Assembly: GCA_900554365.1 (NCBI GenBank)
Contig: USGY01000001.1
Location: 27,214 to 91,213 of the forward strand
Direction of reading: 5' to 3'
DNA length: 64,000 nucleotides
Origin: an uncultured Clostridium sp.
GTDB lineage: Bacteria > Bacillota > Clostridia > TANB77 > CAG-508
Part shown: positions 1 through 64,000 of the stretch, piece after piece
Layout: the number at the start of each line of letters is the position of its first letter
Position numbering within the stretch: position 1 is the stretch's first letter
Made by a program: the position numbers and the translations under genes
Notes under the pieces: generated by a model
Told to the model about the DNA's origin: nothing
Databases searched by the model: none
What the model saw: the letters and a program-made list of their open reading frames with translations, nothing else

Positions 1-1
1 T

Positions 2-1231
2 AATCATATATATCATGGAAATGAGTTGAAATTTAAAAGAGTTATTTGGAAAAGATGCGTTGATTTAAATGATAGACAATTAAGACGTGTAGAAACTGGG
101 CTTTCAGGTGAAAAAAAAATAGTACCTAGAATGGATAATTTTGATATATCAGTTGCATCTGAAATAATGGCAATAGTATGCTTATCTGAATCTTTAAAAG
201 AGTTAAAAGAAAAACTAGGAAATATTATTGTTGGATATAACGACGTTGATGAACCTATATATGCAAAACAATTGAATGCAAATGGAGCAATGGCAGTACT
301 TTTAAAAGATGCTATAAAACCTAATTTAGTGCAAACTTTAGAACATACACCTGCACTAATCCATGGGGGACCTTTTGCTAATATTGCTCATGGATGTAAT
401 AGCATAATTGCAACTAAAATGGCATTAAAATTATCAGATTATGTAATAACAGAAGCTGGCTTTGGTGCAGACTTAGGAGCGGAAAAATTCTTAGATATAA
501 AATGTAGAAAGGCAAATATAAAACCAAATGCAGTTGTTATAGTAGCAACAGTTAAAGCACTAAAATATCATGGAGGAGTTTCAAAAGAAGATATTCAAAA
601 GGAAAATATAACTGGACTAGAAAATGGATTGCATAATTTATACAGACATATAAATAATATAAAAAATCAATTTGGACTAAATGCAATTGTTGCGATAAAT
701 AGATATGAAACTGATACTAATGACGAATTAAATTACCTTGAGAATAAATTAAAAGAAAATGGCATACAATACAGCTTAGTAGAAGGATGGAAAAAAGGCG
801 GAGAAGGAGCTATTGATATAGCTAACAAGTTAGTAGAGATAACAAATAAAAAAGATGATTTTAGATATATTTATAAAAATGAAGATAGCATAGAAACAAA
901 AATAGAAGAAGTTTCTAGAAAAATATATGGTGCTAAAAATGTAGAATATACAGAAGAAGCAATTAAAGAAATAAAACAAATAGAAGAAATTGGATATGGT
1001 AAATTACCTATATGTATAGCAAAAACACAATATTCATTTTCAGATGATAGTAAAAATCTTGAGTGTAAAAATGAATATAATATTCATGTAAGAAATGTAG
1101 AGGTAAAAGCTGGAGCAGGATTTATTGTTGTATTTGCTGGAAAAATAATGACAATGCCTGGTTTACCTAAAATACCATCAGCAGAGAAAATTGATATAGA
1201 TGAAAATGGAAATGTTATAGGAATTTTTTAA
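2..1231 (+). CDS. fhs: Formate--tetrahydrofolate ligase, C-terminal ~410 codons (5' end lies upstream of the window)
   Basis: The frame is open from nt 2, so the TTG at 26 is not the true start. Translation carries typical FTHFS motifs (VDLNDRQLR, EHTPALIHGGPFANIAHGCNS, KPNAVVIVATVKALKYHGG, PICIAKTQYSFSDD). Confidence 0.93.
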   Translation, partial: NHIYHGNELKFKRVIWKRCVDLNDRQLRRVETGLSGEKKIVPRMDNFDISVASEIMAIVCLSESLKELKEKLGNIIVGYNDVDEPIYAKQLNANGAMAVLLKDAIKPNLVQTLEHTPALIHGGPFANIAHGCNSIIATKMALKLSDYVITEAGFGADLGAEKFLDIKCRKANIKPNAVVIVATVKALKYHGGVSKEDIQKENITGLENGLHNLYRHINNIKNQFGLNAIVAINRYETDTNDELNYLENKLKENGIQYSLVEGWKKGGEGAIDIANKLVEITNKKDDFRYIYKNEDSIETKIEEVSRKIYGAKNVEYTEEAIKEIKQIEEIGYGKLPICIAKTQYSFSDDSKNLECKNEYNIHVRNVEVKAGAGFIVVFAGKIMTMPGLPKIPSAEKIDIDENGNVIGIF

Positions 1232-1284
1232 AAACTAGTTTAACTTTAAGTATTGTGAAACTTTTATGAATTATATAAATTAAA

Positions 1285-1314
1285 TTGACATAATTCGACT
1301 CCATGTGATAAAAT
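1285..1314 (+). promoter_or_regulatory. Sigma-A-like promoter (TTGACA, 18-nt spacer, TAAAAT) upstream of the beta-CASP gene
   Basis: TTGACA at 1285-1290 and TAAAAT at 1309-1314, preceded by TG. Identified by motif only. Confidence 0.4.
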
Positions 1315-1354
1315 TAAATTGCAGTCATGAAATTGACTATAGAAAGGAATTATC

Positions 1355-2776
1355 ATGGGCAGTAAGGAACCATTTTATGTGGAAATTATGGGTGCTCATC
1401 CTGAAGTTACAGGATCGAGTCTCATAGTATACGTAAGATATCCTGATAGAACTAGTTCACGGTTTGTTGTAGACTGTGGACTTTTCCAAGAAGCAGAGTA
1501 TAATAACAATAATAAGCAACTATTATTTAATCCTAGAGTTATTGATTTTTGCTTGATAACTCACAATCATGTGGATCATACAGGAAGAATTCCTTTTATG
1601 ATAAGGAATGGATACTTTCATAAAATCTATATGACTGAAGCTACCAAGATGTTGTTACCATTGGCTCTTAAAGATAGTGCAAAAGTGCTAAAAGATATTG
1701 CTAAAAGAAAAGGAGAAAAACCTATTTACAATGATAACGACGTTCAAGCAACTATGCGATTTGTGAATGCATGTGAATTTGAAAAGCCAGAAAAAATTAA
1801 TGATAACATTACTGTTACATTTTTTAATAATGGACACCTTATTGGTGCTGCATTAATTCTGGTTCAGATTGCGTATCCTGGATATGATGACATTAATTTG
1901 TTGTTTACAGGAGACTATAACAATAAGAACATGTTCTTGGATCTAGATCCATTGCCAGAGTGGGTTAAGGACTTGAAGTTAACGATAGTTCAAGAAGCTA
2001 CTTATGGAGATATGGATTCATCTGATATCAAGGAAAGTTTTTCAGACAATGTTTCACAACAAATAGAAAAAAACGGAACCGTATTAATTCCTGTGTTTTC
2101 ACTTGGGCGTTCCCAAGAAATTTTGTATGAAATTAAGAAAATGCAGGAAAGTGGAAAAATTGGTCCAAATGTTCCAATCTATTTTGATGGCAAGTTAGCA
2201 TTTGAATACACGAAATTGTATTTAGATAAAAACAATGCTTTGGGAATTAAGCCAAGTATGAGAGATTTTATACCGAAAAATCTAACATATGTGGATAAAG
2301 ATAATAGAGGTGGAATAATAGCTGATAAAGCATCCAAAATTATTGTTACAACCTCTGGTATGGGCTCATATGGTCCAGCAAGAACGTACATTTCTTCACT
2401 TATAAGTAGACCTGACGTACTTATTCATTTCACTGGATATACGGCAGAAGGAACCATTGGCAGACAATTAATGGATGCTCAGAATGGTGAAACTACCGAA
2501 GTTGGTGGAATGATGGTATGCAAGAGAGCGGAAGTTAAATTCACTAACGAATTCTCGGCACATGCTAAAGCTGATGAGATGATTGAGTTTTTACAACAAT
2601 TTAATCATCTTAAGCTCGTTCTTGTAAATCATGGAGAAACTCTAACCAAGCAAAGATTTTCTAAGCGGATTTTGCATGAAGTAAAACCTAAGAAAGTCGG
2701 AATACTTGGCGGGGAGGACTTGTTCAAAATCAACCCATATGGACTAGTTGAAACTAAACCAACAAAGTTCATCTGA
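1355..2776 (+). CDS. MBL-fold metallo-hydrolase of the beta-CASP (CPSF/RNA-metabolising nuclease) family
   Basis: HNHVDH (HxHxDH) motif, a downstream GH and TGDY, beta-CASP-like motifs QEATYGD, SAH and VNHGE. RBS AGAAAGGA precedes the ATG. Confidence 0.85.
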   Translation: MGSKEPFYVEIMGAHPEVTGSSLIVYVRYPDRTSSRFVVDCGLFQEAEYNNNNKQLLFNPRVIDFCLITHNHVDHTGRIPFMIRNGYFHKIYMTEATKMLLPLALKDSAKVLKDIAKRKGEKPIYNDNDVQATMRFVNACEFEKPEKINDNITVTFFNNGHLIGAALILVQIAYPGYDDINLLFTGDYNNKNMFLDLDPLPEWVKDLKLTIVQEATYGDMDSSDIKESFSDNVSQQIEKNGTVLIPVFSLGRSQEILYEIKKMQESGKIGPNVPIYFDGKLAFEYTKLYLDKNNALGIKPSMRDFIPKNLTYVDKDNRGGIIADKASKIIVTTSGMGSYGPARTYISSLISRPDVLIHFTGYTAEGTIGRQLMDAQNGETTEVGGMMVCKRAEVKFTNEFSAHAKADEMIEFLQQFNHLKLVLVNHGETLTKQRFSKRILHEVKPKKVGILGGEDLFKINPYGLVETKPTKFI

Positions 2777-2781
2777 TTCCA

Positions 2782-2818
2782 GCGGAGGTGTCTAAACTAA
2801 GATACCTCTGCTTTTTTT
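2782..2818 (+). terminator. Rho-independent terminator after the beta-CASP gene
   Basis: 12-bp stem GCGGAGGTGTCT/AGATACCTCTGC (two G-U pairs) followed by T7. Confidence 0.7.
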
Positions 2819-2829
2819 AAAATACATAC

Positions 2830-2843
2830 CAAACTATTGTTTT
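2830..2843 (+). promoter_or_regulatory. Possible LexA (SOS) box upstream of uvrA
   Basis: CAAAC-TATT-GTTTT resembles the Firmicute CGAAC-N4-GTTCG consensus. uvrA is a classical SOS gene. Confidence 0.35.
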
Positions 2844-2895
2844 TAATATTTATTTATAGTATAATAATTAAGATCTATATTTTGGGGGAATAGTC

Positions 2896-5727
2896 ATGAA
2901 TAATGAAATAATTATAAAAGGTGCTAAAGAGCATAATTTAAAAAATATAAGTTTAAAAATACCAAGAGATAAGTTAGTTGTAATTACTGGACTTTCAGGA
3001 TCTGGAAAATCTAGTTTGGCATTTGATACTTTATATGCAGAAGGTCAAAGAAGATATGTCGAAAGTTTATCTTCATATGCTAGACAGTTTTTAGGATTAA
3101 TGGAAAAGCCAAATGTGGAAAGTATAGAAGGTTTGTCACCAGCAATATCAATAGACCAAAAAACAACTTCTAAAAATCCTCGTTCAACAGTAGGAACAGT
3201 AACTGAAATTTATGATTATATTCGTTTATTATATGCACGTATTGGAGTGCCATATTGTCCTAATTGTCATAAAAAGATTGAAAAACAATCAATAGACCAA
3301 ATAATTGATAACATAATGTCATTACCGGAAGGCACAAAAATTCAAATATTGGCTCCAGTAGTACGTGGAAGAAAAGGCGAATATACAAAGCAATTAGAAG
3401 GATATCAAAAAGATGGTTTTGTAAGAGTAAAAATAGATGGAGAAATGTATGAACTTTCTGATGATATTGAATTAGATAGAAAGAAAAAACATAATATAGA
3501 ATTAATAGTTGATAGACTTGTAATAAAACCTGATATAACAAGCAGGTTAACTGAGTCTGTAGAAACGGCATTAAAATATGCTGATAAATTAGTTTTAGTT
3601 GATGTTATAGGAAAAAGTCCTATATTATATAGTTGTAATTATGCTTGCCCTGATTGTGGATTTAGTTTTCCTGAATTAACACCAAGAATGTTTTCTTTTA
3701 ACAACCCATTTGGTGCATGTCCAGAATGTACAGGAATAGGTTATTTAATGAAAATGGATGAAGATTTAATAGTTCCAGATAAAAATAAAACATTATATGA
3801 TGGAATAAAAGCATTTGGCTCAAGCACAATGAAAAAAGGCGATACAATGGCCAGAATGTATTTTGAAAGTATAGGAAAACATTATGGAATAGATATAAAA
3901 AATAAAAAAATTAAAGATTTACCACGTTGGTTTATGGAAAAAATACTATATGGTACAGGTGATGAAGAAATAGATTTTGAGTATCAATCATATGCTGGAA
4001 CAAGAAAATTCACTGCACCATTTGAAGGTGTTTTACCAACTTTAGATAGACGTCACAATGAAACTAAATCACAAGGAATGAGAGATTTTTACGAAATGTA
4101 TATGACAAATTCAGAATGTCATGCATGTCATGGTGCAAGATTAAAGCCAGAAATTCTTTCAATAAAAGTTGGAAATAAAAACATAAATGAATTAACACAA
4201 ATGTCAATTACTCAAATAAAAGAATATTTAAATAAATTAAAATTAACAAAAACACAAGCAATGATATCTGAATTAATTTTAAAAGAAATAGATCAGAGAT
4301 TGCAATTTTTAATTGATGTTGGATTAGAGTATTTAACTTTATCAAGAAATGCAGGAACATTATCAGGAGGAGAAGCACAAAGAATTCGTTTAGCAACTCA
4401 AATTGGTTCTGGATTAACAGGAGTATTATATATTTTAGATGAACCAAGTATAGGATTACATCAAAGAGATAATGACAGATTACTTGCAACATTAAAAAAA
4501 TTAAGAGATTTAGGAAATACACTAATAGTAGTAGAACATGATGAAGATACAATGTATGCTGCTGATCAAATTATTGATATTGGACCAGGAGCCGGAACTC
4601 ATGGTGGTAATATTATGGCTCAAGGAACTGCAGAAGAAGTAAAAAAAGTAAAAGATTCAATAACAGGACAATACTTAAGTGGCAAGAAGAAAATAGAGGT
4701 TCCTAAGAAAAGAAGAAAGATAGTAAAATCCAAAGTAATTGAAGTACAAAGAGCAACTGAAAACAATTTAAAAAATATAAATGTAAAATTTCCGTTGGGA
4801 GTTTTCAATTGTGTAACAGGAGTTTCAGGTTCAGGAAAATCTACTTTAGTTAATGAGGTTTTATATAAAACAATAGCTAAAGAATTAAATGGATCAAATG
4901 AAAAACCAGGAAAATGTAAAGGAATAAAAGGACTAAAAAATATTGATAAGATTATAAATATAGATCAATCACCAATAGGAAGAACACCACGTTCTAATCC
5001 TGCAACATATACAGGAGTATTTGACTTAATTAGAGATATATTTGCATCAACAGAGGAAGCTAAATTAAGAGGGTATGCTAAAGGAAGATTTAGTTTTAAT
5101 GTACAAGGTGGAAGATGTGAAAGCTGTAATGGTGATGGAGTCCATAAAATAGAAATGCACTTTTTACCAGATATATATGTCCCATGTGAAGTATGTAAAG
5201 GAAAACGTTATAATAGAGAAACTCTTGAAGTTCATTATAAAGGAAAAAATATAGCAGATGTTTTAGATATGACTGTTGAAGAAGCATTGAAATTCTTTGA
5301 TAAAATTCCTAAAATCAAACAAAAAATTCAAACATTATATGATGTTGGACTTGGATATATAAAATTAGGACAACCATCTACAACATTATCAGGAGGGGAA
5401 GCCCAAAGAGTAAAATTAGCAACAGAATTATCAAAAAGAGCGACAGGAAAAACATTATATATTTTAGACGAACCAACAACAGGACTTCATATTGCTGATG
5501 TTCATAAATTAGTTGATATATTACAAAGACTAGTGGATACAGGAAATACTATAATAGTAATAGAACATAATTTAGATTTAATAAAAACTTGTGATCATAT
5601 TATAGATTTAGGACCAGAAGGTGGAGAAAAAGGCGGAAATATTGTAGCAGAAGGAACACCAGAAGAAGTTAGTGAAAATGAAGAAAGTTATACAGGAAAA
5701 TTCTTAAAGAAATATTTAACTAAATAA
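2896..5727 (+). CDS. uvrA: Excinuclease ABC subunit A
   Basis: 943 aa. Two ABC ATPase modules ([26 protein letters not shown] twice), zinc-finger cysteines and typical UvrA length. Confidence 0.97.
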
Positions 5728-5741
5728 TTATAAGATATAAA

Positions 5742-5781
5742 AAGAAAATATTTTAATTTTTAAAATATTTTCTTTTATTTT
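5742..5781 (+). terminator. Rho-independent terminator after uvrA
   Basis: Perfect 14-bp inverted repeat AAGAAAATATTTTA/TAAAATATTTTCTT followed by a T-rich tract. Confidence 0.7.
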
Positions 5782-5829
5782 GGATAAAAAATTGAAAAAA
5801 ATCAAAAATAAAAAAAGGAGGAAATTTTT

Positions 5830-6765
5830 ATGTATAATTTTAGAACAGATTTAGCATCAGAAAGACGTGATATATATCAAAAGTCTAATAATATTGGAAA
5901 AGAAATAGATGGAATTGAAAGCAAAGCAGAAGAAATTAATGAAAATATAAAGCTTGAAAAGGTAAAAATCACTAATGAAAATGGAGAAAAAGCTATAGGC
6001 AAACCAATAGGAAATTACATTACAATAGATGTAAAAAATTTAAAAATAATTCAAGAAGATGATTTGCAAAAAGCAGCAGATATATTATCTAAAGAATTGA
6101 AACAAATATTAGATAATCATATTGATGAAAAAGGAGAAGTTTTAGTAGTTGGACTAGGAAATATATATGTTACTCCAGACAGTCTGGGACCTAAAGTAAT
6201 AAATGAAATTGAAGTAACTCGTCATATAATAAATTATATGCCACAATATGTAGAAGAAGGAACCAGAATGGTAAGTGCTATAGCTCCAGGTGTTTTAGGA
6301 ACGACAGGAATAGAAACTTTAGAAATATTAAAGGGAATAGTAGATAATATAAAACCTAAGTTAATAATTGCTATTGATGCATTAGCTTCAAGAAGTATAG
6401 AAAGAATAAGTAGTACTGTTCAATTATCAGATACAGGTATAGTTCCAGGAGCTGGTGTTGGAAATAAGCGTAATGAAATAAGTATAAATACATTAGGAAT
6501 TCCGGTTGTAGCCATCGGAATCCCTACAGTTGTTGAAACAGCAGTACTTGTAAATGATAGCCTAGATTTATTTATAGAAAAATTACAAGATAATGCAAAA
6601 TCAAATGAATATTTGAATAATTTAAAAGAAGCGGATAATTATGAAGAAATAAAAGAAATATTAATTCCTAAAGATTATAATCTAATTGTAACTCCTAAAG
6701 AAATTGATGATTTGATAGAAAATATGAAAGAAATTGTATCAAGAGGTATTAATCAAGCTTTATAA
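5830..6765 (+). CDS. gpr: Germination protease (spore SASP endopeptidase GPR)
   Basis: N-terminus FRTDLASERRDIY, then VVGLGN..VTPDSLGP and IAIDALASRS motifs typical of GPR. Strong RBS AAGGAGG. Confidence 0.9.
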   Translation: MYNFRTDLASERRDIYQKSNNIGKEIDGIESKAEEINENIKLEKVKITNENGEKAIGKPIGNYITIDVKNLKIIQEDDLQKAADILSKELKQILDNHIDEKGEVLVVGLGNIYVTPDSLGPKVINEIEVTRHIINYMPQYVEEGTRMVSAIAPGVLGTTGIETLEILKGIVDNIKPKLIIAIDALASRSIERISSTVQLSDTGIVPGAGVGNKRNEISINTLGIPVVAIGIPTVVETAVLVNDSLDLFIEKLQDNAKSNEYLNNLKEADNYEEIKEILIPKDYNLIVTPKEIDDLIENMKEIVSRGINQAL

Positions 6766-6812
6766 ATAAAAACTACAAAAATAAAAAAATGTAAGAAAAG
6801 AGTTAAAATATC

Positions 6813-6841
6813 TTGAAAAAAAGAATTTAATAATATATAAT
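6813..6841 (+). promoter_or_regulatory. Sigma-A-like promoter (TTGAAA, 17-nt spacer, TATAAT)
   Basis: Motif match only. Sits upstream of the 6877 gene. Confidence 0.4.
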
Positions 6842-6876
6842 TTAACCATCATATAAAATATTAAGGAGTGATATAT

Positions 6877-7629
6877 ATGGACGAAAACAAAAAAGATAAT
6901 AAAGAAGAAGTAAAAACAGCTAAAAATACAAAAGTAGAAGCAAAAAAAGAAGAAAAAAAAACAGAACCAAAATTTGAAAAAGTTAGCAAAAAAGAAGCTG
7001 ACAAAATAGAAAAAGCAGAGAAAAAAGGAAGCAAAAAAACAGAAAAAAGTGGTAATAAAAAAACATGGGTACCAACTGTAGTAATTGCAGCTGTTGTTAT
7101 AGCAATAATTGCAATATTAACAGCAATGATAGTAACTTCAAGTGATCCTAAAAAATCAGTAGAAGGACTTTTAACAAATTTAAAAGCAGGTGATTTTGCT
7201 AAAGCACAAGAATATTTAAGTGGTGATGAAGCTAGCTTAACAGATGTAAGCACAGATCAAGAAGCTCAAAAAGCTTTATTTAGTAAATTAGCTTGGAAAG
7301 TTAAAAAAGTAAATCAAGAATCAGATAAAGCAACAGTAGAAGTTGAAATTACAAATAAAGATTTTCAAACTGTAGTAAATAATTATGCTAAAAAAGTTGT
7401 AATTGCAGCTAAAGAAGCAATTGGAAATGGAAGCACTGCAAACATTTCAGAACAAGATTTCCAATCATATTTTGTTGATGAATTAAAAAATGATCAAATT
7501 CAAACAACAACAGTTACAAAAACAATCAATGTTGTAAAAACAGATAAAAAATGGAAAGTAGTTTCAGATGATGCTTTAGTAAGAGCTATATTACCTGGAT
7601 TAAATGATGCAATAAATCAATTGTCATAA
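6877..7629 (+). CDS. Single-pass membrane protein with Lys/Glu-rich cytoplasmic N-terminus and a small extracytoplasmic domain; function unknown
   Basis: The ATG at 6877 lies 8 nt after AAGGAG, so I prefer it to the track's GTG at 6868. TM segment TWVPTVVIAAVVIAIIAILTAMIV. Confidence 0.7.
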   Translation: MDENKKDNKEEVKTAKNTKVEAKKEEKKTEPKFEKVSKKEADKIEKAEKKGSKKTEKSGNKKTWVPTVVIAAVVIAIIAILTAMIVTSSDPKKSVEGLLTNLKAGDFAKAQEYLSGDEASLTDVSTDQEAQKALFSKLAWKVKKVNQESDKATVEVEITNKDFQTVVNNYAKKVVIAAKEAIGNGSTANISEQDFQSYFVDELKNDQIQTTTVTKTINVVKTDKKWKVVSDDALVRAILPGLNDAINQLS

Positions 7630-7642
7630 TAAAAATAAAAAG

Positions 7643-7670
7643 CCGATGAATTTATATTCATCGGTTTTTT
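7643..7670. terminator. Bidirectional terminator between convergent genes
   Basis: Stem CCGATGAA/TTCATCGG flanked by an A-run upstream and T6 downstream. Confidence 0.7.
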
Positions 7671-8526
7671 ATAAGGATTTTGGATTTGTATTTTTTTTAT
7701 AGATATTGCATATATTACAATTGGTACATATGTGTATTCGATTTTTAAATATGTTTTGAAGAGTATTTATAAAATCATCTATATAAGGAACGAGCAAGTG
7801 TATATAAATGTCTTTAGGTAATAGTGTTAATAAAGCATTTAAGGTATAGTCATTATTAGAAAAAGAAATATCACTTAGATATTTAGATTTTAAATTCTCG
7901 TGTGAGACATTAATAATTTCTCTATTAGAGTCTAATAAAATTGTATTTGAATTAGAATATATAACATGTATTAACTCTGTTTGAGGTGGCTGGGAGTTTA
8001 TATATAATTGCAAAAGTGAAATAAATTCGAAATATTCTTTTTCAATTATATAACTGTTAACAGCTTCAGCTATTATATTGTCTAAAATCTCAAAATATTT
8101 TTTTCCTCTAAATTTAATAAAACCTGTTAAATATAAAACATTATTATTTGAAATAAAATTATAAAAAATTTTATATAGAACTTTAAATTTTTTATCAAAA
8201 ATATTAGAAAAATCACAAGACATAATATCAAAACATATATTTAATATTTTTTCTTGTTCATGTATATTAAAATAAAAATAATCATGTGAAATAGATTGCT
8301 TTAAAAAAGATTCCTCCAATTCATCAATTACTAATAAGGATAAAATATATGAAATTTTGTCTAAAAACAAATCTTTAGAATTTCCAGTATAATGAATGAT
8401 AACATTTTTGTAGTGCTTAAATTCTTTAGAAGAGAAACAAACATCAGGTATATCTAAATCGTTAAATTCATTTAATAGATATTTAAGTAAATTAGAATTG
8501 TTTGTTTTTATACATAATGATTTCAT
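7669..8526 (-). CDS. ytxC: YtxC-like sporulation protein
   Basis: 285 aa. Central GFIKFRGKKYFE...IIEKEYFEFISLLQLYI and a Cys-rich C-terminus (ICTNCNIC) match my recollection of clostridial YtxC family proteins. Not checked by any search. Confidence 0.55.
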   Translation of the reverse strand: MKSLCIKTNNSNLLKYLLNEFNDLDIPDVCFSSKEFKHYKNVIIHYTGNSKDLFLDKISYILSLLVIDELEESFLKQSISHDYFYFNIHEQEKILNICFDIMSCDFSNIFDKKFKVLYKIFYNFISNNNVLYLTGFIKFRGKKYFEILDNIIAEAVNSYIIEKEYFEFISLLQLYINSQPPQTELIHVIYSNSNTILLDSNREIINVSHENLKSKYLSDISFSNNDYTLNALLTLLPKDIYIHLLVPYIDDFINTLQNIFKNRIHICTNCNICNIYKKNTNPKSL

Positions 8527-8626
8527 GTTAAAATCTCCTTCCTAATAAAGCTATTATCTACTAAATGTAAAAAAGTTATACATTATATTATGATAATAAA
8601 AATAAAGTGGAGCTTGTTTAACAAAA

Positions 8627-8654
8627 TAAAAAAGCTAGAATAATCTAGCTTTTT
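8627..8654 (-). terminator. Terminator downstream of the GH57 gene
   Basis: Stem AGCTAGA/TCTAGCT with an A-run on the plus strand, which is a T-run on the minus strand. Confidence 0.55.
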
Positions 8655-8658
8655 AGTA

Positions 8659-10245
8659 TTATTGATAAATATGATAATCAATTTCAGGGAAAATGCAATC
8701 TTTTTCATTTATGTCTTTTAAGAAATCTGCATCAATTTTGTTGTCTTTAATTTGATAATATAATTTTGTAAAACGACCAATATGGTCTTTTATTCTTTTT
8801 TTAGCATAATCAACCATTGTTCCGTTAGTTATAATAAATAGCCAATCACTACTTTGAGCAAGTAAAAGTTCTCTTGCACATTGATTTAAGGCTTCTTTTT
8901 GTAATCCTTTAGCATCAGGATATAAACTAGCTAATTCACACATTCTATCTCCAGCTGTATGTAAATGTCTATGAACATAGTCGTTAGAAGGATTTAACCA
9001 TACTTCGCTATATCCATTAGCACCCCAACTTGAACGACAAGGTGAAGCAACTTGAATATTAGGATATTTATCAATATATTCTGAAGGTGTAATAAGTTTA
9101 AAATTACAATCATCATAATATATTTTCTTAAATAAAATATATAACCAATAAGGACCTTCATACCACCAATGTCCATATAATTCAGCATCATAGGGACATA
9201 AAATAATAGGTGGATGATCCATATAAGGTGCAATATCATTGATTTGTTTAGTTCTAGAATCTAGAAAATGTCCTGCTTGGCGTTCTGCTGAATCTTTTGC
9301 CCATTGCAAATTATAATAATCTTTAAATTCTGTTTTTCCTGTAATTCTATAATATTTAATACCAGTATGAACTCTAACACCATTATGAGCAATATAAGGT
9401 TTTATATAATCATAATCAGCTTCATATCCAATATCGCGGTAAAATTCACGATAATTATAATCACCAGGATAACCATTTATTGAACTCCATACTTGTCTAG
9501 AAGATTCCATGTCACGGCCAAATGCAACTACACCTTCTGGAGAAACGATTGGTGCAAATGTGCCATAAATAGGAGTAGGGTCTGCATACAAAATTCCGTG
9601 TGATTCTGTAATTATATATTCAATTCCAAATTCTTTTAAATATTTATCGGCTTCTGGAACATATCCACATTCAGGTAACCAAATTCCACGAGGCTTTCTA
9701 CCAAAATATTTTTCATAAGTTTGTACACCAACAGCAATTTGAGCTTTAACTGTTTTTTCATTAACATATAAAATTGGAAAATAACCATGTGTTGCACCAC
9801 AAGTAATTATTTCTAAAACTCCAATATCTTGAAAATGTTTAAAAGCTTGAATTATATTACATTTAAAAACATCTCTAAATAAATGTAAATCATCAGAATA
9901 ACGTTCAAAATAATAATGAGAAAGTTTATTTAATCTTTCATCTCCGGCTGTTCTTTTGATTTCTTTTGATGATAATTCAATTAATTGATTTAAATAGTTT
10001 ATGTATTTTTTTTGTAATAATTTATTATCTAACATAGAAAGTAGAGGTGGTGTCATTGACATTGTAATTCTAAAGTCAACGCCTTCATCTACTAATTTTT
10101 TAAAATTTCTAAGTAGTGGTAAGTAAGTTTCTGAAATTGCTTCATACAACCATGATTCCTCTAAATAATCATCACTTTCTGGATGATGTATAAAAGGAAG
10201 GTGCGCATGTAATACAAAACTTACATAGCCTTTTTTCTCTTGCAT
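8659..10245 (-). CDS. Glycoside hydrolase family 57 protein (1,4-alpha-glucan branching enzyme type, DUF1957-containing)
   Basis: N-terminus GYVSFVLHAHLPFIHHPE is the GH57 signature. I moved the start to the ATG at 10245, which follows AAAGGAG. Confidence 0.85.
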   Translation of the reverse strand: MQEKKGYVSFVLHAHLPFIHHPESDDYLEESWLYEAISETYLPLLRNFKKLVDEGVDFRITMSMTPPLLSMLDNKLLQKKYINYLNQLIELSSKEIKRTAGDERLNKLSHYYFERYSDDLHLFRDVFKCNIIQAFKHFQDIGVLEIITCGATHGYFPILYVNEKTVKAQIAVGVQTYEKYFGRKPRGIWLPECGYVPEADKYLKEFGIEYIITESHGILYADPTPIYGTFAPIVSPEGVVAFGRDMESSRQVWSSINGYPGDYNYREFYRDIGYEADYDYIKPYIAHNGVRVHTGIKYYRITGKTEFKDYYNLQWAKDSAERQAGHFLDSRTKQINDIAPYMDHPPIILCPYDAELYGHWWYEGPYWLYILFKKIYYDDCNFKLITPSEYIDKYPNIQVASPCRSSWGANGYSEVWLNPSNDYVHRHLHTAGDRMCELASLYPDAKGLQKEALNQCARELLLAQSSDWLFIITNGTMVDYAKKRIKDHIGRFTKLYYQIKDNKIDADFLKDINEKDCIFPEIDYHIYQ

Positions 10246-10313
10246 ATTATAATCTCCTTTTTGTTCGTTTATTTTACAATTCTTTATAAAAAGAAATGGC
10301 GACAATAAAGTCG

Positions 10314-11168
10314 CTATATTCTTGAAGATGGATGTGAAGATGGATTGTTTAAATCATATATTTCTTCAACATGTTCTGTTTTATAAAATGTTTTATATAA
10401 ATCATAAACATTGTATATTTTTCCCATATTTCTCATAAATGATAATGATTTAAGTGGTTTTGATGTTGTTGCATTTGTTTTTACATTTCTAAAGTAAACT
10501 ATTTTTTGTTCATTATTTATTAAAACTCTATCATTAGGAGATTCAATTTCATTTGAAGTAGTTACATATATGTAATTTGTATCTTTTAATTTATCTGTTT
10601 TAATAATAGGGCGTCTGCCAAGTTCAATTCTATAATCACATTTGCTATCTGCAACATGTAGGTACCAACTATTTGCAAAATCGTTTATTTCAACTTCAAA
10701 GCTATAATTTAGTGTATCATTATGTACAACTAAAATAGGTTTTGTGTTTTGGAAGAAATCGCTTCCATATTGTTCTTCAAATCTTTTTCTATCTTCATCT
10801 GAAATGTCCCAATAAATAAATAGGGTAGTTGGTGTTTGAGCTAAAAGTTTTACAATAGTTTGGTTATATCTATATGGTAAATCATAATATTCTAATATAT
10901 TTCCAGTATTTTTTTTAGCTTCAGCTTTTTTTGATTTACTTTTTGTAGTAGTAGTTTTTCTCTTAGCTACTGCTTTTTTAGTAGTAGTTTTTTTAGTAGT
11001 TGCTTTTTTTGTGCTTTTTGATGAAGCAACTTTTTTATCAACTTTTTTAGTAGTTGTTGTTTTAGTTTTTGAAGCTGAAGTTTTTGCTTTTTTGGTAGCT
11101 TTATTTTCTTCTTTTTTGCTTGACTTTTTTAATTTATTTTCGTATATTTCTTTTGTTTTTCTTGGCAT
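10314..11168 (-). CDS. DUF4912-family protein with a Lys/Thr-rich basic N-terminal tail
   Basis: YDLPYRYNQTIVKLLAQTPTTLFIYWDISDE matches the DUF4912 core that usually accompanies GH57 branching enzymes. The start at 11168 follows GGAGGA. Confidence 0.7.
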   Translation of the reverse strand: MPRKTKEIYENKLKKSSKKEENKATKKAKTSASKTKTTTTKKVDKKVASSKSTKKATTKKTTTKKAVAKRKTTTTKSKSKKAEAKKNTGNILEYYDLPYRYNQTIVKLLAQTPTTLFIYWDISDEDRKRFEEQYGSDFFQNTKPILVVHNDTLNYSFEVEINDFANSWYLHVADSKCDYRIELGRRPIIKTDKLKDTNYIYVTTSNEIESPNDRVLINNEQKIVYFRNVKTNATTSKPLKSLSFMRNMGKIYNVYDLYKTFYKTEHVEEIYDLNNPSSHPSSRI

Positions 11169-11274
11169 TTTTATCCTCCTATGTAATCTCAATTAATTCT
11201 TATAATATCTTATAATAAAAGTAAAATAAATTCAAGGGAAAAATAATAAAATAATAAAAATATCATAAAAACTG

Positions 11275-11302
11275 TTGTAAAAAAAGAAATTATTGATATA
11301 AT
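11275..11302 (+). promoter_or_regulatory. Sigma-A-like promoter with extended -10 (TTGTAA, 16-nt spacer, TGATATAAT)
   Basis: Motif match only. Sits upstream of pfk. Confidence 0.4.
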
Positions 11303-11344
11303 AATAAATGTTATTAAAACATAACAAAGGAGGAAATTTAATTT

Positions 11345-12490
11345 ATGTTAAAAAAAGTAGGAATATTAGCAAATGGAGGAGACGTTTCAGGATTTAATGC
11401 TGTTATTAGAGCGATAGTAAAAACAGCCGAAAATAATGATATTGAATGTTATGGAATAATAGATGGATATAATGGATTATTAAAAAAAGATTTTAGATAT
11501 TTAAGTACAGCAGAAGGTGGAGAAGCTTTTGGAATATTACCTAAAGGTGGATCAATTATAGGATCATCAACAAATTCTAATTTATTTAATTACAAAGTAG
11601 TAAATGAAGATGGAAGTGTAGAATATAAAGATTTATCAGATAAAGCAATAGAAAATATTAAAGAATTTGGTTTTGATTGTATTTTCACATTAGGAGGAGA
11701 TGGAACTCAAAAGTCTGCAAGAGATTTTATGACTAAAGGTGTAAATATTATTGGTGTTCCCAAAACAATTGATAATGATGTTGCATGTACTGAAATTACA
11801 TTTGGTTATAATACAGCAGTTTCAGTTGCAATGGAAGCGTTAGACAGATTACATACAACAGGAGCAACACATCATAGAATAATGATATTAGAGGTTATGG
11901 GAAGATATGCAGGTTGGATTGCATTAGAATCTGCAATAGCAGGTGGAGCAGATGTTGCATTAATACCTGAAATTCCATATGATATAAATAAAGTAGCTAA
12001 AAAAATTGAAAACAGAAAAAAAAGAGGAAAACATTTTAGTGTTGTAGTTGTTGCAGAAGGTGCAAAACCACTTGATGGAGATATTACTGTAATGAGCACT
12101 AGAAATAACGGAGCAGGTGTTGATAATACAAAACTTGGTGGGGTAGGTCAAATTGTAGCAATGCAATTACAAGAAATGACAGGTCTAGAAGCTAGAAGTA
12201 CAACATTAGGATATATGCAAAGAGGGGGAACTCCTACAGCTTTTGATAGGGTTTTATCAACAAAATATGGAACTAAGGCAATGGAACTTGCGTTAGAAGG
12301 AAAATTTGGAACTTTAGCAGTTATAAAAAATGGAAAACTAGACAGCGTACCATTAGAAGAAGTAGTAGGTAAAAATACTAAAATAGGTGCTGTTTCAGGA
12401 AATACAGCGGAAAGTAATTTAAGAAAAGTAAGTATGAATGATGATTTAGTAAGAACTGCAAGAGACATAGGAATTAATTTAGGTGATTAA
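11345..12490 (+). CDS. pfkA: 6-phosphofructokinase (PfkA family, long form)
   Basis: GGDVSGFNAVIR, LGGDGTQKSA, PKTIDND and MGRYAGW motifs. 381 aa. Confidence 0.92.
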   Translation: MLKKVGILANGGDVSGFNAVIRAIVKTAENNDIECYGIIDGYNGLLKKDFRYLSTAEGGEAFGILPKGGSIIGSSTNSNLFNYKVVNEDGSVEYKDLSDKAIENIKEFGFDCIFTLGGDGTQKSARDFMTKGVNIIGVPKTIDNDVACTEITFGYNTAVSVAMEALDRLHTTGATHHRIMILEVMGRYAGWIALESAIAGGADVALIPEIPYDINKVAKKIENRKKRGKHFSVVVVAEGAKPLDGDITVMSTRNNGAGVDNTKLGGVGQIVAMQLQEMTGLEARSTTLGYMQRGGTPTAFDRVLSTKYGTKAMELALEGKFGTLAVIKNGKLDSVPLEEVVGKNTKIGAVSGNTAESNLRKVSMNDDLVRTARDIGINLGD

Positions 12491-12520
12491 TAATATTTAA
12501 ACAAAGGATGGTATTTTAAC

Positions 12521-13162
12521 ATGCAAAAAAAGGAAAAAATGATAATTATAATTGTTGCAATTGTTGTAGTTGCGTTAATAGTTCTTGGAGTAATTTTAGC
12601 AAATAAAAGTAATAAGGTTACTTCAAATACAAAGGCTGAAACTAAGGTATCAACATTATATAATAAAATAAAAAATACTGACACATATAGTTTTAATTTT
12701 ACAGCAGATGATAATTCTAAAGTGTTTTATGCAAAATCAGGTGAAAAAGCATATATGGATACAAAATACAATGGAAGTGAAACAAAATATATAATAAAAG
12801 ATGGTAATTCATATTTAATAAAAGATAGTGATAAAAGATATTATACATATACAAATAATAATATCGATTTAGATTTAGTTTCAGAAACATTAGCAGATTT
12901 AATAAATTTAGAACATAATGATGGAAAAGAAGATATTGATGGAAAATCATATAATTATGAAGAATATTCAGTTTTAACAAATATTGCAATTTCTGACTTT
13001 TCTAATGAAACAAATATAAAAACTAGATTGTATTTTAAAGGTAAAGATTTAGTTTATATAAAAACTATTTCAGATAGAAAACAAGAATTATTAAAAGTTG
13101 ATATGTCAACAAAAGTAGAAAATAATTTATTTGAAATTCCATCAGATTATGTTGAAGGATAG
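12521..13162 (+). CDS. Membrane-anchored protein of unknown function, possibly LolA-like/DUF4367 fold
   Basis: N-terminal TM helix, a beta-rich ectodomain and an LFEIPSDYVEG-type C-terminus. The fold assignment rests on resemblance only. Confidence 0.6.
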   Translation: MQKKEKMIIIIVAIVVVALIVLGVILANKSNKVTSNTKAETKVSTLYNKIKNTDTYSFNFTADDNSKVFYAKSGEKAYMDTKYNGSETKYIIKDGNSYLIKDSDKRYYTYTNNNIDLDLVSETLADLINLEHNDGKEDIDGKSYNYEEYSVLTNIAISDFSNETNIKTRLYFKGKDLVYIKTISDRKQELLKVDMSTKVENNLFEIPSDYVEG

Positions 13163-13180
13163 AAAATAAAATATTTATTT

Positions 13181-13221
13181 AATAGCATTAATTGTAAAAA
13201 ATTTAGTGCTATTATTTTTTT
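13181..13221 (+). terminator. Probable terminator before the giant-protein gene
   Basis: Stem AATAGCA/TGCTATT, extendable with G-U pairs, followed by a T-run. Confidence 0.45.
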
Positions 13222-13316
13222 GTATAATTTAATGTGACAAATATATAAAAATGTTGTTTTTTATAAGTTCTTATGATAAAATTCAGTAAGAATATTTTGA
13301 AATAAGGAAGATAAAA

Positions 13317-16300
13317 ATGGGAAAAAAAGATAAAAATAGAAAAAGAAAAGCAAAACCAATATTTTTTATAGTGTTATTTAATTTTTTAATAATAATTTCA
13401 CTAATTCTATACATAATTTATTTAAGATTTATACCATATACCACATTAGAATATAGTGGTTATGCTGTTTCTGGAAAAGATATTATATCAAATTTATTAA
13501 ATACAAATTTTGATTCAGAACAAAATATTAAAGCTTTACAAGTTAAAGATCAAGATTCAATATATGAAAATTTAGATTCTTATTATTTAGGAGCAAGTAA
13601 AAAAGATAATATTAACATAAATTATCCAATATATATAAATAATTCTTTAGCTTTATATAATTTGTCACCTAAAATGAGTCTTATTACAGATGATTTTCAA
13701 AAAGTGCAAGGATATGCAGGAACAACATTAACATCTGGAGAATTGTATAATGCAAGCACTTTGCAAAGAGCAGATTATAATGAATATATTTTATTAAAAA
13801 ATTCAGATAATTTATATATAAATACAAAAGATTTCAAAATAAAAACATCTACAAATGAATATACAATAAAAATGAATAGTATTATAAATTTCACAAGTGA
13901 TTTTATTACATATTATTCATTGAAAGATGGTGAGTTTATATATAACAAAATTTTAGATATTGATAATAATTCACAAGTAACAATTGAAGATTATAATAAA
14001 ACATACACATATAAGAACTTTTTGAAAAATTTAGGAATAATAAAAGACGGAAATAAATTAACTTCAAATAATGATAACAAAGACAAAAAAGAAGAAAATA
14101 AAACACAAAAAGTTAATGAGGTAAAAAAAGAAAATAAAGATAAAAATACAACAGAAGATACAACAAAAAATGATGTAGGTAATGAAAAACCTGTGGAAAA
14201 CATTGCAGAAGAGCCAATACAAGAAGAAACAAAGCAGGAAGAAAACAAACAAGAAGGAACATCAAACTCATCTGAAAAAATATGGATAAAACCAACAGTA
14301 ACAGCTGAGCAATTTACTTCAAATGTATATACTGCAAAAACAAATATTAAAATAGATGATCCAAGTAGAGTAATATATAAAGCTATTACATTTACATTTT
14401 ATAAAGATGATACAATAGCATTTAGGGTATCTAGTCAAACATCTGGAGAAGTAAGTGTAACAAAATTACTACCAAATACTAAGTATAAAATAGAAGGAAA
14501 ATATCAATATAGAAACAAAGAAGGAAACTTAATAGAAAGTACTATTTTAGAGCAAGAAATAACAACAAAAAGTGCAGATACACTTAATTCAATTGAATTA
14601 GGAATGAGTAATGGACAAGTATATTCAAATAAAATAGAAATAAATGATTTGCATGTTTCTTCAGATGTTACAGATGAGGCAATATATGGAGTATCTAAAG
14701 CCGAAGTATTAATAAATGATATTAAATATAGTTTAGATTCTTCATCACTTAAAAAAATCTTAAAAGGAGAGCATATAAAATATCAATCTGCAGAAGGTGT
14801 AAAATCAAATAGTAGTTGTAAATATGAAATAAAATTTTATGATACAGCTGGAAATGAAATGAAACTAAAAAATAATACTGGAAACACAGTGACTTCTAAG
14901 AAAACACCATCAGTAAAACTAAAAATTTCTGCTCAAGAGGTAATATCAGTAACAGTGATACCTACACTTGTAAATGAAGATAATGTTGAAATAAACAACT
15001 ATAGATATGCATTATATTCAGATACAGGAGAAATGGTGACAATTGGAAATGTTACAGGACAACCTATAGAATTTAAAGATTTGGATTCGCAAAAAACATA
15101 TACAATAAAAATTTATGCTGATTTTGATATATCAGATGGAAAAGGAGTTCAATATAATCAAGAAATAGGAAATAGTACTTTTGTAACATTACCACTTAGT
15201 AAATTAGGAAACTTAAAGCTAGATGTATCTTATGATCAAGATACAGATATTACATATAATAGTATAAATTTAAAAACTGCAATTAATATAAATAAAACAG
15301 ATAGTAGATTAATTAAAATATTAAGGAGTGTAAATTTAGCAATAAAGGATGAAAAAGGAAAAGAAGTAACAAATATTGAAATGACAGATATTTCTGCTTT
15401 ATCAACAGTCGATGGAATAAAGAACTTAATAGGAGATTTAAAATCTAATACAACATATAATATTGAAATCACAGCAAAAGCAGTTCAAGGAAGTAAAGAA
15501 GAAAAAATATCAACTACATACACATTAAAGAAATTTTTAACTAACAAATTACCTGCAAAAATGAGTGTGAAAAATGTAGTAACAACGACAAATCTTATTG
15601 ATATGGATATATATATTGATGATGTTGATCATAGTTGTTTGGAAGATGTAGTTACAGTTAGATTAATAGATAGTTATGAGAAAGAATATTTACCTAAGAT
15701 AGAACCTACAAATATAAAAGGAAGTACAAAAATTCCGACAAATCAGTGGGTAAGAATAACATATACCGGACTACCAGAAAATGAAAAATATGAGTTTGTA
15801 ACTGAAGCTGTATCTTATAATGAAACAAATGATACAAGCAAGGTTCAAAATAATTACAAAATATTAACAAAAGATTTTATTACATCTGGTTTAGGAGGAA
15901 ATGTTGAATTATCAGGGTTAAACAGAGAAAAACAACAATCATGTTCTAATTTGATTGATGTAAAATCAGAAAATAACTGGTATTCACAATGTTTCGATAC
16001 TTTAAGTACAGAATATACATTAGATGAAGCAAACAATGTATCATTTAAAGCAAATTCTAAATATAATTATGGAAAAACATATACAGAAGATGATAATACT
16101 ATTAATTTAAAATTATTATCAAATCAATGTTATCTATATGATTTCTCACAATATAAAGGACAAACAATAACTCTAACTTTTTCAGCTAAAGTAACTGAGA
16201 CAAATGCAAAAGTATATTTGCAAAAAGGAAAAAATATTGGACAAAATCTAGAACAAATAACAGGATTGCAAAATAATAATTGGATATCAATTAAAAAAAC

Positions 16301-19300
16301 TTTGGTAGTACCAGAAGATGGTTATGTAGGATTTTATCTTGAAAAATATCAAGAAACAATTCCAAAAACAGAAAATGAAGAAGCTAAAGTTCAAGATAAA
16401 GATTATTATTTAGATTTAAAAGATATAAAAGCAGAACTTGGAGCAGAATCAACAGGATATTCTAAATATGTATACGATTTATATGCTAATATAAATGTAA
16501 AATTTATAGATGAAAATCATATTACATATGATGAAAATGAACAAAACTGTAAATATTATATTAGACTAAAAAATGATAAAGGACTTAATGAAGAATACGA
16601 CTATACATATGATTCAAAAGAAAGTATATTAGAAAAATATAAATATAAAATAGAAGAAACAAATGATATTACAAATTACACAATTGAATTAGTTGTTAAA
16701 CAATATGGAAGAGAATATCAATTAGATAAAGTAGAATTTAAGTATGATCCAACAAATTCTAAAGAAATAAAAAGTATTTCGAGTGTAGAGGACTTTAAAA
16801 AGATACAACCATATGGAAGTTATATATTATTAAATGATATAGATTTAACAGATGCAGGAACTACTAGTGAATTTACTTTTGGAAATCCCAACATTTCTTT
16901 TTATGGAAATATAGATTTTAATGGAAAAACAATAAAAAAAGATACATATTCGCTAACTAAACAAAAAGATACAACATCATATATTTTCTATAAATTAGAT
17001 GAAAAGGCAAACTTGAAAAATATTGTAATAGATTTTAATATAAATAATCCTAAAAATAGATTAACAACTAAAGTAGAAGGAATTGATACATTTATAGCTG
17101 AAGAAGACGGAATATATTCTTTGTTTTTATATAATAATGCAAAAATTGATAATGCAATTGTAAATTTAAAGGGAAGTACATATAAACAAAGAATTAATGT
17201 TGGACTATTAGGATATAGAAATCAAGGTACAATTGAAAATTTCGTAATAAACTTTGAAGGTACATTATATGGATCAAAGAATCTTGCTGGTGTTTGTCTA
17301 TATTCTGAAGGAACAATACAAAATGGATATGTATATGGAAAAGGAATTGAAGCAATAGATAATATAACAATAGGTGATTATAGAAATATAGCAGGAGTTG
17401 TATTCCAAGTAGATGAAGCAGGAGTATTACAAAATGTATACAATACATCACCTATAAAAATGAATCACTGTGATTCAACATATTCATATGCTGCAAATAT
17501 TGTATATAATGTTGGATATCCACCAGTAATAAATGAGACAACAGGTGCAGTAATTTCTAGTAAAGATTCAACTGCGACTGTAAATAATGTATATTCTGTT
17601 CGTCCGTTAATTACAACATATAGTGGTTATGAATATTATGGAATAATGGATTCAAACAATAAAGAAGGAGATAAAGGTCCTAACATATTAAACAAATATA
17701 CTAGTACAAAGGTAAAAGAATCATATTATTTCTGTGATACAATTTATGAAGCAAATGATTATAATACAAAATCATCTGCAACTGCATTATATGAGCCAGG
17801 CGTTCAAGAAGTATTGTTAAATGCAAATGGATATAATCAATTTATAATTGATACATTAGTAAATAATGGCTATTATCCACAGCTAAACTTAAATTATTGT
17901 ATGCCTAAACAAGATAATATTAAAATAGATGTAACAGGTACAGAAATAATTGATGTACTATCATCTGAAGTAGTAAAAAATAATGATATTTCAACATTAG
18001 AAATGAGTGATAAAGTAAAAGGTGAGGTAGAAAATTACATTAGAAATAATAATGTTGATTTAAAAGCTGATAATCTAGTTTTAGCAACATTTAGAATTTA
18101 TAACCCTGCTGGAACTACAATAAGTGAAATAAATGTAAACTATATGGATACTGAAATTATGAGTCAATCATATGAAAAGAAAGTAAGTACAGTATATGTT
18201 ATACTAAAAAATCCTACATCATTTTTAGATGAATATGATGTTTCATCAATAAAAAGTAAAATGGCAAATGGAAAAGTAAAAGAATCTGTATATGGAGAGA
18301 ATGAAGATTTAGGAGTAAGAAAAGTAAATGTTAGGTTTGTAAAAAATATATCAACTGAAGAAGAATGGAACAAAATAAATGAATCAGACGAAAACGGAGT
18401 TAGCGGATTGGTACAAAATTACAGATTAATAAAGGATTTGGATTTTGCTGAAGCGGATGTTGCACCATATATAACAGGTACATTTGAGGGAAATATAGAT
18501 GGACAATATAAAGGAACAATACATACAATAAAAAATATAAATGGAAAATTCTCATTAATAAAAGCACTAAGACAAGGAAGCATAAAGAATTTGAACATTG
18601 AAAACTTTACAATAAATACTGATTCTCAATATGCAGGTCTTATAGAAAAATCAGATATAGAAGAAAATATTGAAATAAATAATGTCCATATAAAAAATAT
18701 GGAAATTGTATCAACATATGGAGGAGAATGGACTGCATATGGAAGCATAGCTGGATATATAAGTAGTGGTTCAGCAAATGATGCAACATCTATAAAAGTG
18801 CAAAATTGTTCAGTTCAAGGACTTAATATTGATTTGGAAAATGCAAATGCAACATCAATTAGAGTAGGTGGACTTATTGGATATCTATATGCTTATGGAG
18901 GAGTAGATGTTTATGTAACAAATGACTTTGCTCAAAATATATCAATAAATGCAGATGTTACATCTAATACAGGAGTAGGCGGAATAGTTGGTTATAAAGG
19001 ACATGATGCCGATGAGAAAAAGAAAATAGGTGAACCTAATTTTTATATTCAAAATTGCTATACTACTGGAAAAATAAATACGATGTATCGTGCAGGAGGA
19101 ATCCTTGGATATGGCTTATATGCAAATACATACATTCAAAAATGCTGGAGTACATTAAATATAACAAGTAAAATGATGTCAGGGTCTGCTGATATAGGTG
19201 GAATTGTTGGATATTCAGGAACAGGAGTAAATAATATAAGTAATAATATATATTTAGGAAATATATATGTATCAGGAAATGACGTAAAAAATGTAAATAG

Positions 19301-22300
19301 AATTTTTGGATCTAATGCGGGAACATCATCATATAAAAACTATGCATATAAATATCAATTAATAAACGGAGAAGTTTCAACAAATCAATTAGGAGCAACT
19401 AAATTACTAACATATTCAGAAATATTTCAAATAAATACATATAAAAATTTAATTGGATTTGACAATAATTATACATATACAATAGAAAAAAATGGAGCAC
19501 CATTTAATTTACTAGAAAATGAGTATTTGCCAGAATTAAACGATACCATTGGAAATGTATTATCAAATCAAAAGTTAACACCGATAGATACTGATCTTAA
19601 ATTAGATACAATTACATCAGTTCCATCATCAGATAAAACTCAAGTTACTGTTACTATGAAATTTGAGAATAAAAACAACTTGAATTTAACAAGAGTAAAA
19701 ATTGAAAATGACGATATGATTGTAAAAGATGGAACATGGAATACAAGTATCGACAGCAACGGTCTTACTGTTGTTAGTTTTATTGCGACACCTAGAAGAG
19801 CATTTGATAGTTATAAAATAGAAAGTATATATTATGAAAGAAATGGACAAGAAATAGAAAAAGAAATAGCAACAAAAATAAAATTAGAATTATATAAAGG
19901 AATATCAACAGCTCAAGAATGGAATGAATTTTTCTCTGGTGATGGAAGAACATATGGTGGACAGAATATAAAAATTACTGGAGATATAGATTTCTCAGCG
20001 GTTAATTCTATCGAAAAAGATGTTGTAATAGGAAAGCTAGAAGCAGATAGTGTAAAAACAATTTCTGGTATAAATCTAAAATCACTAGATGCAAATAGTG
20101 GATTTATTAAAGAAATAAAAACAAAAATGAGTAATATTAAATTTGAAAATTGTTCACTTCAAGGTGAAAATGGAGGGTATAACGGTATTGTTGTAATTTC
20201 AAGAGGAGAAATTAGTAATTGCTCATTTAATAATATTAATTTAGATTTTAAAGGATCATATATAGGTGCTGTTTCCAGAACGATAGCAGGAAGTTTTAAA
20301 AATATAACTGTTAATAATGTACAAGCAAAAGGAAATACATATGTAGGTTCATTGTGTGGCAATGCAACAGCACTTGGAACATCTTCCGGAATAAAAGGAA
20401 CATATATATCAGTAACAGCTACAGGAAACGATGTTGGTGGAATGTTTGGATGCACAGATGGAAGAATAGATAATGTACAAACATATCAATATTCTGAAAA
20501 CGGAAAAACATCATCTGATAAAGAAACATCATGGCTGGTAAAAGGAAATCAAAATGTAGGTGGAAATATTGGAACATATGCTGGAGGCGGAAATTGGGTT
20601 ACTAACCTAAGAATTACTAACAGCAAAATTTCAGGAAATAATACAGTTGGTGGAAATGTAGGATGGGGCTCAGGAAATGGAAGCGTACTAACATCAACAA
20701 ATAATATAGTTACAGGAACAGGATATCATACAGGAGGAAATGTTGGAGCTCATGGATGGGCATTTTTGAATATGACATCATCTAATAATACAATAAAAGG
20801 AAACATAAATGTAGGCGGAAATACTGGAACAGGTGGATGGGCAACAGACGGAAACCTTACTTCTGAGAACAATAAAATAACAGGAGAAACGAATGTAGGT
20901 GGAAATTTAGGACAACAAGATCATTATTATGCAAATGCAAATAATATGAGATCATCAGGAACAAATCAAGTAATATCTGGAAATAATTACGTTGGAGGAT
21001 CTGTAGGACGCTCAGTTGGTAGAATTAAAAATGTAAAAGTACAAGACTGCACAGTTACTTCAAGAGGAAATTATACTGGAGGAATAATTGGAATGTCAGA
21101 ATATTCAACACCTTCAATATCAGCTTCAAATAGCGATAATTATGCAATAGCTGGATCAAATACTAAAAATGTAATTGTAAATGGTGGAAATAATTATGTT
21201 GGAGGAATAGTTGGATATCAAGTTGGAACAATATATGGAAATGCATTAGAAAATAGTACTGTTACAGCAAAAGGAAACAATGTAGGTGGAATAGCTGGAT
21301 TCTACACAGGATATATAGGAAATTCAGCAAGTTCGCTTTCATCATCAAACTTCTTCTTATGGCATTCATATTGCTCAAATTCAACAGTTAAAGGTACAAA
21401 TAATGTAGGTGGAATAGCTGGAAATATTATATTAGGAAATATTCAATACTGTTATGTACAAAATACAGATGTAATTGCATCAAACCAAGCTGCAGGTGGA
21501 ATTGTTGGATATTTTTATAATGCAAATCTAAATAATTTACAATATAAGGCAACTATAAAATATAATTACGTAGCCAATGTTGATGAAGGCAGAATTGTTA
21601 GAGCAAGTAATTCTGCAGGTGGAGTTGTAGGAATGGTAGCTAAACAATTAAATTATGACAAAAATATAGATACATATAATAATATTGAATGTGATTTAGT
21701 GGTAACAGATATTGCAACTGTAGGTAATTATGCAGATATTGGAATTGGCTCTGTAGGAGGAAGTGAATATGGAATTCTACAAGCTGGTTATATGAATAAT
21801 ATATATGCATATAATTGTTCAAAATTAAATGGAGTACAAATAGGTGGAATATCAGAAGAAAAAGAAGCTTATAATTTACTTACAAGCAATGAATTAAAAA
21901 CTAATATATATACTAAAAATGATAAAATTTTAGATGAAGATGGTAAAGTAATAGGTAACAAAGGATTGAACTTTGGAAATTCAAGATATATATATAATAA
22001 TGGATATTTCCCAATTTTAAAAACAAGCTATAATGCAAATCTTTATTGGAGCTCTAATGAATTAAATATAAATCAAAAATTAGTAAGTATTCCAACAAGA
22101 AATCAAGAATTTACAAGTACACAAGCACTTACATCATATAGTGAACAAATGGATGTTGCGGCATTTAGCGTATTTAATGAAGCAGAGGAACTACCAGAAA
22201 TGTATGTTTATGCAACTGGTGTAGATAAATTAAATATTGAATTTAGCAATATAAACAGTAGTGCGAAATTTAAATTAAAAACATCAGATTCTGTTATTGG

Positions 22301-23612
22301 AGAACCAGTAAGTATAACTAAAAAAGCATATACAATAAAATATGATTATAAAACACCAATAACAATAACTTTATATAACACAAGTTATTCAAGCAAAAAA
22401 GAAATTAAACCAGAAGATGTAAGAAATGTGCTTTCGATAAATGGCGATGAATACTTGTATTTAAAAGATAATGCAATTAATTCAAATAAGAGAACTATAT
22501 CTGGAGAATATGCAAACTTATATAAAAATCAAGCATTAACTTTTGATGGAAAAATATATGATATATCTACAATGAAGACTATAAGCGATGATAATAATAT
22601 TGAGATATTAAAAGAAACAACACCTATTGCAGAAAGTAAAATAAATGGAAAAACAGTACAGACTTTTGCACATTTTTCAAAGACTGATTCAGATACATAT
22701 AAAGATCAACAAATATTTGTAAAAAATGGATATATGTATGCAATAGATGGACAGTTAAAAAATAAAGAAGGTGCAATAATAATTGATTCATATAATGATA
22801 AACAATATGAAACAGTTCTTGGAACAGATGGAATTATGTATGATTTATTAACAAAAATCAATTATCCAGCAAACTTTAAGAACAAGGGAATTGTTGCAAT
22901 GACAAATAATATTTCAGATAAAAATAATGTTGTTTTAGTATATTATGAAAGCGGAAAAGTGTATGGATTTAATTATATAACAGGTGAAGAAGTATATGAT
23001 AATAATGTAAAAGCTCAAAATATAAGCTTAGTTGACTATATAGCAAGTAATTTCAATGTAGGTAAAATGATGTATAATATGAGAAAATCAGATTATGTTG
23101 CGGCACAAAATTTAACATCTAAGCTAGAAAAAGTTTCAGTAGATGAAGCACGTAATCAAACAAATTCTGAGACAAATGCAGAAAGTTCAAATTCAAATTT
23201 GGTTTCAAACAATGATAATGAAAATACAAATGTAAATGCAAAACCAAATGCTAATGTAAATACAAGTACAAATACAAATGTAGATACAACTATAAATGTA
23301 AATGAGAACACTAATGCAAATGATACAGATGTTAATAATCAAATTGATAATAAATATACAACAGTATATGATGCAAGTACCCAAACTTATAAAGTATACA
23401 GTACAGCAGAATTAACAAAATCAGGTTCAGCAAAAACTGAAAGTGAAAATGAAAAAATCAATAATAATAAAGATTTAATATCTTATTATACAAATGTATC
23501 TTCTAGTACATCAAAATTTAAAAATGTTGGAATAATAGTAATAGTTATTATAGTTCTTTCTATATGTACAATATTAATAATATGGTATGAAAAAACTAGA
23601 AAAGACAATTAA
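13317..23612 (+). CDS. Giant (3431 aa) cell-surface protein. N-terminal signal-anchor, K/E-rich linker, Fn3/Ig-like modules, jelly-roll (CBM-like) domain, three ~520-aa GLUG-motif beta-helix modules, Asn-rich linker and a C-terminal TM anchor
   Basis: One uninterrupted 10.3-kb ORF with RBS AAGGAAG. TM helices at both ends. Many GNxNVGGxxG / (N/Y)VGGI(A/V)G repeats. See findings. Confidence 0.9.
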   Translation: MGKKDKNRKRKAKPIFFIVLFNFLIIISLILYIIYLRFIPYTTLEYSGYAVSGKDIISNLLNTNFDSEQNIKALQVKDQDSIYENLDSYYLGASKKDNININYPIYINNSLALYNLSPKMSLITDDFQKVQGYAGTTLTSGELYNASTLQRADYNEYILLKNSDNLYINTKDFKIKTSTNEYTIKMNSIINFTSDFITYYSLKDGEFIYNKILDIDNNSQVTIEDYNKTYTYKNFLKNLGIIKDGNKLTSNNDNKDKKEENKTQKVNEVKKENKDKNTTEDTTKNDVGNEKPVENIAEEPIQEETKQEENKQEGTSNSSEKIWIKPTVTAEQFTSNVYTAKTNIKIDDPSRVIYKAITFTFYKDDTIAFRVSSQTSGEVSVTKLLPNTKYKIEGKYQYRNKEGNLIESTILEQEITTKSADTLNSIELGMSNGQVYSNKIEINDLHVSSDVTDEAIYGVSKAEVLINDIKYSLDSSSLKKILKGEHIKYQSAEGVKSNSSCKYEIKFYDTAGNEMKLKNNTGNTVTSKKTPSVKLKISAQEVISVTVIPTLVNEDNVEINNYRYALYSDTGEMVTIGNVTGQPIEFKDLDSQKTYTIKIYADFDISDGKGVQYNQEIGNSTFVTLPLSKLGNLKLDVSYDQDTDITYNSINLKTAININKTDSRLIKILRSVNLAIKDEKGKEVTNIEMTDISALSTVDGIKNLIGDLKSNTTYNIEITAKAVQGSKEEKISTTYTLKKFLTNKLPAKMSVKNVVTTTNLIDMDIYIDDVDHSCLEDVVTVRLIDSYEKEYLPKIEPTNIKGSTKIPTNQWVRITYTGLPENEKYEFVTEAVSYNETNDTSKVQNNYKILTKDFITSGLGGNVELSGLNREKQQSCSNLIDVKSENNWYSQCFDTLSTEYTLDEANNVSFKANSKYNYGKTYTEDDNTINLKLLSNQCYLYDFSQYKGQTITLTFSAKVTETNAKVYLQKGKNIGQNLEQITGLQNNNWISIKKTLVVPEDGYVGFYLEKYQETIPKTENEEAKVQDKDYYLDLKDIKAELGAESTGYSKYVYDLYANINVKFIDENHITYDENEQNCKYYIRLKNDKGLNEEYDYTYDSKESILEKYKYKIEETNDITNYTIELVVKQYGREYQLDKVEFKYDPTNSKEIKSISSVEDFKKIQPYGSYILLNDIDLTDAGTTSEFTFGNPNISFYGNIDFNGKTIKKDTYSLTKQKDTTSYIFYKLDEKANLKNIVIDFNINNPKNRLTTKVEGIDTFIAEEDGIYSLFLYNNAKIDNAIVNLKGSTYKQRINVGLLGYRNQGTIENFVINFEGTLYGSKNLAGVCLYSEGTIQNGYVYGKGIEAIDNITIGDYRNIAGVVFQVDEAGVLQNVYNTSPIKMNHCDSTYSYAANIVYNVGYPPVINETTGAVISSKDSTATVNNVYSVRPLITTYSGYEYYGIMDSNNKEGDKGPNILNKYTSTKVKESYYFCDTIYEANDYNTKSSATALYEPGVQEVLLNANGYNQFIIDTLVNNGYYPQLNLNYCMPKQDNIKIDVTGTEIIDVLSSEVVKNNDISTLEMSDKVKGEVENYIRNNNVDLKADNLVLATFRIYNPAGTTISEINVNYMDTEIMSQSYEKKVSTVYVILKNPTSFLDEYDVSSIKSKMANGKVKESVYGENEDLGVRKVNVRFVKNISTEEEWNKINESDENGVSGLVQNYRLIKDLDFAEADVAPYITGTFEGNIDGQYKGTIHTIKNINGKFSLIKALRQGSIKNLNIENFTINTDSQYAGLIEKSDIEENIEINNVHIKNMEIVSTYGGEWTAYGSIAGYISSGSANDATSIKVQNCSVQGLNIDLENANATSIRVGGLIGYLYAYGGVDVYVTNDFAQNISINADVTSNTGVGGIVGYKGHDADEKKKIGEPNFYIQNCYTTGKINTMYRAGGILGYGLYANTYIQKCWSTLNITSKMMSGSADIGGIVGYSGTGVNNISNNIYLGNIYVSGNDVKNVNRIFGSNAGTSSYKNYAYKYQLINGEVSTNQLGATKLLTYSEIFQINTYKNLIGFDNNYTYTIEKNGAPFNLLENEYLPELNDTIGNVLSNQKLTPIDTDLKLDTITSVPSSDKTQVTVTMKFENKNNLNLTRVKIENDDMIVKDGTWNTSIDSNGLTVVSFIATPRRAFDSYKIESIYYERNGQEIEKEIATKIKLELYKGISTAQEWNEFFSGDGRTYGGQNIKITGDIDFSAVNSIEKDVVIGKLEADSVKTISGINLKSLDANSGFIKEIKTKMSNIKFENCSLQGENGGYNGIVVISRGEISNCSFNNINLDFKGSYIGAVSRTIAGSFKNITVNNVQAKGNTYVGSLCGNATALGTSSGIKGTYISVTATGNDVGGMFGCTDGRIDNVQTYQYSENGKTSSDKETSWLVKGNQNVGGNIGTYAGGGNWVTNLRITNSKISGNNTVGGNVGWGSGNGSVLTSTNNIVTGTGYHTGGNVGAHGWAFLNMTSSNNTIKGNINVGGNTGTGGWATDGNLTSENNKITGETNVGGNLGQQDHYYANANNMRSSGTNQVISGNNYVGGSVGRSVGRIKNVKVQDCTVTSRGNYTGGIIGMSEYSTPSISASNSDNYAIAGSNTKNVIVNGGNNYVGGIVGYQVGTIYGNALENSTVTAKGNNVGGIAGFYTGYIGNSASSLSSSNFFLWHSYCSNSTVKGTNNVGGIAGNIILGNIQYCYVQNTDVIASNQAAGGIVGYFYNANLNNLQYKATIKYNYVANVDEGRIVRASNSAGGVVGMVAKQLNYDKNIDTYNNIECDLVVTDIATVGNYADIGIGSVGGSEYGILQAGYMNNIYAYNCSKLNGVQIGGISEEKEAYNLLTSNELKTNIYTKNDKILDEDGKVIGNKGLNFGNSRYIYNNGYFPILKTSYNANLYWSSNELNINQKLVSIPTRNQEFTSTQALTSYSEQMDVAAFSVFNEAEELPEMYVYATGVDKLNIEFSNINSSAKFKLKTSDSVIGEPVSITKKAYTIKYDYKTPITITLYNTSYSSKKEIKPEDVRNVLSINGDEYLYLKDNAINSNKRTISGEYANLYKNQALTFDGKIYDISTMKTISDDNNIEILKETTPIAESKINGKTVQTFAHFSKTDSDTYKDQQIFVKNGYMYAIDGQLKNKEGAIIIDSYNDKQYETVLGTDGIMYDLLTKINYPANFKNKGIVAMTNNISDKNNVVLVYYESGKVYGFNYITGEEVYDNNVKAQNISLVDYIASNFNVGKMMYNMRKSDYVAAQNLTSKLEKVSVDEARNQTNSETNAESSNSNLVSNNDNENTNVNAKPNANVNTSTNTNVDTTINVNENTNANDTDVNNQIDNKYTTVYDASTQTYKVYSTAELTKSGSAKTESENEKINNNKDLISYYTNVSSSTSKFKNVGIIVIVIIVLSICTILIIWYEKTRKDN
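14280..15900 (+). repeat. About five tandem ~90-110-aa beta-sandwich (Fn3/Ig-like) modules inside the giant gene (protein-level repeats)
   Basis: Recurrent module-end signatures LLPNTKYKIEGKY, LDSQKTYTIKIYA, LKSNTTYNIEITA and LPENEKYEFVTEA. Confidence 0.45.
20160..21650 (+). repeat. Dense degenerate ~25-30-aa GLUG-like repeats (GNxNVGGxxG), predicted beta-helix
   Basis: More than 15 successive copies, for example GNQNVGGNIG, GNNTVGGNVG, GNINVGGNTG, GETNVGGNLG, GNNYVGGSVG, GNNVGGIAG and TNNVGGIAG. Confidence 0.6.
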
Positions 23613-23621
23613 TAAATAAAA

Positions 23622-23651
23622 ATGCGGTAGATAATTTCTATCGCATTTTTT
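23622..23651 (+). terminator. Rho-independent terminator after the 3431-aa gene
   Basis: 10-bp stem ATGCGGTAGA/TCTATCGCAT (one G-U pair), 5-nt loop, T5. Confidence 0.7.
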
Positions 23652-23857
23652 ATGTTTAAGTATGAAAAAATATTGTTACAAAAATGTAATGAAAATGCCA
23701 TAAAAGAATACTGAACGACGAATGTTTGTACTTTGTAAGGAAAAAAGCCAAAAAATAGAAAATACTTTAAATGTCCGGTTGAAAAAAAATTCGTAATATG
23801 ATAGACTAATAAGGAATAGATGCATTTTAAATAGCATATTTTTGAGGGAGAATAATT

Positions 23858-26800
23858 ATGAAAAAATATATATTGTTTTTTATAAGTATAGGTATAATAT
23901 TAGGTGCATTATTATTATATAATGTAGTGCATATTTCAGAAGAAAAGAAAACGACATTTAGTGAACCAGGATATATTTTAAATGGAACAACAAGCAGATA
24001 TTATTTTGGTCAAAATACAAAATACACATCATCATATAATAACAAAATAGCGTTTCATGACACAGAAGGTGAAAAAGTAACCTTAGGTGATGATAATTTT
24101 GTTCATTATAACAGTGGAAATATCGAAGCTTTGCAAGATAGTGTATTACTTGACTTAAGCAAAATAAATGATAATCCAATAGTATATTACAATGTATCTG
24201 CAAATAAAGAAATAAAAAAAGTTTCAAACAGATATAGTGTTAGAAATTTAGATTCTGATTTACAATTTGAACAAGCAATTTGGAAAATTTCTGCCAATAA
24301 ATATATCGTTTTAGGAAATAAACTAACAGCAACATTAAATAACGGAATGACAAAAGAAGCAGATGGATATATTGAAGTACAATATTCAGATAATGAAGTG
24401 GTTAGCGTATATAATCAAGATTTTAATTCACAAACAATATCTTCAAATTCTTATATAGACATTGGTAATGGAATAAAACTTAATTTAGGAACTAAAATAG
24501 TAAGCCAAAATGATGTTAATAAAATGTCTTTAGAAGATATGGTCATAAATTCAAATGATAATGTCACATTAGTTGATTTAAATAAAAAAGAAGATGAAAA
24601 TAAAGACGAGAATAATGCAACAAATACAACGAATGTAGTAAATGAAACTAATATACAAACAAACACAACAACGGCAAATAATACAAAGAACAACATTAAC
24701 AATAATAGCAATAATAACGGAAATAATAATAAAAATAATGATGTAAGTAATTCTCAACCAAATACAAATGTAACAACAACTATAACAACAAATACAACAC
24801 AAACACAACCTACTACAAATGAACCACAAAATGTAATAAATATTAATACTCCAGATATTATGTCTGAATATGTTGACGAAAATGAAAATAAAGTGGATGA
24901 AACAGTTGCGGCCAAAGAGCCTAAATTTAAATTAGAAAATCTTGAGGTAACAGCAGTAGGAATTCAGGCAGAATTACAAATAAAAGATGATGATGATACA
25001 TTATCCAAAAATGATAATGTAAAAATAAAAATAACAAACAATTCAACTGGAAAAGTTGTTTATACAGATACACAATCATATGGAACATTTAAAATTCCTA
25101 TTAATATTGAAACATTAGTGCCAGATACAAGTTATACTATAACTGCAAATGCAACATATGTTGTTAATGAAAAAAATTATACAAAAGACTTTTTATACAA
25201 AACATTTGTAACATCAACTATAGGTGCAGAACTAACCAAAGACTCATATACTAATAATTCATTAGCATTTAATGTTAATTTTTCGGACAAATTAATCGAT
25301 AGTGCAGATGTAGTATTGTTAGATGGAAATGGAAATGAAATAGCAAATAGAAAACAAACAGTAAAAAATAATGGAACACAAGAAAACATTATTTTTGATG
25401 GTTTAGTAGCAGATACAGATTATACAGTAAGACTTACTAATATAAGCTATAACGGAATAATTCAAGATGGTGACAATTGGAAAAAAGAGATAAAATGTAA
25501 AACGTTAAAAACAAAAGCAAGTATTAATCAATTAAATTATTCAGTAAATAAAAGAAATGGTACATTTACACTATATATAAATGATGTAACAGATAATAAT
25601 AGTTCAATACAAAGTTATAAATATATAATGTATAAATATACTCAAATAGAAGATGAAAATGGAAAAACCACATTAGATTATGATACTACTAATGTAGTGT
25701 ATCAAAAAGATACAAAAGATAAAGAAATTACTATCCCTGTAAATGATGAATCAAGTGATAGTGGAGTAGTAAAAGGACAATATTATGGATTTAAAGTAAT
25801 TGCTACAACATATGATAACGAGAAATATGTTGACATAGAAAGTTCAATGTGTGGTGTATTTACATTAAATGGTTCAACATTTCCAAGTGTAAAATTTGAA
25901 AGAGTTGATAGTGACTATCCACCAACAGAAATAAGAGGCTGGTTTTATATCGTAGATAATGATGGAACAATTACAGTAGATCAAAATAATCCTTTAACAA
26001 TCACATATTATAGTGATGTAGATGAAGGAGAAGTTTATGTTAAGAGAACAGGCTTAACAGCAGATGAAAGAACAACAGATACAGATGGAAATGAAGTAAT
26101 AAAAATATGGGTAGACCTAGGAGAAAAAGGAAATAATAAAAAAGGACTAAAATCAGAAACATCATATACACTTGCTGCATATGGTACAGTAAATTTGAAA
26201 GATGAAAATGGAGATTACAAAAATGCACATATAGGTAGTACAATAGTGACAACAGGTTCATATCAACCTATATCAGCTAAAATGACCACAACCAATGTTC
26301 CGACAAACTCATTTACAGTAGATTTAAGTTTACAAGGTGATGAGGTATCTAAAGAAGGACTATCTAGTGTAAATATTATGCTATACGAAGGCTCTGGAGA
26401 TATAAATACAGGTGAATATAAACATTGGAGTCGTACAATAACTGCAAATAACTTCACATCTTGCTTAAGCAATGTAAAAGGTGAAAAACAAGCAAATAGT
26501 CTTCAAGAATTGTTCTTTGACAATGAGTTGGAAGTAACACCATCATTTATAGCTGGAGGAAAAGAATCAAGTTATACAGAATTAAATTATCAAGTTATTG
26601 TAACTGCGACAGTAGATGGAACAACATATACAAACAAAATACCAGTACAATCAGCAGAAGATGAAGATGATAATACAGGAAATACTACGTATACAGACTC
26701 AAAAACAGTAGAAACATATTCAGCTGCATACATAATAGTAAAGGGAAAAGGAACAGTTGTTGAGGTGCCTGAAGAATATAAGAGAGTACAAGCAACAGCT

Positions 26801-29638
26801 ATTACAAATGAAGATGCAACTAAATATGGAATTGTAAAAGATGAAAATTTAAATAACAGTACATATGTAGGCTATTATTTAAATACAGCTTTTTCAAATA
26901 CTGGATCATTAACTGCAAAATATATAACTTATTATGCTTGGGATAAAGATGGAAATCCGGTATTAGATGAAAATGGAAAACAAATCACAAAAACAGCTAA
27001 CTTTATAAATCAAGAAAAAGCACCATCTGTTATTTTCAATTTAAAAGGTGGAACTACAGATACATCAAAAGAAGATAATGCAACAGGATTACATAGAGGA
27101 AATGCTTACTATTTCTCATATACAGTAACATATAAAGATGCTGAAGGAAATGACTTAGTATGGCCAACGTGTAAAAGTGATGAGAAAAATAAATATGATA
27201 ATAAAAGTTTAAGAACAGAAACATTATATCCAAATAAACAAGAACCAAATTTTGTAATGTTTCCAAAAACATCAGATGAAACAACAATAACATATATGTA
27301 TTCATGCACAGATCCTGATAAAGCTCTATATTATCCAGCACATAGTACAAATGAATATGGATATTTAAGTTTATTAGTAAATGGAACAACACAAAATTCA
27401 AATATAGAAGTTAAAACTGATGGAGAAATTCACGAAACAACAGTAGGAACATTGTCAGCAAATACTATGTATCAAATTGGATATACTAGAAATTTAAATA
27501 AAGCACAAACAAGTGCATATACGTTGAAAGAACTGGTAAAGCAAAAATTTGAAGGAATTGTAAATTGTAAAGACTTAAATATTGAAAATATTGTTTACAA
27601 TGATGATAGTAATCCTAATAGTGTAATAGTACAACTAACAGGAAATGATGTAAATAGAGTGGCTGCTGCACAGGTAATATTAGATAATGGACAAGAACAA
27701 GTAACAACTAAATTACTAAAATTAAATACAGACAATGGCAATTACATAAAATTAGATTTGTTACAACTATTAACTAGTGATAATGTAGCTAGATTTACAG
27801 GAAGAGATATAACATTAAAATTAAAAGTATATTATGACAATGGAAGAATTGGATTTATGACAGATGAAAGTCCTTATACAACATATGCAAATTCAGATAA
27901 TGCGTATATGAGATTAGATGGAACAAATCTTGTTGAAGACAATGCAATAAATGGTAATATATATGAATACCAATTTTATAAAAATGATGTAAATGCTCAA
28001 TTGGGATTAAAAGATTTAGAAAATATAAACAATAATGAAAATGGAAAATCAGTTGATTTACAATATTCAGGAGAAGGTTTAAAACAAAATGGCAATATAA
28101 TAGTTCAAAAACAAATTATGGCAAAAGAAATAAATGATGGAACAGAACATAAAATAAATATACACACTATTCGTCTAGGATTAAAAATGAATAGTATTAC
28201 AACAACAATATCAACTGCTAATGTAAGTGCAACTATAATTAATCCAGTAAATGTTTCTATTAATGGACTTACAATGGAAATATGGCATTCAAAAGATGCG
28301 AATGCAGCGCCAAACTGGAATTCAGCACAAACAAAAGTAATAGATCCAAGCCAAATGTCAAATATCACATTAGATAATTTAGCACCAGCAGAATATTATT
28401 ATATAAGATTTAAATATTTAGATAATAATGCATATGTATATGTATATTTATATGATAAAGATTCTGGAGAAATGGGAAAAGTTTATTCATTTGAAACATT
28501 AGCAACAATTGGAATTGAAAATGTAAATGTAGAGTATGAGGCACAAAATTACAAAAATAAATACTTAAATATCTCATATAATGTAAATAATGATAGATCA
28601 ACAATGTATGCTAAGACTAAATATACATTTTACAAGAAAGATGGAACAACAAAAATTAATCTTTCAGATGCGAATATACAAAAGACAGATGAGCAAGCAG
28701 AATATAAAATTGTTGATGGAAGTTTAGTTGTATCTAATACAAAGGGAATGGACAATCAAAAATTTGATAGCGTAAAAGAACAAATAAAAATAAGTCCAGA
28801 CAGTAATCCATTTACAATGGGGGATGACTATGTATTAAAAATAACACCAATAGTTATAATTAATGAAACTCGAGAATATGAAATTGATAGTGAAGTAGGA
28901 GAATTTAATGTAAAATCTCTTCAAAACCCATCTATTGGTCTGAAGATGGAAAGAAAACAATTAACAAATGATAGCAAAGTACTAAGAACAACAGTATCAA
29001 TAAAAGATCAAGATGCATTAATTAGTGGAACCGATTGGGGTGAATATACTTTACGAATATATAAATACAAAGATAATGTAGATAAAGCGGTAGAAGTAAA
29101 CACATATGACAAAAGTCAAGGTGGAAATAACATAACAGGAAAAAAATTAAATTTAAAAGAAAATGCAACAAATTATACAATATATGTACAATCTCAAGAT
29201 ACAGACTATACATATAACTATATCGCTAAATTAGAGTTAAAATATGACAAAAATAACAATGGAAAAGATTTAGAAAACCATACAGAAAAATATACATTGA
29301 AAGCTATTTCTAATGATCAAGATGTTGCAATTGGTAGTGCAACATTAGTGCCAAATGGAAATAAATGTGAAATACGTTTTTATGATAGTTACTATAACAT
29401 CAAAAAAATTAATAGAATAGATTATACAGTATATAATTTAAAAAGTACTTACAATCAAACAGGATCATATAAGCCAGAATGGATATCAGCAAGTCAAGAT
29501 CAAAATGTAATTTATTTTAAAACAGAATTACCAATTGATTTTATAGAAAAAGCAACATATATTATTAAACTAAACTTATATGTAGGAAATACTTTGGTAG
29601 GACAAGTTGATACTACATTTATAAATGAGGATAAATAA
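23858..29638 (+). CDS. Giant (1926 aa) membrane-anchored surface protein with N-terminal TM, Asn/Thr-rich linker and many Fn3/Ig-like modules
   Basis: RBS GAGGGAG. TM YILFFISIGIILGALLLYNVV. Module signatures LVPDTSYTITANA, LVADTDYTVRLTN, LKSETSYTLAAYG and LAPAEYYYIRFKY. Confidence 0.9.
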   Translation: MKKYILFFISIGIILGALLLYNVVHISEEKKTTFSEPGYILNGTTSRYYFGQNTKYTSSYNNKIAFHDTEGEKVTLGDDNFVHYNSGNIEALQDSVLLDLSKINDNPIVYYNVSANKEIKKVSNRYSVRNLDSDLQFEQAIWKISANKYIVLGNKLTATLNNGMTKEADGYIEVQYSDNEVVSVYNQDFNSQTISSNSYIDIGNGIKLNLGTKIVSQNDVNKMSLEDMVINSNDNVTLVDLNKKEDENKDENNATNTTNVVNETNIQTNTTTANNTKNNINNNSNNNGNNNKNNDVSNSQPNTNVTTTITTNTTQTQPTTNEPQNVININTPDIMSEYVDENENKVDETVAAKEPKFKLENLEVTAVGIQAELQIKDDDDTLSKNDNVKIKITNNSTGKVVYTDTQSYGTFKIPINIETLVPDTSYTITANATYVVNEKNYTKDFLYKTFVTSTIGAELTKDSYTNNSLAFNVNFSDKLIDSADVVLLDGNGNEIANRKQTVKNNGTQENIIFDGLVADTDYTVRLTNISYNGIIQDGDNWKKEIKCKTLKTKASINQLNYSVNKRNGTFTLYINDVTDNNSSIQSYKYIMYKYTQIEDENGKTTLDYDTTNVVYQKDTKDKEITIPVNDESSDSGVVKGQYYGFKVIATTYDNEKYVDIESSMCGVFTLNGSTFPSVKFERVDSDYPPTEIRGWFYIVDNDGTITVDQNNPLTITYYSDVDEGEVYVKRTGLTADERTTDTDGNEVIKIWVDLGEKGNNKKGLKSETSYTLAAYGTVNLKDENGDYKNAHIGSTIVTTGSYQPISAKMTTTNVPTNSFTVDLSLQGDEVSKEGLSSVNIMLYEGSGDINTGEYKHWSRTITANNFTSCLSNVKGEKQANSLQELFFDNELEVTPSFIAGGKESSYTELNYQVIVTATVDGTTYTNKIPVQSAEDEDDNTGNTTYTDSKTVETYSAAYIIVKGKGTVVEVPEEYKRVQATAITNEDATKYGIVKDENLNNSTYVGYYLNTAFSNTGSLTAKYITYYAWDKDGNPVLDENGKQITKTANFINQEKAPSVIFNLKGGTTDTSKEDNATGLHRGNAYYFSYTVTYKDAEGNDLVWPTCKSDEKNKYDNKSLRTETLYPNKQEPNFVMFPKTSDETTITYMYSCTDPDKALYYPAHSTNEYGYLSLLVNGTTQNSNIEVKTDGEIHETTVGTLSANTMYQIGYTRNLNKAQTSAYTLKELVKQKFEGIVNCKDLNIENIVYNDDSNPNSVIVQLTGNDVNRVAAAQVILDNGQEQVTTKLLKLNTDNGNYIKLDLLQLLTSDNVARFTGRDITLKLKVYYDNGRIGFMTDESPYTTYANSDNAYMRLDGTNLVEDNAINGNIYEYQFYKNDVNAQLGLKDLENINNNENGKSVDLQYSGEGLKQNGNIIVQKQIMAKEINDGTEHKINIHTIRLGLKMNSITTTISTANVSATIINPVNVSINGLTMEIWHSKDANAAPNWNSAQTKVIDPSQMSNITLDNLAPAEYYYIRFKYLDNNAYVYVYLYDKDSGEMGKVYSFETLATIGIENVNVEYEAQNYKNKYLNISYNVNNDRSTMYAKTKYTFYKKDGTTKINLSDANIQKTDEQAEYKIVDGSLVVSNTKGMDNQKFDSVKEQIKISPDSNPFTMGDDYVLKITPIVIINETREYEIDSEVGEFNVKSLQNPSIGLKMERKQLTNDSKVLRTTVSIKDQDALISGTDWGEYTLRIYKYKDNVDKAVEVNTYDKSQGGNNITGKKLNLKENATNYTIYVQSQDTDYTYNYIAKLELKYDKNNNGKDLENHTEKYTLKAISNDQDVAIGSATLVPNGNKCEIRFYDSYYNIKKINRIDYTVYNLKSTYNQTGSYKPEWISASQDQNVIYFKTELPIDFIEKATYIIKLNLYVGNTLVGQVDTTFINEDK

Positions 29639-29671
29639 CAAAATATATAAAAGGTAGGAGGTGATGCCCTT

Positions 29672-31521
<1,850 letters not shown>

Positions 31522-31547
31522 TAATGTAAAAAGAAAGGAAACGCATT

Positions 31548-32387
31548 ATGACAAGTTTAGTAATTGCGGCGGTAATATTAACTGTAATAATGCTTGCATT
31601 TGTATTCATACTTTTTAGAAATATCATAAGAAAGATGGATGATAATGCAAAAAAATACTTTGTTAATAAAATGCAAGGATATGATTATATTTTAGAAGAA
31701 AAGCAAGAAAAACTAGAAAAAATAAAAAAAGAAATAAATGATTTAGAGGAATCAAATTCAAATATCTTGAAAAGTACTGATGAAAACATAGAGTTTAATA
31801 AAGAAATACATAAGAATAATGAAAAAATTCAGGAAAAATATAAAGAAGATGAGGATATACCTTTAAGAAGAGAAATACGCCAACCAATAAATTATAATCT
31901 AAATGTACCTGATTACAGGGAAACGCAGTTTTTTAATAATTATAAAGAAGTAAGACAAGCATTTACAATTAATAATGAAAAAATCATAAAAGATTTTATA
32001 GCTAAACATAAAAATTTAAAAGAAGAAAAAGAATATAAAGCACTAAAAAAATTAAGAGGAAAATTTGATCAAGATACAATTTATGGATGTTTAACACTTG
32101 ATAAAAAAGAACAAAAAGAATTACTTGAAGAAGCATTAACAGCAACAGAAAAAAAGCTAGTTAAATTTAAAGAACTTTCAGAAAATCCAGATTTTAGTGT
32201 GGAAACATTAATAAAATATATAGATGATAGAAAAGAAAAAATTGATCCAACTATATATATATATACAAATGTATTAGAAAAAAAATATGAAGCTATGGAT
32301 AGTAACATAGTAAACAAACAATATAATAATATGTCTGAGGGTATAATTATTAAATATAGAAATAAAATTTATGATTATAGTATATAA
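31548..32387 (+). CDS. Peripheral-stalk protein, b-like N-terminus (TM plus coiled coil) fused to a delta/OSCP-like C-terminus
   Basis: N-terminal TM then a K/E-rich helix. The C-terminus EGIIIKYRNKIYDYSI resembles the canonical delta end GG(I/V)x(I/V)xxGxx(I/V)(Y/I)DGS(I/V). It sits between c and alpha, where atpF-atpH normally lie. Confidence 0.6.
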   Translation: MTSLVIAAVILTVIMLAFVFILFRNIIRKMDDNAKKYFVNKMQGYDYILEEKQEKLEKIKKEINDLEESNSNILKSTDENIEFNKEIHKNNEKIQEKYKEDEDIPLRREIRQPINYNLNVPDYRETQFFNNYKEVRQAFTINNEKIIKDFIAKHKNLKEEKEYKALKKLRGKFDQDTIYGCLTLDKKEQKELLEEALTATEKKLVKFKELSENPDFSVETLIKYIDDRKEKIDPTIYIYTNVLEKKYEAMDSNIVNKQYNNMSEGIIIKYRNKIYDYSI

Positions 32388-32405
32388 GTAAGGAAGGATA
32401 AAATA

Positions 32406-33737
32406 ATGGATACACATATAAAAAACCTTGTAAATGAAAAGGTATCAAAAATAAAAAGTAAAAATAATATTTTTGATTCAGGAAAGGTTATAAAGATAAA
32501 AGATTATATAGTAGAAGTATCAGGATTAGAAAATGTAATGTACTTTGAAAAAGTCATTATTATGGGAAAAGGAATGGGATATGTTAATGCTATATATGAA
32601 AATTCTGTAATTATAGCTATAGTAAAAGAAGATAAAAAAATAGAAATAGGAGATGTAGTTAATTCCACTGGAGAAATATTTAAAGCTATTTTTTCAGAAG
32701 ATGCTATGGGGAGAATGGTAGATATATTCGGTGTAGACCAATTATCAGGAAAGCCATTTGAGAATTTTAAGTACATAGATATAGAAAAGCCTAATGTACC
32801 AATTATGGATAGAACTTCTGTATGTAGACCATTGCAAACAGGAATAGCTGGAATAGATCTAATATATCCAATAGGAAAAGGACAAAGACAATTAATTATA
32901 GGAGACAAAAAAACAGGAAAAACACAAATAGCATTAGATACAATAGTAAATCAGGGATGTGTTGAACAAGAAAATGGACAAGTAATATGTATTTATGTAG
33001 CAGTTGGAAAAACTAAAAAAGAAATTAAATCTATTTATAATGAATTATTAAAACGTAATGCACTTTCTTATACTATAATGGTAGTTGCAACAAATGATAA
33101 TAAAACACCTGTAATTAGTCTTATTCCTTATGTTGGAATGTCAATTGCAGAAGAATACATGAAAAAGAAAAGAGATGTATTAGTCGTAATAGATGACCTA
33201 AAAAAACATGCCGAAGTGTATAGAGAAATAAGTTTGGTATCAAACAAAACACCTGGTAGAGAAGCATATCCAGCAGATATATTTTATACACATTCAAGAT
33301 TGTTAGAAAAAGGATGTCAACATAAAAATGGAGGATCAATAACAATACTTCCAATTGTTGAAACTAAAGGTGGAGATATTACAGATTATATATCTACTAA
33401 TATCATATCAATAACAGATGGACAAATAGTTTTATCTAATAAAGAATTTTTAAAAGGACAAAAACCTGCGATTGATTATGGAATTTCAGTATCAAGATTA
33501 GGAGGAGCGGTACAAACTCCTAGAATGAAGAAAATTGGTGCAACTGTTAGATTAAAACTTTTAAATTACTTAGAAACAAAAGATGTATATGAATTAGCCA
33601 ATACAGATGAACTAAGTGATGATTTAAAAGAAAAGCTAAAAGAAGGTAAAAAAATAGAAATGCTACTTAGACAAGAAAAATTCGAACCATTTACAAGTGA
33701 AGAAATCTTAGATAGATTCGAAGATTTTGAAGAATAA
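32406..33737 (+). CDS. atpA: F1 ATPase alpha subunit-like protein (short, 443 aa)
   Basis: GDKKTGKTQIALDTIVNQ (canonical GDRQTGKT), ISVSRLGGAVQ and ITILPIVETKGGDITDYISTN. Confidence 0.88.
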   Translation: MDTHIKNLVNEKVSKIKSKNNIFDSGKVIKIKDYIVEVSGLENVMYFEKVIIMGKGMGYVNAIYENSVIIAIVKEDKKIEIGDVVNSTGEIFKAIFSEDAMGRMVDIFGVDQLSGKPFENFKYIDIEKPNVPIMDRTSVCRPLQTGIAGIDLIYPIGKGQRQLIIGDKKTGKTQIALDTIVNQGCVEQENGQVICIYVAVGKTKKEIKSIYNELLKRNALSYTIMVVATNDNKTPVISLIPYVGMSIAEEYMKKKRDVLVVIDDLKKHAEVYREISLVSNKTPGREAYPADIFYTHSRLLEKGCQHKNGGSITILPIVETKGGDITDYISTNIISITDGQIVLSNKEFLKGQKPAIDYGISVSRLGGAVQTPRMKKIGATVRLKLLNYLETKDVYELANTDELSDDLKEKLKEGKKIEMLLRQEKFEPFTSEEILDRFEDFEE

Positions 33738-33762
33738 ATTACTATAAAATAAGAGGTGTAAA

Positions 33763-36237
<2,475 letters not shown>

Positions 36238-36247
36238 GTGGGATAAG

Positions 36248-36805
36248 ATGGAATTAGTATTATATTATATTGTTGAAAGTAGAAATTTATTAATCTCATT
36301 CTTAATACTAACATTTGTACTTGGGATAATTGTATATAGCTTAATAAAAAACTTTAAGCAAAATAAAAAAATGAAAGTAGTTATTTATGGATTGTTTTTG
36401 AAATTCACTAATGTTGATATTTTGAAATTATCTATAATAGTGGTAAAAACGTTTTTAGTTTTCTATGCTATAATGGTAACGAATGAATTAGTAATGTGGT
36501 TGTGTATAGCAATGATTACTATTCTTACAAGTATATATATTATTTGCGAATTCAAAAGAGTAATATATGAGGTTATATATACATCAATACAAGCATTAGT
36601 AATATATTTAATATATTTAATAAACAGTTATATGATGGAAGTTGAATATCTAAATGTAGTAATGGGAGTAAAAGTTTGTTTAATAGTATTTGAAGTAATA
36701 CTTTCAATATATTTGATGTTTAAAAATATAAACATAATATCAGAAGAACGAGTGACAAAAAACTTTAAAAAAGAATCAAAGAAAATAGCGAAAGGAACGA
36801 ATTAG
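36248..36805 (+). CDS. Polytopic (~5 TM) membrane protein of unknown function ending the ATPase-like module
   Basis: ATG at 36248 after AGGTGGG. Hydrophobic segments contain several Glu residues and one Arg. No recognisable a-subunit motif. Confidence 0.65.
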   Translation: MELVLYYIVESRNLLISFLILTFVLGIIVYSLIKNFKQNKKMKVVIYGLFLKFTNVDILKLSIIVVKTFLVFYAIMVTNELVMWLCIAMITILTSIYIICEFKRVIYEVIYTSIQALVIYLIYLINSYMMEVEYLNVVMGVKVCLIVFEVILSIYLMFKNINIISEERVTKNFKKESKKIAKGTN

Positions 36806-36808
36806 ATT

Positions 36809-37579
36809 ATGAAACAACAAACAAAAAGAAAACCTGTAAAAGGAAAAGCAATAAAAAAAGATAAAATTTTAAAAATTGCAATTGTAATTGTTGCGATAAT
36901 GCTTGCTTTAGTAATTTATAAAATATTTGATACATTAGTAATAAATAAAGAACATTATGATTTATCAGGGCAAACATATTACCAATATTTTAGTGGAATT
37001 GAACAAGAGTATTCTGGAAAGATAGATGTTGAGGAAAAAGATGATGAAACTAAATTAGTTTTAGGAAATGGTCAAGTTGTGTATTTAGACTCAACTCCAA
37101 TGTATTATAAAGATATTTTAGGTAAAAGCTTATTACCTAAAGAAATGGAATTAGTAGTACCAGACAGCGGAACATATAAATTAAGCAAATTTACAAATGT
37201 AATAGAAGAAAATAATACAATAAAATTAAAGAAATTAAATAGCAAAAAAACAAAAGACTTAGACAATGGATTTTTATTTGATGGAAATGATTTATACTTT
37301 TTCTTAGATGATACAACTGTATCAGTTGGTGATAAAGATTATGAGTTACCAGCTTTATCATATGCTATAGTTAATTATAAAACAAATGTAGAATTATATA
37401 ATTATGACACAAATGAATATACAATGATTCAAGATGAAGAATCTTTAAAAAGTGATGTTACAGCAACAAATAAAGCTAAAAATTACACAATTAATATGAG
37501 TTTAGATTCATTAAAAACAGAAAAAAGCAATCAATTACTTATTACCAATATAAATAATTTAAAAGAATATGATTATTAG
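36809..37579 (+). CDS. 256-aa N-terminally membrane-anchored protein with beta-rich ectodomain; function unknown
   Basis: Basic N-terminus then TM ILKIAIVIVAIMLALVIYKIF. Starts 3 nt after the preceding stop. Confidence 0.7.
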   Translation: MKQQTKRKPVKGKAIKKDKILKIAIVIVAIMLALVIYKIFDTLVINKEHYDLSGQTYYQYFSGIEQEYSGKIDVEEKDDETKLVLGNGQVVYLDSTPMYYKDILGKSLLPKEMELVVPDSGTYKLSKFTNVIEENNTIKLKKLNSKKTKDLDNGFLFDGNDLYFFLDDTTVSVGDKDYELPALSYAIVNYKTNVELYNYDTNEYTMIQDEESLKSDVTATNKAKNYTINMSLDSLKTEKSNQLLITNINNLKEYDY

Positions 37580-37588
37580 TTAATGTTA

Positions 37589-37617
37589 TTGACAAATCAA
37601 CATAAATAATATAAAAT
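37589..37617 (+). promoter_or_regulatory. Sigma-A-like promoter (TTGACA, 17-nt spacer, TAAAAT) for the valS leader
   Basis: Consensus -35 and a 5/6 match at -10. Confidence 0.45.
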
Positions 37618-37624
37618 ATAAATA

Positions 37625-37868
37625 TATTTGAAAGGCAAAGAAAAAGAGGAGTATATTTGTAATTGGTTATAGAGAGAAGAAGTCTTAGGCTGTAAGCTTC
37701 TTTAACATAAGCAAATAGAAGGTAGCTTTGGAGCTGATATATAGAAATAGTAGTAAATATATCCGGTTAAGAACCGTTAAAACGTAAATGAGATTATTAT
37801 TAAAATAATAAATTAAGGTGGTACCGTGATTTATTCGCCCTTATGTTTTTATACATAAGGGATTTTTT
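37625..37868 (+). promoter_or_regulatory. T-box riboswitch leader controlling valS
   Basis: AGAGA (stem I base) at about 37671. Conserved T-box sequence AAGGTGGTACCGTG at 37815-37828. Terminator hairpin CCCTTATG...CATAAGGG (37838-37861) plus a T-run. A candidate Val specifier GUA lies at 37722-37724. Confidence 0.8.
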
Positions 37869-37901
37869 GTAATTTGCGGTATTATAAAAGGAGGAATAAA
37901 A

Positions 37902-40577
37902 ATGTTAAATGATAAGTACAACCCAAAAGAATTTGAAGATAAATTGTATGAACATTGGGAAAAATCAGGATATTTTAAACCTAGTATGGATAAAACAAAA
38001 GAAAGTTATTGTATTATGATGCCACCACCAAATGTAACTGGTAAATTACATATGGGACATGCATTAGATGGAACATTACAAGATATATTAATTCGTTTTA
38101 AAAGAATGCAAGGATATAATACATTATGGTTACCAGGATCAGATCATGCATCAATATCAACTGAGATGAAAGTTGTTCAAAAATTAAAGGCAGAAGGAAA
38201 AACTAAACAAGAAATAGGAAGAGAGAAATTCTTAGAAGAAACTTGGGATTGGACAAGATTATATGGTGGAGAGATTCAAAAACAACAACGTAAATTAGGT
38301 TGCTCATGTGATTGGGATAGACGTAGATTCACATTAGATAAAGGTTTATCAGATGCTGTTTTAGAAGAATTTATAAATTTATATAATGATGGATATATTT
38401 ATAAAGGAACAAGGATGGTAAATTGGTGCCCTAATTGCAATACTGCAATATCAGATGCAGAAGTTGAATATAAAGAAGAAGCATCACATTTATGGCATTT
38501 AAGATATAAAATAAAAGATGAAGATAGATATGTAGAAGTTGCAACAACAAGACCTGAAACAATGCTTGGAGATACTGCAGTTGCAGTAAATCCTAAAGAT
38601 AAAAGATATGCTGATATTGTAGGAAAAACTTGTATAGTACCAATTGTAAATAGAGAAATTCCTATAATAGCAGATGAATTTGTAGAAACAGAATTTGGAA
38701 CAGGATGTGTAAAAATTACACCATCACACGATCCAAATGATTATCAAGCAGGAAAAAGACATAATCTAGAATTTATAGAAGTATTTGACCAAAAAACTAT
38801 AATGGGAGATTTAATGCCAGAAGTAAAAGGAATGACTGCAATAGATGCGAGACCAATAATTGTAGAAAAATTAAAACAATTGGGAGCATTAGTATCAATT
38901 GAAGATTATACACATAATGTTGGAAAATGTGAGAGATGTAAAGCAACAGTAGAACCAAGAATTTCTGAACAATGGTTTGTAAAAATGCAAGAACTAGTTA
39001 AACCAGCAATTGATGCAGTAAAAAATGGTGACATAAAATTTGTACCAAAAAGATATGAAAAAACATATTTTAATTGGTTAGAAAATATACAAGATTGGTG
39101 TATTTCAAGACAATTATGGTGGGGACATAGAATACCAGCATATTATTGTGATGAATGTGGACATATAAATATAGCCAAAGCAGAACCAGAAAAATGCGAA
39201 AAATGTGGAAGTACTAAATTGCATCAAGATCCAGATACATTAGATACATGGTTTAGTTCAGCATTATGGCCATTTTCAACATTAGGATGGCCAAATAAAA
39301 ATGCAGAAGATTTAAAAACATTTTATCCAACAAATGTATTAGTAACTGGATATGATATAATATTCTTCTGGGTTGCAAGAATGGTATTTTCAGGATTATA
39401 TGCAATGAAAGAAAAACCATTTAGTGATGTGCTAATTCATGGAATTGTACGTGATAGTCAAGGAAGAAAAATGTCAAAAACATTAGGAAATGGTGTTGAC
39501 CCAATTGAAGTAATAAATAAATATGGTGCAGATAGCATGAGATTTTCTGTATTATCAGGAACAACTATGGGAAATGATATAAAATATATGCCTGAAAAAT
39601 TAGAGCAAGCTTCAAATTTTGCAAATAAGATATGGAATGCAGCAAAATTTATAATAATGAATAGACCTGATGAAAAAGAAATTATAAAATTTGCAAATGA
39701 AAATTATGAAGACAAATCATTTAAATCTAATGCTTTAAAAGTAGAGGATAAATGGATAATAAGCAAATTAAATAAATTAATAGATGATATAACTAAAAAT
39801 ATAGAAAATTATGATTTAGGTGTAGCATTAGATAATTTATATGGATTTATATGGAATGAATTTTGCGATTGGTATATAGAAATGGTAAAATCAAGATTAT
39901 ATAGTGAAGATAAATCTGAAAAAATAATAGTTAGTTTCGTACTAGATTATGTATTTAGAACAACTATGAAATTATTACATCCATTTATGCCATTTGTAAC
40001 ATCAGAAATTTACGAGAATTTGGTAAAATATGATGATAAGGAATTAATGGTATCTGAATGGCCAAAATCAAGTGAATTATTAAATTATGAAAAAGAAGAA
40101 AATACAGTAGAAAAAGTAAAACAAATAATTGTTGAAATCAGAAATATAAGAGCTACTAAAAATATTCATCCAAGTAAGAAATCAGAATTAATATTTGTTC
40201 CAACTAAAGATGTAGAAGAAACAAGTAAACAATTAAAAGAATTAGAGCAAATGCTATTAAAATTAGGATTTGGAAATAAAATAACAATAAAAGAAAACAG
40301 CAAAAATATCGATAAAAATACAATAAATATAATGGTAGATGGATTAGAAGTTTATATATCATTAGAAGGATTAATTGACATAAAAGAAGAAATCGAAAGA
40401 TTATCACAAGAAAAAAATAAAATGCTAAGTGAAATAGCAAGATGCGAAAAAATGTTATCAAATCCTGGTTTTGTAAACAAAGCTCCAAAAGCTAAAGTTG
40501 AAGAGGAACAAAGAAAATTAGAAAATTACAAAGAATTGCTAAACAAAATAGAAACAAAACTAAATGAATATAAATAA
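37902..40577 (+). CDS. valS: Valine--tRNA ligase
   Basis: 891 aa. PPPNVTGKLHMGHA (HIGH motif), KMSKTLGN (KMSKS motif) and a C-terminal coiled coil. Confidence 0.97.
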   Translation: MLNDKYNPKEFEDKLYEHWEKSGYFKPSMDKTKESYCIMMPPPNVTGKLHMGHALDGTLQDILIRFKRMQGYNTLWLPGSDHASISTEMKVVQKLKAEGKTKQEIGREKFLEETWDWTRLYGGEIQKQQRKLGCSCDWDRRRFTLDKGLSDAVLEEFINLYNDGYIYKGTRMVNWCPNCNTAISDAEVEYKEEASHLWHLRYKIKDEDRYVEVATTRPETMLGDTAVAVNPKDKRYADIVGKTCIVPIVNREIPIIADEFVETEFGTGCVKITPSHDPNDYQAGKRHNLEFIEVFDQKTIMGDLMPEVKGMTAIDARPIIVEKLKQLGALVSIEDYTHNVGKCERCKATVEPRISEQWFVKMQELVKPAIDAVKNGDIKFVPKRYEKTYFNWLENIQDWCISRQLWWGHRIPAYYCDECGHINIAKAEPEKCEKCGSTKLHQDPDTLDTWFSSALWPFSTLGWPNKNAEDLKTFYPTNVLVTGYDIIFFWVARMVFSGLYAMKEKPFSDVLIHGIVRDSQGRKMSKTLGNGVDPIEVINKYGADSMRFSVLSGTTMGNDIKYMPEKLEQASNFANKIWNAAKFIIMNRPDEKEIIKFANENYEDKSFKSNALKVEDKWIISKLNKLIDDITKNIENYDLGVALDNLYGFIWNEFCDWYIEMVKSRLYSEDKSEKIIVSFVLDYVFRTTMKLLHPFMPFVTSEIYENLVKYDDKELMVSEWPKSSELLNYEKEENTVEKVKQIIVEIRNIRATKNIHPSKKSELIFVPTKDVEETSKQLKELEQMLLKLGFGNKITIKENSKNIDKNTINIMVDGLEVYISLEGLIDIKEEIERLSQEKNKMLSEIARCEKMLSNPGFVNKAPKAKVEEEQRKLENYKELLNKIETKLNEYK

Positions 40578-40590
40578 TAAAATAATGAAA

Positions 40591-40619
40591 AGAAGGACTA
40601 ATAGTTCTTCTTTTTTTTA
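40591..40619 (+). terminator. Rho-independent terminator after valS
   Basis: 9-bp stem AGAAGGACT/AGTTCTTCT then T8. Confidence 0.65.
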
Positions 40620-40629
40620 TAAAAAATAA

Positions 40630-40655
40630 TGTCGAAAACTTCTAAACATACGACA
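40630..40655 (+). promoter_or_regulatory. Two putative Spo0A boxes upstream of the spoIIA operon
   Basis: TGTCGAA at 40630-40636 and an inverted TGTCGTA at 40649-40655. In Bacillus, spoIIA is Spo0A~P and sigma-H dependent. Confidence 0.4.
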
Positions 40656-40743
40656 AAACTTCCTAAGTTTTACTCTTGGAAAATAATGGAATAAATATTA
40701 TAATAAAAACAATTAATGGACAAGCAAAAAAGGAGGGAAAATT

Positions 40744-41058
40744 ATGGATTCAAAATTTTACGATAAAGATAAGCTTCTAGTGTTAAAAATTACTGATGAA
40801 ATTGATGACCATAATGTACAAAATATAAGGAGGAAAGCTGATTATGAAATGGAAAGATACATGCCTAAAAGAGTTGTATTTGATTTTGATAGTGTTACTT
40901 TTATGGATAGTGCCGGAATCGGACTAATAATTGGGAGGTATAAATTTGCAAATATGATTGGAGCTAAATTAGAACTTAGTAATTTAACCCAAAGTGTAAG
41001 AAGAATTTTTGATATGAGTGGTATTTTAAAATTAATACCAACTGTTGATTTATATTAA
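40744..41058 (+). CDS. spoIIAA: Anti-sigma-F factor antagonist (STAS domain)
   Basis: 104 aa. The FMDSAGIGLIIGRYK phospho-serine region. First position of spoIIAA-AB-sigF. Confidence 0.9.
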   Translation: MDSKFYDKDKLLVLKITDEIDDHNVQNIRRKADYEMERYMPKRVVFDFDSVTFMDSAGIGLIIGRYKFANMIGAKLELSNLTQSVRRIFDMSGILKLIPTVDLY

Positions 41059-41110
41059 TAATAGTTTATGGGAACTATAAAAACCCAAATATATTTTATA
41101 AGGAAAGAGT

Positions 41111-41596
41111 ATGTTGAATAATAAAAACATTGATAATGAAATGAAATTAGAATTTGTAAGCAAATCTGCTAATGAAGCATTTGCAAGATTATCTGTCGCT
41201 GCATTTGCAGCTCAATTAGATCCTACTATTGAAGAATTAGCAGATATAAAAACAGCTGTGTCAGAAGCTGTAACAAATGCAATAATCCATGGATATGAGA
41301 AAAAAACAGGAATAGTAAAAGTCTCATCATGGATAGCTGGAGATACAATTGTTATAGAAATATCAGATAAGGGAAAGGGAATTGAAAATATAGAGCAAGC
41401 TAAGGAACCTTTGTATACTACAAAACCTAATTTAGAAAGGTCAGGTATGGGTTTTACAATTATGGAAAGTTTTATGGACACAATGGAAGTAAAATCAGTT
41501 GTAGGACTTGGAACCAAAGTTACAATGTCAAAAAAGATAAAGCCAAAAGAAGAAAATGAAGAAGATGACTTTCATATGCTAGCAGAAGAAGAATAA
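41111..41596 (+). CDS. spoIIAB: Anti-sigma-F factor (serine protein kinase)
   Basis: [11 protein letters not shown] (N-box), DKGKGI and ERSGMGFT (G-boxes). Confidence 0.92.
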
Positions 41597-41638
41597 ATCA
41601 GAAAGGAGTAAATGGCTTAAAAAAGCCATTGAAAAAAT

Positions 41639-42368
41639 ATGTACGATAATGATAAAGAAAGCATAATAAAAGCTCAATCTGGCGATAAAATAGAGTTAGA
41701 AAAATTAATAAAATATAATAATCGGTCTTATATGGAGCATTGTAAAAAGATTTCAAGGTAGAGGATATGAATTAGATGATTTATACCAAATTGGAAGTAT
41801 GGGATTTATAAAGGCAATAAAAAGATTTGACACAAATTTTGATGTAAAACTTTCTACATATGCTGTACCATACATGATAGGTGAAATAAAAAGATATATT
41901 AGAGATGATGGACCAATAAAAATAAGTAGGAGTATAAAGGAGCTAGGGGTTAAGATAAAAGAACTAAAAAAAGAATATCAAAATAAAAAAGGAGAAGATA
42001 TTTCAATATCAGAAATTCAGAAACAATTAAAAGTTTCAAAAGAAGATATAATTTTAGCACTAGAGGCAACACGAAACATAGAGTCTATAGAAAGCGATGC
42101 ATATACTAATAATAAAGATGGGAACAGCATAAGCTTAAAAGAACAAATTGCAAATGATAAAGATGAAGAAGAATTAATAACAAATAAAATTGTGATAAAT
42201 GAATTGATAAAAGATTTGGAAAAGAGAGATAAAGAAGTAATTTTACTTAGATTTTTTAAAGAAAAAACGCAATCACAAGTAGCAAAAATACTTGGTATAA
42301 CACAAGTACAAGTCTCAAGAATAGAAAGAAGAATATTAAATAATATGAAAGAAAAATTAATATCATAA
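41639..42368 (+). pseudogene. sigF: RNA polymerase sporulation sigma factor F, interrupted by a +1 frameshift at about 41723
   Basis: The first frame (41639-41722) gives MYDNDKESIIKAQSGDKIELEKLIKYNN. The +1 frame from 41724 continues GLIWSIVKRFQGRGYELDDLYQIGSMGFIKAIKRFD through to the 42368 stop. The extra C is at 41723. Confidence 0.85.
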
Positions 42369-42386
42369 ACAAAGTGAGTGATAAAA

Positions 42387-43403
42387 ATGAAAAAAACTAT
42401 TATATATTTTTTTGCTTTTTTAATGATTTTCTTTTTTATTCCAGCATTATTAACCAAAAAAGATGTAAAGACATCAGCAGTACAAAATGAGCAGACGCAA
42501 ACAGAAGTAGTTAATAATACATCAAATACTAATATAGAATATAATTATAATAAATATGGAACAATAAAATTATTACATAAAAAAACAAATACTGTTGAAG
42601 AAGTTGCACTTGATGATTATCTTTGTAATGTTGTTTCAGCAGAAATGCCGGCAGATTATGAAGAAGAAGCACTTAAAGCTCAATCAATTGTTGCAAGAAC
42701 ATATACAATATATAAAATAAATAACAAAAAACATGAAAATGCAGATATATGTGATGATTCAAATTGTTGTCAAGCTTGGGTAGATAAAGAGACTAGATTA
42801 TCAAGGTGGGATGAAGATAAAAGAGAAAGCAATTGGAATAAAATTCAAAATTGTGTAAAACAAACACAAGGAAAAATAATCACATATAACGGAGAACCAA
42901 TAAATGCATTTTTTCATGCTAATAGTGGTGGAAAAACAGAACTACCAGTAAATGTTTGGGGAGGTACAGGCTTACCATATTTACAAGTAGTTGAGACAGC
43001 TGGAGAAGAAGGGTATAAACAATATGAGTCTAAGGTTGAATTAAGCCAAGATGAACTAATAAATAAATTAAAATCTAAATATGCAGATATTAGTATTGAT
43101 TTTAATAATCCTGATGATTTAAAAGTAGCAGAACATACAGATAGTGGAAGAGTAAAAACAATAAAATTTGGTAATCACTATATTTCGGGAGTAGAAGCAA
43201 GAACTTTGTTAGGATTAAAGTCAACAAATTTTGAAATTGAAAGAGAAAATGATAAAATAAAATTTATTGTAATTGGATATGGACATGGAGTTGGGATGAG
43301 TCAAACAGGTGCTGATGCTATGGCAAAACAAGGAAAAAATTGTGAAGAAATTATAAAACATTTTTATTCTGGTGTAGAAATAAAAGAAGTAAATGACTTA
43401 TAA
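42387..43403 (+). CDS. spoIID: Stage II sporulation protein D (SpoIID/LytB lytic transglycosylase)
   Basis: EEALKAQSIVARTY, FHANSGGKTE and GHGVGMSQTGA motifs. The start could be the GTG at 42378 or the ATG at 42387. Confidence 0.9.
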   Translation: MKKTIIYFFAFLMIFFFIPALLTKKDVKTSAVQNEQTQTEVVNNTSNTNIEYNYNKYGTIKLLHKKTNTVEEVALDDYLCNVVSAEMPADYEEEALKAQSIVARTYTIYKINNKKHENADICDDSNCCQAWVDKETRLSRWDEDKRESNWNKIQNCVKQTQGKIITYNGEPINAFFHANSGGKTELPVNVWGGTGLPYLQVVETAGEEGYKQYESKVELSQDELINKLKSKYADISIDFNNPDDLKVAEHTDSGRVKTIKFGNHYISGVEARTLLGLKSTNFEIERENDKIKFIVIGYGHGVGMSQTGADAMAKQGKNCEEIIKHFYSGVEIKEVNDL

Positions 43404-43476
43404 AACTAAATATAAATGTATAATCTCCTCAAAATAGGAAATACTGGTATTAATAAAAAGTTTTAAGGAGGATTAT

Positions 43477-44322
43477 ATGAGAAAAAATAGAAGAATGAAA
43501 AATGAAAATAAAAAAAATTTACAAGATAAAATTATTATGTATTCAATAATAGGAGTGGCTGCTTTAGCAATTATATTAACAGGATTACTTATGTATAGCA
43601 AATCTTTAAGTGATAACGTAAAAGATGGTGCCTTAAATTTAGAGGAAATAGCAAAAAATAATGAACAGAATAATGAAAATACAAATAGCACAAGTGTTAG
43701 TACAGAAATAGGAAAATCTGTAGATGATGTAAAAAATGAAACTAATAATGTAAATACAAATGCTAGTACAAATAATTCAGTAAAAAATAATAATACAAAT
43801 ACTAATAATACTGCAAAAAAAGAAGAAAAATCAGAAAATACAAATAAAATAAGTGAAAATAAAGAAAAAAATACAACTAATAGTAAACCAGAAGTTAAGA
43901 CAAGTGCTAAACAAGAATTGAATTTTTCTAAACCTGTCGATGGGGATGTTATAAAAGAATTTGCAAAAGATAATCTTTTATATTCTAATACATTGCAAGA
44001 ATGGACAACACATATGGGAATAGATATTAAGGCTGATAAAACTACTGTCGTAAAATCAGCAGAAGCGGGAACAGTAAAATCAATAAAAAATGATCCAAGA
44101 TATGGACTTACAATAGTTATTGAACATGAGAATGGATATCAAACAGTATATTCAAATTTATTAAGTACAGAATTTGTTGTAGAAGGTGAAAAAGTAGAAA
44201 AAGGTCAAAGCATTGGAACTGTTGGAAATAGTGCTTCATTTGAAGTAGCAGATGAGCCACATTTACATTTTGAAGTTTTAAAAGACTCTGCTGAAGTTGA
44301 TCCAAATATTTATTTAAAATAA
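43477..44322 (+). CDS. M23/LytM metallopeptidase-domain membrane protein, SpoIIQ-like
   Basis: N-terminal TM, Asn-rich linker and a LytM domain with HMGIDIKAD (HxxxD) and EPHLHFEV (HxH). It lies next to spoIID, as spoIIQ does in Clostridioides difficile. Confidence 0.75.
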   Translation: MRKNRRMKNENKKNLQDKIIMYSIIGVAALAIILTGLLMYSKSLSDNVKDGALNLEEIAKNNEQNNENTNSTSVSTEIGKSVDDVKNETNNVNTNASTNNSVKNNNTNTNNTAKKEEKSENTNKISENKEKNTTNSKPEVKTSAKQELNFSKPVDGDVIKEFAKDNLLYSNTLQEWTTHMGIDIKADKTTVVKSAEAGTVKSIKNDPRYGLTIVIEHENGYQTVYSNLLSTEFVVEGEKVEKGQSIGTVGNSASFEVADEPHLHFEVLKDSAEVDPNIYLK

Positions 44323-44345
44323 GAAAATAAAAATGTTAAATATGC

Positions 44346-44359
44346 CGAAAACATGTTTG
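44346..44359 (+). promoter_or_regulatory. LexA (SOS) box upstream of lexA
   Basis: CGAAA-ACAT-GTTTG, a symmetric variant of CGAAC-N4-GTTCG, lies about 55 nt upstream of the lexA ATG. Confidence 0.5.
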
Positions 44360-44414
44360 ACATTTTTTTGTTTGTATGATATTATTTGAAAAAAAGTTAA
44401 ATGGAGTGATAAAT

Positions 44415-45065
44415 ATGCCAAGAAAAAAACCTGAATTAAATAAAAGAGAAAAATCAATTTTAAGATTTATTGAAAAGCAAATAATGACTAAAGGATATCC
44501 ACCATCAGTAAGAGAAATCGGAACAGCAGTTGGTCTAAGTTCAACAGCAACTGTACATGGATATTTATCAAAATTAGAGGAAAAAGGATATATAAAAAAA
44601 CAGGATAAAAAAGGAAGAACCTTGCGTTTATTAAAAGGTGGTTCAGGTGAGCCTAAAAAAACATCAAGCAAAGATTTTTATACACAAAAAGAATTAGTTG
44701 AAGTTCCAATAATAGGAAGAATAACTGCAGGTGAACCTATTTTAGCAGTGGAAAATGTAACAGATACATTTCCAATTCCAATAGATTTTGTTGGAAATTC
44801 AGAAAGCTTTATGCTAACTGTTAGAGGTGAAAGTATGATAGAAGCTGGTATTTTAGACGGTGACTACATATTAGTAAAAAAACAGAATACAGCGGAAAAT
44901 GGAGAGATTGTTGTTGCTTTAATCGGAGATGAAGCAACTGTAAAAACTTTTTATAAAGAAAAAGATCATATTAGATTACAACCAGAAAATAGTACAATGG
45001 ACCCAATCATTGTATCTAATTGTGAGATTTTAGGAAAAGTTGCTGGAGTTTTTAGAAAAATGTAA
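44415..45065 (+). CDS. lexA: LexA repressor
   Basis: Winged-helix N-terminus ([10 protein letters not shown]), a cleavage-site region, and the S24 peptidase motifs GESM and ATVKTF. The start at 44415 follows GGAGTG. Confidence 0.95.
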
Positions 45066-45091
45066 TTCACAGAAAATTCACATTAGTACTA

Positions 45092-45121
45092 TTGACAAAA
45101 TGACACCATGTCACATATAAT
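45092..45121 (+). promoter_or_regulatory. Sigma-A promoter (TTGACA, 18-nt spacer, TATAAT) for the ABC exporter pair, overlapped by an inverted repeat
   Basis: Consensus hexamers. The inverted repeat ACACCAT (45103-45109) / ATGGTGT (45125-45131) brackets the -10. Confidence 0.5.
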
Positions 45122-45165
45122 GATATGGTGTTATTTTGTTAAGAAATAAATAAAAGGAGGAAAAA

Positions 45166-47433
45166 ATGCTAAAAGTATTAAAAAACTTAAAATATTCATT
45201 TTGGTCAGTTGTGTTTATAGTTATTTTACTATGTGTACAAGCACAAGCTGATTTAAAATTGCCTGATTACACATCAAAAATAGTAAATACAGGAATTCAA
45301 GCTGGAGGAATAGAAAAAGCTATTCCACAAATAATTAGTAAAGAAAATATGACAACAGTTTTAATGCTTACTGATAAAGACCAAGAAATTTTGGATAATT
45401 ATACATTAGTAGGCGAAACACCAACAAGTGATGAACAAAAAGTCATAAACAAATATATGGGAAAAGATAAGTCTGTATCAGCAGATAGTGTATATGTTTT
45501 AAATAATATTACACAAGATCAAGAAGATAATTTAATAAATATTCTTGCTACACCGTTATTAGAATTTTCAACAATTACTAATCAAGAAACAGCAAATCAA
45601 ATAAAAGAAAAAATGATGGCAAATATGCCTGAACAACAAAAAGCATATATTCAAAATAAGTCATTACAAGAAATATTAGAATCTATGCCAGAAGAGCAAA
45701 AACAACAATTGCTAAGTGAATTTACAAAGAAAATTGATGAAATGTCTGATTCAATTAAACAACAAGCAGCTGTTACATCTGTTAAACAAGTATATAAAGA
45801 TTTAAGTATTGATACAGATAAAATTCAAAACAATTATATTATTATGGCAGGTATGCAAATGCTTGGTATAGCATTAATTAGTATGGTATCAGCAATTATA
45901 ATTATGTTATTATCAGCAAGAGTTGCAGCTAAACTTTCTAAAACATTAAGAGAAAAAGTATTTACAAAAGTATTAAGCTTTTCAAATGAAGAATTAAATG
46001 GATTTTCAACAGCTTCATTAATTACACGTAGTACAAATGATATACAACAAATTCAACAATTAATGACAATGTTATTTAGAGTTGTAGTATATGCACCAAT
46101 AATAGGTATAGGAGGATTTATAAAAGTATTAACAAACAGTGATAATTCAATGGCTTGGATTATTGGAGTGGCAATACTTGGAATACTATTTGTTGTAGGA
46201 ACTTTATTTATTGTGGCTATGCCTAAATTTAAAAAGTTACAAGATTTAACAGATAAATTAAATCTTGTATCAAGAGAAATTTTAAGTGGATTGTCAGTAA
46301 TTAGAGCTTTTAATACAGAGAAAAAAGAAGAAAAAAGATTTGATGGAGCAAATAAAGATTTAATGAAAGCCAATATATTTGTAAACCGTGCAATGTCAAT
46401 GATGATGCCAATGTTAATGCTTATAATGAATGCAATAACAGTCTTAATCGTTTGGGTAGGCGGACATAGTGTTGATCAAGGATTAACACAAGTTGGAGAT
46501 ATGATGGCATTTATCCAATATACAATGCAAATAGTAATGGCATTTTTAATGATATCAATGATATCAATTATGCTACCAAGAGCTTCAGTATCAGCTAAAC
46601 GTATAAATGAGGTTTTAGATACAGTTCCATCAATAAAAGATAAAGAACAAACAAAGAAATTTGATCCAAATAAAAAAGGATTAGTAGAATTTAAAGATGT
46701 ATCTTTTAGATATCCAGATGCAGATACAGAAATTCTATCAGATATAACATTTACAGCTAAACCAGGAGAAACAACAGCAATTATAGGAAGCACTGGAAGT
46801 GGAAAATCAACAGTTGTAAATTTACTACCTAGATTTTATGATGTTACAGGTGGAGAACTACGAATTGATGGTGTAAATGTTAAAGATGTATCACAAAAAG
46901 ATTTAAGAGATATAATCGGATTTGTTCCTCAAAAAGGAGTATTATTCTCTGGAACAATAGAATCTAATATAAAATATTCTAATGAAAATATGTCTGATGA
47001 AAATATGATTGAAGCAGCTCAAATTGCACAAGCAACTGAGTTTATCGAAGGAAAAGATAAAAAATATAAAGATGAAATTGCTCAAGGTGGAAGCAATGTT
47101 TCTGGAGGACAAAAGCAACGTATTTCTATAGCTAGAGCATTGGCTAAAAATCCAGAAATATATGTTTTTGATGATAGTTTCTCAGCATTAGATTTAAAAA
47201 CTGATGCAGCATTAAGAGAGGCTTTATCAAAGAAAACACATGATAAAACTGTAATAATTGTAGCACAAAGAATTAGTACAATTTTAGATGCAAATCAAAT
47301 AATTGTATTAGAAGAAGGAAAAGTTGTAGGAATTGGAACTCATGAAGAATTAATGAAAAACAATGAAACATATAGACAAATAGCTTTATCACAATTATCA
47401 GAGGAAGAATTAAAAAAGAAAGGAGGAGAATAA
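45166..47433 (+). CDS. ABC exporter fused permease/ATPase with a long extracytoplasmic insert after TM1
   Basis: 755 aa. GSTGSGKST (Walker A), VSGGQKQRISIARAL (signature), IYVFDDSFSALD (Walker B). Confidence 0.9.
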   Translation: MLKVLKNLKYSFWSVVFIVILLCVQAQADLKLPDYTSKIVNTGIQAGGIEKAIPQIISKENMTTVLMLTDKDQEILDNYTLVGETPTSDEQKVINKYMGKDKSVSADSVYVLNNITQDQEDNLINILATPLLEFSTITNQETANQIKEKMMANMPEQQKAYIQNKSLQEILESMPEEQKQQLLSEFTKKIDEMSDSIKQQAAVTSVKQVYKDLSIDTDKIQNNYIIMAGMQMLGIALISMVSAIIIMLLSARVAAKLSKTLREKVFTKVLSFSNEELNGFSTASLITRSTNDIQQIQQLMTMLFRVVVYAPIIGIGGFIKVLTNSDNSMAWIIGVAILGILFVVGTLFIVAMPKFKKLQDLTDKLNLVSREILSGLSVIRAFNTEKKEEKRFDGANKDLMKANIFVNRAMSMMMPMLMLIMNAITVLIVWVGGHSVDQGLTQVGDMMAFIQYTMQIVMAFLMISMISIMLPRASVSAKRINEVLDTVPSIKDKEQTKKFDPNKKGLVEFKDVSFRYPDADTEILSDITFTAKPGETTAIIGSTGSGKSTVVNLLPRFYDVTGGELRIDGVNVKDVSQKDLRDIIGFVPQKGVLFSGTIESNIKYSNENMSDENMIEAAQIAQATEFIEGKDKKYKDEIAQGGSNVSGGQKQRISIARALAKNPEIYVFDDSFSALDLKTDAALREALSKKTHDKTVIIVAQRISTILDANQIIVLEEGKVVGIGTHEELMKNNETYRQIALSQLSEEELKKKGGE

Positions 47434-47434
47434 T

Positions 47435-49261
47435 ATGCCAGGACCAATGGGAGGACCAGGACGTGGACCTATGGTAGCACCTAAAGCAAAAGATTTTAAA
47501 GGTACAACTAAAAAATTAATTAATAGATATTTATCAAAATATAAAATAGCTTTAATTGTAGTATTTATATTTGCAATAGGTAGTACTATATTTACAATTG
47601 TAGGACCCAAAATTCTAGGAAATGCAACAACTGAAATTTATAATGGAATTATAGGAAAAATATCAGGTGGTTCAGGAATAGATTTTGGAAAAATAGGACA
47701 AATATTATTAACATTAATAGGATTATATGCTATTAGTGCAATATTCTCCTTTGTTCAAGGATTTACAATGACAGGAGTTGCTCAAAAGATAACATATAAA
47801 TTAAGAGAAGATATATCAAAGAAAATAAATAAATTACCAATGAAATATTTTGACAAAAGAACACATGGAGAAGTTCTTTCAGTAATAACAAATGATGTTG
47901 ATACATTAAGCATGAATTTAAACCAAAGTATTACACAAATTATAACATCAATTTGTACTTTAGTTGGAATATTGGGAATGATGCTTTCAATAAGTTGGCA
48001 AATGACTTTAATTTCACTTATAATTTTACCTGTGTCAGCATTTATCGTTAAAAATATTGTTGGTAAATCACAAAAATATTTTAAGGCACAACAAGATTAT
48101 TTAGGACATGTAAATGGTCAAGTAGAAGAAGTGTATGGTGGATTAAATATAGTAAAAGTATTTAATGCAGAAGGAAAAGTAACAGCTGATTTTGAAGATG
48201 CTAATAATAAATTATATCATTCAGCATGGAAATCACAATTCTTATCAGGATTAATGTTCCCTGTTATGAATTTTATTGCTAATGTTGGATATGTTGGTGT
48301 CGCTGTAGCTGGTGGATATTTAGCTATACAAGGAACTATTACAGTTGGAAATATTCAAAGTTTTATTCAATATAATAAACAATTTACACAACCAATAAAT
48401 CAAATTGCTCAAATATCAAGCATGTTACAAGCAATGGTTGCAGCAGCAGAAAGAGTATTTGAATTTCTAGAAGAAGATGAAGAAAAAGATACTTCTAAAG
48501 GAAATATAGATACTGCAAAATTAAAAGGAAATGTTCAATTTAATCATGTAAAATTTGGATATAATCCAGAAAGAACAATAATAAAAGATTTCAATTGCAA
48601 TGTTAAAGATGGACAAAAAATTGCAATAGTAGGACCAACTGGAGCAGGAAAAACAACAATGGTAAAATTACTTATGAGATTTTATGATGTTACAGAAGGA
48701 GCTATATTAGTAGATGGAATAAATATAAAAGATTTCAAACGTGGAGATTTGCGTAAAATGTTTGGAATGGTTTTACAAGATACATGGCTATTTGGTGGAA
48801 GCGTAAAAGATAATATAAAATATGGAAAAGAAAATGCAACAGATGAAGATATAATTCAAGCAGCTAAAGCAGCTCATGTTCATCACTTTATAAAAACATT
48901 ACCAAATGGATATAATTCAATATTAAATGAAGAATCTAGCAATGTGTCAGCAGGACAAAAACAATTATTAACAATAGCAAGAGTTATTTTAACAGATCCT
49001 AAAATATTAATTTTGGATGAGGCTACAAGTTCAATTGATACAAGAACAGAAATACAAATTCAAAAAGCAATGGATAATTTAATGAAAGGTAGAACAAGTT
49101 TCATTATTGCTCATAGATTATCTACAATAAAAAATGCTGACCTAATTCTAGTTATGAATCATGGAGATATAGTAGAACAAGGAACACACGAAGAATTACT
49201 TGCTAAAGGAGGATTTTATAGTGATTTATATAATTCTCAATTTGAAGAGGCAGAAGAATAA
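47435..49261 (+). CDS. ABC exporter fused permease/ATPase, heterodimer partner
   Basis: 608 aa. GPTGAGKTT, VSAGQKQLLTIARV, ILILDEATSSID. Starts 1 nt after the upstream stop. Confidence 0.93.
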   Translation: MPGPMGGPGRGPMVAPKAKDFKGTTKKLINRYLSKYKIALIVVFIFAIGSTIFTIVGPKILGNATTEIYNGIIGKISGGSGIDFGKIGQILLTLIGLYAISAIFSFVQGFTMTGVAQKITYKLREDISKKINKLPMKYFDKRTHGEVLSVITNDVDTLSMNLNQSITQIITSICTLVGILGMMLSISWQMTLISLIILPVSAFIVKNIVGKSQKYFKAQQDYLGHVNGQVEEVYGGLNIVKVFNAEGKVTADFEDANNKLYHSAWKSQFLSGLMFPVMNFIANVGYVGVAVAGGYLAIQGTITVGNIQSFIQYNKQFTQPINQIAQISSMLQAMVAAAERVFEFLEEDEEKDTSKGNIDTAKLKGNVQFNHVKFGYNPERTIIKDFNCNVKDGQKIAIVGPTGAGKTTMVKLLMRFYDVTEGAILVDGINIKDFKRGDLRKMFGMVLQDTWLFGGSVKDNIKYGKENATDEDIIQAAKAAHVHHFIKTLPNGYNSILNEESSNVSAGQKQLLTIARVILTDPKILILDEATSSIDTRTEIQIQKAMDNLMKGRTSFIIAHRLSTIKNADLILVMNHGDIVEQGTHEELLAKGGFYSDLYNSQFEEAEE

Positions 49262-49330
49262 AAATTTATGATTTCTATTTCTTTTTATAGTTTTATGTGA
49301 TAAAATATATGCCATAAAGGAGAGAGAGCG

Positions 49331-49591
49331 ATGTCAATGCAAGAAATAACTGAATATTTAGATAAGAAAATTGAAAAAAATGAAAATTTACTAGAAGTAA
49401 CTTTTTATGAAGTAAGAATAAAGTTAAATTTAAATGAAGAACAAACACAAGAATTTTTAAAATTATGTAAAACAAGACTTGAAAATTTAGGATATCAAGT
49501 ATATTTTACAGGCGCTAAATATAATTATGGCGGAAAAAGAAGAGAAGTACAATCAAATGATTTAATGATTGCAGTAAAAGAAGAAATATAA
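49331..49591 (+). CDS. Small (86 aa) cytoplasmic protein of unknown function
   Basis: ORF with RBS AAGGAGAG, followed by a strong terminator. No recognisable motif. Confidence 0.5.
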   Translation: MSMQEITEYLDKKIEKNENLLEVTFYEVRIKLNLNEEQTQEFLKLCKTRLENLGYQVYFTGAKYNYGGKRREVQSNDLMIAVKEEI

Positions 49592-49596
49592 TAAAA

Positions 49597-49624
49597 AACC
49601 TTTGGAGTTTTCCAAAGGTTTTTT
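49597..49624. terminator. Bidirectional terminator between convergent genes
   Basis: Perfect 10-bp stem AACCTTTGGA/TCCAAAGGTT with an A-run upstream and a T-run downstream. Confidence 0.75.
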
Positions 49625-50285
49625 ACTTTCTGCTTCCAAATATATCAAGTATTCGTAAAAATATATTTATGAAATCTAAATATAATTGCATAGCACAATA
49701 TATATGGATTTTTTCTTGATTGATATCTGGCTCGCTTTGTAATAATTTTATTCTATTTACGTCATAAATTGTAACACCACAAAATACAGCTAGTATAAAC
49801 CAATCTATGATTAAGTCAAATGCTGGATTCTTTAAAATAAATATATCAATTATACTAAGAACTAGTCCAGCAATTATAAATACTGTAAGATATGGTCCCC
49901 AAGAACTTAAGTCTTTATTAGTTTTATATCCAATAATTCCTAATACTGCAAAAACTATAGCTGAAATTACAAATAATTGAATAACTGAATAAAGTTCAAA
50001 TGCCACAAAAACTACAGAAAGTGTGATACCATTTAGCATCGAATATACAAAATACAAAATTCCAACAGCTGTAGGTGAAAGCTTTCGATATAAAAAGCTA
50101 AATAATAATACAGCAACAAGTTCTACAATTAAAAGAACTGTAAAATATCCATCTTGAATAATATTGTAATATAACTCAGAAGCATATGTGTAATAAGCAA
50201 TAATTCCAGAACCAAGTAATCCTAAAAACATCCAGAAAAATGTCTTACCAAAAAGCTTGTTTTGAATATTTACTTCATTTCCCAT
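49623..50285 (-). CDS. BAX inhibitor-1/YccA family membrane protein
   Basis: About 7 TM helices and a C-terminal pattern (YDVNRIK...IYCAMQLYLDFINIFLRIL) typical of the BI-1 family. The start at 50285 follows GGAAGGAG. Confidence 0.85.
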   Translation of the reverse strand: MGNEVNIQNKLFGKTFFWMFLGLLGSGIIAYYTYASELYYNIIQDGYFTVLLIVELVAVLLFSFLYRKLSPTAVGILYFVYSMLNGITLSVVFVAFELYSVIQLFVISAIVFAVLGIIGYKTNKDLSSWGPYLTVFIIAGLVLSIIDIFILKNPAFDLIIDWFILAVFCGVTIYDVNRIKLLQSEPDINQEKIHIYCAMQLYLDFINIFLRILDIFGSRK

Positions 50286-50393
50286 AAAATTTTCTCCTTC
50301 CATATGCAAAATTTAGGCTTTTAATAAGAACCTATAAACTAAAACATATTATATAATTATAGTTAGTTAAAATCAATAAAAATATAACTAAAG

Positions 50394-50422
50394 TTGAAAA
50401 ATTTAAGCTCAAATGATAAAAT
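50394..50422 (+). promoter_or_regulatory. Sigma-A-like promoter (TTGAAA, 17-nt spacer, TAAAAT) upstream of addA
   Basis: Motif match only. Confidence 0.4.
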
Positions 50423-50453
50423 ACAAAATATAAATTATGAAGGGAATTAAAAT

Positions 50454-53400
50454 ATGAGTAAAGTAAAATGGACTAAAGAACAACAAAAGGCTATTGAAGA
50501 AAAAGGCTCAAATATATTAGTAGCTGCTGCTGCACGGAAGTGGTAAAACAGCAGTTTTAGTTGAGAGAATAATTCAAAAAGTAATAAAAGATCATATTGA
50601 TATAGATAAATTATTAGTTGTAACATTCACAAATGCGGCAGCATCTGAAATGAGAGAAAGAGTATTAGAAGCAATATATAAAAAGCTAGATGATGAACCT
50701 AATAATGCATTACTTTTAAGACAAATAACATTACTTAATAAAGCAAGTATATGTACAATAGATTCATTTTGCTTAGATGTAGTTAGAAATAACTTTTTTG
50801 AATTAGAAAATCTATCACCAAATTTTAGAATAGCAGATACAACAGAAATTGAATTATTAAAACAAGAAGTGATTGAAGATATTTTTGAAAATAAATATGA
50901 AGAAGAAAATGAAGATTTTTATAAATTAGTACATACATACACAAGTTATAGGGACGATACTCCATTAAAAGAATTAGTTATAAAAATATATTCATATATA
51001 CAAAGTAATCCTTTCCCAGAAAAATGGCTTAATGATAAAGTTGAAATGTTTAACATAAAAGAAAATTTAGAAGAAGATTTTTCTAATACTGTATGGGGAA
51101 AGGAACTTTTAAAAGAAATAGAAGAAGAATTGATAGATTCTTTGTATTCACTTGAAAGTATAAGCAAAAAATTATCAGTTGATCCAGATTTAGAAAAGTT
51201 TTGGCAAACAATTAGAAGTGATATAGATATGGTACAGGGGCTGAAAAATAATCTAAACAGCTGGGACAAAGCTTATAATGTTAGTACAATGCTAAAATTT
51301 GTAACATGGCCACGTAAAAATGTAGAATCTCAAATAAAAGATGAAGCTAAACAGGTTAGAGATGATGTACGAAAAAAACTAAAAAAAATATTAGATAAAA
51401 TATTAATATGTGGTTCAAAACAAGCAAATCAAGACATATATGATATGTATAAAATTTTAATAAATTTAAAGAAACTTGTATTAGAATTTGAAAAAGAATT
51501 TAGTAAAAGGAAAAGAGAAAAAAATATTGTAGATTTCCATGATATAGAACATTTTGCATTACAAATATTATTAAAAGAAAAAGACGGAAAAATAGTTCCA
51601 ACAGAAATTGCAAAAAAATATCAACAAAAATATGATGAAATTGCAATAGATGAATATCAAGACAGTAATCTTGTTCAAGAATATATACTTAATTCTGTAT
51701 CAAGAGGAAAAAATATATTTATGGTTGGAGATGTTAAACAAAGTATATATAAATTTAGACAAGCAATGCCAGAATTATTTTTAAATAAATATAACACGTA
51801 TTTAGAATCTCGAGATGGAGAGGAAAATCTAAAAATAAAATTATTTAAAAATTTTAGAAGTAGATCAAATGTATTGGATTTTACTAATTTAATATTCCAA
51901 GACATAATGAGTTCAAATCTAGGTGACATAAACTATGATAAAACAGAATATTTAAATTTAGGGGCAAATTATCCTAACGAAAATGAACAAGATTTAAAAA
52001 CAGAAATACATTTAATAAATTTAGCAGAAGAAGATATAAACGAGAATGATGATGAAGATGAATTACAAGAAGAAAGAATAGAAAATGCTGAGTTAGAAGC
52101 AAGATTTGTAGCAAATAAAATAAAAAACATAGTTGAAAATAAATATCAAGTTTGGGATAATAAGAAAAATGAAAAAAGAAATATAAAATATAAAGATATA
52201 GTAATTTTACTAAGATCAACATCAAGTTTGGCACCTGTATATGAACAAGAATTGTTAAATCTAGAAATTCCAGTATTTTCTGATAGTTCACAAGAATATT
52301 TAAATAGTATAGAAATTCAAACTATAATGTCTTTATTAAAAATTATAGATAATCCAATGCAAGATATTCCTTTAGTAACTGTTTTACGTTCATATATTGG
52401 AAAGTTTACAGATAATGATTTAATTCAAATGAGATTATCCGATAAATATGATAATTTTTATACATGTATGCAAAAATCAATTGTAGATGTGGATGAAAAT
52501 TTAAGGAAAAAAATAAATCAATTTTTTGAAAAAATTGATTTATGGAGGAAAGAACAAGAATATCTATCATTAGATGAATTGATATGGAAAATTTACAGTG
52601 ATACAGGCTTTTATAATTATGTTGGATTAATGCCAAATGGTGATATGAGACAAGCTAATTTAAAAATGCTATTTCAAAAAGCTAAACAATATGAAAGCAG
52701 TAATTTTAAGGGATTATATAATTTCATAAATTTTATAGATAAATTGCAATTGTCAAGTGGTGACATGGGATCTGCAAAATTGATAGGTGAAAATGATGAT
52801 GTTGTTAGAATTATGAGTATACATAAAAGTAAAGGACTAGAGTTTCCTGTAGTATTTTTAGCAAGTACAAGTAAGCAATTTAATTTAATGGATTTAAATC
52901 AAAATGTATTATTACATCAAGAAATGGGAATAGGAGCTAAATACATAGATTATGACAAACAAGTTCAATATGATACTTTGAGTAAAGCTGCAATAAGAAA
53001 TAAAATTTTAATAGAAACAATATCAGAAGAAATGAGAATTTTATATGTAGCATTAACTAGAGCAAAAGAAAAACTTTATATAACAGGAATATGCAAAGAT
53101 TATGAAACAGAAATACAAAAAATAGCTGAGCAAGCTAATAGATATCCTAAAGTAGATGATAAAATTAATCCTATTTTATTAAAAAAATATAAAAAATATT
53201 TAGATTGGATTATGCTAGTATATGAATATGAAAAAGAAAATACTAAAGATATTTTAACTTTAGAAGTACATAATAAACAAGAAATCTTAAGTCAATGTAA
53301 AAATATAGAAATTAAAGATATTAATGTAATTGAAAAAATTGAAAAAACTGATATAGATAAGGAAAAAATTAAAAAAATTGAGGATATTTTAAACTATAAA

Positions 53401-54060
53401 TATCCAAATGAAATAGATACAATTATTCCTACAAAAACATCAGCAACAGCTATAAAAGAATTGGAAATAAATAAAGATAAAAAAATTGTAAAAAATGAAA
53501 TAACATTTCCAAAGCCTAATTTCTTAAATGATGAGAAAAAAGAAAAAGTAACAGCAGCCAGAAGAGGTACTTTAGTGCATTTATGTTTACAAAAATTAAA
53601 TGAAAAACAAGAATATGATATTAAAAAAATACAAAATTTAATAGAAAAATTAGAAGAAAAAAAGATAATAACTAAAAAAGAAGCAAACGCTATAAATGTA
53701 GGTAAAATACTAGAATTTACACATTCAAAAATATGGGAAGATTTAAAAGAGGCTAAAGAAGTACAAAAGGAAAAGCCTTTTTATATAAATATTTCTGCCT
53801 CTGAAATTTACAATGAAAAAACAGATCAAAACATTTTAGTTCAAGGAATTATAGATTTATATTATATAGATAAAGATGATAAATTAAATTTAGTTGATTA
53901 TAAAACAGATTATATTGAAAGTGGTTGTGAATATATTTTGAAACAAAGATATAATAAGCAAATAGAATTGTATTCACAAGCATTAGAACAAGCTTTAGAC
54001 AAGAAAGTAGATAAAAGATATATTTATTCAGTATGTTTAAATAAAGAAATAGAAATGTAA
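50454..54060 (+). pseudogene. addA: ATP-dependent helicase/nuclease subunit A (AddA), interrupted by a +1 frameshift inside the Walker A codons
   Basis: 50454-50534 gives MSKVKWTKEQQKAIEEKGSNILVAAAA. The +1 frame from 50536 gives GSGKTAVLVERII...LLVVTFTNAAASEMRER and runs to 54060. The extra C is at 50535. The C-terminal RecB-type nuclease motif is GIIDLYYID...LVDYKTD. Confidence 0.88.
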
Positions 54061-54128
54061 AAGAATGTTGAAATATAGGGCAAAAGTTGGTATAATATAA
54101 ATATGATTTTTAGAATGGAGATATAATT

Positions 54129-54596
54129 ATGAAAAGAATGAAAACCTTTTTAAAATATGTAATATGGATATTATTGTTTATGGTAGTATCAAATTTTTTA
54201 ATTGAAGTAGGCATAAATTCATCTTATAAAGATATGATAAGAAGAGACCAAACAGCTCAAGTAGAAATTTCTCAAGCTCAGTCAACTCTTGTAAATGGTA
54301 GAATTACAGGAACCATAAAAACTGATGGTCAAGAAAAATTAACAGGAAAATATGTAAAAATAACATTATATTCAACAAGGGGCAATGAACTTGGAAAAAG
54401 ATATATAGAAATAAATACAACAGATGCAAATCCAACCCAAGATTTCCATTTGTATTTTGAAAAAAATGAAGCTAAATCATATGAAATTTCAATAGTAGAC
54501 CATAAAGAACAGGGAGAATTAGAAATAATTCCAAAAGAGTGGAAAAAACCAGAAATAATTGTTGCAACAATGTTTACAATGTTAATGTTATTATAA
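54129..54596 (+). CDS. Small membrane protein (N- and C-terminal TM helices); function unknown
   Basis: 155 aa, RBS GGAGAT, TM helices at both ends. Confidence 0.6.
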   Translation: MKRMKTFLKYVIWILLFMVVSNFLIEVGINSSYKDMIRRDQTAQVEISQAQSTLVNGRITGTIKTDGQEKLTGKYVKITLYSTRGNELGKRYIEINTTDANPTQDFHLYFEKNEAKSYEISIVDHKEQGELEIIPKEWKKPEIIVATMFTMLMLL

Positions 54597-54602
54597 AAAA
54601 TA

Positions 54603-54634
54603 AAAAAGATGACATATATATGTCATCTTTTTTA
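54603..54634. terminator. Bidirectional terminator
   Basis: Palindrome AAAGATGACA-TATATA-TGTCATCTTT flanked by A and T runs. Confidence 0.75.
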
Positions 54635-56242
54635 TTTATATTCTTTAGGATTTACATATAAAGTATGATAATCAGTATAAATTACCATTCCTGGATTAGA
54701 TCCTTTAGGTTTTTTTACAAATCTGGCTTCACAAGTATCTACAGGAACATTAGAAGAAAGTCTAGCTTTACTATGAAATGCTGTTATTTCTGCACATTTT
54801 ATAATTGTACTTTCATCAGGAGTTTTATTATCTAAAACTAAAATAGCATGACTTCCATGTATATCTTTAGTGTGAAACCATATATCAGTTTTATGAGCAT
54901 ATTTTAGAGTTAGATAATCATTTTCTTTATTATTTCTTCCTACTAAAAATTTAAAACCATCAATATTGTATTTTAATGGATTAAAAGTAATTGAATTATT
55001 TTTAACTAACTTATTTTGTTTGAATTTATTTGATTTATTCTTTTTTATATTTTTCCTTTTTTCTTCAAAAATATTATTTTCAGATATTTCATATAAAATA
55101 GAAGAAATGTCTGAAATAGAAGTTGCATATTCTAATTCATAAATTATGCTTTCAATATAATTTAAATCTTTTATAGTTTCTTTTTTCTGTTCAGTTACAA
55201 CTTCTAAAGCATTTTTTAATTTATGATATTTTTTAAAAAATCTTTTTGCATTTATGTTTGGAGTGTATTTACTGTCTAAAGGTATTTTTATTAAATTATT
55301 ATTATCATAATAATTTTCAAGTTCAATTTCTTTGATATTTTTATTTGGAATTTTGTATAAATTAGCAGTTATTAATTCTCCATATATTTTATAAATATCC
55401 ATATTTTCGCAATCTTTTAATTTTTGATTGATATTTTCTAATCTTTTTTTATATTTTTTTTGTGTTAATAAAATAGGCCTTAATACATTATTTCTTGCAT
55501 TTTTCAATTCTTCCATAGTTTCTTTAGAATAATAAAAATCATCTAAGGCAAAGTTTAAATGAAATTTAGAAAATTCTTTATCTGAAGGTACTAGAAAATA
55601 ATTTTTATCTTCAATATTTAAATCTAATTTAAAAGAATTTGTTCTATCAATAATATCATTTAAATAATTATCTATTTTTTGTTGTTCCGTGGTATTTAGC
55701 TTTTTTGATATAAAATCTATATATTTTTTACTTACATTGTAATTTGTATTAATACTTGGATATGCATATTTTATATGTGGAATTGCAATATGTGTAGCAT
55801 TCTCATTATTTATACGTTTTAAACAATCAATAATAATTCCTTCATCATTTAATAAAATGATATTACAATGCTTTCCCATTAATTCTATGATTAGTTTTGA
55901 TGTTATAATATCATCTACATCATCAAATCCTTCTAATTCGATAGTCACAATACGCTCTAATCCTTGTGTTATTATATTTTTTATACGCAAACCAATAATA
56001 TGTTTACGAAGGACCATACAGAAATTAGGGGCTATTTTAGGGTTACTTTTTGGATGTGTTGTTAAGTGAATTCTGTAGTTTTGAGGATTTATACATATAT
56101 TTAATGCATAATTTATCCCATCTAAATAAAGCCCTAAAACAATTGTTGATGAATTAGGCTGAAAAATCTTATCTATTCTAGCTCCTTTTAATAATTGAAG
56201 TTCAGAAGCTATTGCTTTTGTTGTTATTCCGTCAAATGCCAT
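54632..56242 (-). CDS. rqcH: NFACT-family ribosome quality-control protein (RqcH / fibronectin-binding protein A homologue)
   Basis: N-terminus MAFDGITTKAIASEL...RIDKIFQP, a central coiled coil, and a C-terminal NFACT-R/DUF814 region (FLVGRNNKENDYLT...DIWFHTKDIHGSH). Start at M16 of the track ORF. Confidence 0.85.
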   Translation of the reverse strand: MAFDGITTKAIASELQLLKGARIDKIFQPNSSTIVLGLYLDGINYALNICINPQNYRIHLTTHPKSNPKIAPNFCMVLRKHIIGLRIKNIITQGLERIVTIELEGFDDVDDIITSKLIIELMGKHCNIILLNDEGIIIDCLKRINNENATHIAIPHIKYAYPSINTNYNVSKKYIDFISKKLNTTEQQKIDNYLNDIIDRTNSFKLDLNIEDKNYFLVPSDKEFSKFHLNFALDDFYYSKETMEELKNARNNVLRPILLTQKKYKKRLENINQKLKDCENMDIYKIYGELITANLYKIPNKNIKEIELENYYDNNNLIKIPLDSKYTPNINAKRFFKKYHKLKNALEVVTEQKKETIKDLNYIESIIYELEYATSISDISSILYEISENNIFEEKRKNIKKNKSNKFKQNKLVKNNSITFNPLKYNIDGFKFLVGRNNKENDYLTLKYAHKTDIWFHTKDIHGSHAILVLDNKTPDESTIIKCAEITAFHSKARLSSNVPVDTCEARFVKKPKGSNPGMVIYTDYHTLYVNPKEYK

Positions 56243-56306
56243 TAAAATCTGTCCTTTCTTATAAATTTTGTAAATATATTTTAACATAAAAATAATAAAA
56301 AATCTA

Positions 56307-56335
56307 TTGATTAAAAAAATTCTTAAGTGTATAAT
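56307..56335 (+). promoter_or_regulatory. Sigma-A promoter with extended -10 (TTGATT, 17-nt spacer, TGTATAAT)
   Basis: Motif match. Sits upstream of the DnaB-like gene. Confidence 0.5.
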
Positions 56336-56365
56336 GAGACTGAGATTGTAAGCAAGGAGAATAAA

Positions 56366-58105
56366 ATGGAAGATAATAAAATAAAAAAAATTTATGAAAT
56401 TTTAAATAATATACCAGTTACAGAAGATAATGCGGATTTAATAGAAGAAATAAGAGAAGAATTATTAAACCAAGATTATATGGCTGCCTTAAGTAAAATT
56501 AAGGAACTAAACGAAATTCAAAGTAAACAAAGAGAAGATACATCAAATTATATAGAAAAAGAAGATGATGAGGAGGATCAAGGGATATATCCTAAACAAT
56601 TAAGCAATATTCCATTAGAAAGATTATATATTGGAATTTTATTAAATGATCCAAAACAAATTGTAAAATATTATTTTAAATTTGATGAATGCTATTTTGA
56701 AGATCCTAATGTTTTAAATGCATATAAAAGTGTACTATTTACAGAAGGTGGAGCATATAGCTCAGAAGAAGCTAAACAAGATTTTAACTTTGCACGTGAT
56801 AATGAAGAAAGTTATAGATTTAAATCTGAGGTAAAAGCAGAAGTTGCAGATGAAGTTTATGATATGGAAAAAATATATGTTGATTTGAAAAAATTATTTG
56901 TATTAAGAAAAAATTATTTAGCTGTTCCAATAAAAAGTATTCAAGAAAAAATTATAGAAATAACACAATATACTTTATATGATAAAATGTCTGTAGAAGA
57001 GGTTAAAAGTGCTGTCCAACAGGTAAATGACACTGAAAAGTTTAAAAGAGCAATTTTAAATACAGACCTTACAAATTTTTTAGAAGCAGGAGATAATAAT
57101 TTAAGAAATGGATTATCTTTACCATTTCCTATTATGACAAAAGTATTCAAAGGAATAAGAAAAGGTGAAACAATGGCTTTAGCAATGCCATCAAACTGTG
57201 GTAAAAGTAGGCTAACAATAGATATAGCAGCACATATAGCATTAGTTCATAAAAAGAAAGTGCTTATTATATCAAATGAGATGTCAGAAGAAAAAATGAG
57301 ACTTTGTTTTATAACAACAATTATAAATAATAAAGCAATTCAAGAATTACATGGACAAAAAGACTTAAGGAAAACCGAAGGTGAATTATTAGAGTTTAAG
57401 TTTAGAGCAGATAATCCAAATGAAACTAAAGTTGATGAAGATGGCTTTATTGTTAGAATGCCTAATGAAAAACAATCAGAATTTGTAAAAAGACTTTTAA
57501 AAGAATCAACAGAATTTAAAAAAGTTATAGCAGTAACAGATTGGGCTAATAAAGAAACAAGAAATTCAATATATTTTATTAATATAACAGACCATACAAA
57601 CGACGAATTGAAAAAGGTAATTATGAATTATTATTACAAAGAACAAATTGAATATGTATTTTATGATACATTAAAAGCAGATATTGCAAATATAGGAAAT
57701 GGAGAAGAAGTAAAGAAAACTGCAACAATATTATCAAATCTCGCACAAAATTTTGATATGTATATTTGTTCAACACTTCAATTACTAGAAAGTAATACAT
57801 TACCTGTAAACTTAAATGTTAATGATTTATCAGCTAGTAGAACAGTAAAAGAGGTATTAGACACATTAAGCCTTATAAAACCAATAAATAGAGATACTTT
57901 ACAAAATTATGAATATTCATTAGAAGAAGTTGATACAAAATTTTATGATTTAAAAAAGGAAAAAGATCCTGATATTAGATATTATGCTTGTGTAATAGAT
58001 AAAAACAGGGCTGGTGCAAAACCTACATTAGTATTTAAATTGAATTTGGCATATAATGTGTGGGAAGAATTAGGATATTTAAGATTAAAACAAAATAATA
58101 ATTAA
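56366..58105 (+). CDS. DnaB-like helicase paralogue with an atypical P-loop
   Basis: A DnaB N-domain-like region (PLERLYIGILLNDPKQI...FEDPNVLNAYKSVLF) and a RecA-like C-domain (GETMALAMPSNCGKSRLTIDIA, VFYDTLK). The start at 56366 follows AAGGAG. Confidence 0.7.
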   Translation: MEDNKIKKIYEILNNIPVTEDNADLIEEIREELLNQDYMAALSKIKELNEIQSKQREDTSNYIEKEDDEEDQGIYPKQLSNIPLERLYIGILLNDPKQIVKYYFKFDECYFEDPNVLNAYKSVLFTEGGAYSSEEAKQDFNFARDNEESYRFKSEVKAEVADEVYDMEKIYVDLKKLFVLRKNYLAVPIKSIQEKIIEITQYTLYDKMSVEEVKSAVQQVNDTEKFKRAILNTDLTNFLEAGDNNLRNGLSLPFPIMTKVFKGIRKGETMALAMPSNCGKSRLTIDIAAHIALVHKKKVLIISNEMSEEKMRLCFITTIINNKAIQELHGQKDLRKTEGELLEFKFRADNPNETKVDEDGFIVRMPNEKQSEFVKRLLKESTEFKKVIAVTDWANKETRNSIYFINITDHTNDELKKVIMNYYYKEQIEYVFYDTLKADIANIGNGEEVKKTATILSNLAQNFDMYICSTLQLLESNTLPVNLNVNDLSASRTVKEVLDTLSLIKPINRDTLQNYEYSLEEVDTKFYDLKKEKDPDIRYYACVIDKNRAGAKPTLVFKLNLAYNVWEELGYLRLKQNNN

Positions 58106-58132
58106 AGACTTTTTATAAGAACGGAGAAGAGT

Positions 58133-59020
58133 ATGGAATTAATAAATTTCTTTGCAACAGATGGTGTTGAATTAAATGGAGTGTTATATACAAGTCAAGG
58201 ACAACCTAGTAAAAAGATTATTTTAGCTTTACATGGAATGACAAGTAATTGCTTTAAAAAAAGAGAATCTGAAATAGCTAAAGAGGCAAATAAAAACGGT
58301 ATAGATTTTTTTGTCTTTAATAACAGAGGTAGTGAAATTGTAAAATATATTCAAAAAAATATAAATGGAAAAAAGCAAAAAGAACTAGCAGGAACAGCTT
58401 ATGAAGATGTTTTAGAAGGATATGAAGACATATTAGGTGCAATTCAAAAGCTAAAAGAGTTAGGATACAAAAATATTTATTTACAAGGACATAGTTTGGG
58501 ATGTACTAAAATTGTATATACATATAACAAATTATTAGAACAAAACAATATAGAAATGTTAAATCTCATAAAAGGAATAATATTATTATCTTTAGTAGAT
58601 ATTCCATTAGCAATAAAAGTATATTTAAAAGATAAATATATTAAATATTTAGAATATGCTGAAAATAAAGAAAAAAGTGGAAAAGGTCTAGAATTGATGC
58701 CCAAAGAAGCTTTTATACATCCTATAAGTGTAAAAACATTTTTACGCTATGTTAGAGATAATCAAGAAATTGATTTTGCAAATTATGGAAGAAATGATAA
58801 TTTGGAAAAATTAAATAATATAAACACTCCATTATTTATGAGATGGGGAAATGATAATGAAATGATTATTCAAAAAGCTGATGAGTTAGCAACAATGGTA
58901 AATAATATTATAAAAAATCCAAATAAAGATATTAATTATATAGATGGTGCAAATCACAGTTATGATAAAAAAGAAACAGATGTTGCAAAACAAATAATAA
59001 ATTTTGTTAACAAGTATTAA
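58133..59020 (+). CDS. Alpha/beta hydrolase
   Basis: 295 aa. Nucleophile elbow GHSLGC, oxyanion-hole region LALHGM, and a C-terminal DGANHSY (His of the triad). Confidence 0.75.
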   Translation: MELINFFATDGVELNGVLYTSQGQPSKKIILALHGMTSNCFKKRESEIAKEANKNGIDFFVFNNRGSEIVKYIQKNINGKKQKELAGTAYEDVLEGYEDILGAIQKLKELGYKNIYLQGHSLGCTKIVYTYNKLLEQNNIEMLNLIKGIILLSLVDIPLAIKVYLKDKYIKYLEYAENKEKSGKGLELMPKEAFIHPISVKTFLRYVRDNQEIDFANYGRNDNLEKLNNINTPLFMRWGNDNEMIIQKADELATMVNNIIKNPNKDINYIDGANHSYDKKETDVAKQIINFVNKY

Positions 59021-59050
59021 TAACAATCAAGAGAAAGGAACAATAACAAA

Positions 59051-60119
59051 ATGGCAAATATTTTTGATTATATGGATTGGAGAGATATTAGTTTAGAAAA
59101 AGTAGAATTTAATGAAATTGATAATCTTATTTTAGCAAGACTATCTTATTTTCCTTTAGATGGAACTATTGATGATAAAGAAGAAATTACTTTAAAAGCA
59201 GCATATTATAAAATGCAAAGATTAGGAACAACGGGAAGAATATTACAAGCAGAAGATGTTGAATTATATCCTAGACTTGCCAATAGTGTAAGATTTGGAA
59301 AAGTAAAGTTAACAGAGTTTGTAAACAAAGTTGATCCAGTAGCTGAAAAACAATTTTCTGCAGTTACTGTATTGCTTCCTGATGATACAATATATGTGGC
59401 ATATAGAGGAACTGATAATACAATAGTTGGATGGAAAGAGGATTTCAACATGAGCTTTAGTGATTTAGTTGCATCACAAACAGAAGCGGTAAATTACTTA
59501 GAAAAAATAGCAAATAAATATCCTAAAAAAAGAATGCGTATAGGCCGGACATTCTAAAGGTGGAAATTTAGCTATTTATGCAGCTGTATTTTGTAATTCA
59601 AAAATTCAAGATAGAATTATAAAAGTATATAATAATGATGGACCAGGATTTTCAGATAAAGTTGTGGAAAGTCCTGAATATACTAAAATGATAAAAAAAG
59701 TACATACATATATTCCACAAACTTCAATAATAGGAAGATTGTTAAATCATAAAGAAGAAACTACAATAATAAAAAGTACTCAAATGGGAATAATGCAACA
59801 TGATTTATATTCTTGGCAGGTGTTAGGAGATAAGTTTGTACGAGATGAATTAACCAATTCAAGTGAATTTATAGACAAAAAAATAACTAATTGGCTTCGT
59901 GATGTAAGTCCTGAACAAAGAGGAGAATTTTTTGATGTATTATTTGAAATATTAAATGCAACAAATGCCAAAACATTATCAGAAATCAGTAGTAATTGGT
60001 TTTCTAGTGCGAAAGCAATGCTTACAACATATAAAAATTTAGACCCTGAAAGTAAAAAAGTATTAATAGAAACTCTAAAAAATTTAGGAACAGCATCAAC
60101 AAAAGATAATGATAAATAA
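59051..60119 (+). pseudogene. DUF2974-family (lipase-like) alpha/beta hydrolase, interrupted by a +1 frameshift at the nucleophile elbow
   Basis: The first frame stops at 59557. The +1 frame from 59547 reads GHSKGGNLAIYAAVFCN...VYNNDGPGF and joins track ORF 59664-60119. The extra C is at 59546. Confidence 0.75.
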
Positions 60120-60168
60120 AATTGACCATTCATCCTAATTGAAAAAATAATTTATTAAATATATAATG

Positions 60169-60199
60169 TGAACATCGAAAAAACGATGTTCATTTTTTT
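60169..60199 (+). terminator. Rho-independent terminator
   Basis: Stem GAACATCG/CGATGTTC followed by T7. Confidence 0.7.
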
Positions 60200-60223
60200 A
60201 GAATTTTAAGGAGGAATGGTCCT

Positions 60224-61084
60224 TTGATTATAGATAAAATAAGAGAAGCTAATCAAAAAGAAACAATTAGAATAAAAAACGAAAAAGCATCAGATAAAAT
60301 GATAGGAAAATGGGTTAAATGCGAAAATTGTAAGGATATTATTTATAAAGAAGATCTACATAACAACTTAAGCATATGCCCAAATTGTGGTAAACATTTT
60401 AGATTATCTGCAAGAAGAAGAATAAAGCAAATTGCAGATGAAGGCACCTTTGAAGAAATTGGAAAAGATATATTAACTAAAGATCCATTAAAGTTTGATG
60501 GATATTTAAAAAAGGTAGAAAGCTTGAAAGAAAAAACAAAAATTGATGAAGCAATAACTTGTGGAATATGCAAAATAGAGGGGCAAAAAGTTGTTTTAGG
60601 AGTTATGGATGGGAATTTTTTAATGGGAAGTATGGGATCCGCTGTTGGTGAAAAAATAGTTTTGGCTGCTGAAACATCTTTAAAAGAAAAATTACCTCTT
60701 ATTTTATTTTGCGTATCTGGTGGTGCAAGAATGCAAGAAGGAATAATATCTTTAATGCAAATGGCAAGAACATCAAGAGCAATTGCAAAATTAGGAGAAG
60801 GAGGAATTTTATATATATCTGTATTAACAGATCCTACAACAGGTGGAGTAACAGCAAGTTTTGCAAGTTTGGGTGATATTATTTTAGCTGAGCCAAATGC
60901 TTTAATAGGTTTTGCTGGTCCAAGAGTAATTGAACAAACAATAAAGCAAAAATTACCAGACGGATTCCAAAGATCAGAATTTTTACTTGAAAGAGGATTT
61001 ATTGATAAAATAGTAGAAAGAAAAGATATGAAGAGTACTTTAGCTAAACTTATAAGATTACATACAAGTGAGGTGAAACAATAA
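60224..61084 (+). CDS. accD: Acetyl-CoA carboxylase carboxyltransferase subunit beta
   Basis: Zn-ribbon CENC...CPNCGKHFR and the GGARMQEG motif. TTG start 9 nt after AGGAGG. Confidence 0.93.
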
Positions 61085-61866
61085 TGATTTCAGCATGGGA
61101 TAAAGTAATGCTTGCAAGACAATTAGAAAGACCAAAAGCATTAGACTATATAAATTCAATATTTGATGATTTTATAGAATTACATGGAGATAGAAAATTT
61201 GGAGATGACAAAGCTATTGTTGGCGGTATAGCAACATTAAATGGAATGCCTGTAACAGTTATTGGTGAGCAAAAAGGAAAAAATGTAAAAGAAAATATGG
61301 AAAGAAATTTTGGAATGCCAGAACCAGAAGGATATAGAAAAGCATTAAGATTAATGGAACAAGCAGAAAAATTTAAAAGACCAATTATTACATTTATAGA
61401 TACACCAGGTGCTTATCCTGGAATGGGAGCAGAAGAAAGAGGACAAGGAGAAGCTATTGCAACAAATATAATGAAAATGTCAAGATTGAAAGTTCCAATT
61501 ATATGTGTAGTTATAGGTGAAGGCTCAAGTGGTGGAGCTTTGGCTATTGGAGTAGGTGATAGATTAGTAATGTTAGGTAATGCAGTATATTCAATATTGT
61601 CACCTGAAGGATTTGCAAGTATTTTATATAAAGACTCAAGTAAAGCCAAAGATGCAGCAAAAAATATGAAAATAACAGCTCAAGACTTAAAAAAATTTGG
61701 AATAGTAGATAAAATTATTGATGAACCTGAAAATGGAGCTCAAAATGATTTTGAAAGAATAATAAAAGACTTAAAAGAGTATTTAGAAAATAGCATAAAT
61801 GAATTACAAAAGTTTGATGTAAAAGAATTACTTGAAAATAGAAATTTAGAAAATTTAAATATATAA
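61084..61866 (+). CDS. accA: Acetyl-CoA carboxylase carboxyltransferase subunit alpha (short clostridial form)
   Basis: [27 protein letters not shown] and [10 protein letters not shown]. The ATG overlaps the accD stop. Confidence 0.93.
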
Positions 61867-61889
61867 AAAGAATTAAGGAGGAATTTTAA

Positions 61890-62660
61890 ATGATTTTAAA
61901 AGGAAAAAAAGTAGTTATTATGGGAGTTAGAAATAAGTGGAGTATTGCATGGGGAGCTGCAAGATCAGCTTATGAACAAGGTGCAGAAGTAATTTGTACA
62001 TCAGCAGAAGAAAATGTAGAAAAAGTAAAAAAATTGTTAGAAGAATTACCAGGTGCAAGTGTATATGCTTTAGGAGATGTTAGCGTAGATGAAAATATTG
62101 ATAAATGTTTAGATGAAATAAAAAAGGATCATGGAAAAATTGATGGTATTTTACATGCGATAGCTCACGCTTATACAGACGATTTAAGAAATGATTTTAT
62201 ATTAACATCAAGAGAAGGTTTTGCACATGCTTTAGATGTAAGTAGTTATTCTTTAACAGCAATAGTTAGAAAAGCAATAGAAAAAGATATGTTAAATGAA
62301 GGTGCAAGTATTGTTGCATATACATATTATGGCTCAGAAAAAGTTGTTGAAGGTTATAATATAATGGGGGTTGCTAAAGCAGCTTTAGAAACAAGTATTA
62401 GATATTTAGCAGAAGATCTTGGTAAAAAAGGATTTAGAATTAATGGAATTTCTGCAGGACCAATAAAAACTTTATCAGCTAAAGGAATTAAAGATTTTGG
62501 TTCAATATTAACAGTTGTTGAAGAAAAAGCACCATTACATAAAAATGTAACAACAAATCAAGTTGGAGACGCAACAGCATTTTTATTTAGTGATATGTCA
62601 AGTGCAATTACTGGAGAAGTTATTCATGTAGATAATGGATTTTCAATTATGGGAGTATAA
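61890..62660 (+). CDS. fabI: Enoyl-[acyl-carrier-protein] reductase (NADH), FabI type
   Basis: SIAWG, Y..MGVAKAALE (Y-x6-K catalytic region) and ISAGPIKT. Confidence 0.93.
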   Translation: MILKGKKVVIMGVRNKWSIAWGAARSAYEQGAEVICTSAEENVEKVKKLLEELPGASVYALGDVSVDENIDKCLDEIKKDHGKIDGILHAIAHAYTDDLRNDFILTSREGFAHALDVSSYSLTAIVRKAIEKDMLNEGASIVAYTYYGSEKVVEGYNIMGVAKAALETSIRYLAEDLGKKGFRINGISAGPIKTLSAKGIKDFGSILTVVEEKAPLHKNVTTNQVGDATAFLFSDMSSAITGEVIHVDNGFSIMGV

Positions 62661-62678
62661 ATAAACATATAAAAAAAG

Positions 62679-62711
62679 TGTTAACATTACTTTATGTTAG
62701 CATTTTTTTTT
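62679..62711 (+). terminator. Rho-independent terminator after fabI
   Basis: 9-bp stem TGTTAACAT/ATGTTAGCA (one G-U pair) then T9. Confidence 0.6.
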
Positions 62712-62786
62712 GTTTTTCCTACTAAAAACCTTTAAAAAAGTGACAAAATGTTATACAATATTGTAAAATTAGATTAGGAGAGTTTT

Positions 62787-64000
62787 ATGAATAAAAAATG
62801 GCAGATATGTGAATGTGACAAAGAAAAGGTTGAAAATATAAAAAATAAATATAATCTAAATAGTTTGCTTGCTACTATTTTGGTTAACAAAAATATAATA
62901 GATAAAGAAAAAATAAGATTATTTTTGGAGCCAAATAGAAATGATTTTTATGATCCTTATTTAATTAATGATATGGATATTGCAACAGATAGAATAATAA
63001 AAGCAATTAATAATCAGGAAAAAGTAATAATATATGGAGATTATGATGTCGATGGAATTACTAGTATAGCAGTTTTAAAAAGCTTTTTAAAAGATGTAGG
63101 GTTACAAGCTTCATATTATATACCAAATAGATTAGAAGAAGGATATGGATTAAATAAAGATGCAATAAATAAAATTGCTGAGCAAGGATATACTTTAATG
63201 ATAACAGTAGATTGTGGTATTACTGCAATTGAAGAAGTAGAATATGCTAATTCTTTAGGAATAGAAACAATTATAACAGATCACCATGAACCAGGAGAAG
63301 AATTGCCAAATGCATTAGCAGTTATAGATAATAAAAGAAAAGATAGTAAATATCCTTTTAGAGAGCTTGCAGGAGTTGGAGTTGCATTTAAAGTTTCACA
63401 GGCATTGAGTAAAAAATTAAATTTAAAAGAAGAAACATATTTGAAATATTTGGATATAGTATGTGTAGGAACAATTTCTGATATTGTTCCACTAGTTGAT
63501 GAAAATAGAGTTATTACTAAATTGGGAATGTTACTTGTAAAACAAACTAAGAACTTAGGATTGAGATCAATTTTAAATTCATCAGGATATCGTCAAATTA
63601 ATTCCATGGCAATTTCTTTTGGTGTAGCTCCTAGAATAAATGCTTGTGGTAGATTAGGAGATGCTGAAGAAGCTTTAAAACTACTACTTTCAACAGATAT
63701 ATATGAAGTAAATAAGCTAACTAATAAATTAAATGAACATAATAGGCAAAGACAAGAAATAGAAAAATCAATAAGTAAAGAAGCTATTGAGAAAATTGAA
63801 AATGAAAAGTTAAATGAAAATAGAACAATAGTCGTCGGAGGAAAGAACTGGCATCATGGAGTAATTGGAATAGTTTCATCAAAAATAACTGAAAAATATT
63901 TTAAACCAAGCATTTTATTAAGTTTAGAAGAAAATGGAATAGCCAAAGGTTCAGGTAGAAGCATACCAGGTTTTGATTTACATGAAGCATTAATGAAATG
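62787..64000 (+). CDS. recJ: Single-stranded-DNA-specific exonuclease RecJ (N-terminal ~404 codons; continues past the window end)
   Basis: Missing from the ORF track because no stop falls inside the window. ATG after AGGAGAG. DHH motifs IYGDYDVDGITS, ITVDCGI and ITDHHEP. Confidence 0.9.
   Translation, partial: MNKKWQICECDKEKVENIKNKYNLNSLLATILVNKNIIDKEKIRLFLEPNRNDFYDPYLINDMDIATDRIIKAINNQEKVIIYGDYDVDGITSIAVLKSFLKDVGLQASYYIPNRLEEGYGLNKDAINKIAEQGYTLMITVDCGITAIEEVEYANSLGIETIITDHHEPGEELPNALAVIDNKRKDSKYPFRELAGVGVAFKVSQALSKKLNLKEETYLKYLDIVCVGTISDIVPLVDENRVITKLGMLLVKQTKNLGLRSILNSSGYRQINSMAISFGVAPRINACGRLGDAEEALKLLLSTDIYEVNKLTNKLNEHNRQRQEIEKSISKEAIEKIENEKLNENRTIVVGGKNWHHGVIGIVSSKITEKYFKPSILLSLEENGIAKGSGRSIPGFDLHEALMK

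Follow-up and report, generated by a model that had tools for sequence, protein, structure and literature searches.

A giant surface protein with predicted anchors at both ends, encoded beside an F1-like ATPase cluster of uncultured gut Clostridia

The window analysed here, a stretch of 64,000 nucleotides, encodes in one uninterrupted frame a surface protein of 3431 residues, called the giant in what follows. We infer that the giant is the variable, ligand-binding outer component of a surface machine that is coupled to an F1-like ATPase and has not been described before, and we put the probability of this reading at about 0.55. It is the largest conserved component of its gene cluster and lies beside three other membrane-anchored surface proteins and the F1-like ATPase. 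The features of the giant and of the neighbouring cluster are collected in Table 1, and loci from other contigs are denoted by numbers with the prefix L.

Table 1. Features of the giant gene and of the adjoining ATPase cluster, in window coordinates
Feature	Position	Strand	Remarks
Giant ORF	13317..23612	+	ATG start; 3431 aa, 381 kDa, pI 5.1
N-terminal hydrophobic segment, aa 14-36	13356..13424	+	After a 13-residue basic stretch
Head domain, aa 37-242	13425..14042	+	All-beta model; family-defining, most conserved part
K/E/N-rich low-complexity linker, aa 243-318	14043..14270	+	Composition
Fn3/Ig-like repeat region, aa 320-880, about five domains	14274..15956	+	Pfam fn3, internal repeat
Possible CBM4-like jelly-roll (about aa 930-990), then beta-rich spacer	15957..16766	+	Weak profile match
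Module 1: degenerate beta-helix, then Ig-like domain	16767..18347	+	hhalign to module 2
Module 2: IgA1-protease-NTD-type right-handed beta-helix, helical hairpin, Ig-like domain	18348..19901	+	Pfam, AF2, Foldseek
Module 3: longer beta-helix, about 700 aa, 10 GG(I/N)(V/I/A)G turns	19902..22016	+	Repeats, hhalign
C-terminal beta-rich domain, aa 2901-3281	22017..23159	+	Collinear in ortholog L003
Asn-rich linker, aa 3282-3342	23160..23342	+	Composition, 36% N
Conserved pre-anchor segment YxTVYDxxTxxYxVYS...	23343..23519	+	Kept in L003, L005, L006
Predicted C-terminal TM helix, aa 3402-3423, and basic tail WYEKTRKDN	23520..23609	+	Hydrophobicity scan; no LPXTG
Terminator-like hairpin	23618-23650	+	14-bp stem, then T run
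1926-aa surface protein, N-terminal anchor	23858..29638	+	Conserved member; orthologs in L005-L011
526-aa surface protein, N-terminal anchor	29672..31252	+	Conserved cluster member
c-subunit-like hairpin protein, 83 aa	31270..31521	+	No ion-binding carboxylate; weak NCBIfam match
b-like stalk protein, TM helix and coiled coil, 279 aa	31548..32387	+	No family match
F1 alpha-like subunit, 443 aa, about 70 C-terminal residues missing	32406..33737	+	Sequence comparison
Very divergent gamma-like subunit, 261 aa	33763..34548	+	
F1 beta-like subunit	34557..35954	+	Walker A, catalytic Glu intact; DELSNED motif
epsilon-like subunit, 97 aa	35944..36237	+	Weak match
192-aa multi-TM protein (about 5 TM helices)	36227..36805	+	No known family; sits in place of subunit a
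256-aa TM-anchored ectodomain protein	36809..37579	+	Directly upstream of giant in most loci

Anchors and modules of the giant

An uninterrupted 10.3-kb frame in DNA of 26% GC is not a chance ORF. The single frame of the original prediction was recovered in full from its ATG codon, and the exact protein is found on 10 public contigs. None of the three large proteins (the giant and those of 1926 and 526 residues) matches an NCBIfam family. Only two hydrophobic segments emerge from a Kyte-Doolittle scan (window of 19 residues, threshold 1.6), with peaks of 2.97 (residues 14-36) and 3.45 (residues 3402-3423), and these are flanked by MGKKDKNRKRKAK and WYEKTRKDN, respectively. By the positive-inside rule the basic flanks would place both termini in the cytoplasm, with predicted tails of merely 13 and 8 residues. 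The first segment is probably an uncleaved signal-anchor, since the hydrophobic run extends over 23 residues and no A-x-A site comes after it. An LPxTG-like motif ([LINSV]Px[TSA][GANS]) is absent from the whole protein, which is thus not a member of the sortase-anchored LPXTG surface proteins, and none of the NCBIfam C-terminal sorting-signal models matches its last 80 residues. The sole recurrent feature at the start of the C-terminal TM helix, as seen in the family logo, is a frequent (N/S)G.

Both terminal hydrophobic segments and the basic C-terminal tail recur in 80 of the 81 full-length members of the family described below, and both anchors are present in the distant orthologs L003 and L009. 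The scans thus agree with the original prediction of a TM helix with basic flanks at each end and no LPXTG, and tethering at both ends is a coherent prediction. Anchoring through the C-terminus only would resemble that of Ebh of S. aureus, a giant TM-anchored adhesin; the N-terminal segment would then act as a signal peptide and be cleaved off, leaving the head free. Gram-positive signal peptides likewise show a basic n-region and then a hydrophobic core, and giant staphylococcal proteins are known to have C-terminal TM anchors that lack LPXTG. Such an arrangement is nonetheless distinctly unlikely, given that the 23-residue run leads into a conserved RFIPY with no small-x-small site close by, and that the adjoining head is conserved more strongly than any other part, which fits docking near the membrane.

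With both ends inserted in the membrane, as we prefer, about 3360 residues would form an external loop. The head is followed by a low-complexity linker, expected as a K/E-rich stretch at about 14043-14268 and located almost exactly there, which is possibly a spacer across the cell wall; the Asn-rich linker expected at about 23160-23340 is likewise present. The anticipated number of about five Fn3/Ig-like modules is plausible. Residues 320-900, scanned alone, reach 28.8 bits with Pfam fn3 (PF00041, cut-off 25) over four stretches, the score for the whole giant being 16.6 bits only, and hhalign self-comparison of this region detects an internal repeat (E 4e-8). As to the carbohydrate-binding jelly-roll predicted to come next, a profile of orthologs covering residues 880-1150 weakly matches CBM4-2 of Lam16A (1gui_A, E 0.004), but no Pfam CBM family exceeds its threshold in the giant, and CBM4/CBM9 (PF02018) scores 14.5 bits against a cut-off of 25.9 in another stretch than the profile match. 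The C-terminal beta-rich domain matches neither a PDB profile nor a Pfam family.

The three large modules in between are homologous to one another by profile comparison. Module 1 aligns with module 2 over its full length (hhalign probability 98%, E 1.2e-13) and module 2 with module 3 at a similar level (98%, E 6.5e-14) with internal alternative registers, and the alignment of modules 1 and 3 is weak. A BLASTP comparison of the giant with itself returns no repeats, and profile comparison was needed to reveal them. The original prediction of three modules of about 520 residues is right as to their number and the first two starts, at nt 16776 and 18348, but not as to the length of the third. Likewise, the proposed opening motif IS(S/T)xE(D/E)(F/W) describes the first two starts, whereas module 3 opens with ISTAQEW at about 19902-19905 and does not fit exactly. 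The glycine-rich repeats said to fill all of the modules are dense in module 3, with 10 copies of GG(I/L/V)(V/A)G, but fewer in module 2 and degenerate in module 1.

Module 2 passes the Pfam threshold for Peptidase_M26_N (29.9 bits, cut-off 27.7, E 4.3e-7) and matches PDB entry 3n6z, a 'putative IgA1 protease', in sequence (E 0.0024). The best Foldseek matches of its AF2 model (pLDDT 85.4, pTM 0.85) are the S. pneumoniae IgA1 protease structures 6xjb and 6xja, at a probability of 1.0, and 7uvl and 5nxk are also among the best matches. The kinship with IgA-protease-type beta-helices that had been proposed is therefore well founded for module 2; modules 1 and 3 have no direct match to Peptidase_M26_N and are related through their homology with module 2. 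The designation of the modules as GLUG has to be dropped for the giant, since Pfam GLUG (PF07581) finds no match in the whole protein (E<=1) or in seven fragments of it (E<=10). PF07581 is recorded for the orthologous fragments P0137-P0140 and is faint in two full-length orthologs, and the motif is thus present in the family while lying below detection in the giant.

A protease function like that of the M26 IgA1 metalloendopeptidases (ZmpA/B/C) was considered and rejected, because the M26 catalytic domain is missing, neither HExxH nor HDxxH occurs anywhere in the giant, and no peptidase family matches it. In the IgA1 protease itself, the beta-helix is a mobile, non-catalytic domain that gates the substrate (PMC7695701). 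The same structural evidence bears on the idea that the modules are glycoside hydrolases or polysaccharide lyases of the pectate-lyase/GH49 fold, which together with the CBM would make the giant a tethered polysaccharide degrader. This is very improbable. Module 2 does match Pfam Glyco_hydro_49 weakly (E 3.9e-4, 20.8 bits, under the cut-off of 27), the CBM4 profile match at E 0.004 would suit such an enzyme, and a phage tailspike depolymerase is among the weak Foldseek matches. Nevertheless, no enzyme family passes its threshold, the non-catalytic NTD of IgA1 protease gives the best matches in both fold and sequence (PMC7695701), and the paralogs differ most in these modules (34-59% identity), which would be unusual for a conserved active site. 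As no catalytic motif is present, the distal part most likely binds a ligand, either a glycan or a protein.

A head-domain family with variable paralogs

The family of the giant is defined here by an N-terminal TM helix, a head of about 205 residues, a total length of about 2800-4300 residues and, at the C-terminus, a second TM helix with its basic tail; judged by its sequence, the giant is a member. Neither it nor ten of its relatives has been given a name in any source searched. An exhaustive search with the head profile retrieves 391 clusters at 50% identity, in proteins of about 2800-4300 residues in which the head always lies within residues 1-280. The head is 48-57% identical to that of distant orthologs, against about 30-40% for the body. 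Its AF2 model is confident (pLDDT 81.9, pTM 0.82) and all-beta, with no fold match in PDB or BFVD by Foldseek, none in PDB by profile, and no match to the head among plasmid or phage records.

A head architecture shared with the ATPase-linked proteins had been proposed, and the general layout is indeed common to them. The 1926-aa and 526-aa proteins have heads that are homologous to each other (hhalign probability 74-93%), but the head of the giant has no detectable homology to either, BLASTP among the three large proteins gives no similarity, and its profile comparison with the ectodomain of the 256-aa protein is weak and non-significant (E 0.0036, probability 9%).

In one gut lineage, paralogs of the giant form tandem arrays. 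Within these arrays (L030 coordinates), identity is 77-91% over residues 1-800 and 60-73% over the final 250 or so, while the distal middle falls to 34-59%. Constant ends and a variable middle are the pattern expected of a protein whose ends dock to unvarying machinery and whose apex faces a ligand that varies, although gene conversion, in place of functional constraint, could have kept the ends of the paralogs alike.

Linkage to an atypical F1-like ATPase cluster

Downstream of the giant in the window lies a cluster that we read as something other than a canonical F1Fo ATP synthase, its c-like protein being devoid of the carboxylate and the usual a and delta subunits being replaced or absent. 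The c-like protein scores 33.9 bits against NCBIfam subunit c (cut-off 71), far under all cut-offs, and, in comparison with reference c sequences, its orthologs in four lineages carry Ala at the E/D carboxylate position although the c-like protein is otherwise nearly invariant. Neither Pfam (ATP-synt_A, ATP-synt_B, OSCP) nor NCBIfam detects an a, b or delta subunit in the window and the six further loci scanned. A 213-aa TM protein encoded upstream of the giant (12521-13162) was rejected as a member of the system, as it is conserved in near-identical contigs only.

An orthologous giant adjoins the ATPase cluster in all seven of the loci that were reached from the divergent gamma subunit. It is found upstream of the cluster in the window and in L009, and downstream of it in L007, L008, L010, L011 and L012, with gaps of 18-34 nt between the giant and the cluster in L008, L011 and L012 and of 245 nt between the giant and the next gene in the window; in L004, a gene resembling that of the 256-aa protein is followed by a giant. 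Linkage that is kept despite such rearrangement argues for function, and it bears out the earlier proposal that the giant belongs to the ATPase system. In searches made from the side of the giant, the ATPase is directly upstream in L026, L030, L070 and L079, many giants stand in tandem arrays, and the metagenome loci L062, L071, L072 and L073 lack cluster genes in the flanks covered, which extend 7-10 kb on the upstream side and about 2 kb on the downstream side. Co-occurrence of homologues with the cluster thus holds for the gamma-reached loci, without universal adjacency when approached from the giant. To take the missing ATPase at most metagenome loci as non-linkage was rejected, because the upstream flank is another giant paralog in 18 of them.

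Adjacency might also reflect co-regulation or a shared ancestry of the locus in place of mechanical coupling, in which case the giant would be a passive adhesin or a structural protein of the wall that works without energy input. Its beta-helix, Fn3 and possible CBM parts are typical of static Gram-positive adhesins, as illustrated by the Foldseek match to the L. reuteri SRRP, and its cytoplasmic tails are very short. In the window, the giant has its own terminator, predicted at the outset and found as a hairpin directly after the gene, in addition to the 245-nt gap, and for some giants, such as that of L073, no cluster gene is visible nearby. We nonetheless regard a passive role as unlikely. 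The linkage has persisted in seven of seven loci though the giant has switched sides of the cluster, the short gaps in L008, L011 and L012 indicate one operon, and an ATPase with an ion-blind c-ring needs another output, for which surface proteins are the only other conserved genes.

That output could in principle be protein export, with the F1-like complex acting as a dedicated export or assembly motor that aids the translocation or folding of very long surface proteins in the manner of FliI/FliH/FliJ, and with the giant as its cargo. FliI and FliJ are homologous to alpha/beta and gamma, an F1-related ATPase serves type III export, and recruitment of F1-like ATPases to protein export therefore has a precedent. 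The four conserved partners, moreover, are all large and either secreted or anchored, and tandem giants would raise the export load. Such a role is quite improbable, for the c-like ring, epsilon-like subunit and b-like stalk make up a full rotary architecture with no export gate, a homolog of which was not found in the cluster with Pfam or NCBIfam, and the partners carry ordinary N-terminal hydrophobic segments of the Sec type.

A proposed mechanism and its relation to known systems

In the preferred reading, the giant is a working part of the machine and not its cargo. Both termini would lie in the cytoplasm, held by an uncleaved N-terminal signal-anchor and by the C-terminal TM helix with its basic tail. 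The two low-complexity linkers would take the chain through the cell wall, the K/E-rich linker leading out and the N-rich linker leading back, and the Fn3-type stalk would form the outgoing limb. The distal part would consist of the possible CBM4-like module and then the three beta-helix and Ig-like modules. Hydrolysis of ATP by the F1-like complex would be converted, in the membrane, into motion of the surface proteins or tension on them, without ion transport. The conserved head, and possibly also the C-terminal anchor region, would dock the giant to the machine, and the variable distal beta-helix region would catch and release ligands. With predicted cytoplasmic tails of such brevity, any coupling to the motor must pass via the TM helices or the ectodomains. 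The outcome may be dynamic adhesion, surface movement or removal of the ligand, by analogy with two F1-like systems of mycoplasmas.

These two systems, M. mobile gliding and MIB-MIP, are those in which F1-like ATPases are known to drive surface proteins, and they have been described as mycoplasma-specific (PMC12994834); our literature searches found no such cluster described outside Mollicutes. In M. mobile gliding, an F1-derived ATPase, the Type 2 'G1' ATPase, is believed to have a mechanical output that is transmitted through the membrane to Gli123, Gli349 and Gli521, surface proteins of very large size with TM anchors (PMC12994834). The set described here is similar in size, with three or four surface proteins of about 58 to about 381 kDa, but these share neither sequence nor Pfam similarity with the gliding proteins. 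The beta-like subunit scores 390 bits against canonical F1 beta and 312 bits against G1 beta (9io5), and the alpha-like subunit, too, scores higher against canonical F1 than against G1. Furthermore, the cluster keeps c-like and b-like proteins and lacks a 12-TM protein, the host forms spores and has a cell wall, and the giant is predicted to be anchored at both ends.

In MIB-MIP, effector genes lie beside an atypical F-type ATPase cluster (Type 3 F1-like X0 ATPase) that has no normal Fo and is needed for effector function (PMC12994834). The IgA1-protease-NTD type of the modules is a thematic echo of this system. MIB and MIP are small proteins, a binder and a protease, whereas the giant has no protease motif, and MIB-MIP, described as mycoplasma-specific, has an X0 part made up of a 12-TM and a 2-TM protein. 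Type 2 and Type 3 X0 clusters are characterized by seven genes, with a 12-TM and a 2-TM protein, without c and with alpha/beta of the Type 2/3 clade (PMC12994834), and the present cluster falls outside this definition with its c-like, b-like and roughly 5-TM proteins.

Among surface proteins, the NTD of the streptococcal M26 IgA1 protease/Zmp proteins (Peptidase_M26_N, GLUG motifs; 6xja, 3n6z) has its fold and the GG(I/L)(V/A)G turn in common with the giant. The streptococcal proteins differ in their M26 catalytic domain with HExxH, in having no three tandem copies of the beta-helix, and in an N-terminal LPXTG anchor where the giant has a C-terminal TM anchor. The binding region of the L. reuteri SRRP (5nxk) presents a beta-solenoid as a binding surface at the tip of its long stalk, as is proposed for the giant. 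Giant TM-anchored adhesins such as Ebh share with it a C-terminal TM helix and a basic tail without sortase. Adhesins of the SRRP and Ebh types, in contrast to the giant, have a single anchor, a signal peptide that is cleaved off, no linkage to an ATPase and no equivalent of the head.

A bolder proposal, which we advance tentatively and with less than even confidence, is that walled, spore-forming gut Clostridia possess a third, independently evolved mechanical F1-like ATPase, in which an ion-blind c-ring would turn against a novel stator to pull on or reposition membrane-anchored surface proteins. The giant would then be an exchangeable 'leg' or 'cable', encoded in tandem arrays and having constant ends and hypervariable beta-helix tips, and the system would be the first machine of the gliding or MIB-MIP type outside Mollicutes.

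The locus suggests that a principle seen in mycoplasmas may also operate in abundant uncultured Clostridia of the human and animal gut, with entirely different surface components. It offers a testable system for exporting the work of a rotary ATPase across a membrane and a cell wall, and it gives a context to hundreds of unnamed gut metagenome proteins of 3000-4000 residues. The arrays with constant ends and a variable middle point to a diversifying surface that faces the host, glycans or phages, and that could matter for colonisation and immune recognition.

Architecture and anchoring of the giant surface protein

The gene for the 3431-residue surface protein, here called the giant, was found intact in the window (GC content 26%), and the identical protein is encoded by 10 public contigs. 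In uncultured-Clostridia MAG contigs from Hadza gut metagenomes, the 1926-aa gene of the neighboring cluster has a copy of 85–88% identity with a giant ortholog upstream. A terminator-like hairpin lies 3' of the giant's stop codon, in agreement with the original prediction of its own terminator. A hydropathy scan of the whole protein detects only two hydrophobic segments, aa 14–36 and aa 3402–3423. The first, of 23 residues, is preceded by a basic 13-residue stretch and has no small-x-small site nearby, and the second is followed by WYEKTRKDN. These segments match the predicted anchors at both termini. In 80 of 81 full-length family representatives, each end likewise has a hydrophobic segment and the C-terminus a basic tail, which makes double anchoring a property of the family, not an accident of the window sequence. 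An LPXTG-like motif is absent from the giant, as predicted, and no NCBIfam sorting domain matches it. The C-terminal helix begins with (N/S)-G in about half of the 81 family members (P0214–P0361), a possible weak signature of processing or packing that matches none of the known sorting motifs.

The two predicted linkers are in place, one rich in K, E and N and the other 36% Asn. In Pfam, the whole giant has a single, sub-threshold match to fn3; fragments of it exceed the Fn3 threshold (28.8 bits, four stretches) in a region that holds an internal repeat, which bears out the predicted Fn3 modules. The predicted GLUG motifs have no Pfam match in the whole protein or in fragments. The ortholog profile of aa 880–1150 matches the CBM4-2 module 1gui, which makes the proposed carbohydrate-binding jelly-roll plausible, but the match is weak (E 0.004). 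The three large modules (M1–M3) are not visible as repeats by BLASTP; profile–profile comparison of ortholog alignments makes their homology evident (M1–M2 over the entire length, E 1.2e-13; M2–M3, E 6.5e-14).

Module 2 exceeds the Peptidase_M26_N threshold in the fragment scan (29.9 bits). Its AlphaFold model (pLDDT 85.4, pTM 0.85) consists of a beta-helix of about 300 residues, a helical hairpin and an Ig-like sandwich, and its top PDB structure matches are the Streptococcus pneumoniae IgA1 protease (6xjb, 6xja, 7uvl) and the Lactobacillus reuteri SRRP adhesin. At the sequence level, NCYxxGxI...GGIxG turns link it to the "putative IgA1 protease" 3n6z. The modules of the giant are akin in structure to the beta-helices of the IgA1-protease NTD while the protease itself is missing, no HExxH motif is present in the giant, and the corresponding beta-helix of IgA1 protease is a mobile, non-catalytic gate (PMC7695701). 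The 380-aa C-terminal domain has no relatives detectable by Pfam or PDB profile.

The head family and its tandem arrays

The head of the giant (aa 37–242) is its best-conserved segment, with 48–57% identity to distant orthologs versus 30–40% elsewhere. It is confidently modeled as all-beta (pLDDT 81.9, pTM 0.82), without a match in PDB or BFVD. Clustered at 50% identity, the hits of an exhaustive profile search make up 391 clusters (353 with E<=1e-10), in which the head constantly lies within residues 1–280; full-length members are mostly 2800–4300 aa, and no source names the giant or its relatives. In the 1926-aa and 526-aa cluster proteins, the heads next to the membrane resemble each other (hhalign probability 74–93%) and, by sequence, appear mutually homologous. 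The giant head has no detectable homology to these, and its resemblance to the ectodomain of the 256-aa protein is weak (E 0.0036). In one head-family sequence (P0003, 2.7-kb ENA contig), the TM helix and head are followed from residue ~260 by a cohesin-type domain (PF00963) where the body would normally be; this fusion reflects either chimeric assembly or a natural swap of heads.

One human-gut lineage with giants of ~2800 aa carries tandem arrays of two, three or more paralogs on one strand (L024–L082; for example L027, L039, L045 and L078). Array paralogs are 50–57% identical over their full length and 72–88% in the heads. Among ten of them, mean pairwise identity is 77–91% in aa 1–800 (head, linker, Fn3 stalk), 34–59% in aa 800–2400 (CBM-like region and beta-helix modules) and 60–73% in the last 250 aa. 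Constant ends and a hypervariable middle are likewise found in contingency or variable-surface gene families. The giant is a predicted external chain whose two terminal anchors are conserved and whose beta-helix apex is variable and non-catalytic.

Linkage to an F1-like ATPase cluster

Six loci reached through the very divergent gamma subunit (58–74% identical) all contain this cluster together with a giant ortholog, collinear from residue 4–40 on, as expected from the predicted co-membership. The giant is upstream of the cluster in L009, like in the window. In L007, L008, L010, L011 and L012 it lies downstream, right behind the 256-like gene; in L004 the 256-like gene is also followed by the giant. 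That the linkage survives this change of position is a classical sign of a functional unit. It speaks against the rival reading of a passive adhesin, for which the SRRP match is an argument.

A head-profile scan of metagenomes yielded 74 loci. The ATPase is directly upstream of the giant in four (L026, L030, L070, L079), a 256-like gene is upstream in L069, and a 1926-like head is just downstream, the window's arrangement, in L014, L016, L017 and L018. Another giant paralog lies immediately upstream on the same strand in 18 loci, and a further head starts 0.5–1.5 kb downstream in L027, L045, L077 and L078. Cluster genes are absent within the fetched flanks of L062, L071, L072 and L073. L039 and L079 share a Mur ligase gene downstream of the giant; upstream, L079 has the ATPase cluster, with an inserted IS91 transposase, and L039 a second giant. 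Transposases flanking some giants may explain how giants leave the cluster. The giant gene is split into at least five pieces in L011 and into three in the long-read contig L003, and has an early stop in L018; sequencing frameshifts are one possible cause, phase variation or pseudogenisation of the copies another.

Coordinates of features in the window and in comparison loci
Locus	Feature	Position	Remark
Window	gpr, ytxC	5830-8526	upstream
Window	GH57 branching enzyme, DUF4912	8659-11192 (-)	opposite strand, beside pfk
Window	Giant	13317-23612 (+)	
Window	(N/S)-G of giant	23517-23525	start of C-terminal TM helix
Window	1926-aa anchored protein	23858-29638 (+)	
Window	526-aa anchored protein	29672-31252 (+)	TTG start listed
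Window	c-like hairpin	31270-31521 (+)	83 aa
Window	b-like stalk	31548-32387 (+)	
Window	alpha-like subunit	32406-33737 (+)	
Window	gamma-like subunit	33763-34548 (+)	
Window	beta-like subunit	34557-35954 (+)	TTG start listed
Window	epsilon-like subunit	35944-36237 (+)	
Window	192-aa multi-TM protein	36227-36805 (+)	
Window	256-aa anchored protein	36809-37579 (+)	
Window	valS	37902-40577	
Window	STAS anti-anti-sigma, HATPase_c anti-sigma kinase, sigma-70 family factor, SpoIID, M23 peptidase	40744-44322	downstream of valS
L003	Giant gene	821-10174	three pieces, long-read contig
L007	c-like protein	7525-7770	
L008	c-like protein	7568-7813	
L009	c-like protein	7502-7756	
L011	Giant gene	13678-20783	at least five pieces (GCA_045650705.1)
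L039	Tandem array	669-16822	
L073	PD-(D/E)XK family transposase	19128-20030	downstream of giant
L079	IS91/Y2 family transposase	8227-9117 (-)	between 256-like gene and giant

The beta-like subunit retains Walker A, the catalytic Glu and the DELSNED motif and is strongly divergent (390 bits against the best canonical beta, 312 bits against Mycoplasma mobile G1 beta). The beta-like ORF has a listed ATG start in L005 and L006 (456 aa), so the true start in the window is probably a downstream Met (MKEEETS...). The c-like protein is nearly invariant across four lineages (window, L007, L008, L009), in which gamma is 59–74% identical to that of the window. Compared with reference c sequences, all four have Ala at the ion-binding Glu/Asp position, and helix 2 contains no acidic residue. 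Known c subunits that translocate ions all carry Glu or Asp there. Judged from its sequence, the c-like ring cannot be driven by ion flow, nor drive it, and it is to a cluster with such a ring that the giant gene is bound. The a, b and delta families are not detectable in the window or in six other loci. The 192-aa protein, of no known family, occupies the place expected for subunit a; within or close to TM segments, its orthologs conserve K(R/K/N)(V/I/F)(I/L)(Y/F)E and, with another Glu, Y(M/Q)(M/L)E(V/M), whose polar residues could serve in a novel stator.

Proposed working, host and known systems

The observations of the original prediction are confirmed and its interpretation is supported. 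In the reading we favor, at slightly better than even odds (about 0.55), the F1-like motor would have a mechanical output, the conserved ends of the giant would dock to the motor within or just outside the membrane, and the beta-helix apex would bind a variable ligand. With its short cytoplasmic tails the giant cannot reach F1 directly, and coupling of any kind has to pass via membrane components. Less likely rival readings make the giant a passive adhesin, the cargo of an export motor, an enzyme or a protein with a single anchor.

The host is confirmed as endospore-forming and walled by the sporulation genes of the window (gpr, ytxC, spoIIAA/AB/sigF-like and spoIID, with an M23 peptidase). 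The GH57/DUF4912 pair looks like glycogen metabolism, unrelated to the giant. By working principle, the nearest analogues are the M. mobile gliding machinery and the MIB-MIP/Type 3 ATPase system, both described as mycoplasma-specific (PMC12994834). The window cluster falls outside these systems: its composition differs, its alpha and beta subunits are no closer to M. mobile G1 than to canonical F1, and its surface proteins are unrelated to theirs. A literature search found no description of such an ATPase–surface protein cluster in Clostridia. There is a sizeable chance that the giant and its ATPase form a genuinely new surface machine.

Follow-up and report, generated by a model that had tools for sequence, protein, structure and literature searches.

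A gene cluster of gut Firmicutes that joins an F1Fo-derived ATPase without ion-path residues to giant membrane-anchored surface proteins

The F1-like X0 ATPases have been described as specific to mycoplasmas (PMC3369863, PMC12994834), and F1-like ATPases supply the power for surface systems in mollicutes (PMC11864180, PMC12994834). The Type 3 F1-like X0 ATPase of mollicutes (MSC_0618/0619) is required for the MIB-MIP antibody-cleavage system; the Type 2 enzyme, or G1-ATPase (MMOB1660/1670), of Mycoplasma mobile gliding is F1-like and linked, both genetically and in function, with giant surface proteins (PMC11864180, PMC8406192). G1 forms cytoplasmic chains of dimers and has no membrane subunits of the Fo type; its beta subunit bears a long N-terminal extension. 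The N-ATPase operon is a second F-type operon, found beside or replacing the housekeeping one; its genes are ordered atpD-C-Q-R-B-E-F-A-G and it includes AtpQ, AtpR, a subunit a and an ion-binding c subunit. In mycobacteria the b-delta protein belongs to a normal proton-coupled synthase with an extra b'. The gut clades TANB77, CAG-508 and UBA660 were found by ProAD to be without a complete rotary ATPase (PMC11738941). We describe here a cluster in which F1Fo-like genes adjoin genes for giant surface proteins; an earlier description of it was not found in the literature searched.

Organization, surface proteins and distribution of the cluster

The DNA analysed (the window) was a 64,000-nt stretch from an uncultured Clostridium sp. 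(assembly GCA_900554365.1, contig USGY01000001.1, positions 27,214-91,213); coordinates below are those of the window, and all features named are on the plus (+) strand. Ten closely spaced genes occupy positions 23858-37579, with a terminator on one side and a T-box leader on the other. The initial annotation had given these coordinates exactly but counted eleven ORFs; there are ten, as in its own gene list. The junctions measured +33, +17, +26, +18, +25, +8, -11, -11 and +3 nt, in agreement with the range it gave, from an 11-nt overlap to a 33-nt gap. The strong terminator that it had placed upstream was found as a stem of 14 pairs with a T run after it (23618-23650), which ends the gene for a 3431-aa protein; in the window this gene is a transcription unit separate from the ten-gene cluster. 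The leader, claimed at 206 nt and found at about 207 nt, holds a promoter-like site (23779-23807; TTGAAA-17-TG-TAGACT, a consensus match only) and a ribosome-binding site, GAGGGAG, at about 23845. The claim that the cluster has no internal terminator hairpin also held, the next plus-strand terminator-like site being the T-box terminator at 37838-37861. From their spacing and the lack of internal terminators, the ten genes are presumably co-transcribed. The protein motifs quoted earlier, DELSNED among them, were all located in the ORFs.

The first gene (23858-29638) encodes giant surface protein 1 (1926 aa), which is anchored by a TM near its N-terminus (residues 5-23). It had been labelled a repeat protein; this label was not upheld, as BLAST gave no internal self-hits and tandem repeats were not significant. 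Searches of Pfam, NCBIfam and PDB gave no match for it. The second gene (29672-31252) encodes a TM-anchored protein of 526 aa whose linker is rich in S/T/N and whose C-terminal part is fn3-like, and the last (36809-37579) a 256-aa TM-anchored ectodomain protein, to which searches assigned no known family. Giant surface protein 2, of 3431 aa (13317-23612), has an N-terminal TM/signal anchor (residues 15-33) and, towards its C-terminus, a TM segment (3404-3422); the window copy had no Pfam, NCBIfam or PDB match apart from a weak fn3, and its homologues bear GLUG and ALK_LTK_GRD glycine-rich domains. Its gene lies upstream of the terminator, outside 23858-37579, and the positions of its homologues in relatives mark it as the eleventh member of the system: in 50 of 80 loci these came directly after the gene of the 256-aa protein, and the window copy is upstream.

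N-terminal anchors are present on all four of these proteins. The juxtamembrane domain next to the anchor is homologous between the 526-aa and 1926-aa proteins by hhalign, with the TM helix included (probability 97%, E 1.7e-11) or removed (95.7%, E 9e-9; controls at most 0.6%). The 256-aa protein, which represents this module of anchor and juxtamembrane domain in its smallest form, aligned to the N-terminal parts of the 1926-aa and 3431-aa proteins with E values of about 1e-7 (with the TM) and 1e-4 (without it); the similarity is strong in the 1926-aa/526-aa pair alone, and modest for the 256-aa and 3431-aa proteins. These alignments suggest that the anchored proteins have a juxtamembrane domain in common, which is a putative docking module.

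The distribution of the cluster was surveyed with gamma as anchor. The protein collection held 1357 gamma homologues; 259 species genomes had a gamma relative, and 80 loci were fetched from these. Among the carriers are Clostridia, Bacilli of the RF39 type, and Lachnospiraceae (Roseburia and Butyrivibrio, for example). The usual order in relatives was giant, ~500-aa protein, c, b-delta, alpha, gamma, beta, epsilon, 5-TM protein, ~250-aa protein and a second giant; metagenome contigs showed the same gene order. All eight core genes were present in 68 of the 80 loci and at least one giant in 74, the remaining 6 being short contigs; in every locus that was long enough, among these 80 species genomes, the ATPase genes adjoined giant TM-anchored genes. 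A homologue of the 1926-aa protein opened the cluster in 54/80 loci by phmmer, and other loci kept the position of this gene (e.g., a 1977-aa ORF in locus L081); the 256-aa protein was found in 79 loci. Against the nearest relative, dN/dS was 0.05-0.18 over all ten genes (0.05 for alpha and beta; 0.12 for the 1926-aa gene, compared with locus L005), and all ten are under purifying selection.

ATPase subunits and the loss of ion-path residues

The subunit genes in the window are ordered c, b-delta, alpha, gamma, beta, epsilon. The identities first given to alpha, beta, gamma and c were borne out: alpha and beta matched Pfam ATP-synt_ab (E<=1e-70), and gamma and c also matched Pfam families. The alpha-like subunit (443 aa; 32406-33737) has the P-loop GDKKTGKT and a C-terminal domain about 70 aa shorter than canonical; its Arg finger was invariant across 67 family members. 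The beta-like catalytic subunit (465 aa from a TTG start; 34557-35954) matched TIGR01039, and its P-loop Lys and Thr, GER Glu and Arg, and Walker B Asp were invariant in 79 family members; the nearest solved structures were Bacillus-type F1 beta subunits. The gamma-like central shaft (261 aa; 33763-34548) matched Pfam ATP-synt with 96 bits (E 4e-27).

Alpha scored 422 bits against TIGR00962 (atpA; cut-off 484), compared with 869 for E. coli AtpA, and fell short of the curated cut-off in the atpA, N-ATPase and mollicute Type 2 and Type 3 alpha models alike. Beta scored 472 bits against TIGR01039 (atpD), marginally above the cut-off of 463, compared with 875 for E. coli AtpD, and was below the curated cut-offs for the N-ATPase and for mollicute Type 2/3. 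In the alpha phylogeny the family alphas were monophyletic, with the canonical alphas all outside the clade; alpha scores were 381-594 bits inside the family and at most 327 bits outside it.

The c-like proteolipid (83 aa; 31270-31521) matched Pfam ATP-synt_C with 34.7 bits (cut-off 24, E 2e-8) and retained the GxGxGxG motif and the RNP loop, but not the ion-binding carboxylate. The c carboxylate is essential to ion translocation. The alignment column of E. coli D61, PS3 E56 and I. tartaricus E65 held A, T, V, S or N in all 64 distinct c sequences (Ala in the window subunit), and 63 of the 64 had zero acidic residues within 9 positions to either side of this column. The alternative helix-1 position was also checked in the family c sequences, and no carboxylate was found there. 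The RNP loop, which contacts gamma/epsilon, was invariant in the family c subunits.

A 5-TM membrane protein of no recognised family (192 aa; 36227-36805) follows epsilon, and a 5-TM-type ORF was at the same position in every locus. Sequence searches of Pfam, NCBIfam and PDB gave no match for it, no Arg was invariant in its family, and hhalign against E. coli subunit a returned a probability of 0.1%. Foldseek with its AF2 model (pLDDT 81.5) gave nothing significant, with several subunit-a chains within the top 20; the 5-TM protein may be a decayed subunit a. The ATP-synt_A and atpB models matched none of the ten products, as expected from the earlier claim that a recognisable subunit a is absent.

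The protein encoded between c and alpha (279 aa; 31548-32387) resembles a fused b-delta peripheral stalk in its AF2 model (pLDDT 75.5, medium confidence) and in Foldseek searches. From the N-terminus it has a TM with a long helix, then a variable linker, then a helical bundle, with a beta element at the C-terminus. The top ~39 PDB hits to the model were all F-ATP synthase delta/OSCP chains, the mycobacterial b-delta fusion included (best hit E 4.8e-3, probability 0.99), and its C-terminal motif aligned to the C-terminus of E. coli delta; a sequence-level search against b gave no match. We hold with moderate confidence that a b plus delta/OSCP stalk is present, fused into this single protein. 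The small beta-sandwich protein directly after beta (97 aa; 35944-36237) had been called epsilon-like. By sequence the likeness is weak (NCBIfam E=0.008; PDB profile E=0.3), and the name was kept mainly on its position, size and motif pattern. It is without a C-terminal helical domain, stopping at about residue 82 of the 139 of E. coli epsilon, and the median length in its family is 94 aa. Missing the c carboxylate and the inhibitory C-terminal domain of epsilon, the enzyme would be expected to work by hydrolysis only, without translocating ions.

Proposed mechanism and competing explanations

The initial annotation had proposed a dedicated ATPase-surface-protein module. Synteny, the alpha phylogeny, the family cut-offs and the missing subunit a all favour such a module; its energising, positioning or exporting role is something we infer. 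We think it probable, if by no means certain, that the cluster encodes an F1Fo-derived motor, driven by ATP hydrolysis and uncoupled from ions, which is dedicated to the co-encoded surface proteins. The parts retained would be an alpha3beta3 head with its catalytic function intact, the shaft of gamma and epsilon, a c-ring and the b-delta stator with its membrane anchor; those lost would be the ion path (the c carboxylate and a subunit a with its essential Arg) and the epsilon domain that restrains hydrolysis. ATP hydrolysis would rotate gamma/epsilon/c-ring, or at least strain it cyclically, against the b-delta stator, of which the 5-TM protein is possibly a part. The work would be passed across the membrane to the four single-pass surface proteins (3431, 1926, 526 and 256 aa), docked to the ATPase by their related juxtamembrane domains and N-terminal anchors. 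The output would most likely be a conformational cycling of the giants, for movement, adhesion/release or substrate handling, with a parallel in mollicute Type 2 with Gli349/Gli521 and Type 3 with MIB-MIP. A further and rather doubtful reading is that the ion-stripped c-ring was reused as a mechanical transmission, so that ATP-driven rotation of gamma/epsilon/c against a stator of b-delta and the 5-TM protein moves the giants through paralogous single-pass anchors; such a force-transducing transmembrane machine would belong to a new class. A carboxylate-free c-ring could also be a static membrane anchor in place of a rotor, and the conserved adjacency could come from assembly, export or co-regulation.

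Export was considered in the form of an engine in which the F1-like head, as with FliI/FliJ in type III export, threads, inserts or folds the giants during their assembly, with no later movement. The strict adjoining of the ATPase to proteins of 1900-3400 aa, the N-terminal anchoring of four partners, and the homology of F1 with the T3SS ATPases (FliI/SctN were secondary NCBIfam hits) would suit it. We judge it unlikely, however, since the N-terminal anchors resemble ordinary Sec/YidC signal anchors, the c-ring, gamma/epsilon shaft and peripheral stalk that were kept are parts for rotation and not for substrate translocation, and the encoded products include no export-gate homologue by Pfam and NCBIfam. 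The narrow, lipid-plugged central pore of a c-ring also weighs against export. A motor for gliding or surface motility, that is, a Firmicute counterpart of Mycoplasma mobile with the giants as legs or cranks, appears improbable: similarity to gliding proteins was not found, NCBIfam gliding models scored far below cut-offs, there was no sign of the dimeric chain architecture of the G1-ATPase, and beta is without the MMOB1670 extension. Most carriers are walled gut anaerobes, moreover, and several Lachnospiraceae are flagellated. What such a motor does account for is that partner sizes and anchoring recall Gli123/Gli349/Gli521 as these are generally known, and that the 3431-aa protein, anchored at both ends, and the 1926-aa protein, anchored N-terminally, are encoded alongside an F1-derived ATPase (PMC11864180).

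A fast-evolving housekeeping F-type ATP synthase or ion pump, with its subunit a elsewhere or in the guise of the 5-TM protein, would fit the marginal passing of the atpD cut-off by beta, the canonical core gene order, the indication from ProAD that other rotary ATPases are lacking in some carrier clades (PMC11738941), and the 5-TM layout, which is subunit-a-like, with subunit-a chains in its non-significant Foldseek list. It would require ion translocation by c subunits that have no carboxylate in 64/64 sequences together with a 5-TM protein without a conserved Arg; alpha is under every alpha cut-off, the cluster is also in Roseburia- and Butyrivibrio-type Lachnospiraceae, and the linkage to giant surface proteins would be left unexplained. 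We regard this as very improbable, and give even less credence to a decaying relic or static scaffold, with drifting ATPase remnants or a membrane platform that does not turn over ATP. Ion-path residues, the C-terminal domain of epsilon and part of that of alpha are indeed gone, but dN/dS values this low (0.05 for alpha and beta, at most 0.18 for all genes), catalytic residues invariant across 67-79 species, intact reading frames and a gene order conserved in 259 species genomes weigh against such a remnant or scaffold.

If the c-ring does act as a mechanical transmission, a force-transducing machine occurs widely among the gut Firmicutes of humans and animals (TANB77, RF39, Roseburia, Butyrivibrio). 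The powering of surface systems by F1-derived ATPases has been held to be a speciality of mycoplasmas, and the cluster suggests a far wider use, in at least 259 species-level genomes whose carriers include abundant human gut commensals and uncultured clades with reduced genomes. A rotor and stator kept while the ion path was deleted would be a natural experiment on roles of the c-ring other than as a turbine; cultured carriers exist (e.g., Lachnospiraceae bacterium G11), which makes the c-ring question directly testable. The annotation of such genes as "F0F1 ATP synthase" misleads metabolic reconstruction. The cluster may be the sole rotary-ATPase derivative in some reduced genomes, and may explain the apparent absence of a functional rotary ATPase in TANB77, CAG-508 and UBA660; the ProAD result (PMC11738941) fits atpB being absent elsewhere in the genomes of these clades. 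The uncharacterised giant surface proteins of gut bacteria are thereby singled out as probable moving parts of a machine.

Comparison with canonical, N-type and mollicute F1-derived ATPases

By sequence the cluster is closest to canonical F1Fo of the Bacillus PS3 / Caldalkalibacillus type (alpha ~40-44% identity). The catalytic residues are the same, as is the order c, b, delta, alpha, gamma, beta, epsilon. The earlier statement that the cluster fits neither the housekeeping nor the N-ATPase operon therefore stands for the missing atpI and atpB, but not for the core order, which is collinear with canonical atpE-F-H-A-G-D-C. Unlike canonical F1Fo, the window cluster also has a carboxylate-free c, a fused b and delta, an epsilon without its C-terminal domain, a C-terminally short alpha and giant-protein genes flanking it. 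The N-ATPase is likewise a divergent F-type operon; the window order differs from it, and the alt_F1F0 models gave 368, 411, 32 and 16 bits against cut-offs of 750.5, 752, 282 and 131. As in mycobacterial b-delta, one polypeptide joins a membrane-anchored b-type helix to a delta/OSCP-like domain, and the Foldseek hits include 7nkd_d and chains related to it; the mycobacterial protein has no sequence similarity to the window stalk.

The window ATPase is like Type 2 in its genetic linkage to giant surface proteins. Its alpha and beta scored 389 bits (NF045863, cut-off 600) and 382 bits (NF045858, cut-off 850) on the Type 2 models, where E. coli AtpA and AtpD score equal or higher; beta, which is without the N-terminal extension of MMOB1670, began its match at model position 230, and it scored 312 bits against PDB 9io5 and 390 bits against Bacillus F1. 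On the Type 3 models the scores were 316 bits for alpha (NF045936, cut-off 520) and 405 bits for beta (NF045934, cut-off 570), with E. coli AtpA and AtpD scoring at least as well, and no MIB- or MIP-like domain or homologue was found in the window cluster. The likeness to Type 3 is in the encoding of F1-derived alpha, beta, gamma and epsilon beside membrane-anchored surface proteins in host-associated low-GC bacteria, and in a presumed drive by hydrolysis with energy sent across the membrane (PMC3369863, PMC12994834). Type 3 works with two membrane proteins, one with 12 TM and one of 87 kDa with 2 TM, and with a small cytoplasmic protein, and the window partners are unrelated to these; the membrane partners in the window are one 5-TM protein and single-pass proteins, none with a family hit. 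Type 3 is without c, b and delta, and its alpha is without the delta-binding N-terminal helix, whereas the window cluster keeps c, b-delta and the alpha N-terminus. On the mechanical-transmission reading, the cluster could stand midway in evolution from F1Fo to the F1-like X0 ATPases of mycoplasmas.

Layout and boundaries of the gene cluster

Ten plus-strand ORFs, where the initial annotation had counted eleven, were called within 23858–37579, at exactly the coordinates it had assigned, and every motif that it quoted was found in their products. They encode, in order, proteins of 1926 aa (23858–29638) and 526 aa, the c-like proteolipid, a stalk protein, the alpha-, gamma-, beta- and epsilon-like subunits, a five-TM protein and a 256-aa protein, with junctions of +33, +17, +26, +18, +25, +8, −11, −11 and +3 nt. 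One more member of the system does exist, but upstream of the interval: a 3431-aa ORF at 13317–23612, just 5' of a terminator hairpin (14 pairs and then a T run, 23618–23650). The leader of ~207 nt upstream of the first gene, also described before, contains a promoter-like site (TTGAAA-17-TG-TAGACT) and a GAGGGAG ribosome-binding site. The reported absence of an internal terminator-like hairpin held, the next plus-strand terminator-like site being that of a T-box leader (37838–37861). This leader (RF00230, 121 bits; 37589–37861), which has its own promoter-like site and terminator and lies upstream of a valyl-tRNA synthetase-like gene (37902–40577), delimits the ATPase unit on its 3' side.

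The flanking genes are ordinary chromosomal genes of spore-former type (uvrA, gpr, ytxC, pfk, valS, spoIIAA/AB-sigF and spoIID). Because sporulation genes (gpr, ytxC, spoIIAA/spoIIAB/sigF-like and spoIID; 5830–8526 and 40744–43403) lie on either side of the region, the host is a spore-forming member of the Clostridia, with a small genome of 26% G+C (~26% in the window). No further atp or ntp genes were found within the 64 kb. A 213-aa ORF (12521–13162) was considered as an extra conserved flanking gene and set aside, its adjacency to the cluster not being conserved; a mobile-element origin was also rejected, as the gamma-like protein gave no tblastn match in 72,556 plasmids or 50,697 phages. 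Elsewhere in the window, two adjacent ORFs (59051–59557 and 59664–60119) match the N- and C-terminal halves of the Mbeg1-like family (PF11187), and the pair is a split or frameshifted gene.

ATPase subunits and the ion path

Pfam and NCBIfam models recognised the c-type proteolipid (ATP-synt_C, 34.7 bits) and the alpha-type, gamma (96 bits) and beta-type subunits. The alpha protein fell below every curated alpha model (TIGR00962, 422 bits against a cut-off of 484; PRK13343, 440 bits against 554) and beta barely exceeded the TIGR01039 cut-off (472 versus 463); for comparison, E. coli AtpA and AtpD reach 869 and 875 bits. The catalytic site is intact: across 79 family members beta shows no change in its P-loop Lys and Thr, in the Glu and Arg that act in catalysis within GER(S/T)REG, or in the Asp of Walker B. 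The alpha Arg finger is likewise invariant in 67, and the alpha P-loop GDKKTGKT recurs throughout the family as its signature. Alpha keeps the delta-binding N-terminal segment (the alignment begins at query residue 5 and PS3 alpha residue 8) and is without ~70 C-terminal residues. This C-terminal domain is shortened in Clostridia and Lachnospiraceae, unlike in the Bacilli/RF39-type relatives, whose alphas (from the fetched loci L040, L044, L049, L053, L064, L071 and L077; proteins P0394–P0399) carry a C-terminal extension of 200–900 aa with no recognisable domain.

The 97-aa protein that follows beta fits epsilon in position, size and its G-x-L-x-I-x-P-type pattern; its sequence likeness is weak (E=0.008 with NCBIfam, E=0.3 with PS3 epsilon), and profile comparison with E. 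coli epsilon and the PDB gave weak similarity only. It ends at about residue 82 of the 139 of E. coli epsilon, and the C-terminal helical domain is therefore absent. In the AF2 model of the 279-aa stalk protein (pLDDT 75.5), an N-terminal TM helix runs into a long helix (residues 2–71), followed by a disordered variable linker, a helical bundle (125–231) and a small beta element (236–276). Comparison with E. coli b gave no match, and that with E. coli delta aligned the conserved C-terminus EGIxIxYxNKxYDYSI with the C-terminal delta signature at 1.5% probability, so that the delta call comes from the structure search: the first ~39 Foldseek matches among 350,542 PDB chains were all F-type ATP synthase delta/OSCP (best E 4.8e-3, probability 0.99), a mycobacterial b-delta fusion being among them. 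With moderate confidence, the stalk protein is a putative b-delta fusion. The gene order had been said to fit neither known operon; the core c, b-delta, alpha, gamma, beta and epsilon is collinear with atpE-F-H-A-G-D-C, and the part of that statement which stands is that atpI and atpB are missing.

The c-like proteins of the window and related loci were aligned with c of E. coli, Bacillus PS3 and Ilyobacter tartaricus, the E. coli reference agreeing with the atpE annotated in L085, one of the fetched loci. Translocation of H+ or Na+ depends strictly on the c carboxylate. The column of this essential residue (D61/E56/E65) is Ala, Thr, Val, Ser or Asn in all 64 distinct c sequences of the family, and 63 of the 64 are free of acidic residues for nine positions to each side; the place in helix 1 that can substitute in E. 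coli c (A24) is hydrophobic too. Invariant across the family are the GxGxGxG motif and the Arg-Asn-Pro loop, the latter being the region that forms the gamma/epsilon contact in F-ATPases.

The ten cluster products include no match to ATP-synt_A, in agreement with the initial finding of no recognisable subunit a. The 192-aa protein after epsilon, with five predicted TM helices and the same position in all loci, has no invariant Arg, and neither a PDB profile search nor hhalign with E. coli AtpB related its sequence to subunit a. Its predicted topology by the positive-inside rule places the N-terminus outside and the C-terminus inside. The AF2 model (pLDDT 81.5), with a TM helix, a short amphipathic helix and two helical hairpins, is reminiscent of subunit a, and Foldseek placed several subunit-a chains in its top 20, all at E >= 1 and not significant; the protein may be a subunit-a remnant.

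Kinship, spread and synteny

The closest solved relatives are Bacillus-type F1 subunits (alpha 337, beta 390 bits), with the M. mobile G1-ATPase subunits (mollicute Type 2) more distant at 282 and 312 bits. When 1.84 billion cluster representatives were searched exhaustively, family alphas scored 381–594 bits at 48–66% identity, the next matches outside the family reaching at most 327 bits and 44% identity. In a neighbour-joining tree the 36 family alphas formed a single clade that contained none of the 63 canonical-length alphas, and the suggestion that alpha stands outside the orthodox clades was thus borne out; this distance tree of unlabelled representatives rejects nesting in an orthodox clade and cannot place the family. 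Specific kinship with mollicute Type 2 or Type 3 was rejected, since E. coli AtpA and AtpD score equally on those models; the cluster accessory proteins matched no Type 2/3 accessory family, and the window proteins were far from the cut-offs of the N-ATPase models. The cluster fell outside every described family on that family's own tests. From these scores, the score gap, the tree and the failed family models, it is a separate lineage that derives from a Firmicute-type F1Fo and is neither Type 2, Type 3 nor N-type.

Searching the protein collection with the gamma-like protein gave 1357 homologues, and a relative was found in 259 genomes when 185,579 species were scanned at one genome per species. 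Synteny was surveyed in the best 80 loci of these 259 matching species genomes. Carriers among the 80 were uncultured Clostridia (including Clostridium sp. CAG:354 and Ca. Merdicola), Bacilli and RF39-type MAGs (Ca. Faecenecus has been assigned to RF39; PMC8035907), and many Lachnospiraceae, including Roseburia, Butyrivibrio and the cultured Lachnospiraceae bacterium G11. Two loci, L060 (JBQKHF010000004.1) and L082 (JAISEO010000078.1), are titled 'Thermoguttaceae bacterium' and 'Coriobacteriales bacterium'; their layout is nearly identical to the Lachnospiraceae ones, and the titles probably represent mislabelling or a binning error rather than occurrence outside Firmicutes.

Every long-enough locus showed the same order, namely a giant of ~1800–2000 aa, a ~500-aa protein, c, b-delta, alpha, gamma, beta, epsilon, the five-TM protein, a ~250-aa protein and a giant of >3000 aa; in the window's subclade the >3000-aa gene has left the 3' end and lies on the 5' side (13317–23612). 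By phmmer, all eight smaller genes were present in 68 of the 80 loci and at least one giant in 74, the six exceptions being short contigs. The association of the ATPase genes with giant surface proteins is systematic, not fortuitous, in agreement with the initial reading. Measured against the closest relative, each of the ten window genes evolves under purifying selection (dN/dS 0.05 for alpha and beta, rising to 0.18 for the five-TM protein), and at larger distances the surface proteins are the fastest-diverging products.

CAG-354 and Ca. Merdicola are, we presume, members of TANB77/CAG-508 in GTDB. ProAD, which requires alpha, beta, gamma, a and c for a rotary ATPase to count as complete, reported the gut clades TANB77, CAG-508 and UBA660 to be apparently without one (PMC11738941). 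Carriers of our cluster, itself without subunit a, may be among these clades; if so, and if the GTDB placement is right, it would follow that no atpB lies elsewhere, that the cluster is their only rotary-ATPase derivative, and that its genes are routinely mis-annotated as 'F0F1 ATP synthase', the name that such genes are now given.

Surface proteins and interpretation of the module

The 3431-, 1926-, 526- and 256-aa proteins each have a single N-terminal hydrophobic anchor. The 3431-aa protein is hydrophobic at both ends (residues 15–33 and 3404–3422, the latter a C-terminal TM segment), and it may be tethered to the membrane by both termini as a giant loop. Membrane-proximal regions were compared by profile-profile comparison of family alignments: the 1926-aa and 526-aa proteins matched at 97% probability (E 1.7e-11) when the TM helix was included and at 95.7% (E 9e-9) when it was left out, and the 256-aa protein matched the 1926-aa and 3431-aa proteins at 94% (E ~1e-7) with the helix and at 38–59% (E ~1e-4) without; control segments from the middle of the giants gave at most 0.6% (E >= 0.1). 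The membrane-proximal regions of the four proteins thus appear related, and because these profiles match, the 256-aa protein looks like a bare anchor-plus-docking module, of which the other three would be extended versions.

N, T, S, K and Y are abundant in the giants; the 1926-aa protein had been labelled a repeat protein, and neither BLAST self-comparison nor Tandem Repeats Finder detected repeats in the giants. Pfam, NCBIfam and PDB sequence searches gave nothing beyond weak fn3 matches for the window copies, and the 256-aa family had no PDB or Pfam match. Giant homologues of other lineages contain a collagen-like stretch, GLUG motifs and an ALK/LTK-type glycine-rich domain (PF12810, 1.7e-45), which would fit fibrous extracellular proteins. 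Such extracellular modules, absent from the window giants, are present in the fetched loci L053 (13637–20767) and L081 (11–5941 and 13930–20781).

The module has a complete rotor (gamma, epsilon, and c with its gamma/epsilon-contact loop) and a stator of alpha3beta3 with the TM-anchored b-delta; the ion-binding site, subunit a and the epsilon brake are all absent, and genetic linkage is obligatory with four anchored surface proteins having a docking-type domain in common. Very probably this F1Fo derivative is uncoupled from ion flow and serves the co-encoded surface proteins specifically; the fuller claim, that it energises those proteins mechanically, we favour with less assurance. The initial reading of a motor for surface proteins survived all tests run, and to it are added a carboxylate-free c, the b-delta fusion, a truncated epsilon, paralogous anchors, synteny across 259 species and purifying selection. 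The observation behind it was essentially right once four points were corrected: the genes number ten, the core order is canonical, there are no repeats, and a further member lies upstream.

Four other explanations were weighed against these data. A role in assembly or export of the surface proteins would share the obligatory linkage and the anchored partners, with the retained c-ring, gamma/epsilon shaft and peripheral stalk against it, and we judge it unlikely. A gliding motor specifically, a special case of the energising model, has the M. mobile system as its precedent and the failed Type 2 kinship on the other side; we think it distinctly improbable. A housekeeping enzyme would go with the marginal TIGR01039 score of beta and the canonical core order, and the c proteins and the missing subunit a stand opposite; we give this very little credence. 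The least probable, if only slightly, is a relic or scaffold, for which the lost ion path may be cited and against which stand the invariant catalytic residues and the low dN/dS values.

Under the favoured model, that of an ATPase that energises its co-encoded surface proteins, the enzyme would work in the hydrolysis direction only, and ATP hydrolysis would turn or strain the c-ring against the stator; the anchored proteins would take up this work at the membrane or its outer face, and the giant ectodomains would undergo conformational cycles from it. Full-text literature searches returned no description of such a cluster, and F1-like X0 ATPases are there regarded as specific to mycoplasmas (PMC3369863, PMC12994834). 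The cluster would be an F1-derived ATPase recruited to surface machinery, in a form outside the described families. A like logic has been proposed for the Type 3 ATPase with the MIB-MIP system, and is established in outline for gliding by the G1-ATPase (PMC12994834, PMC11864180).
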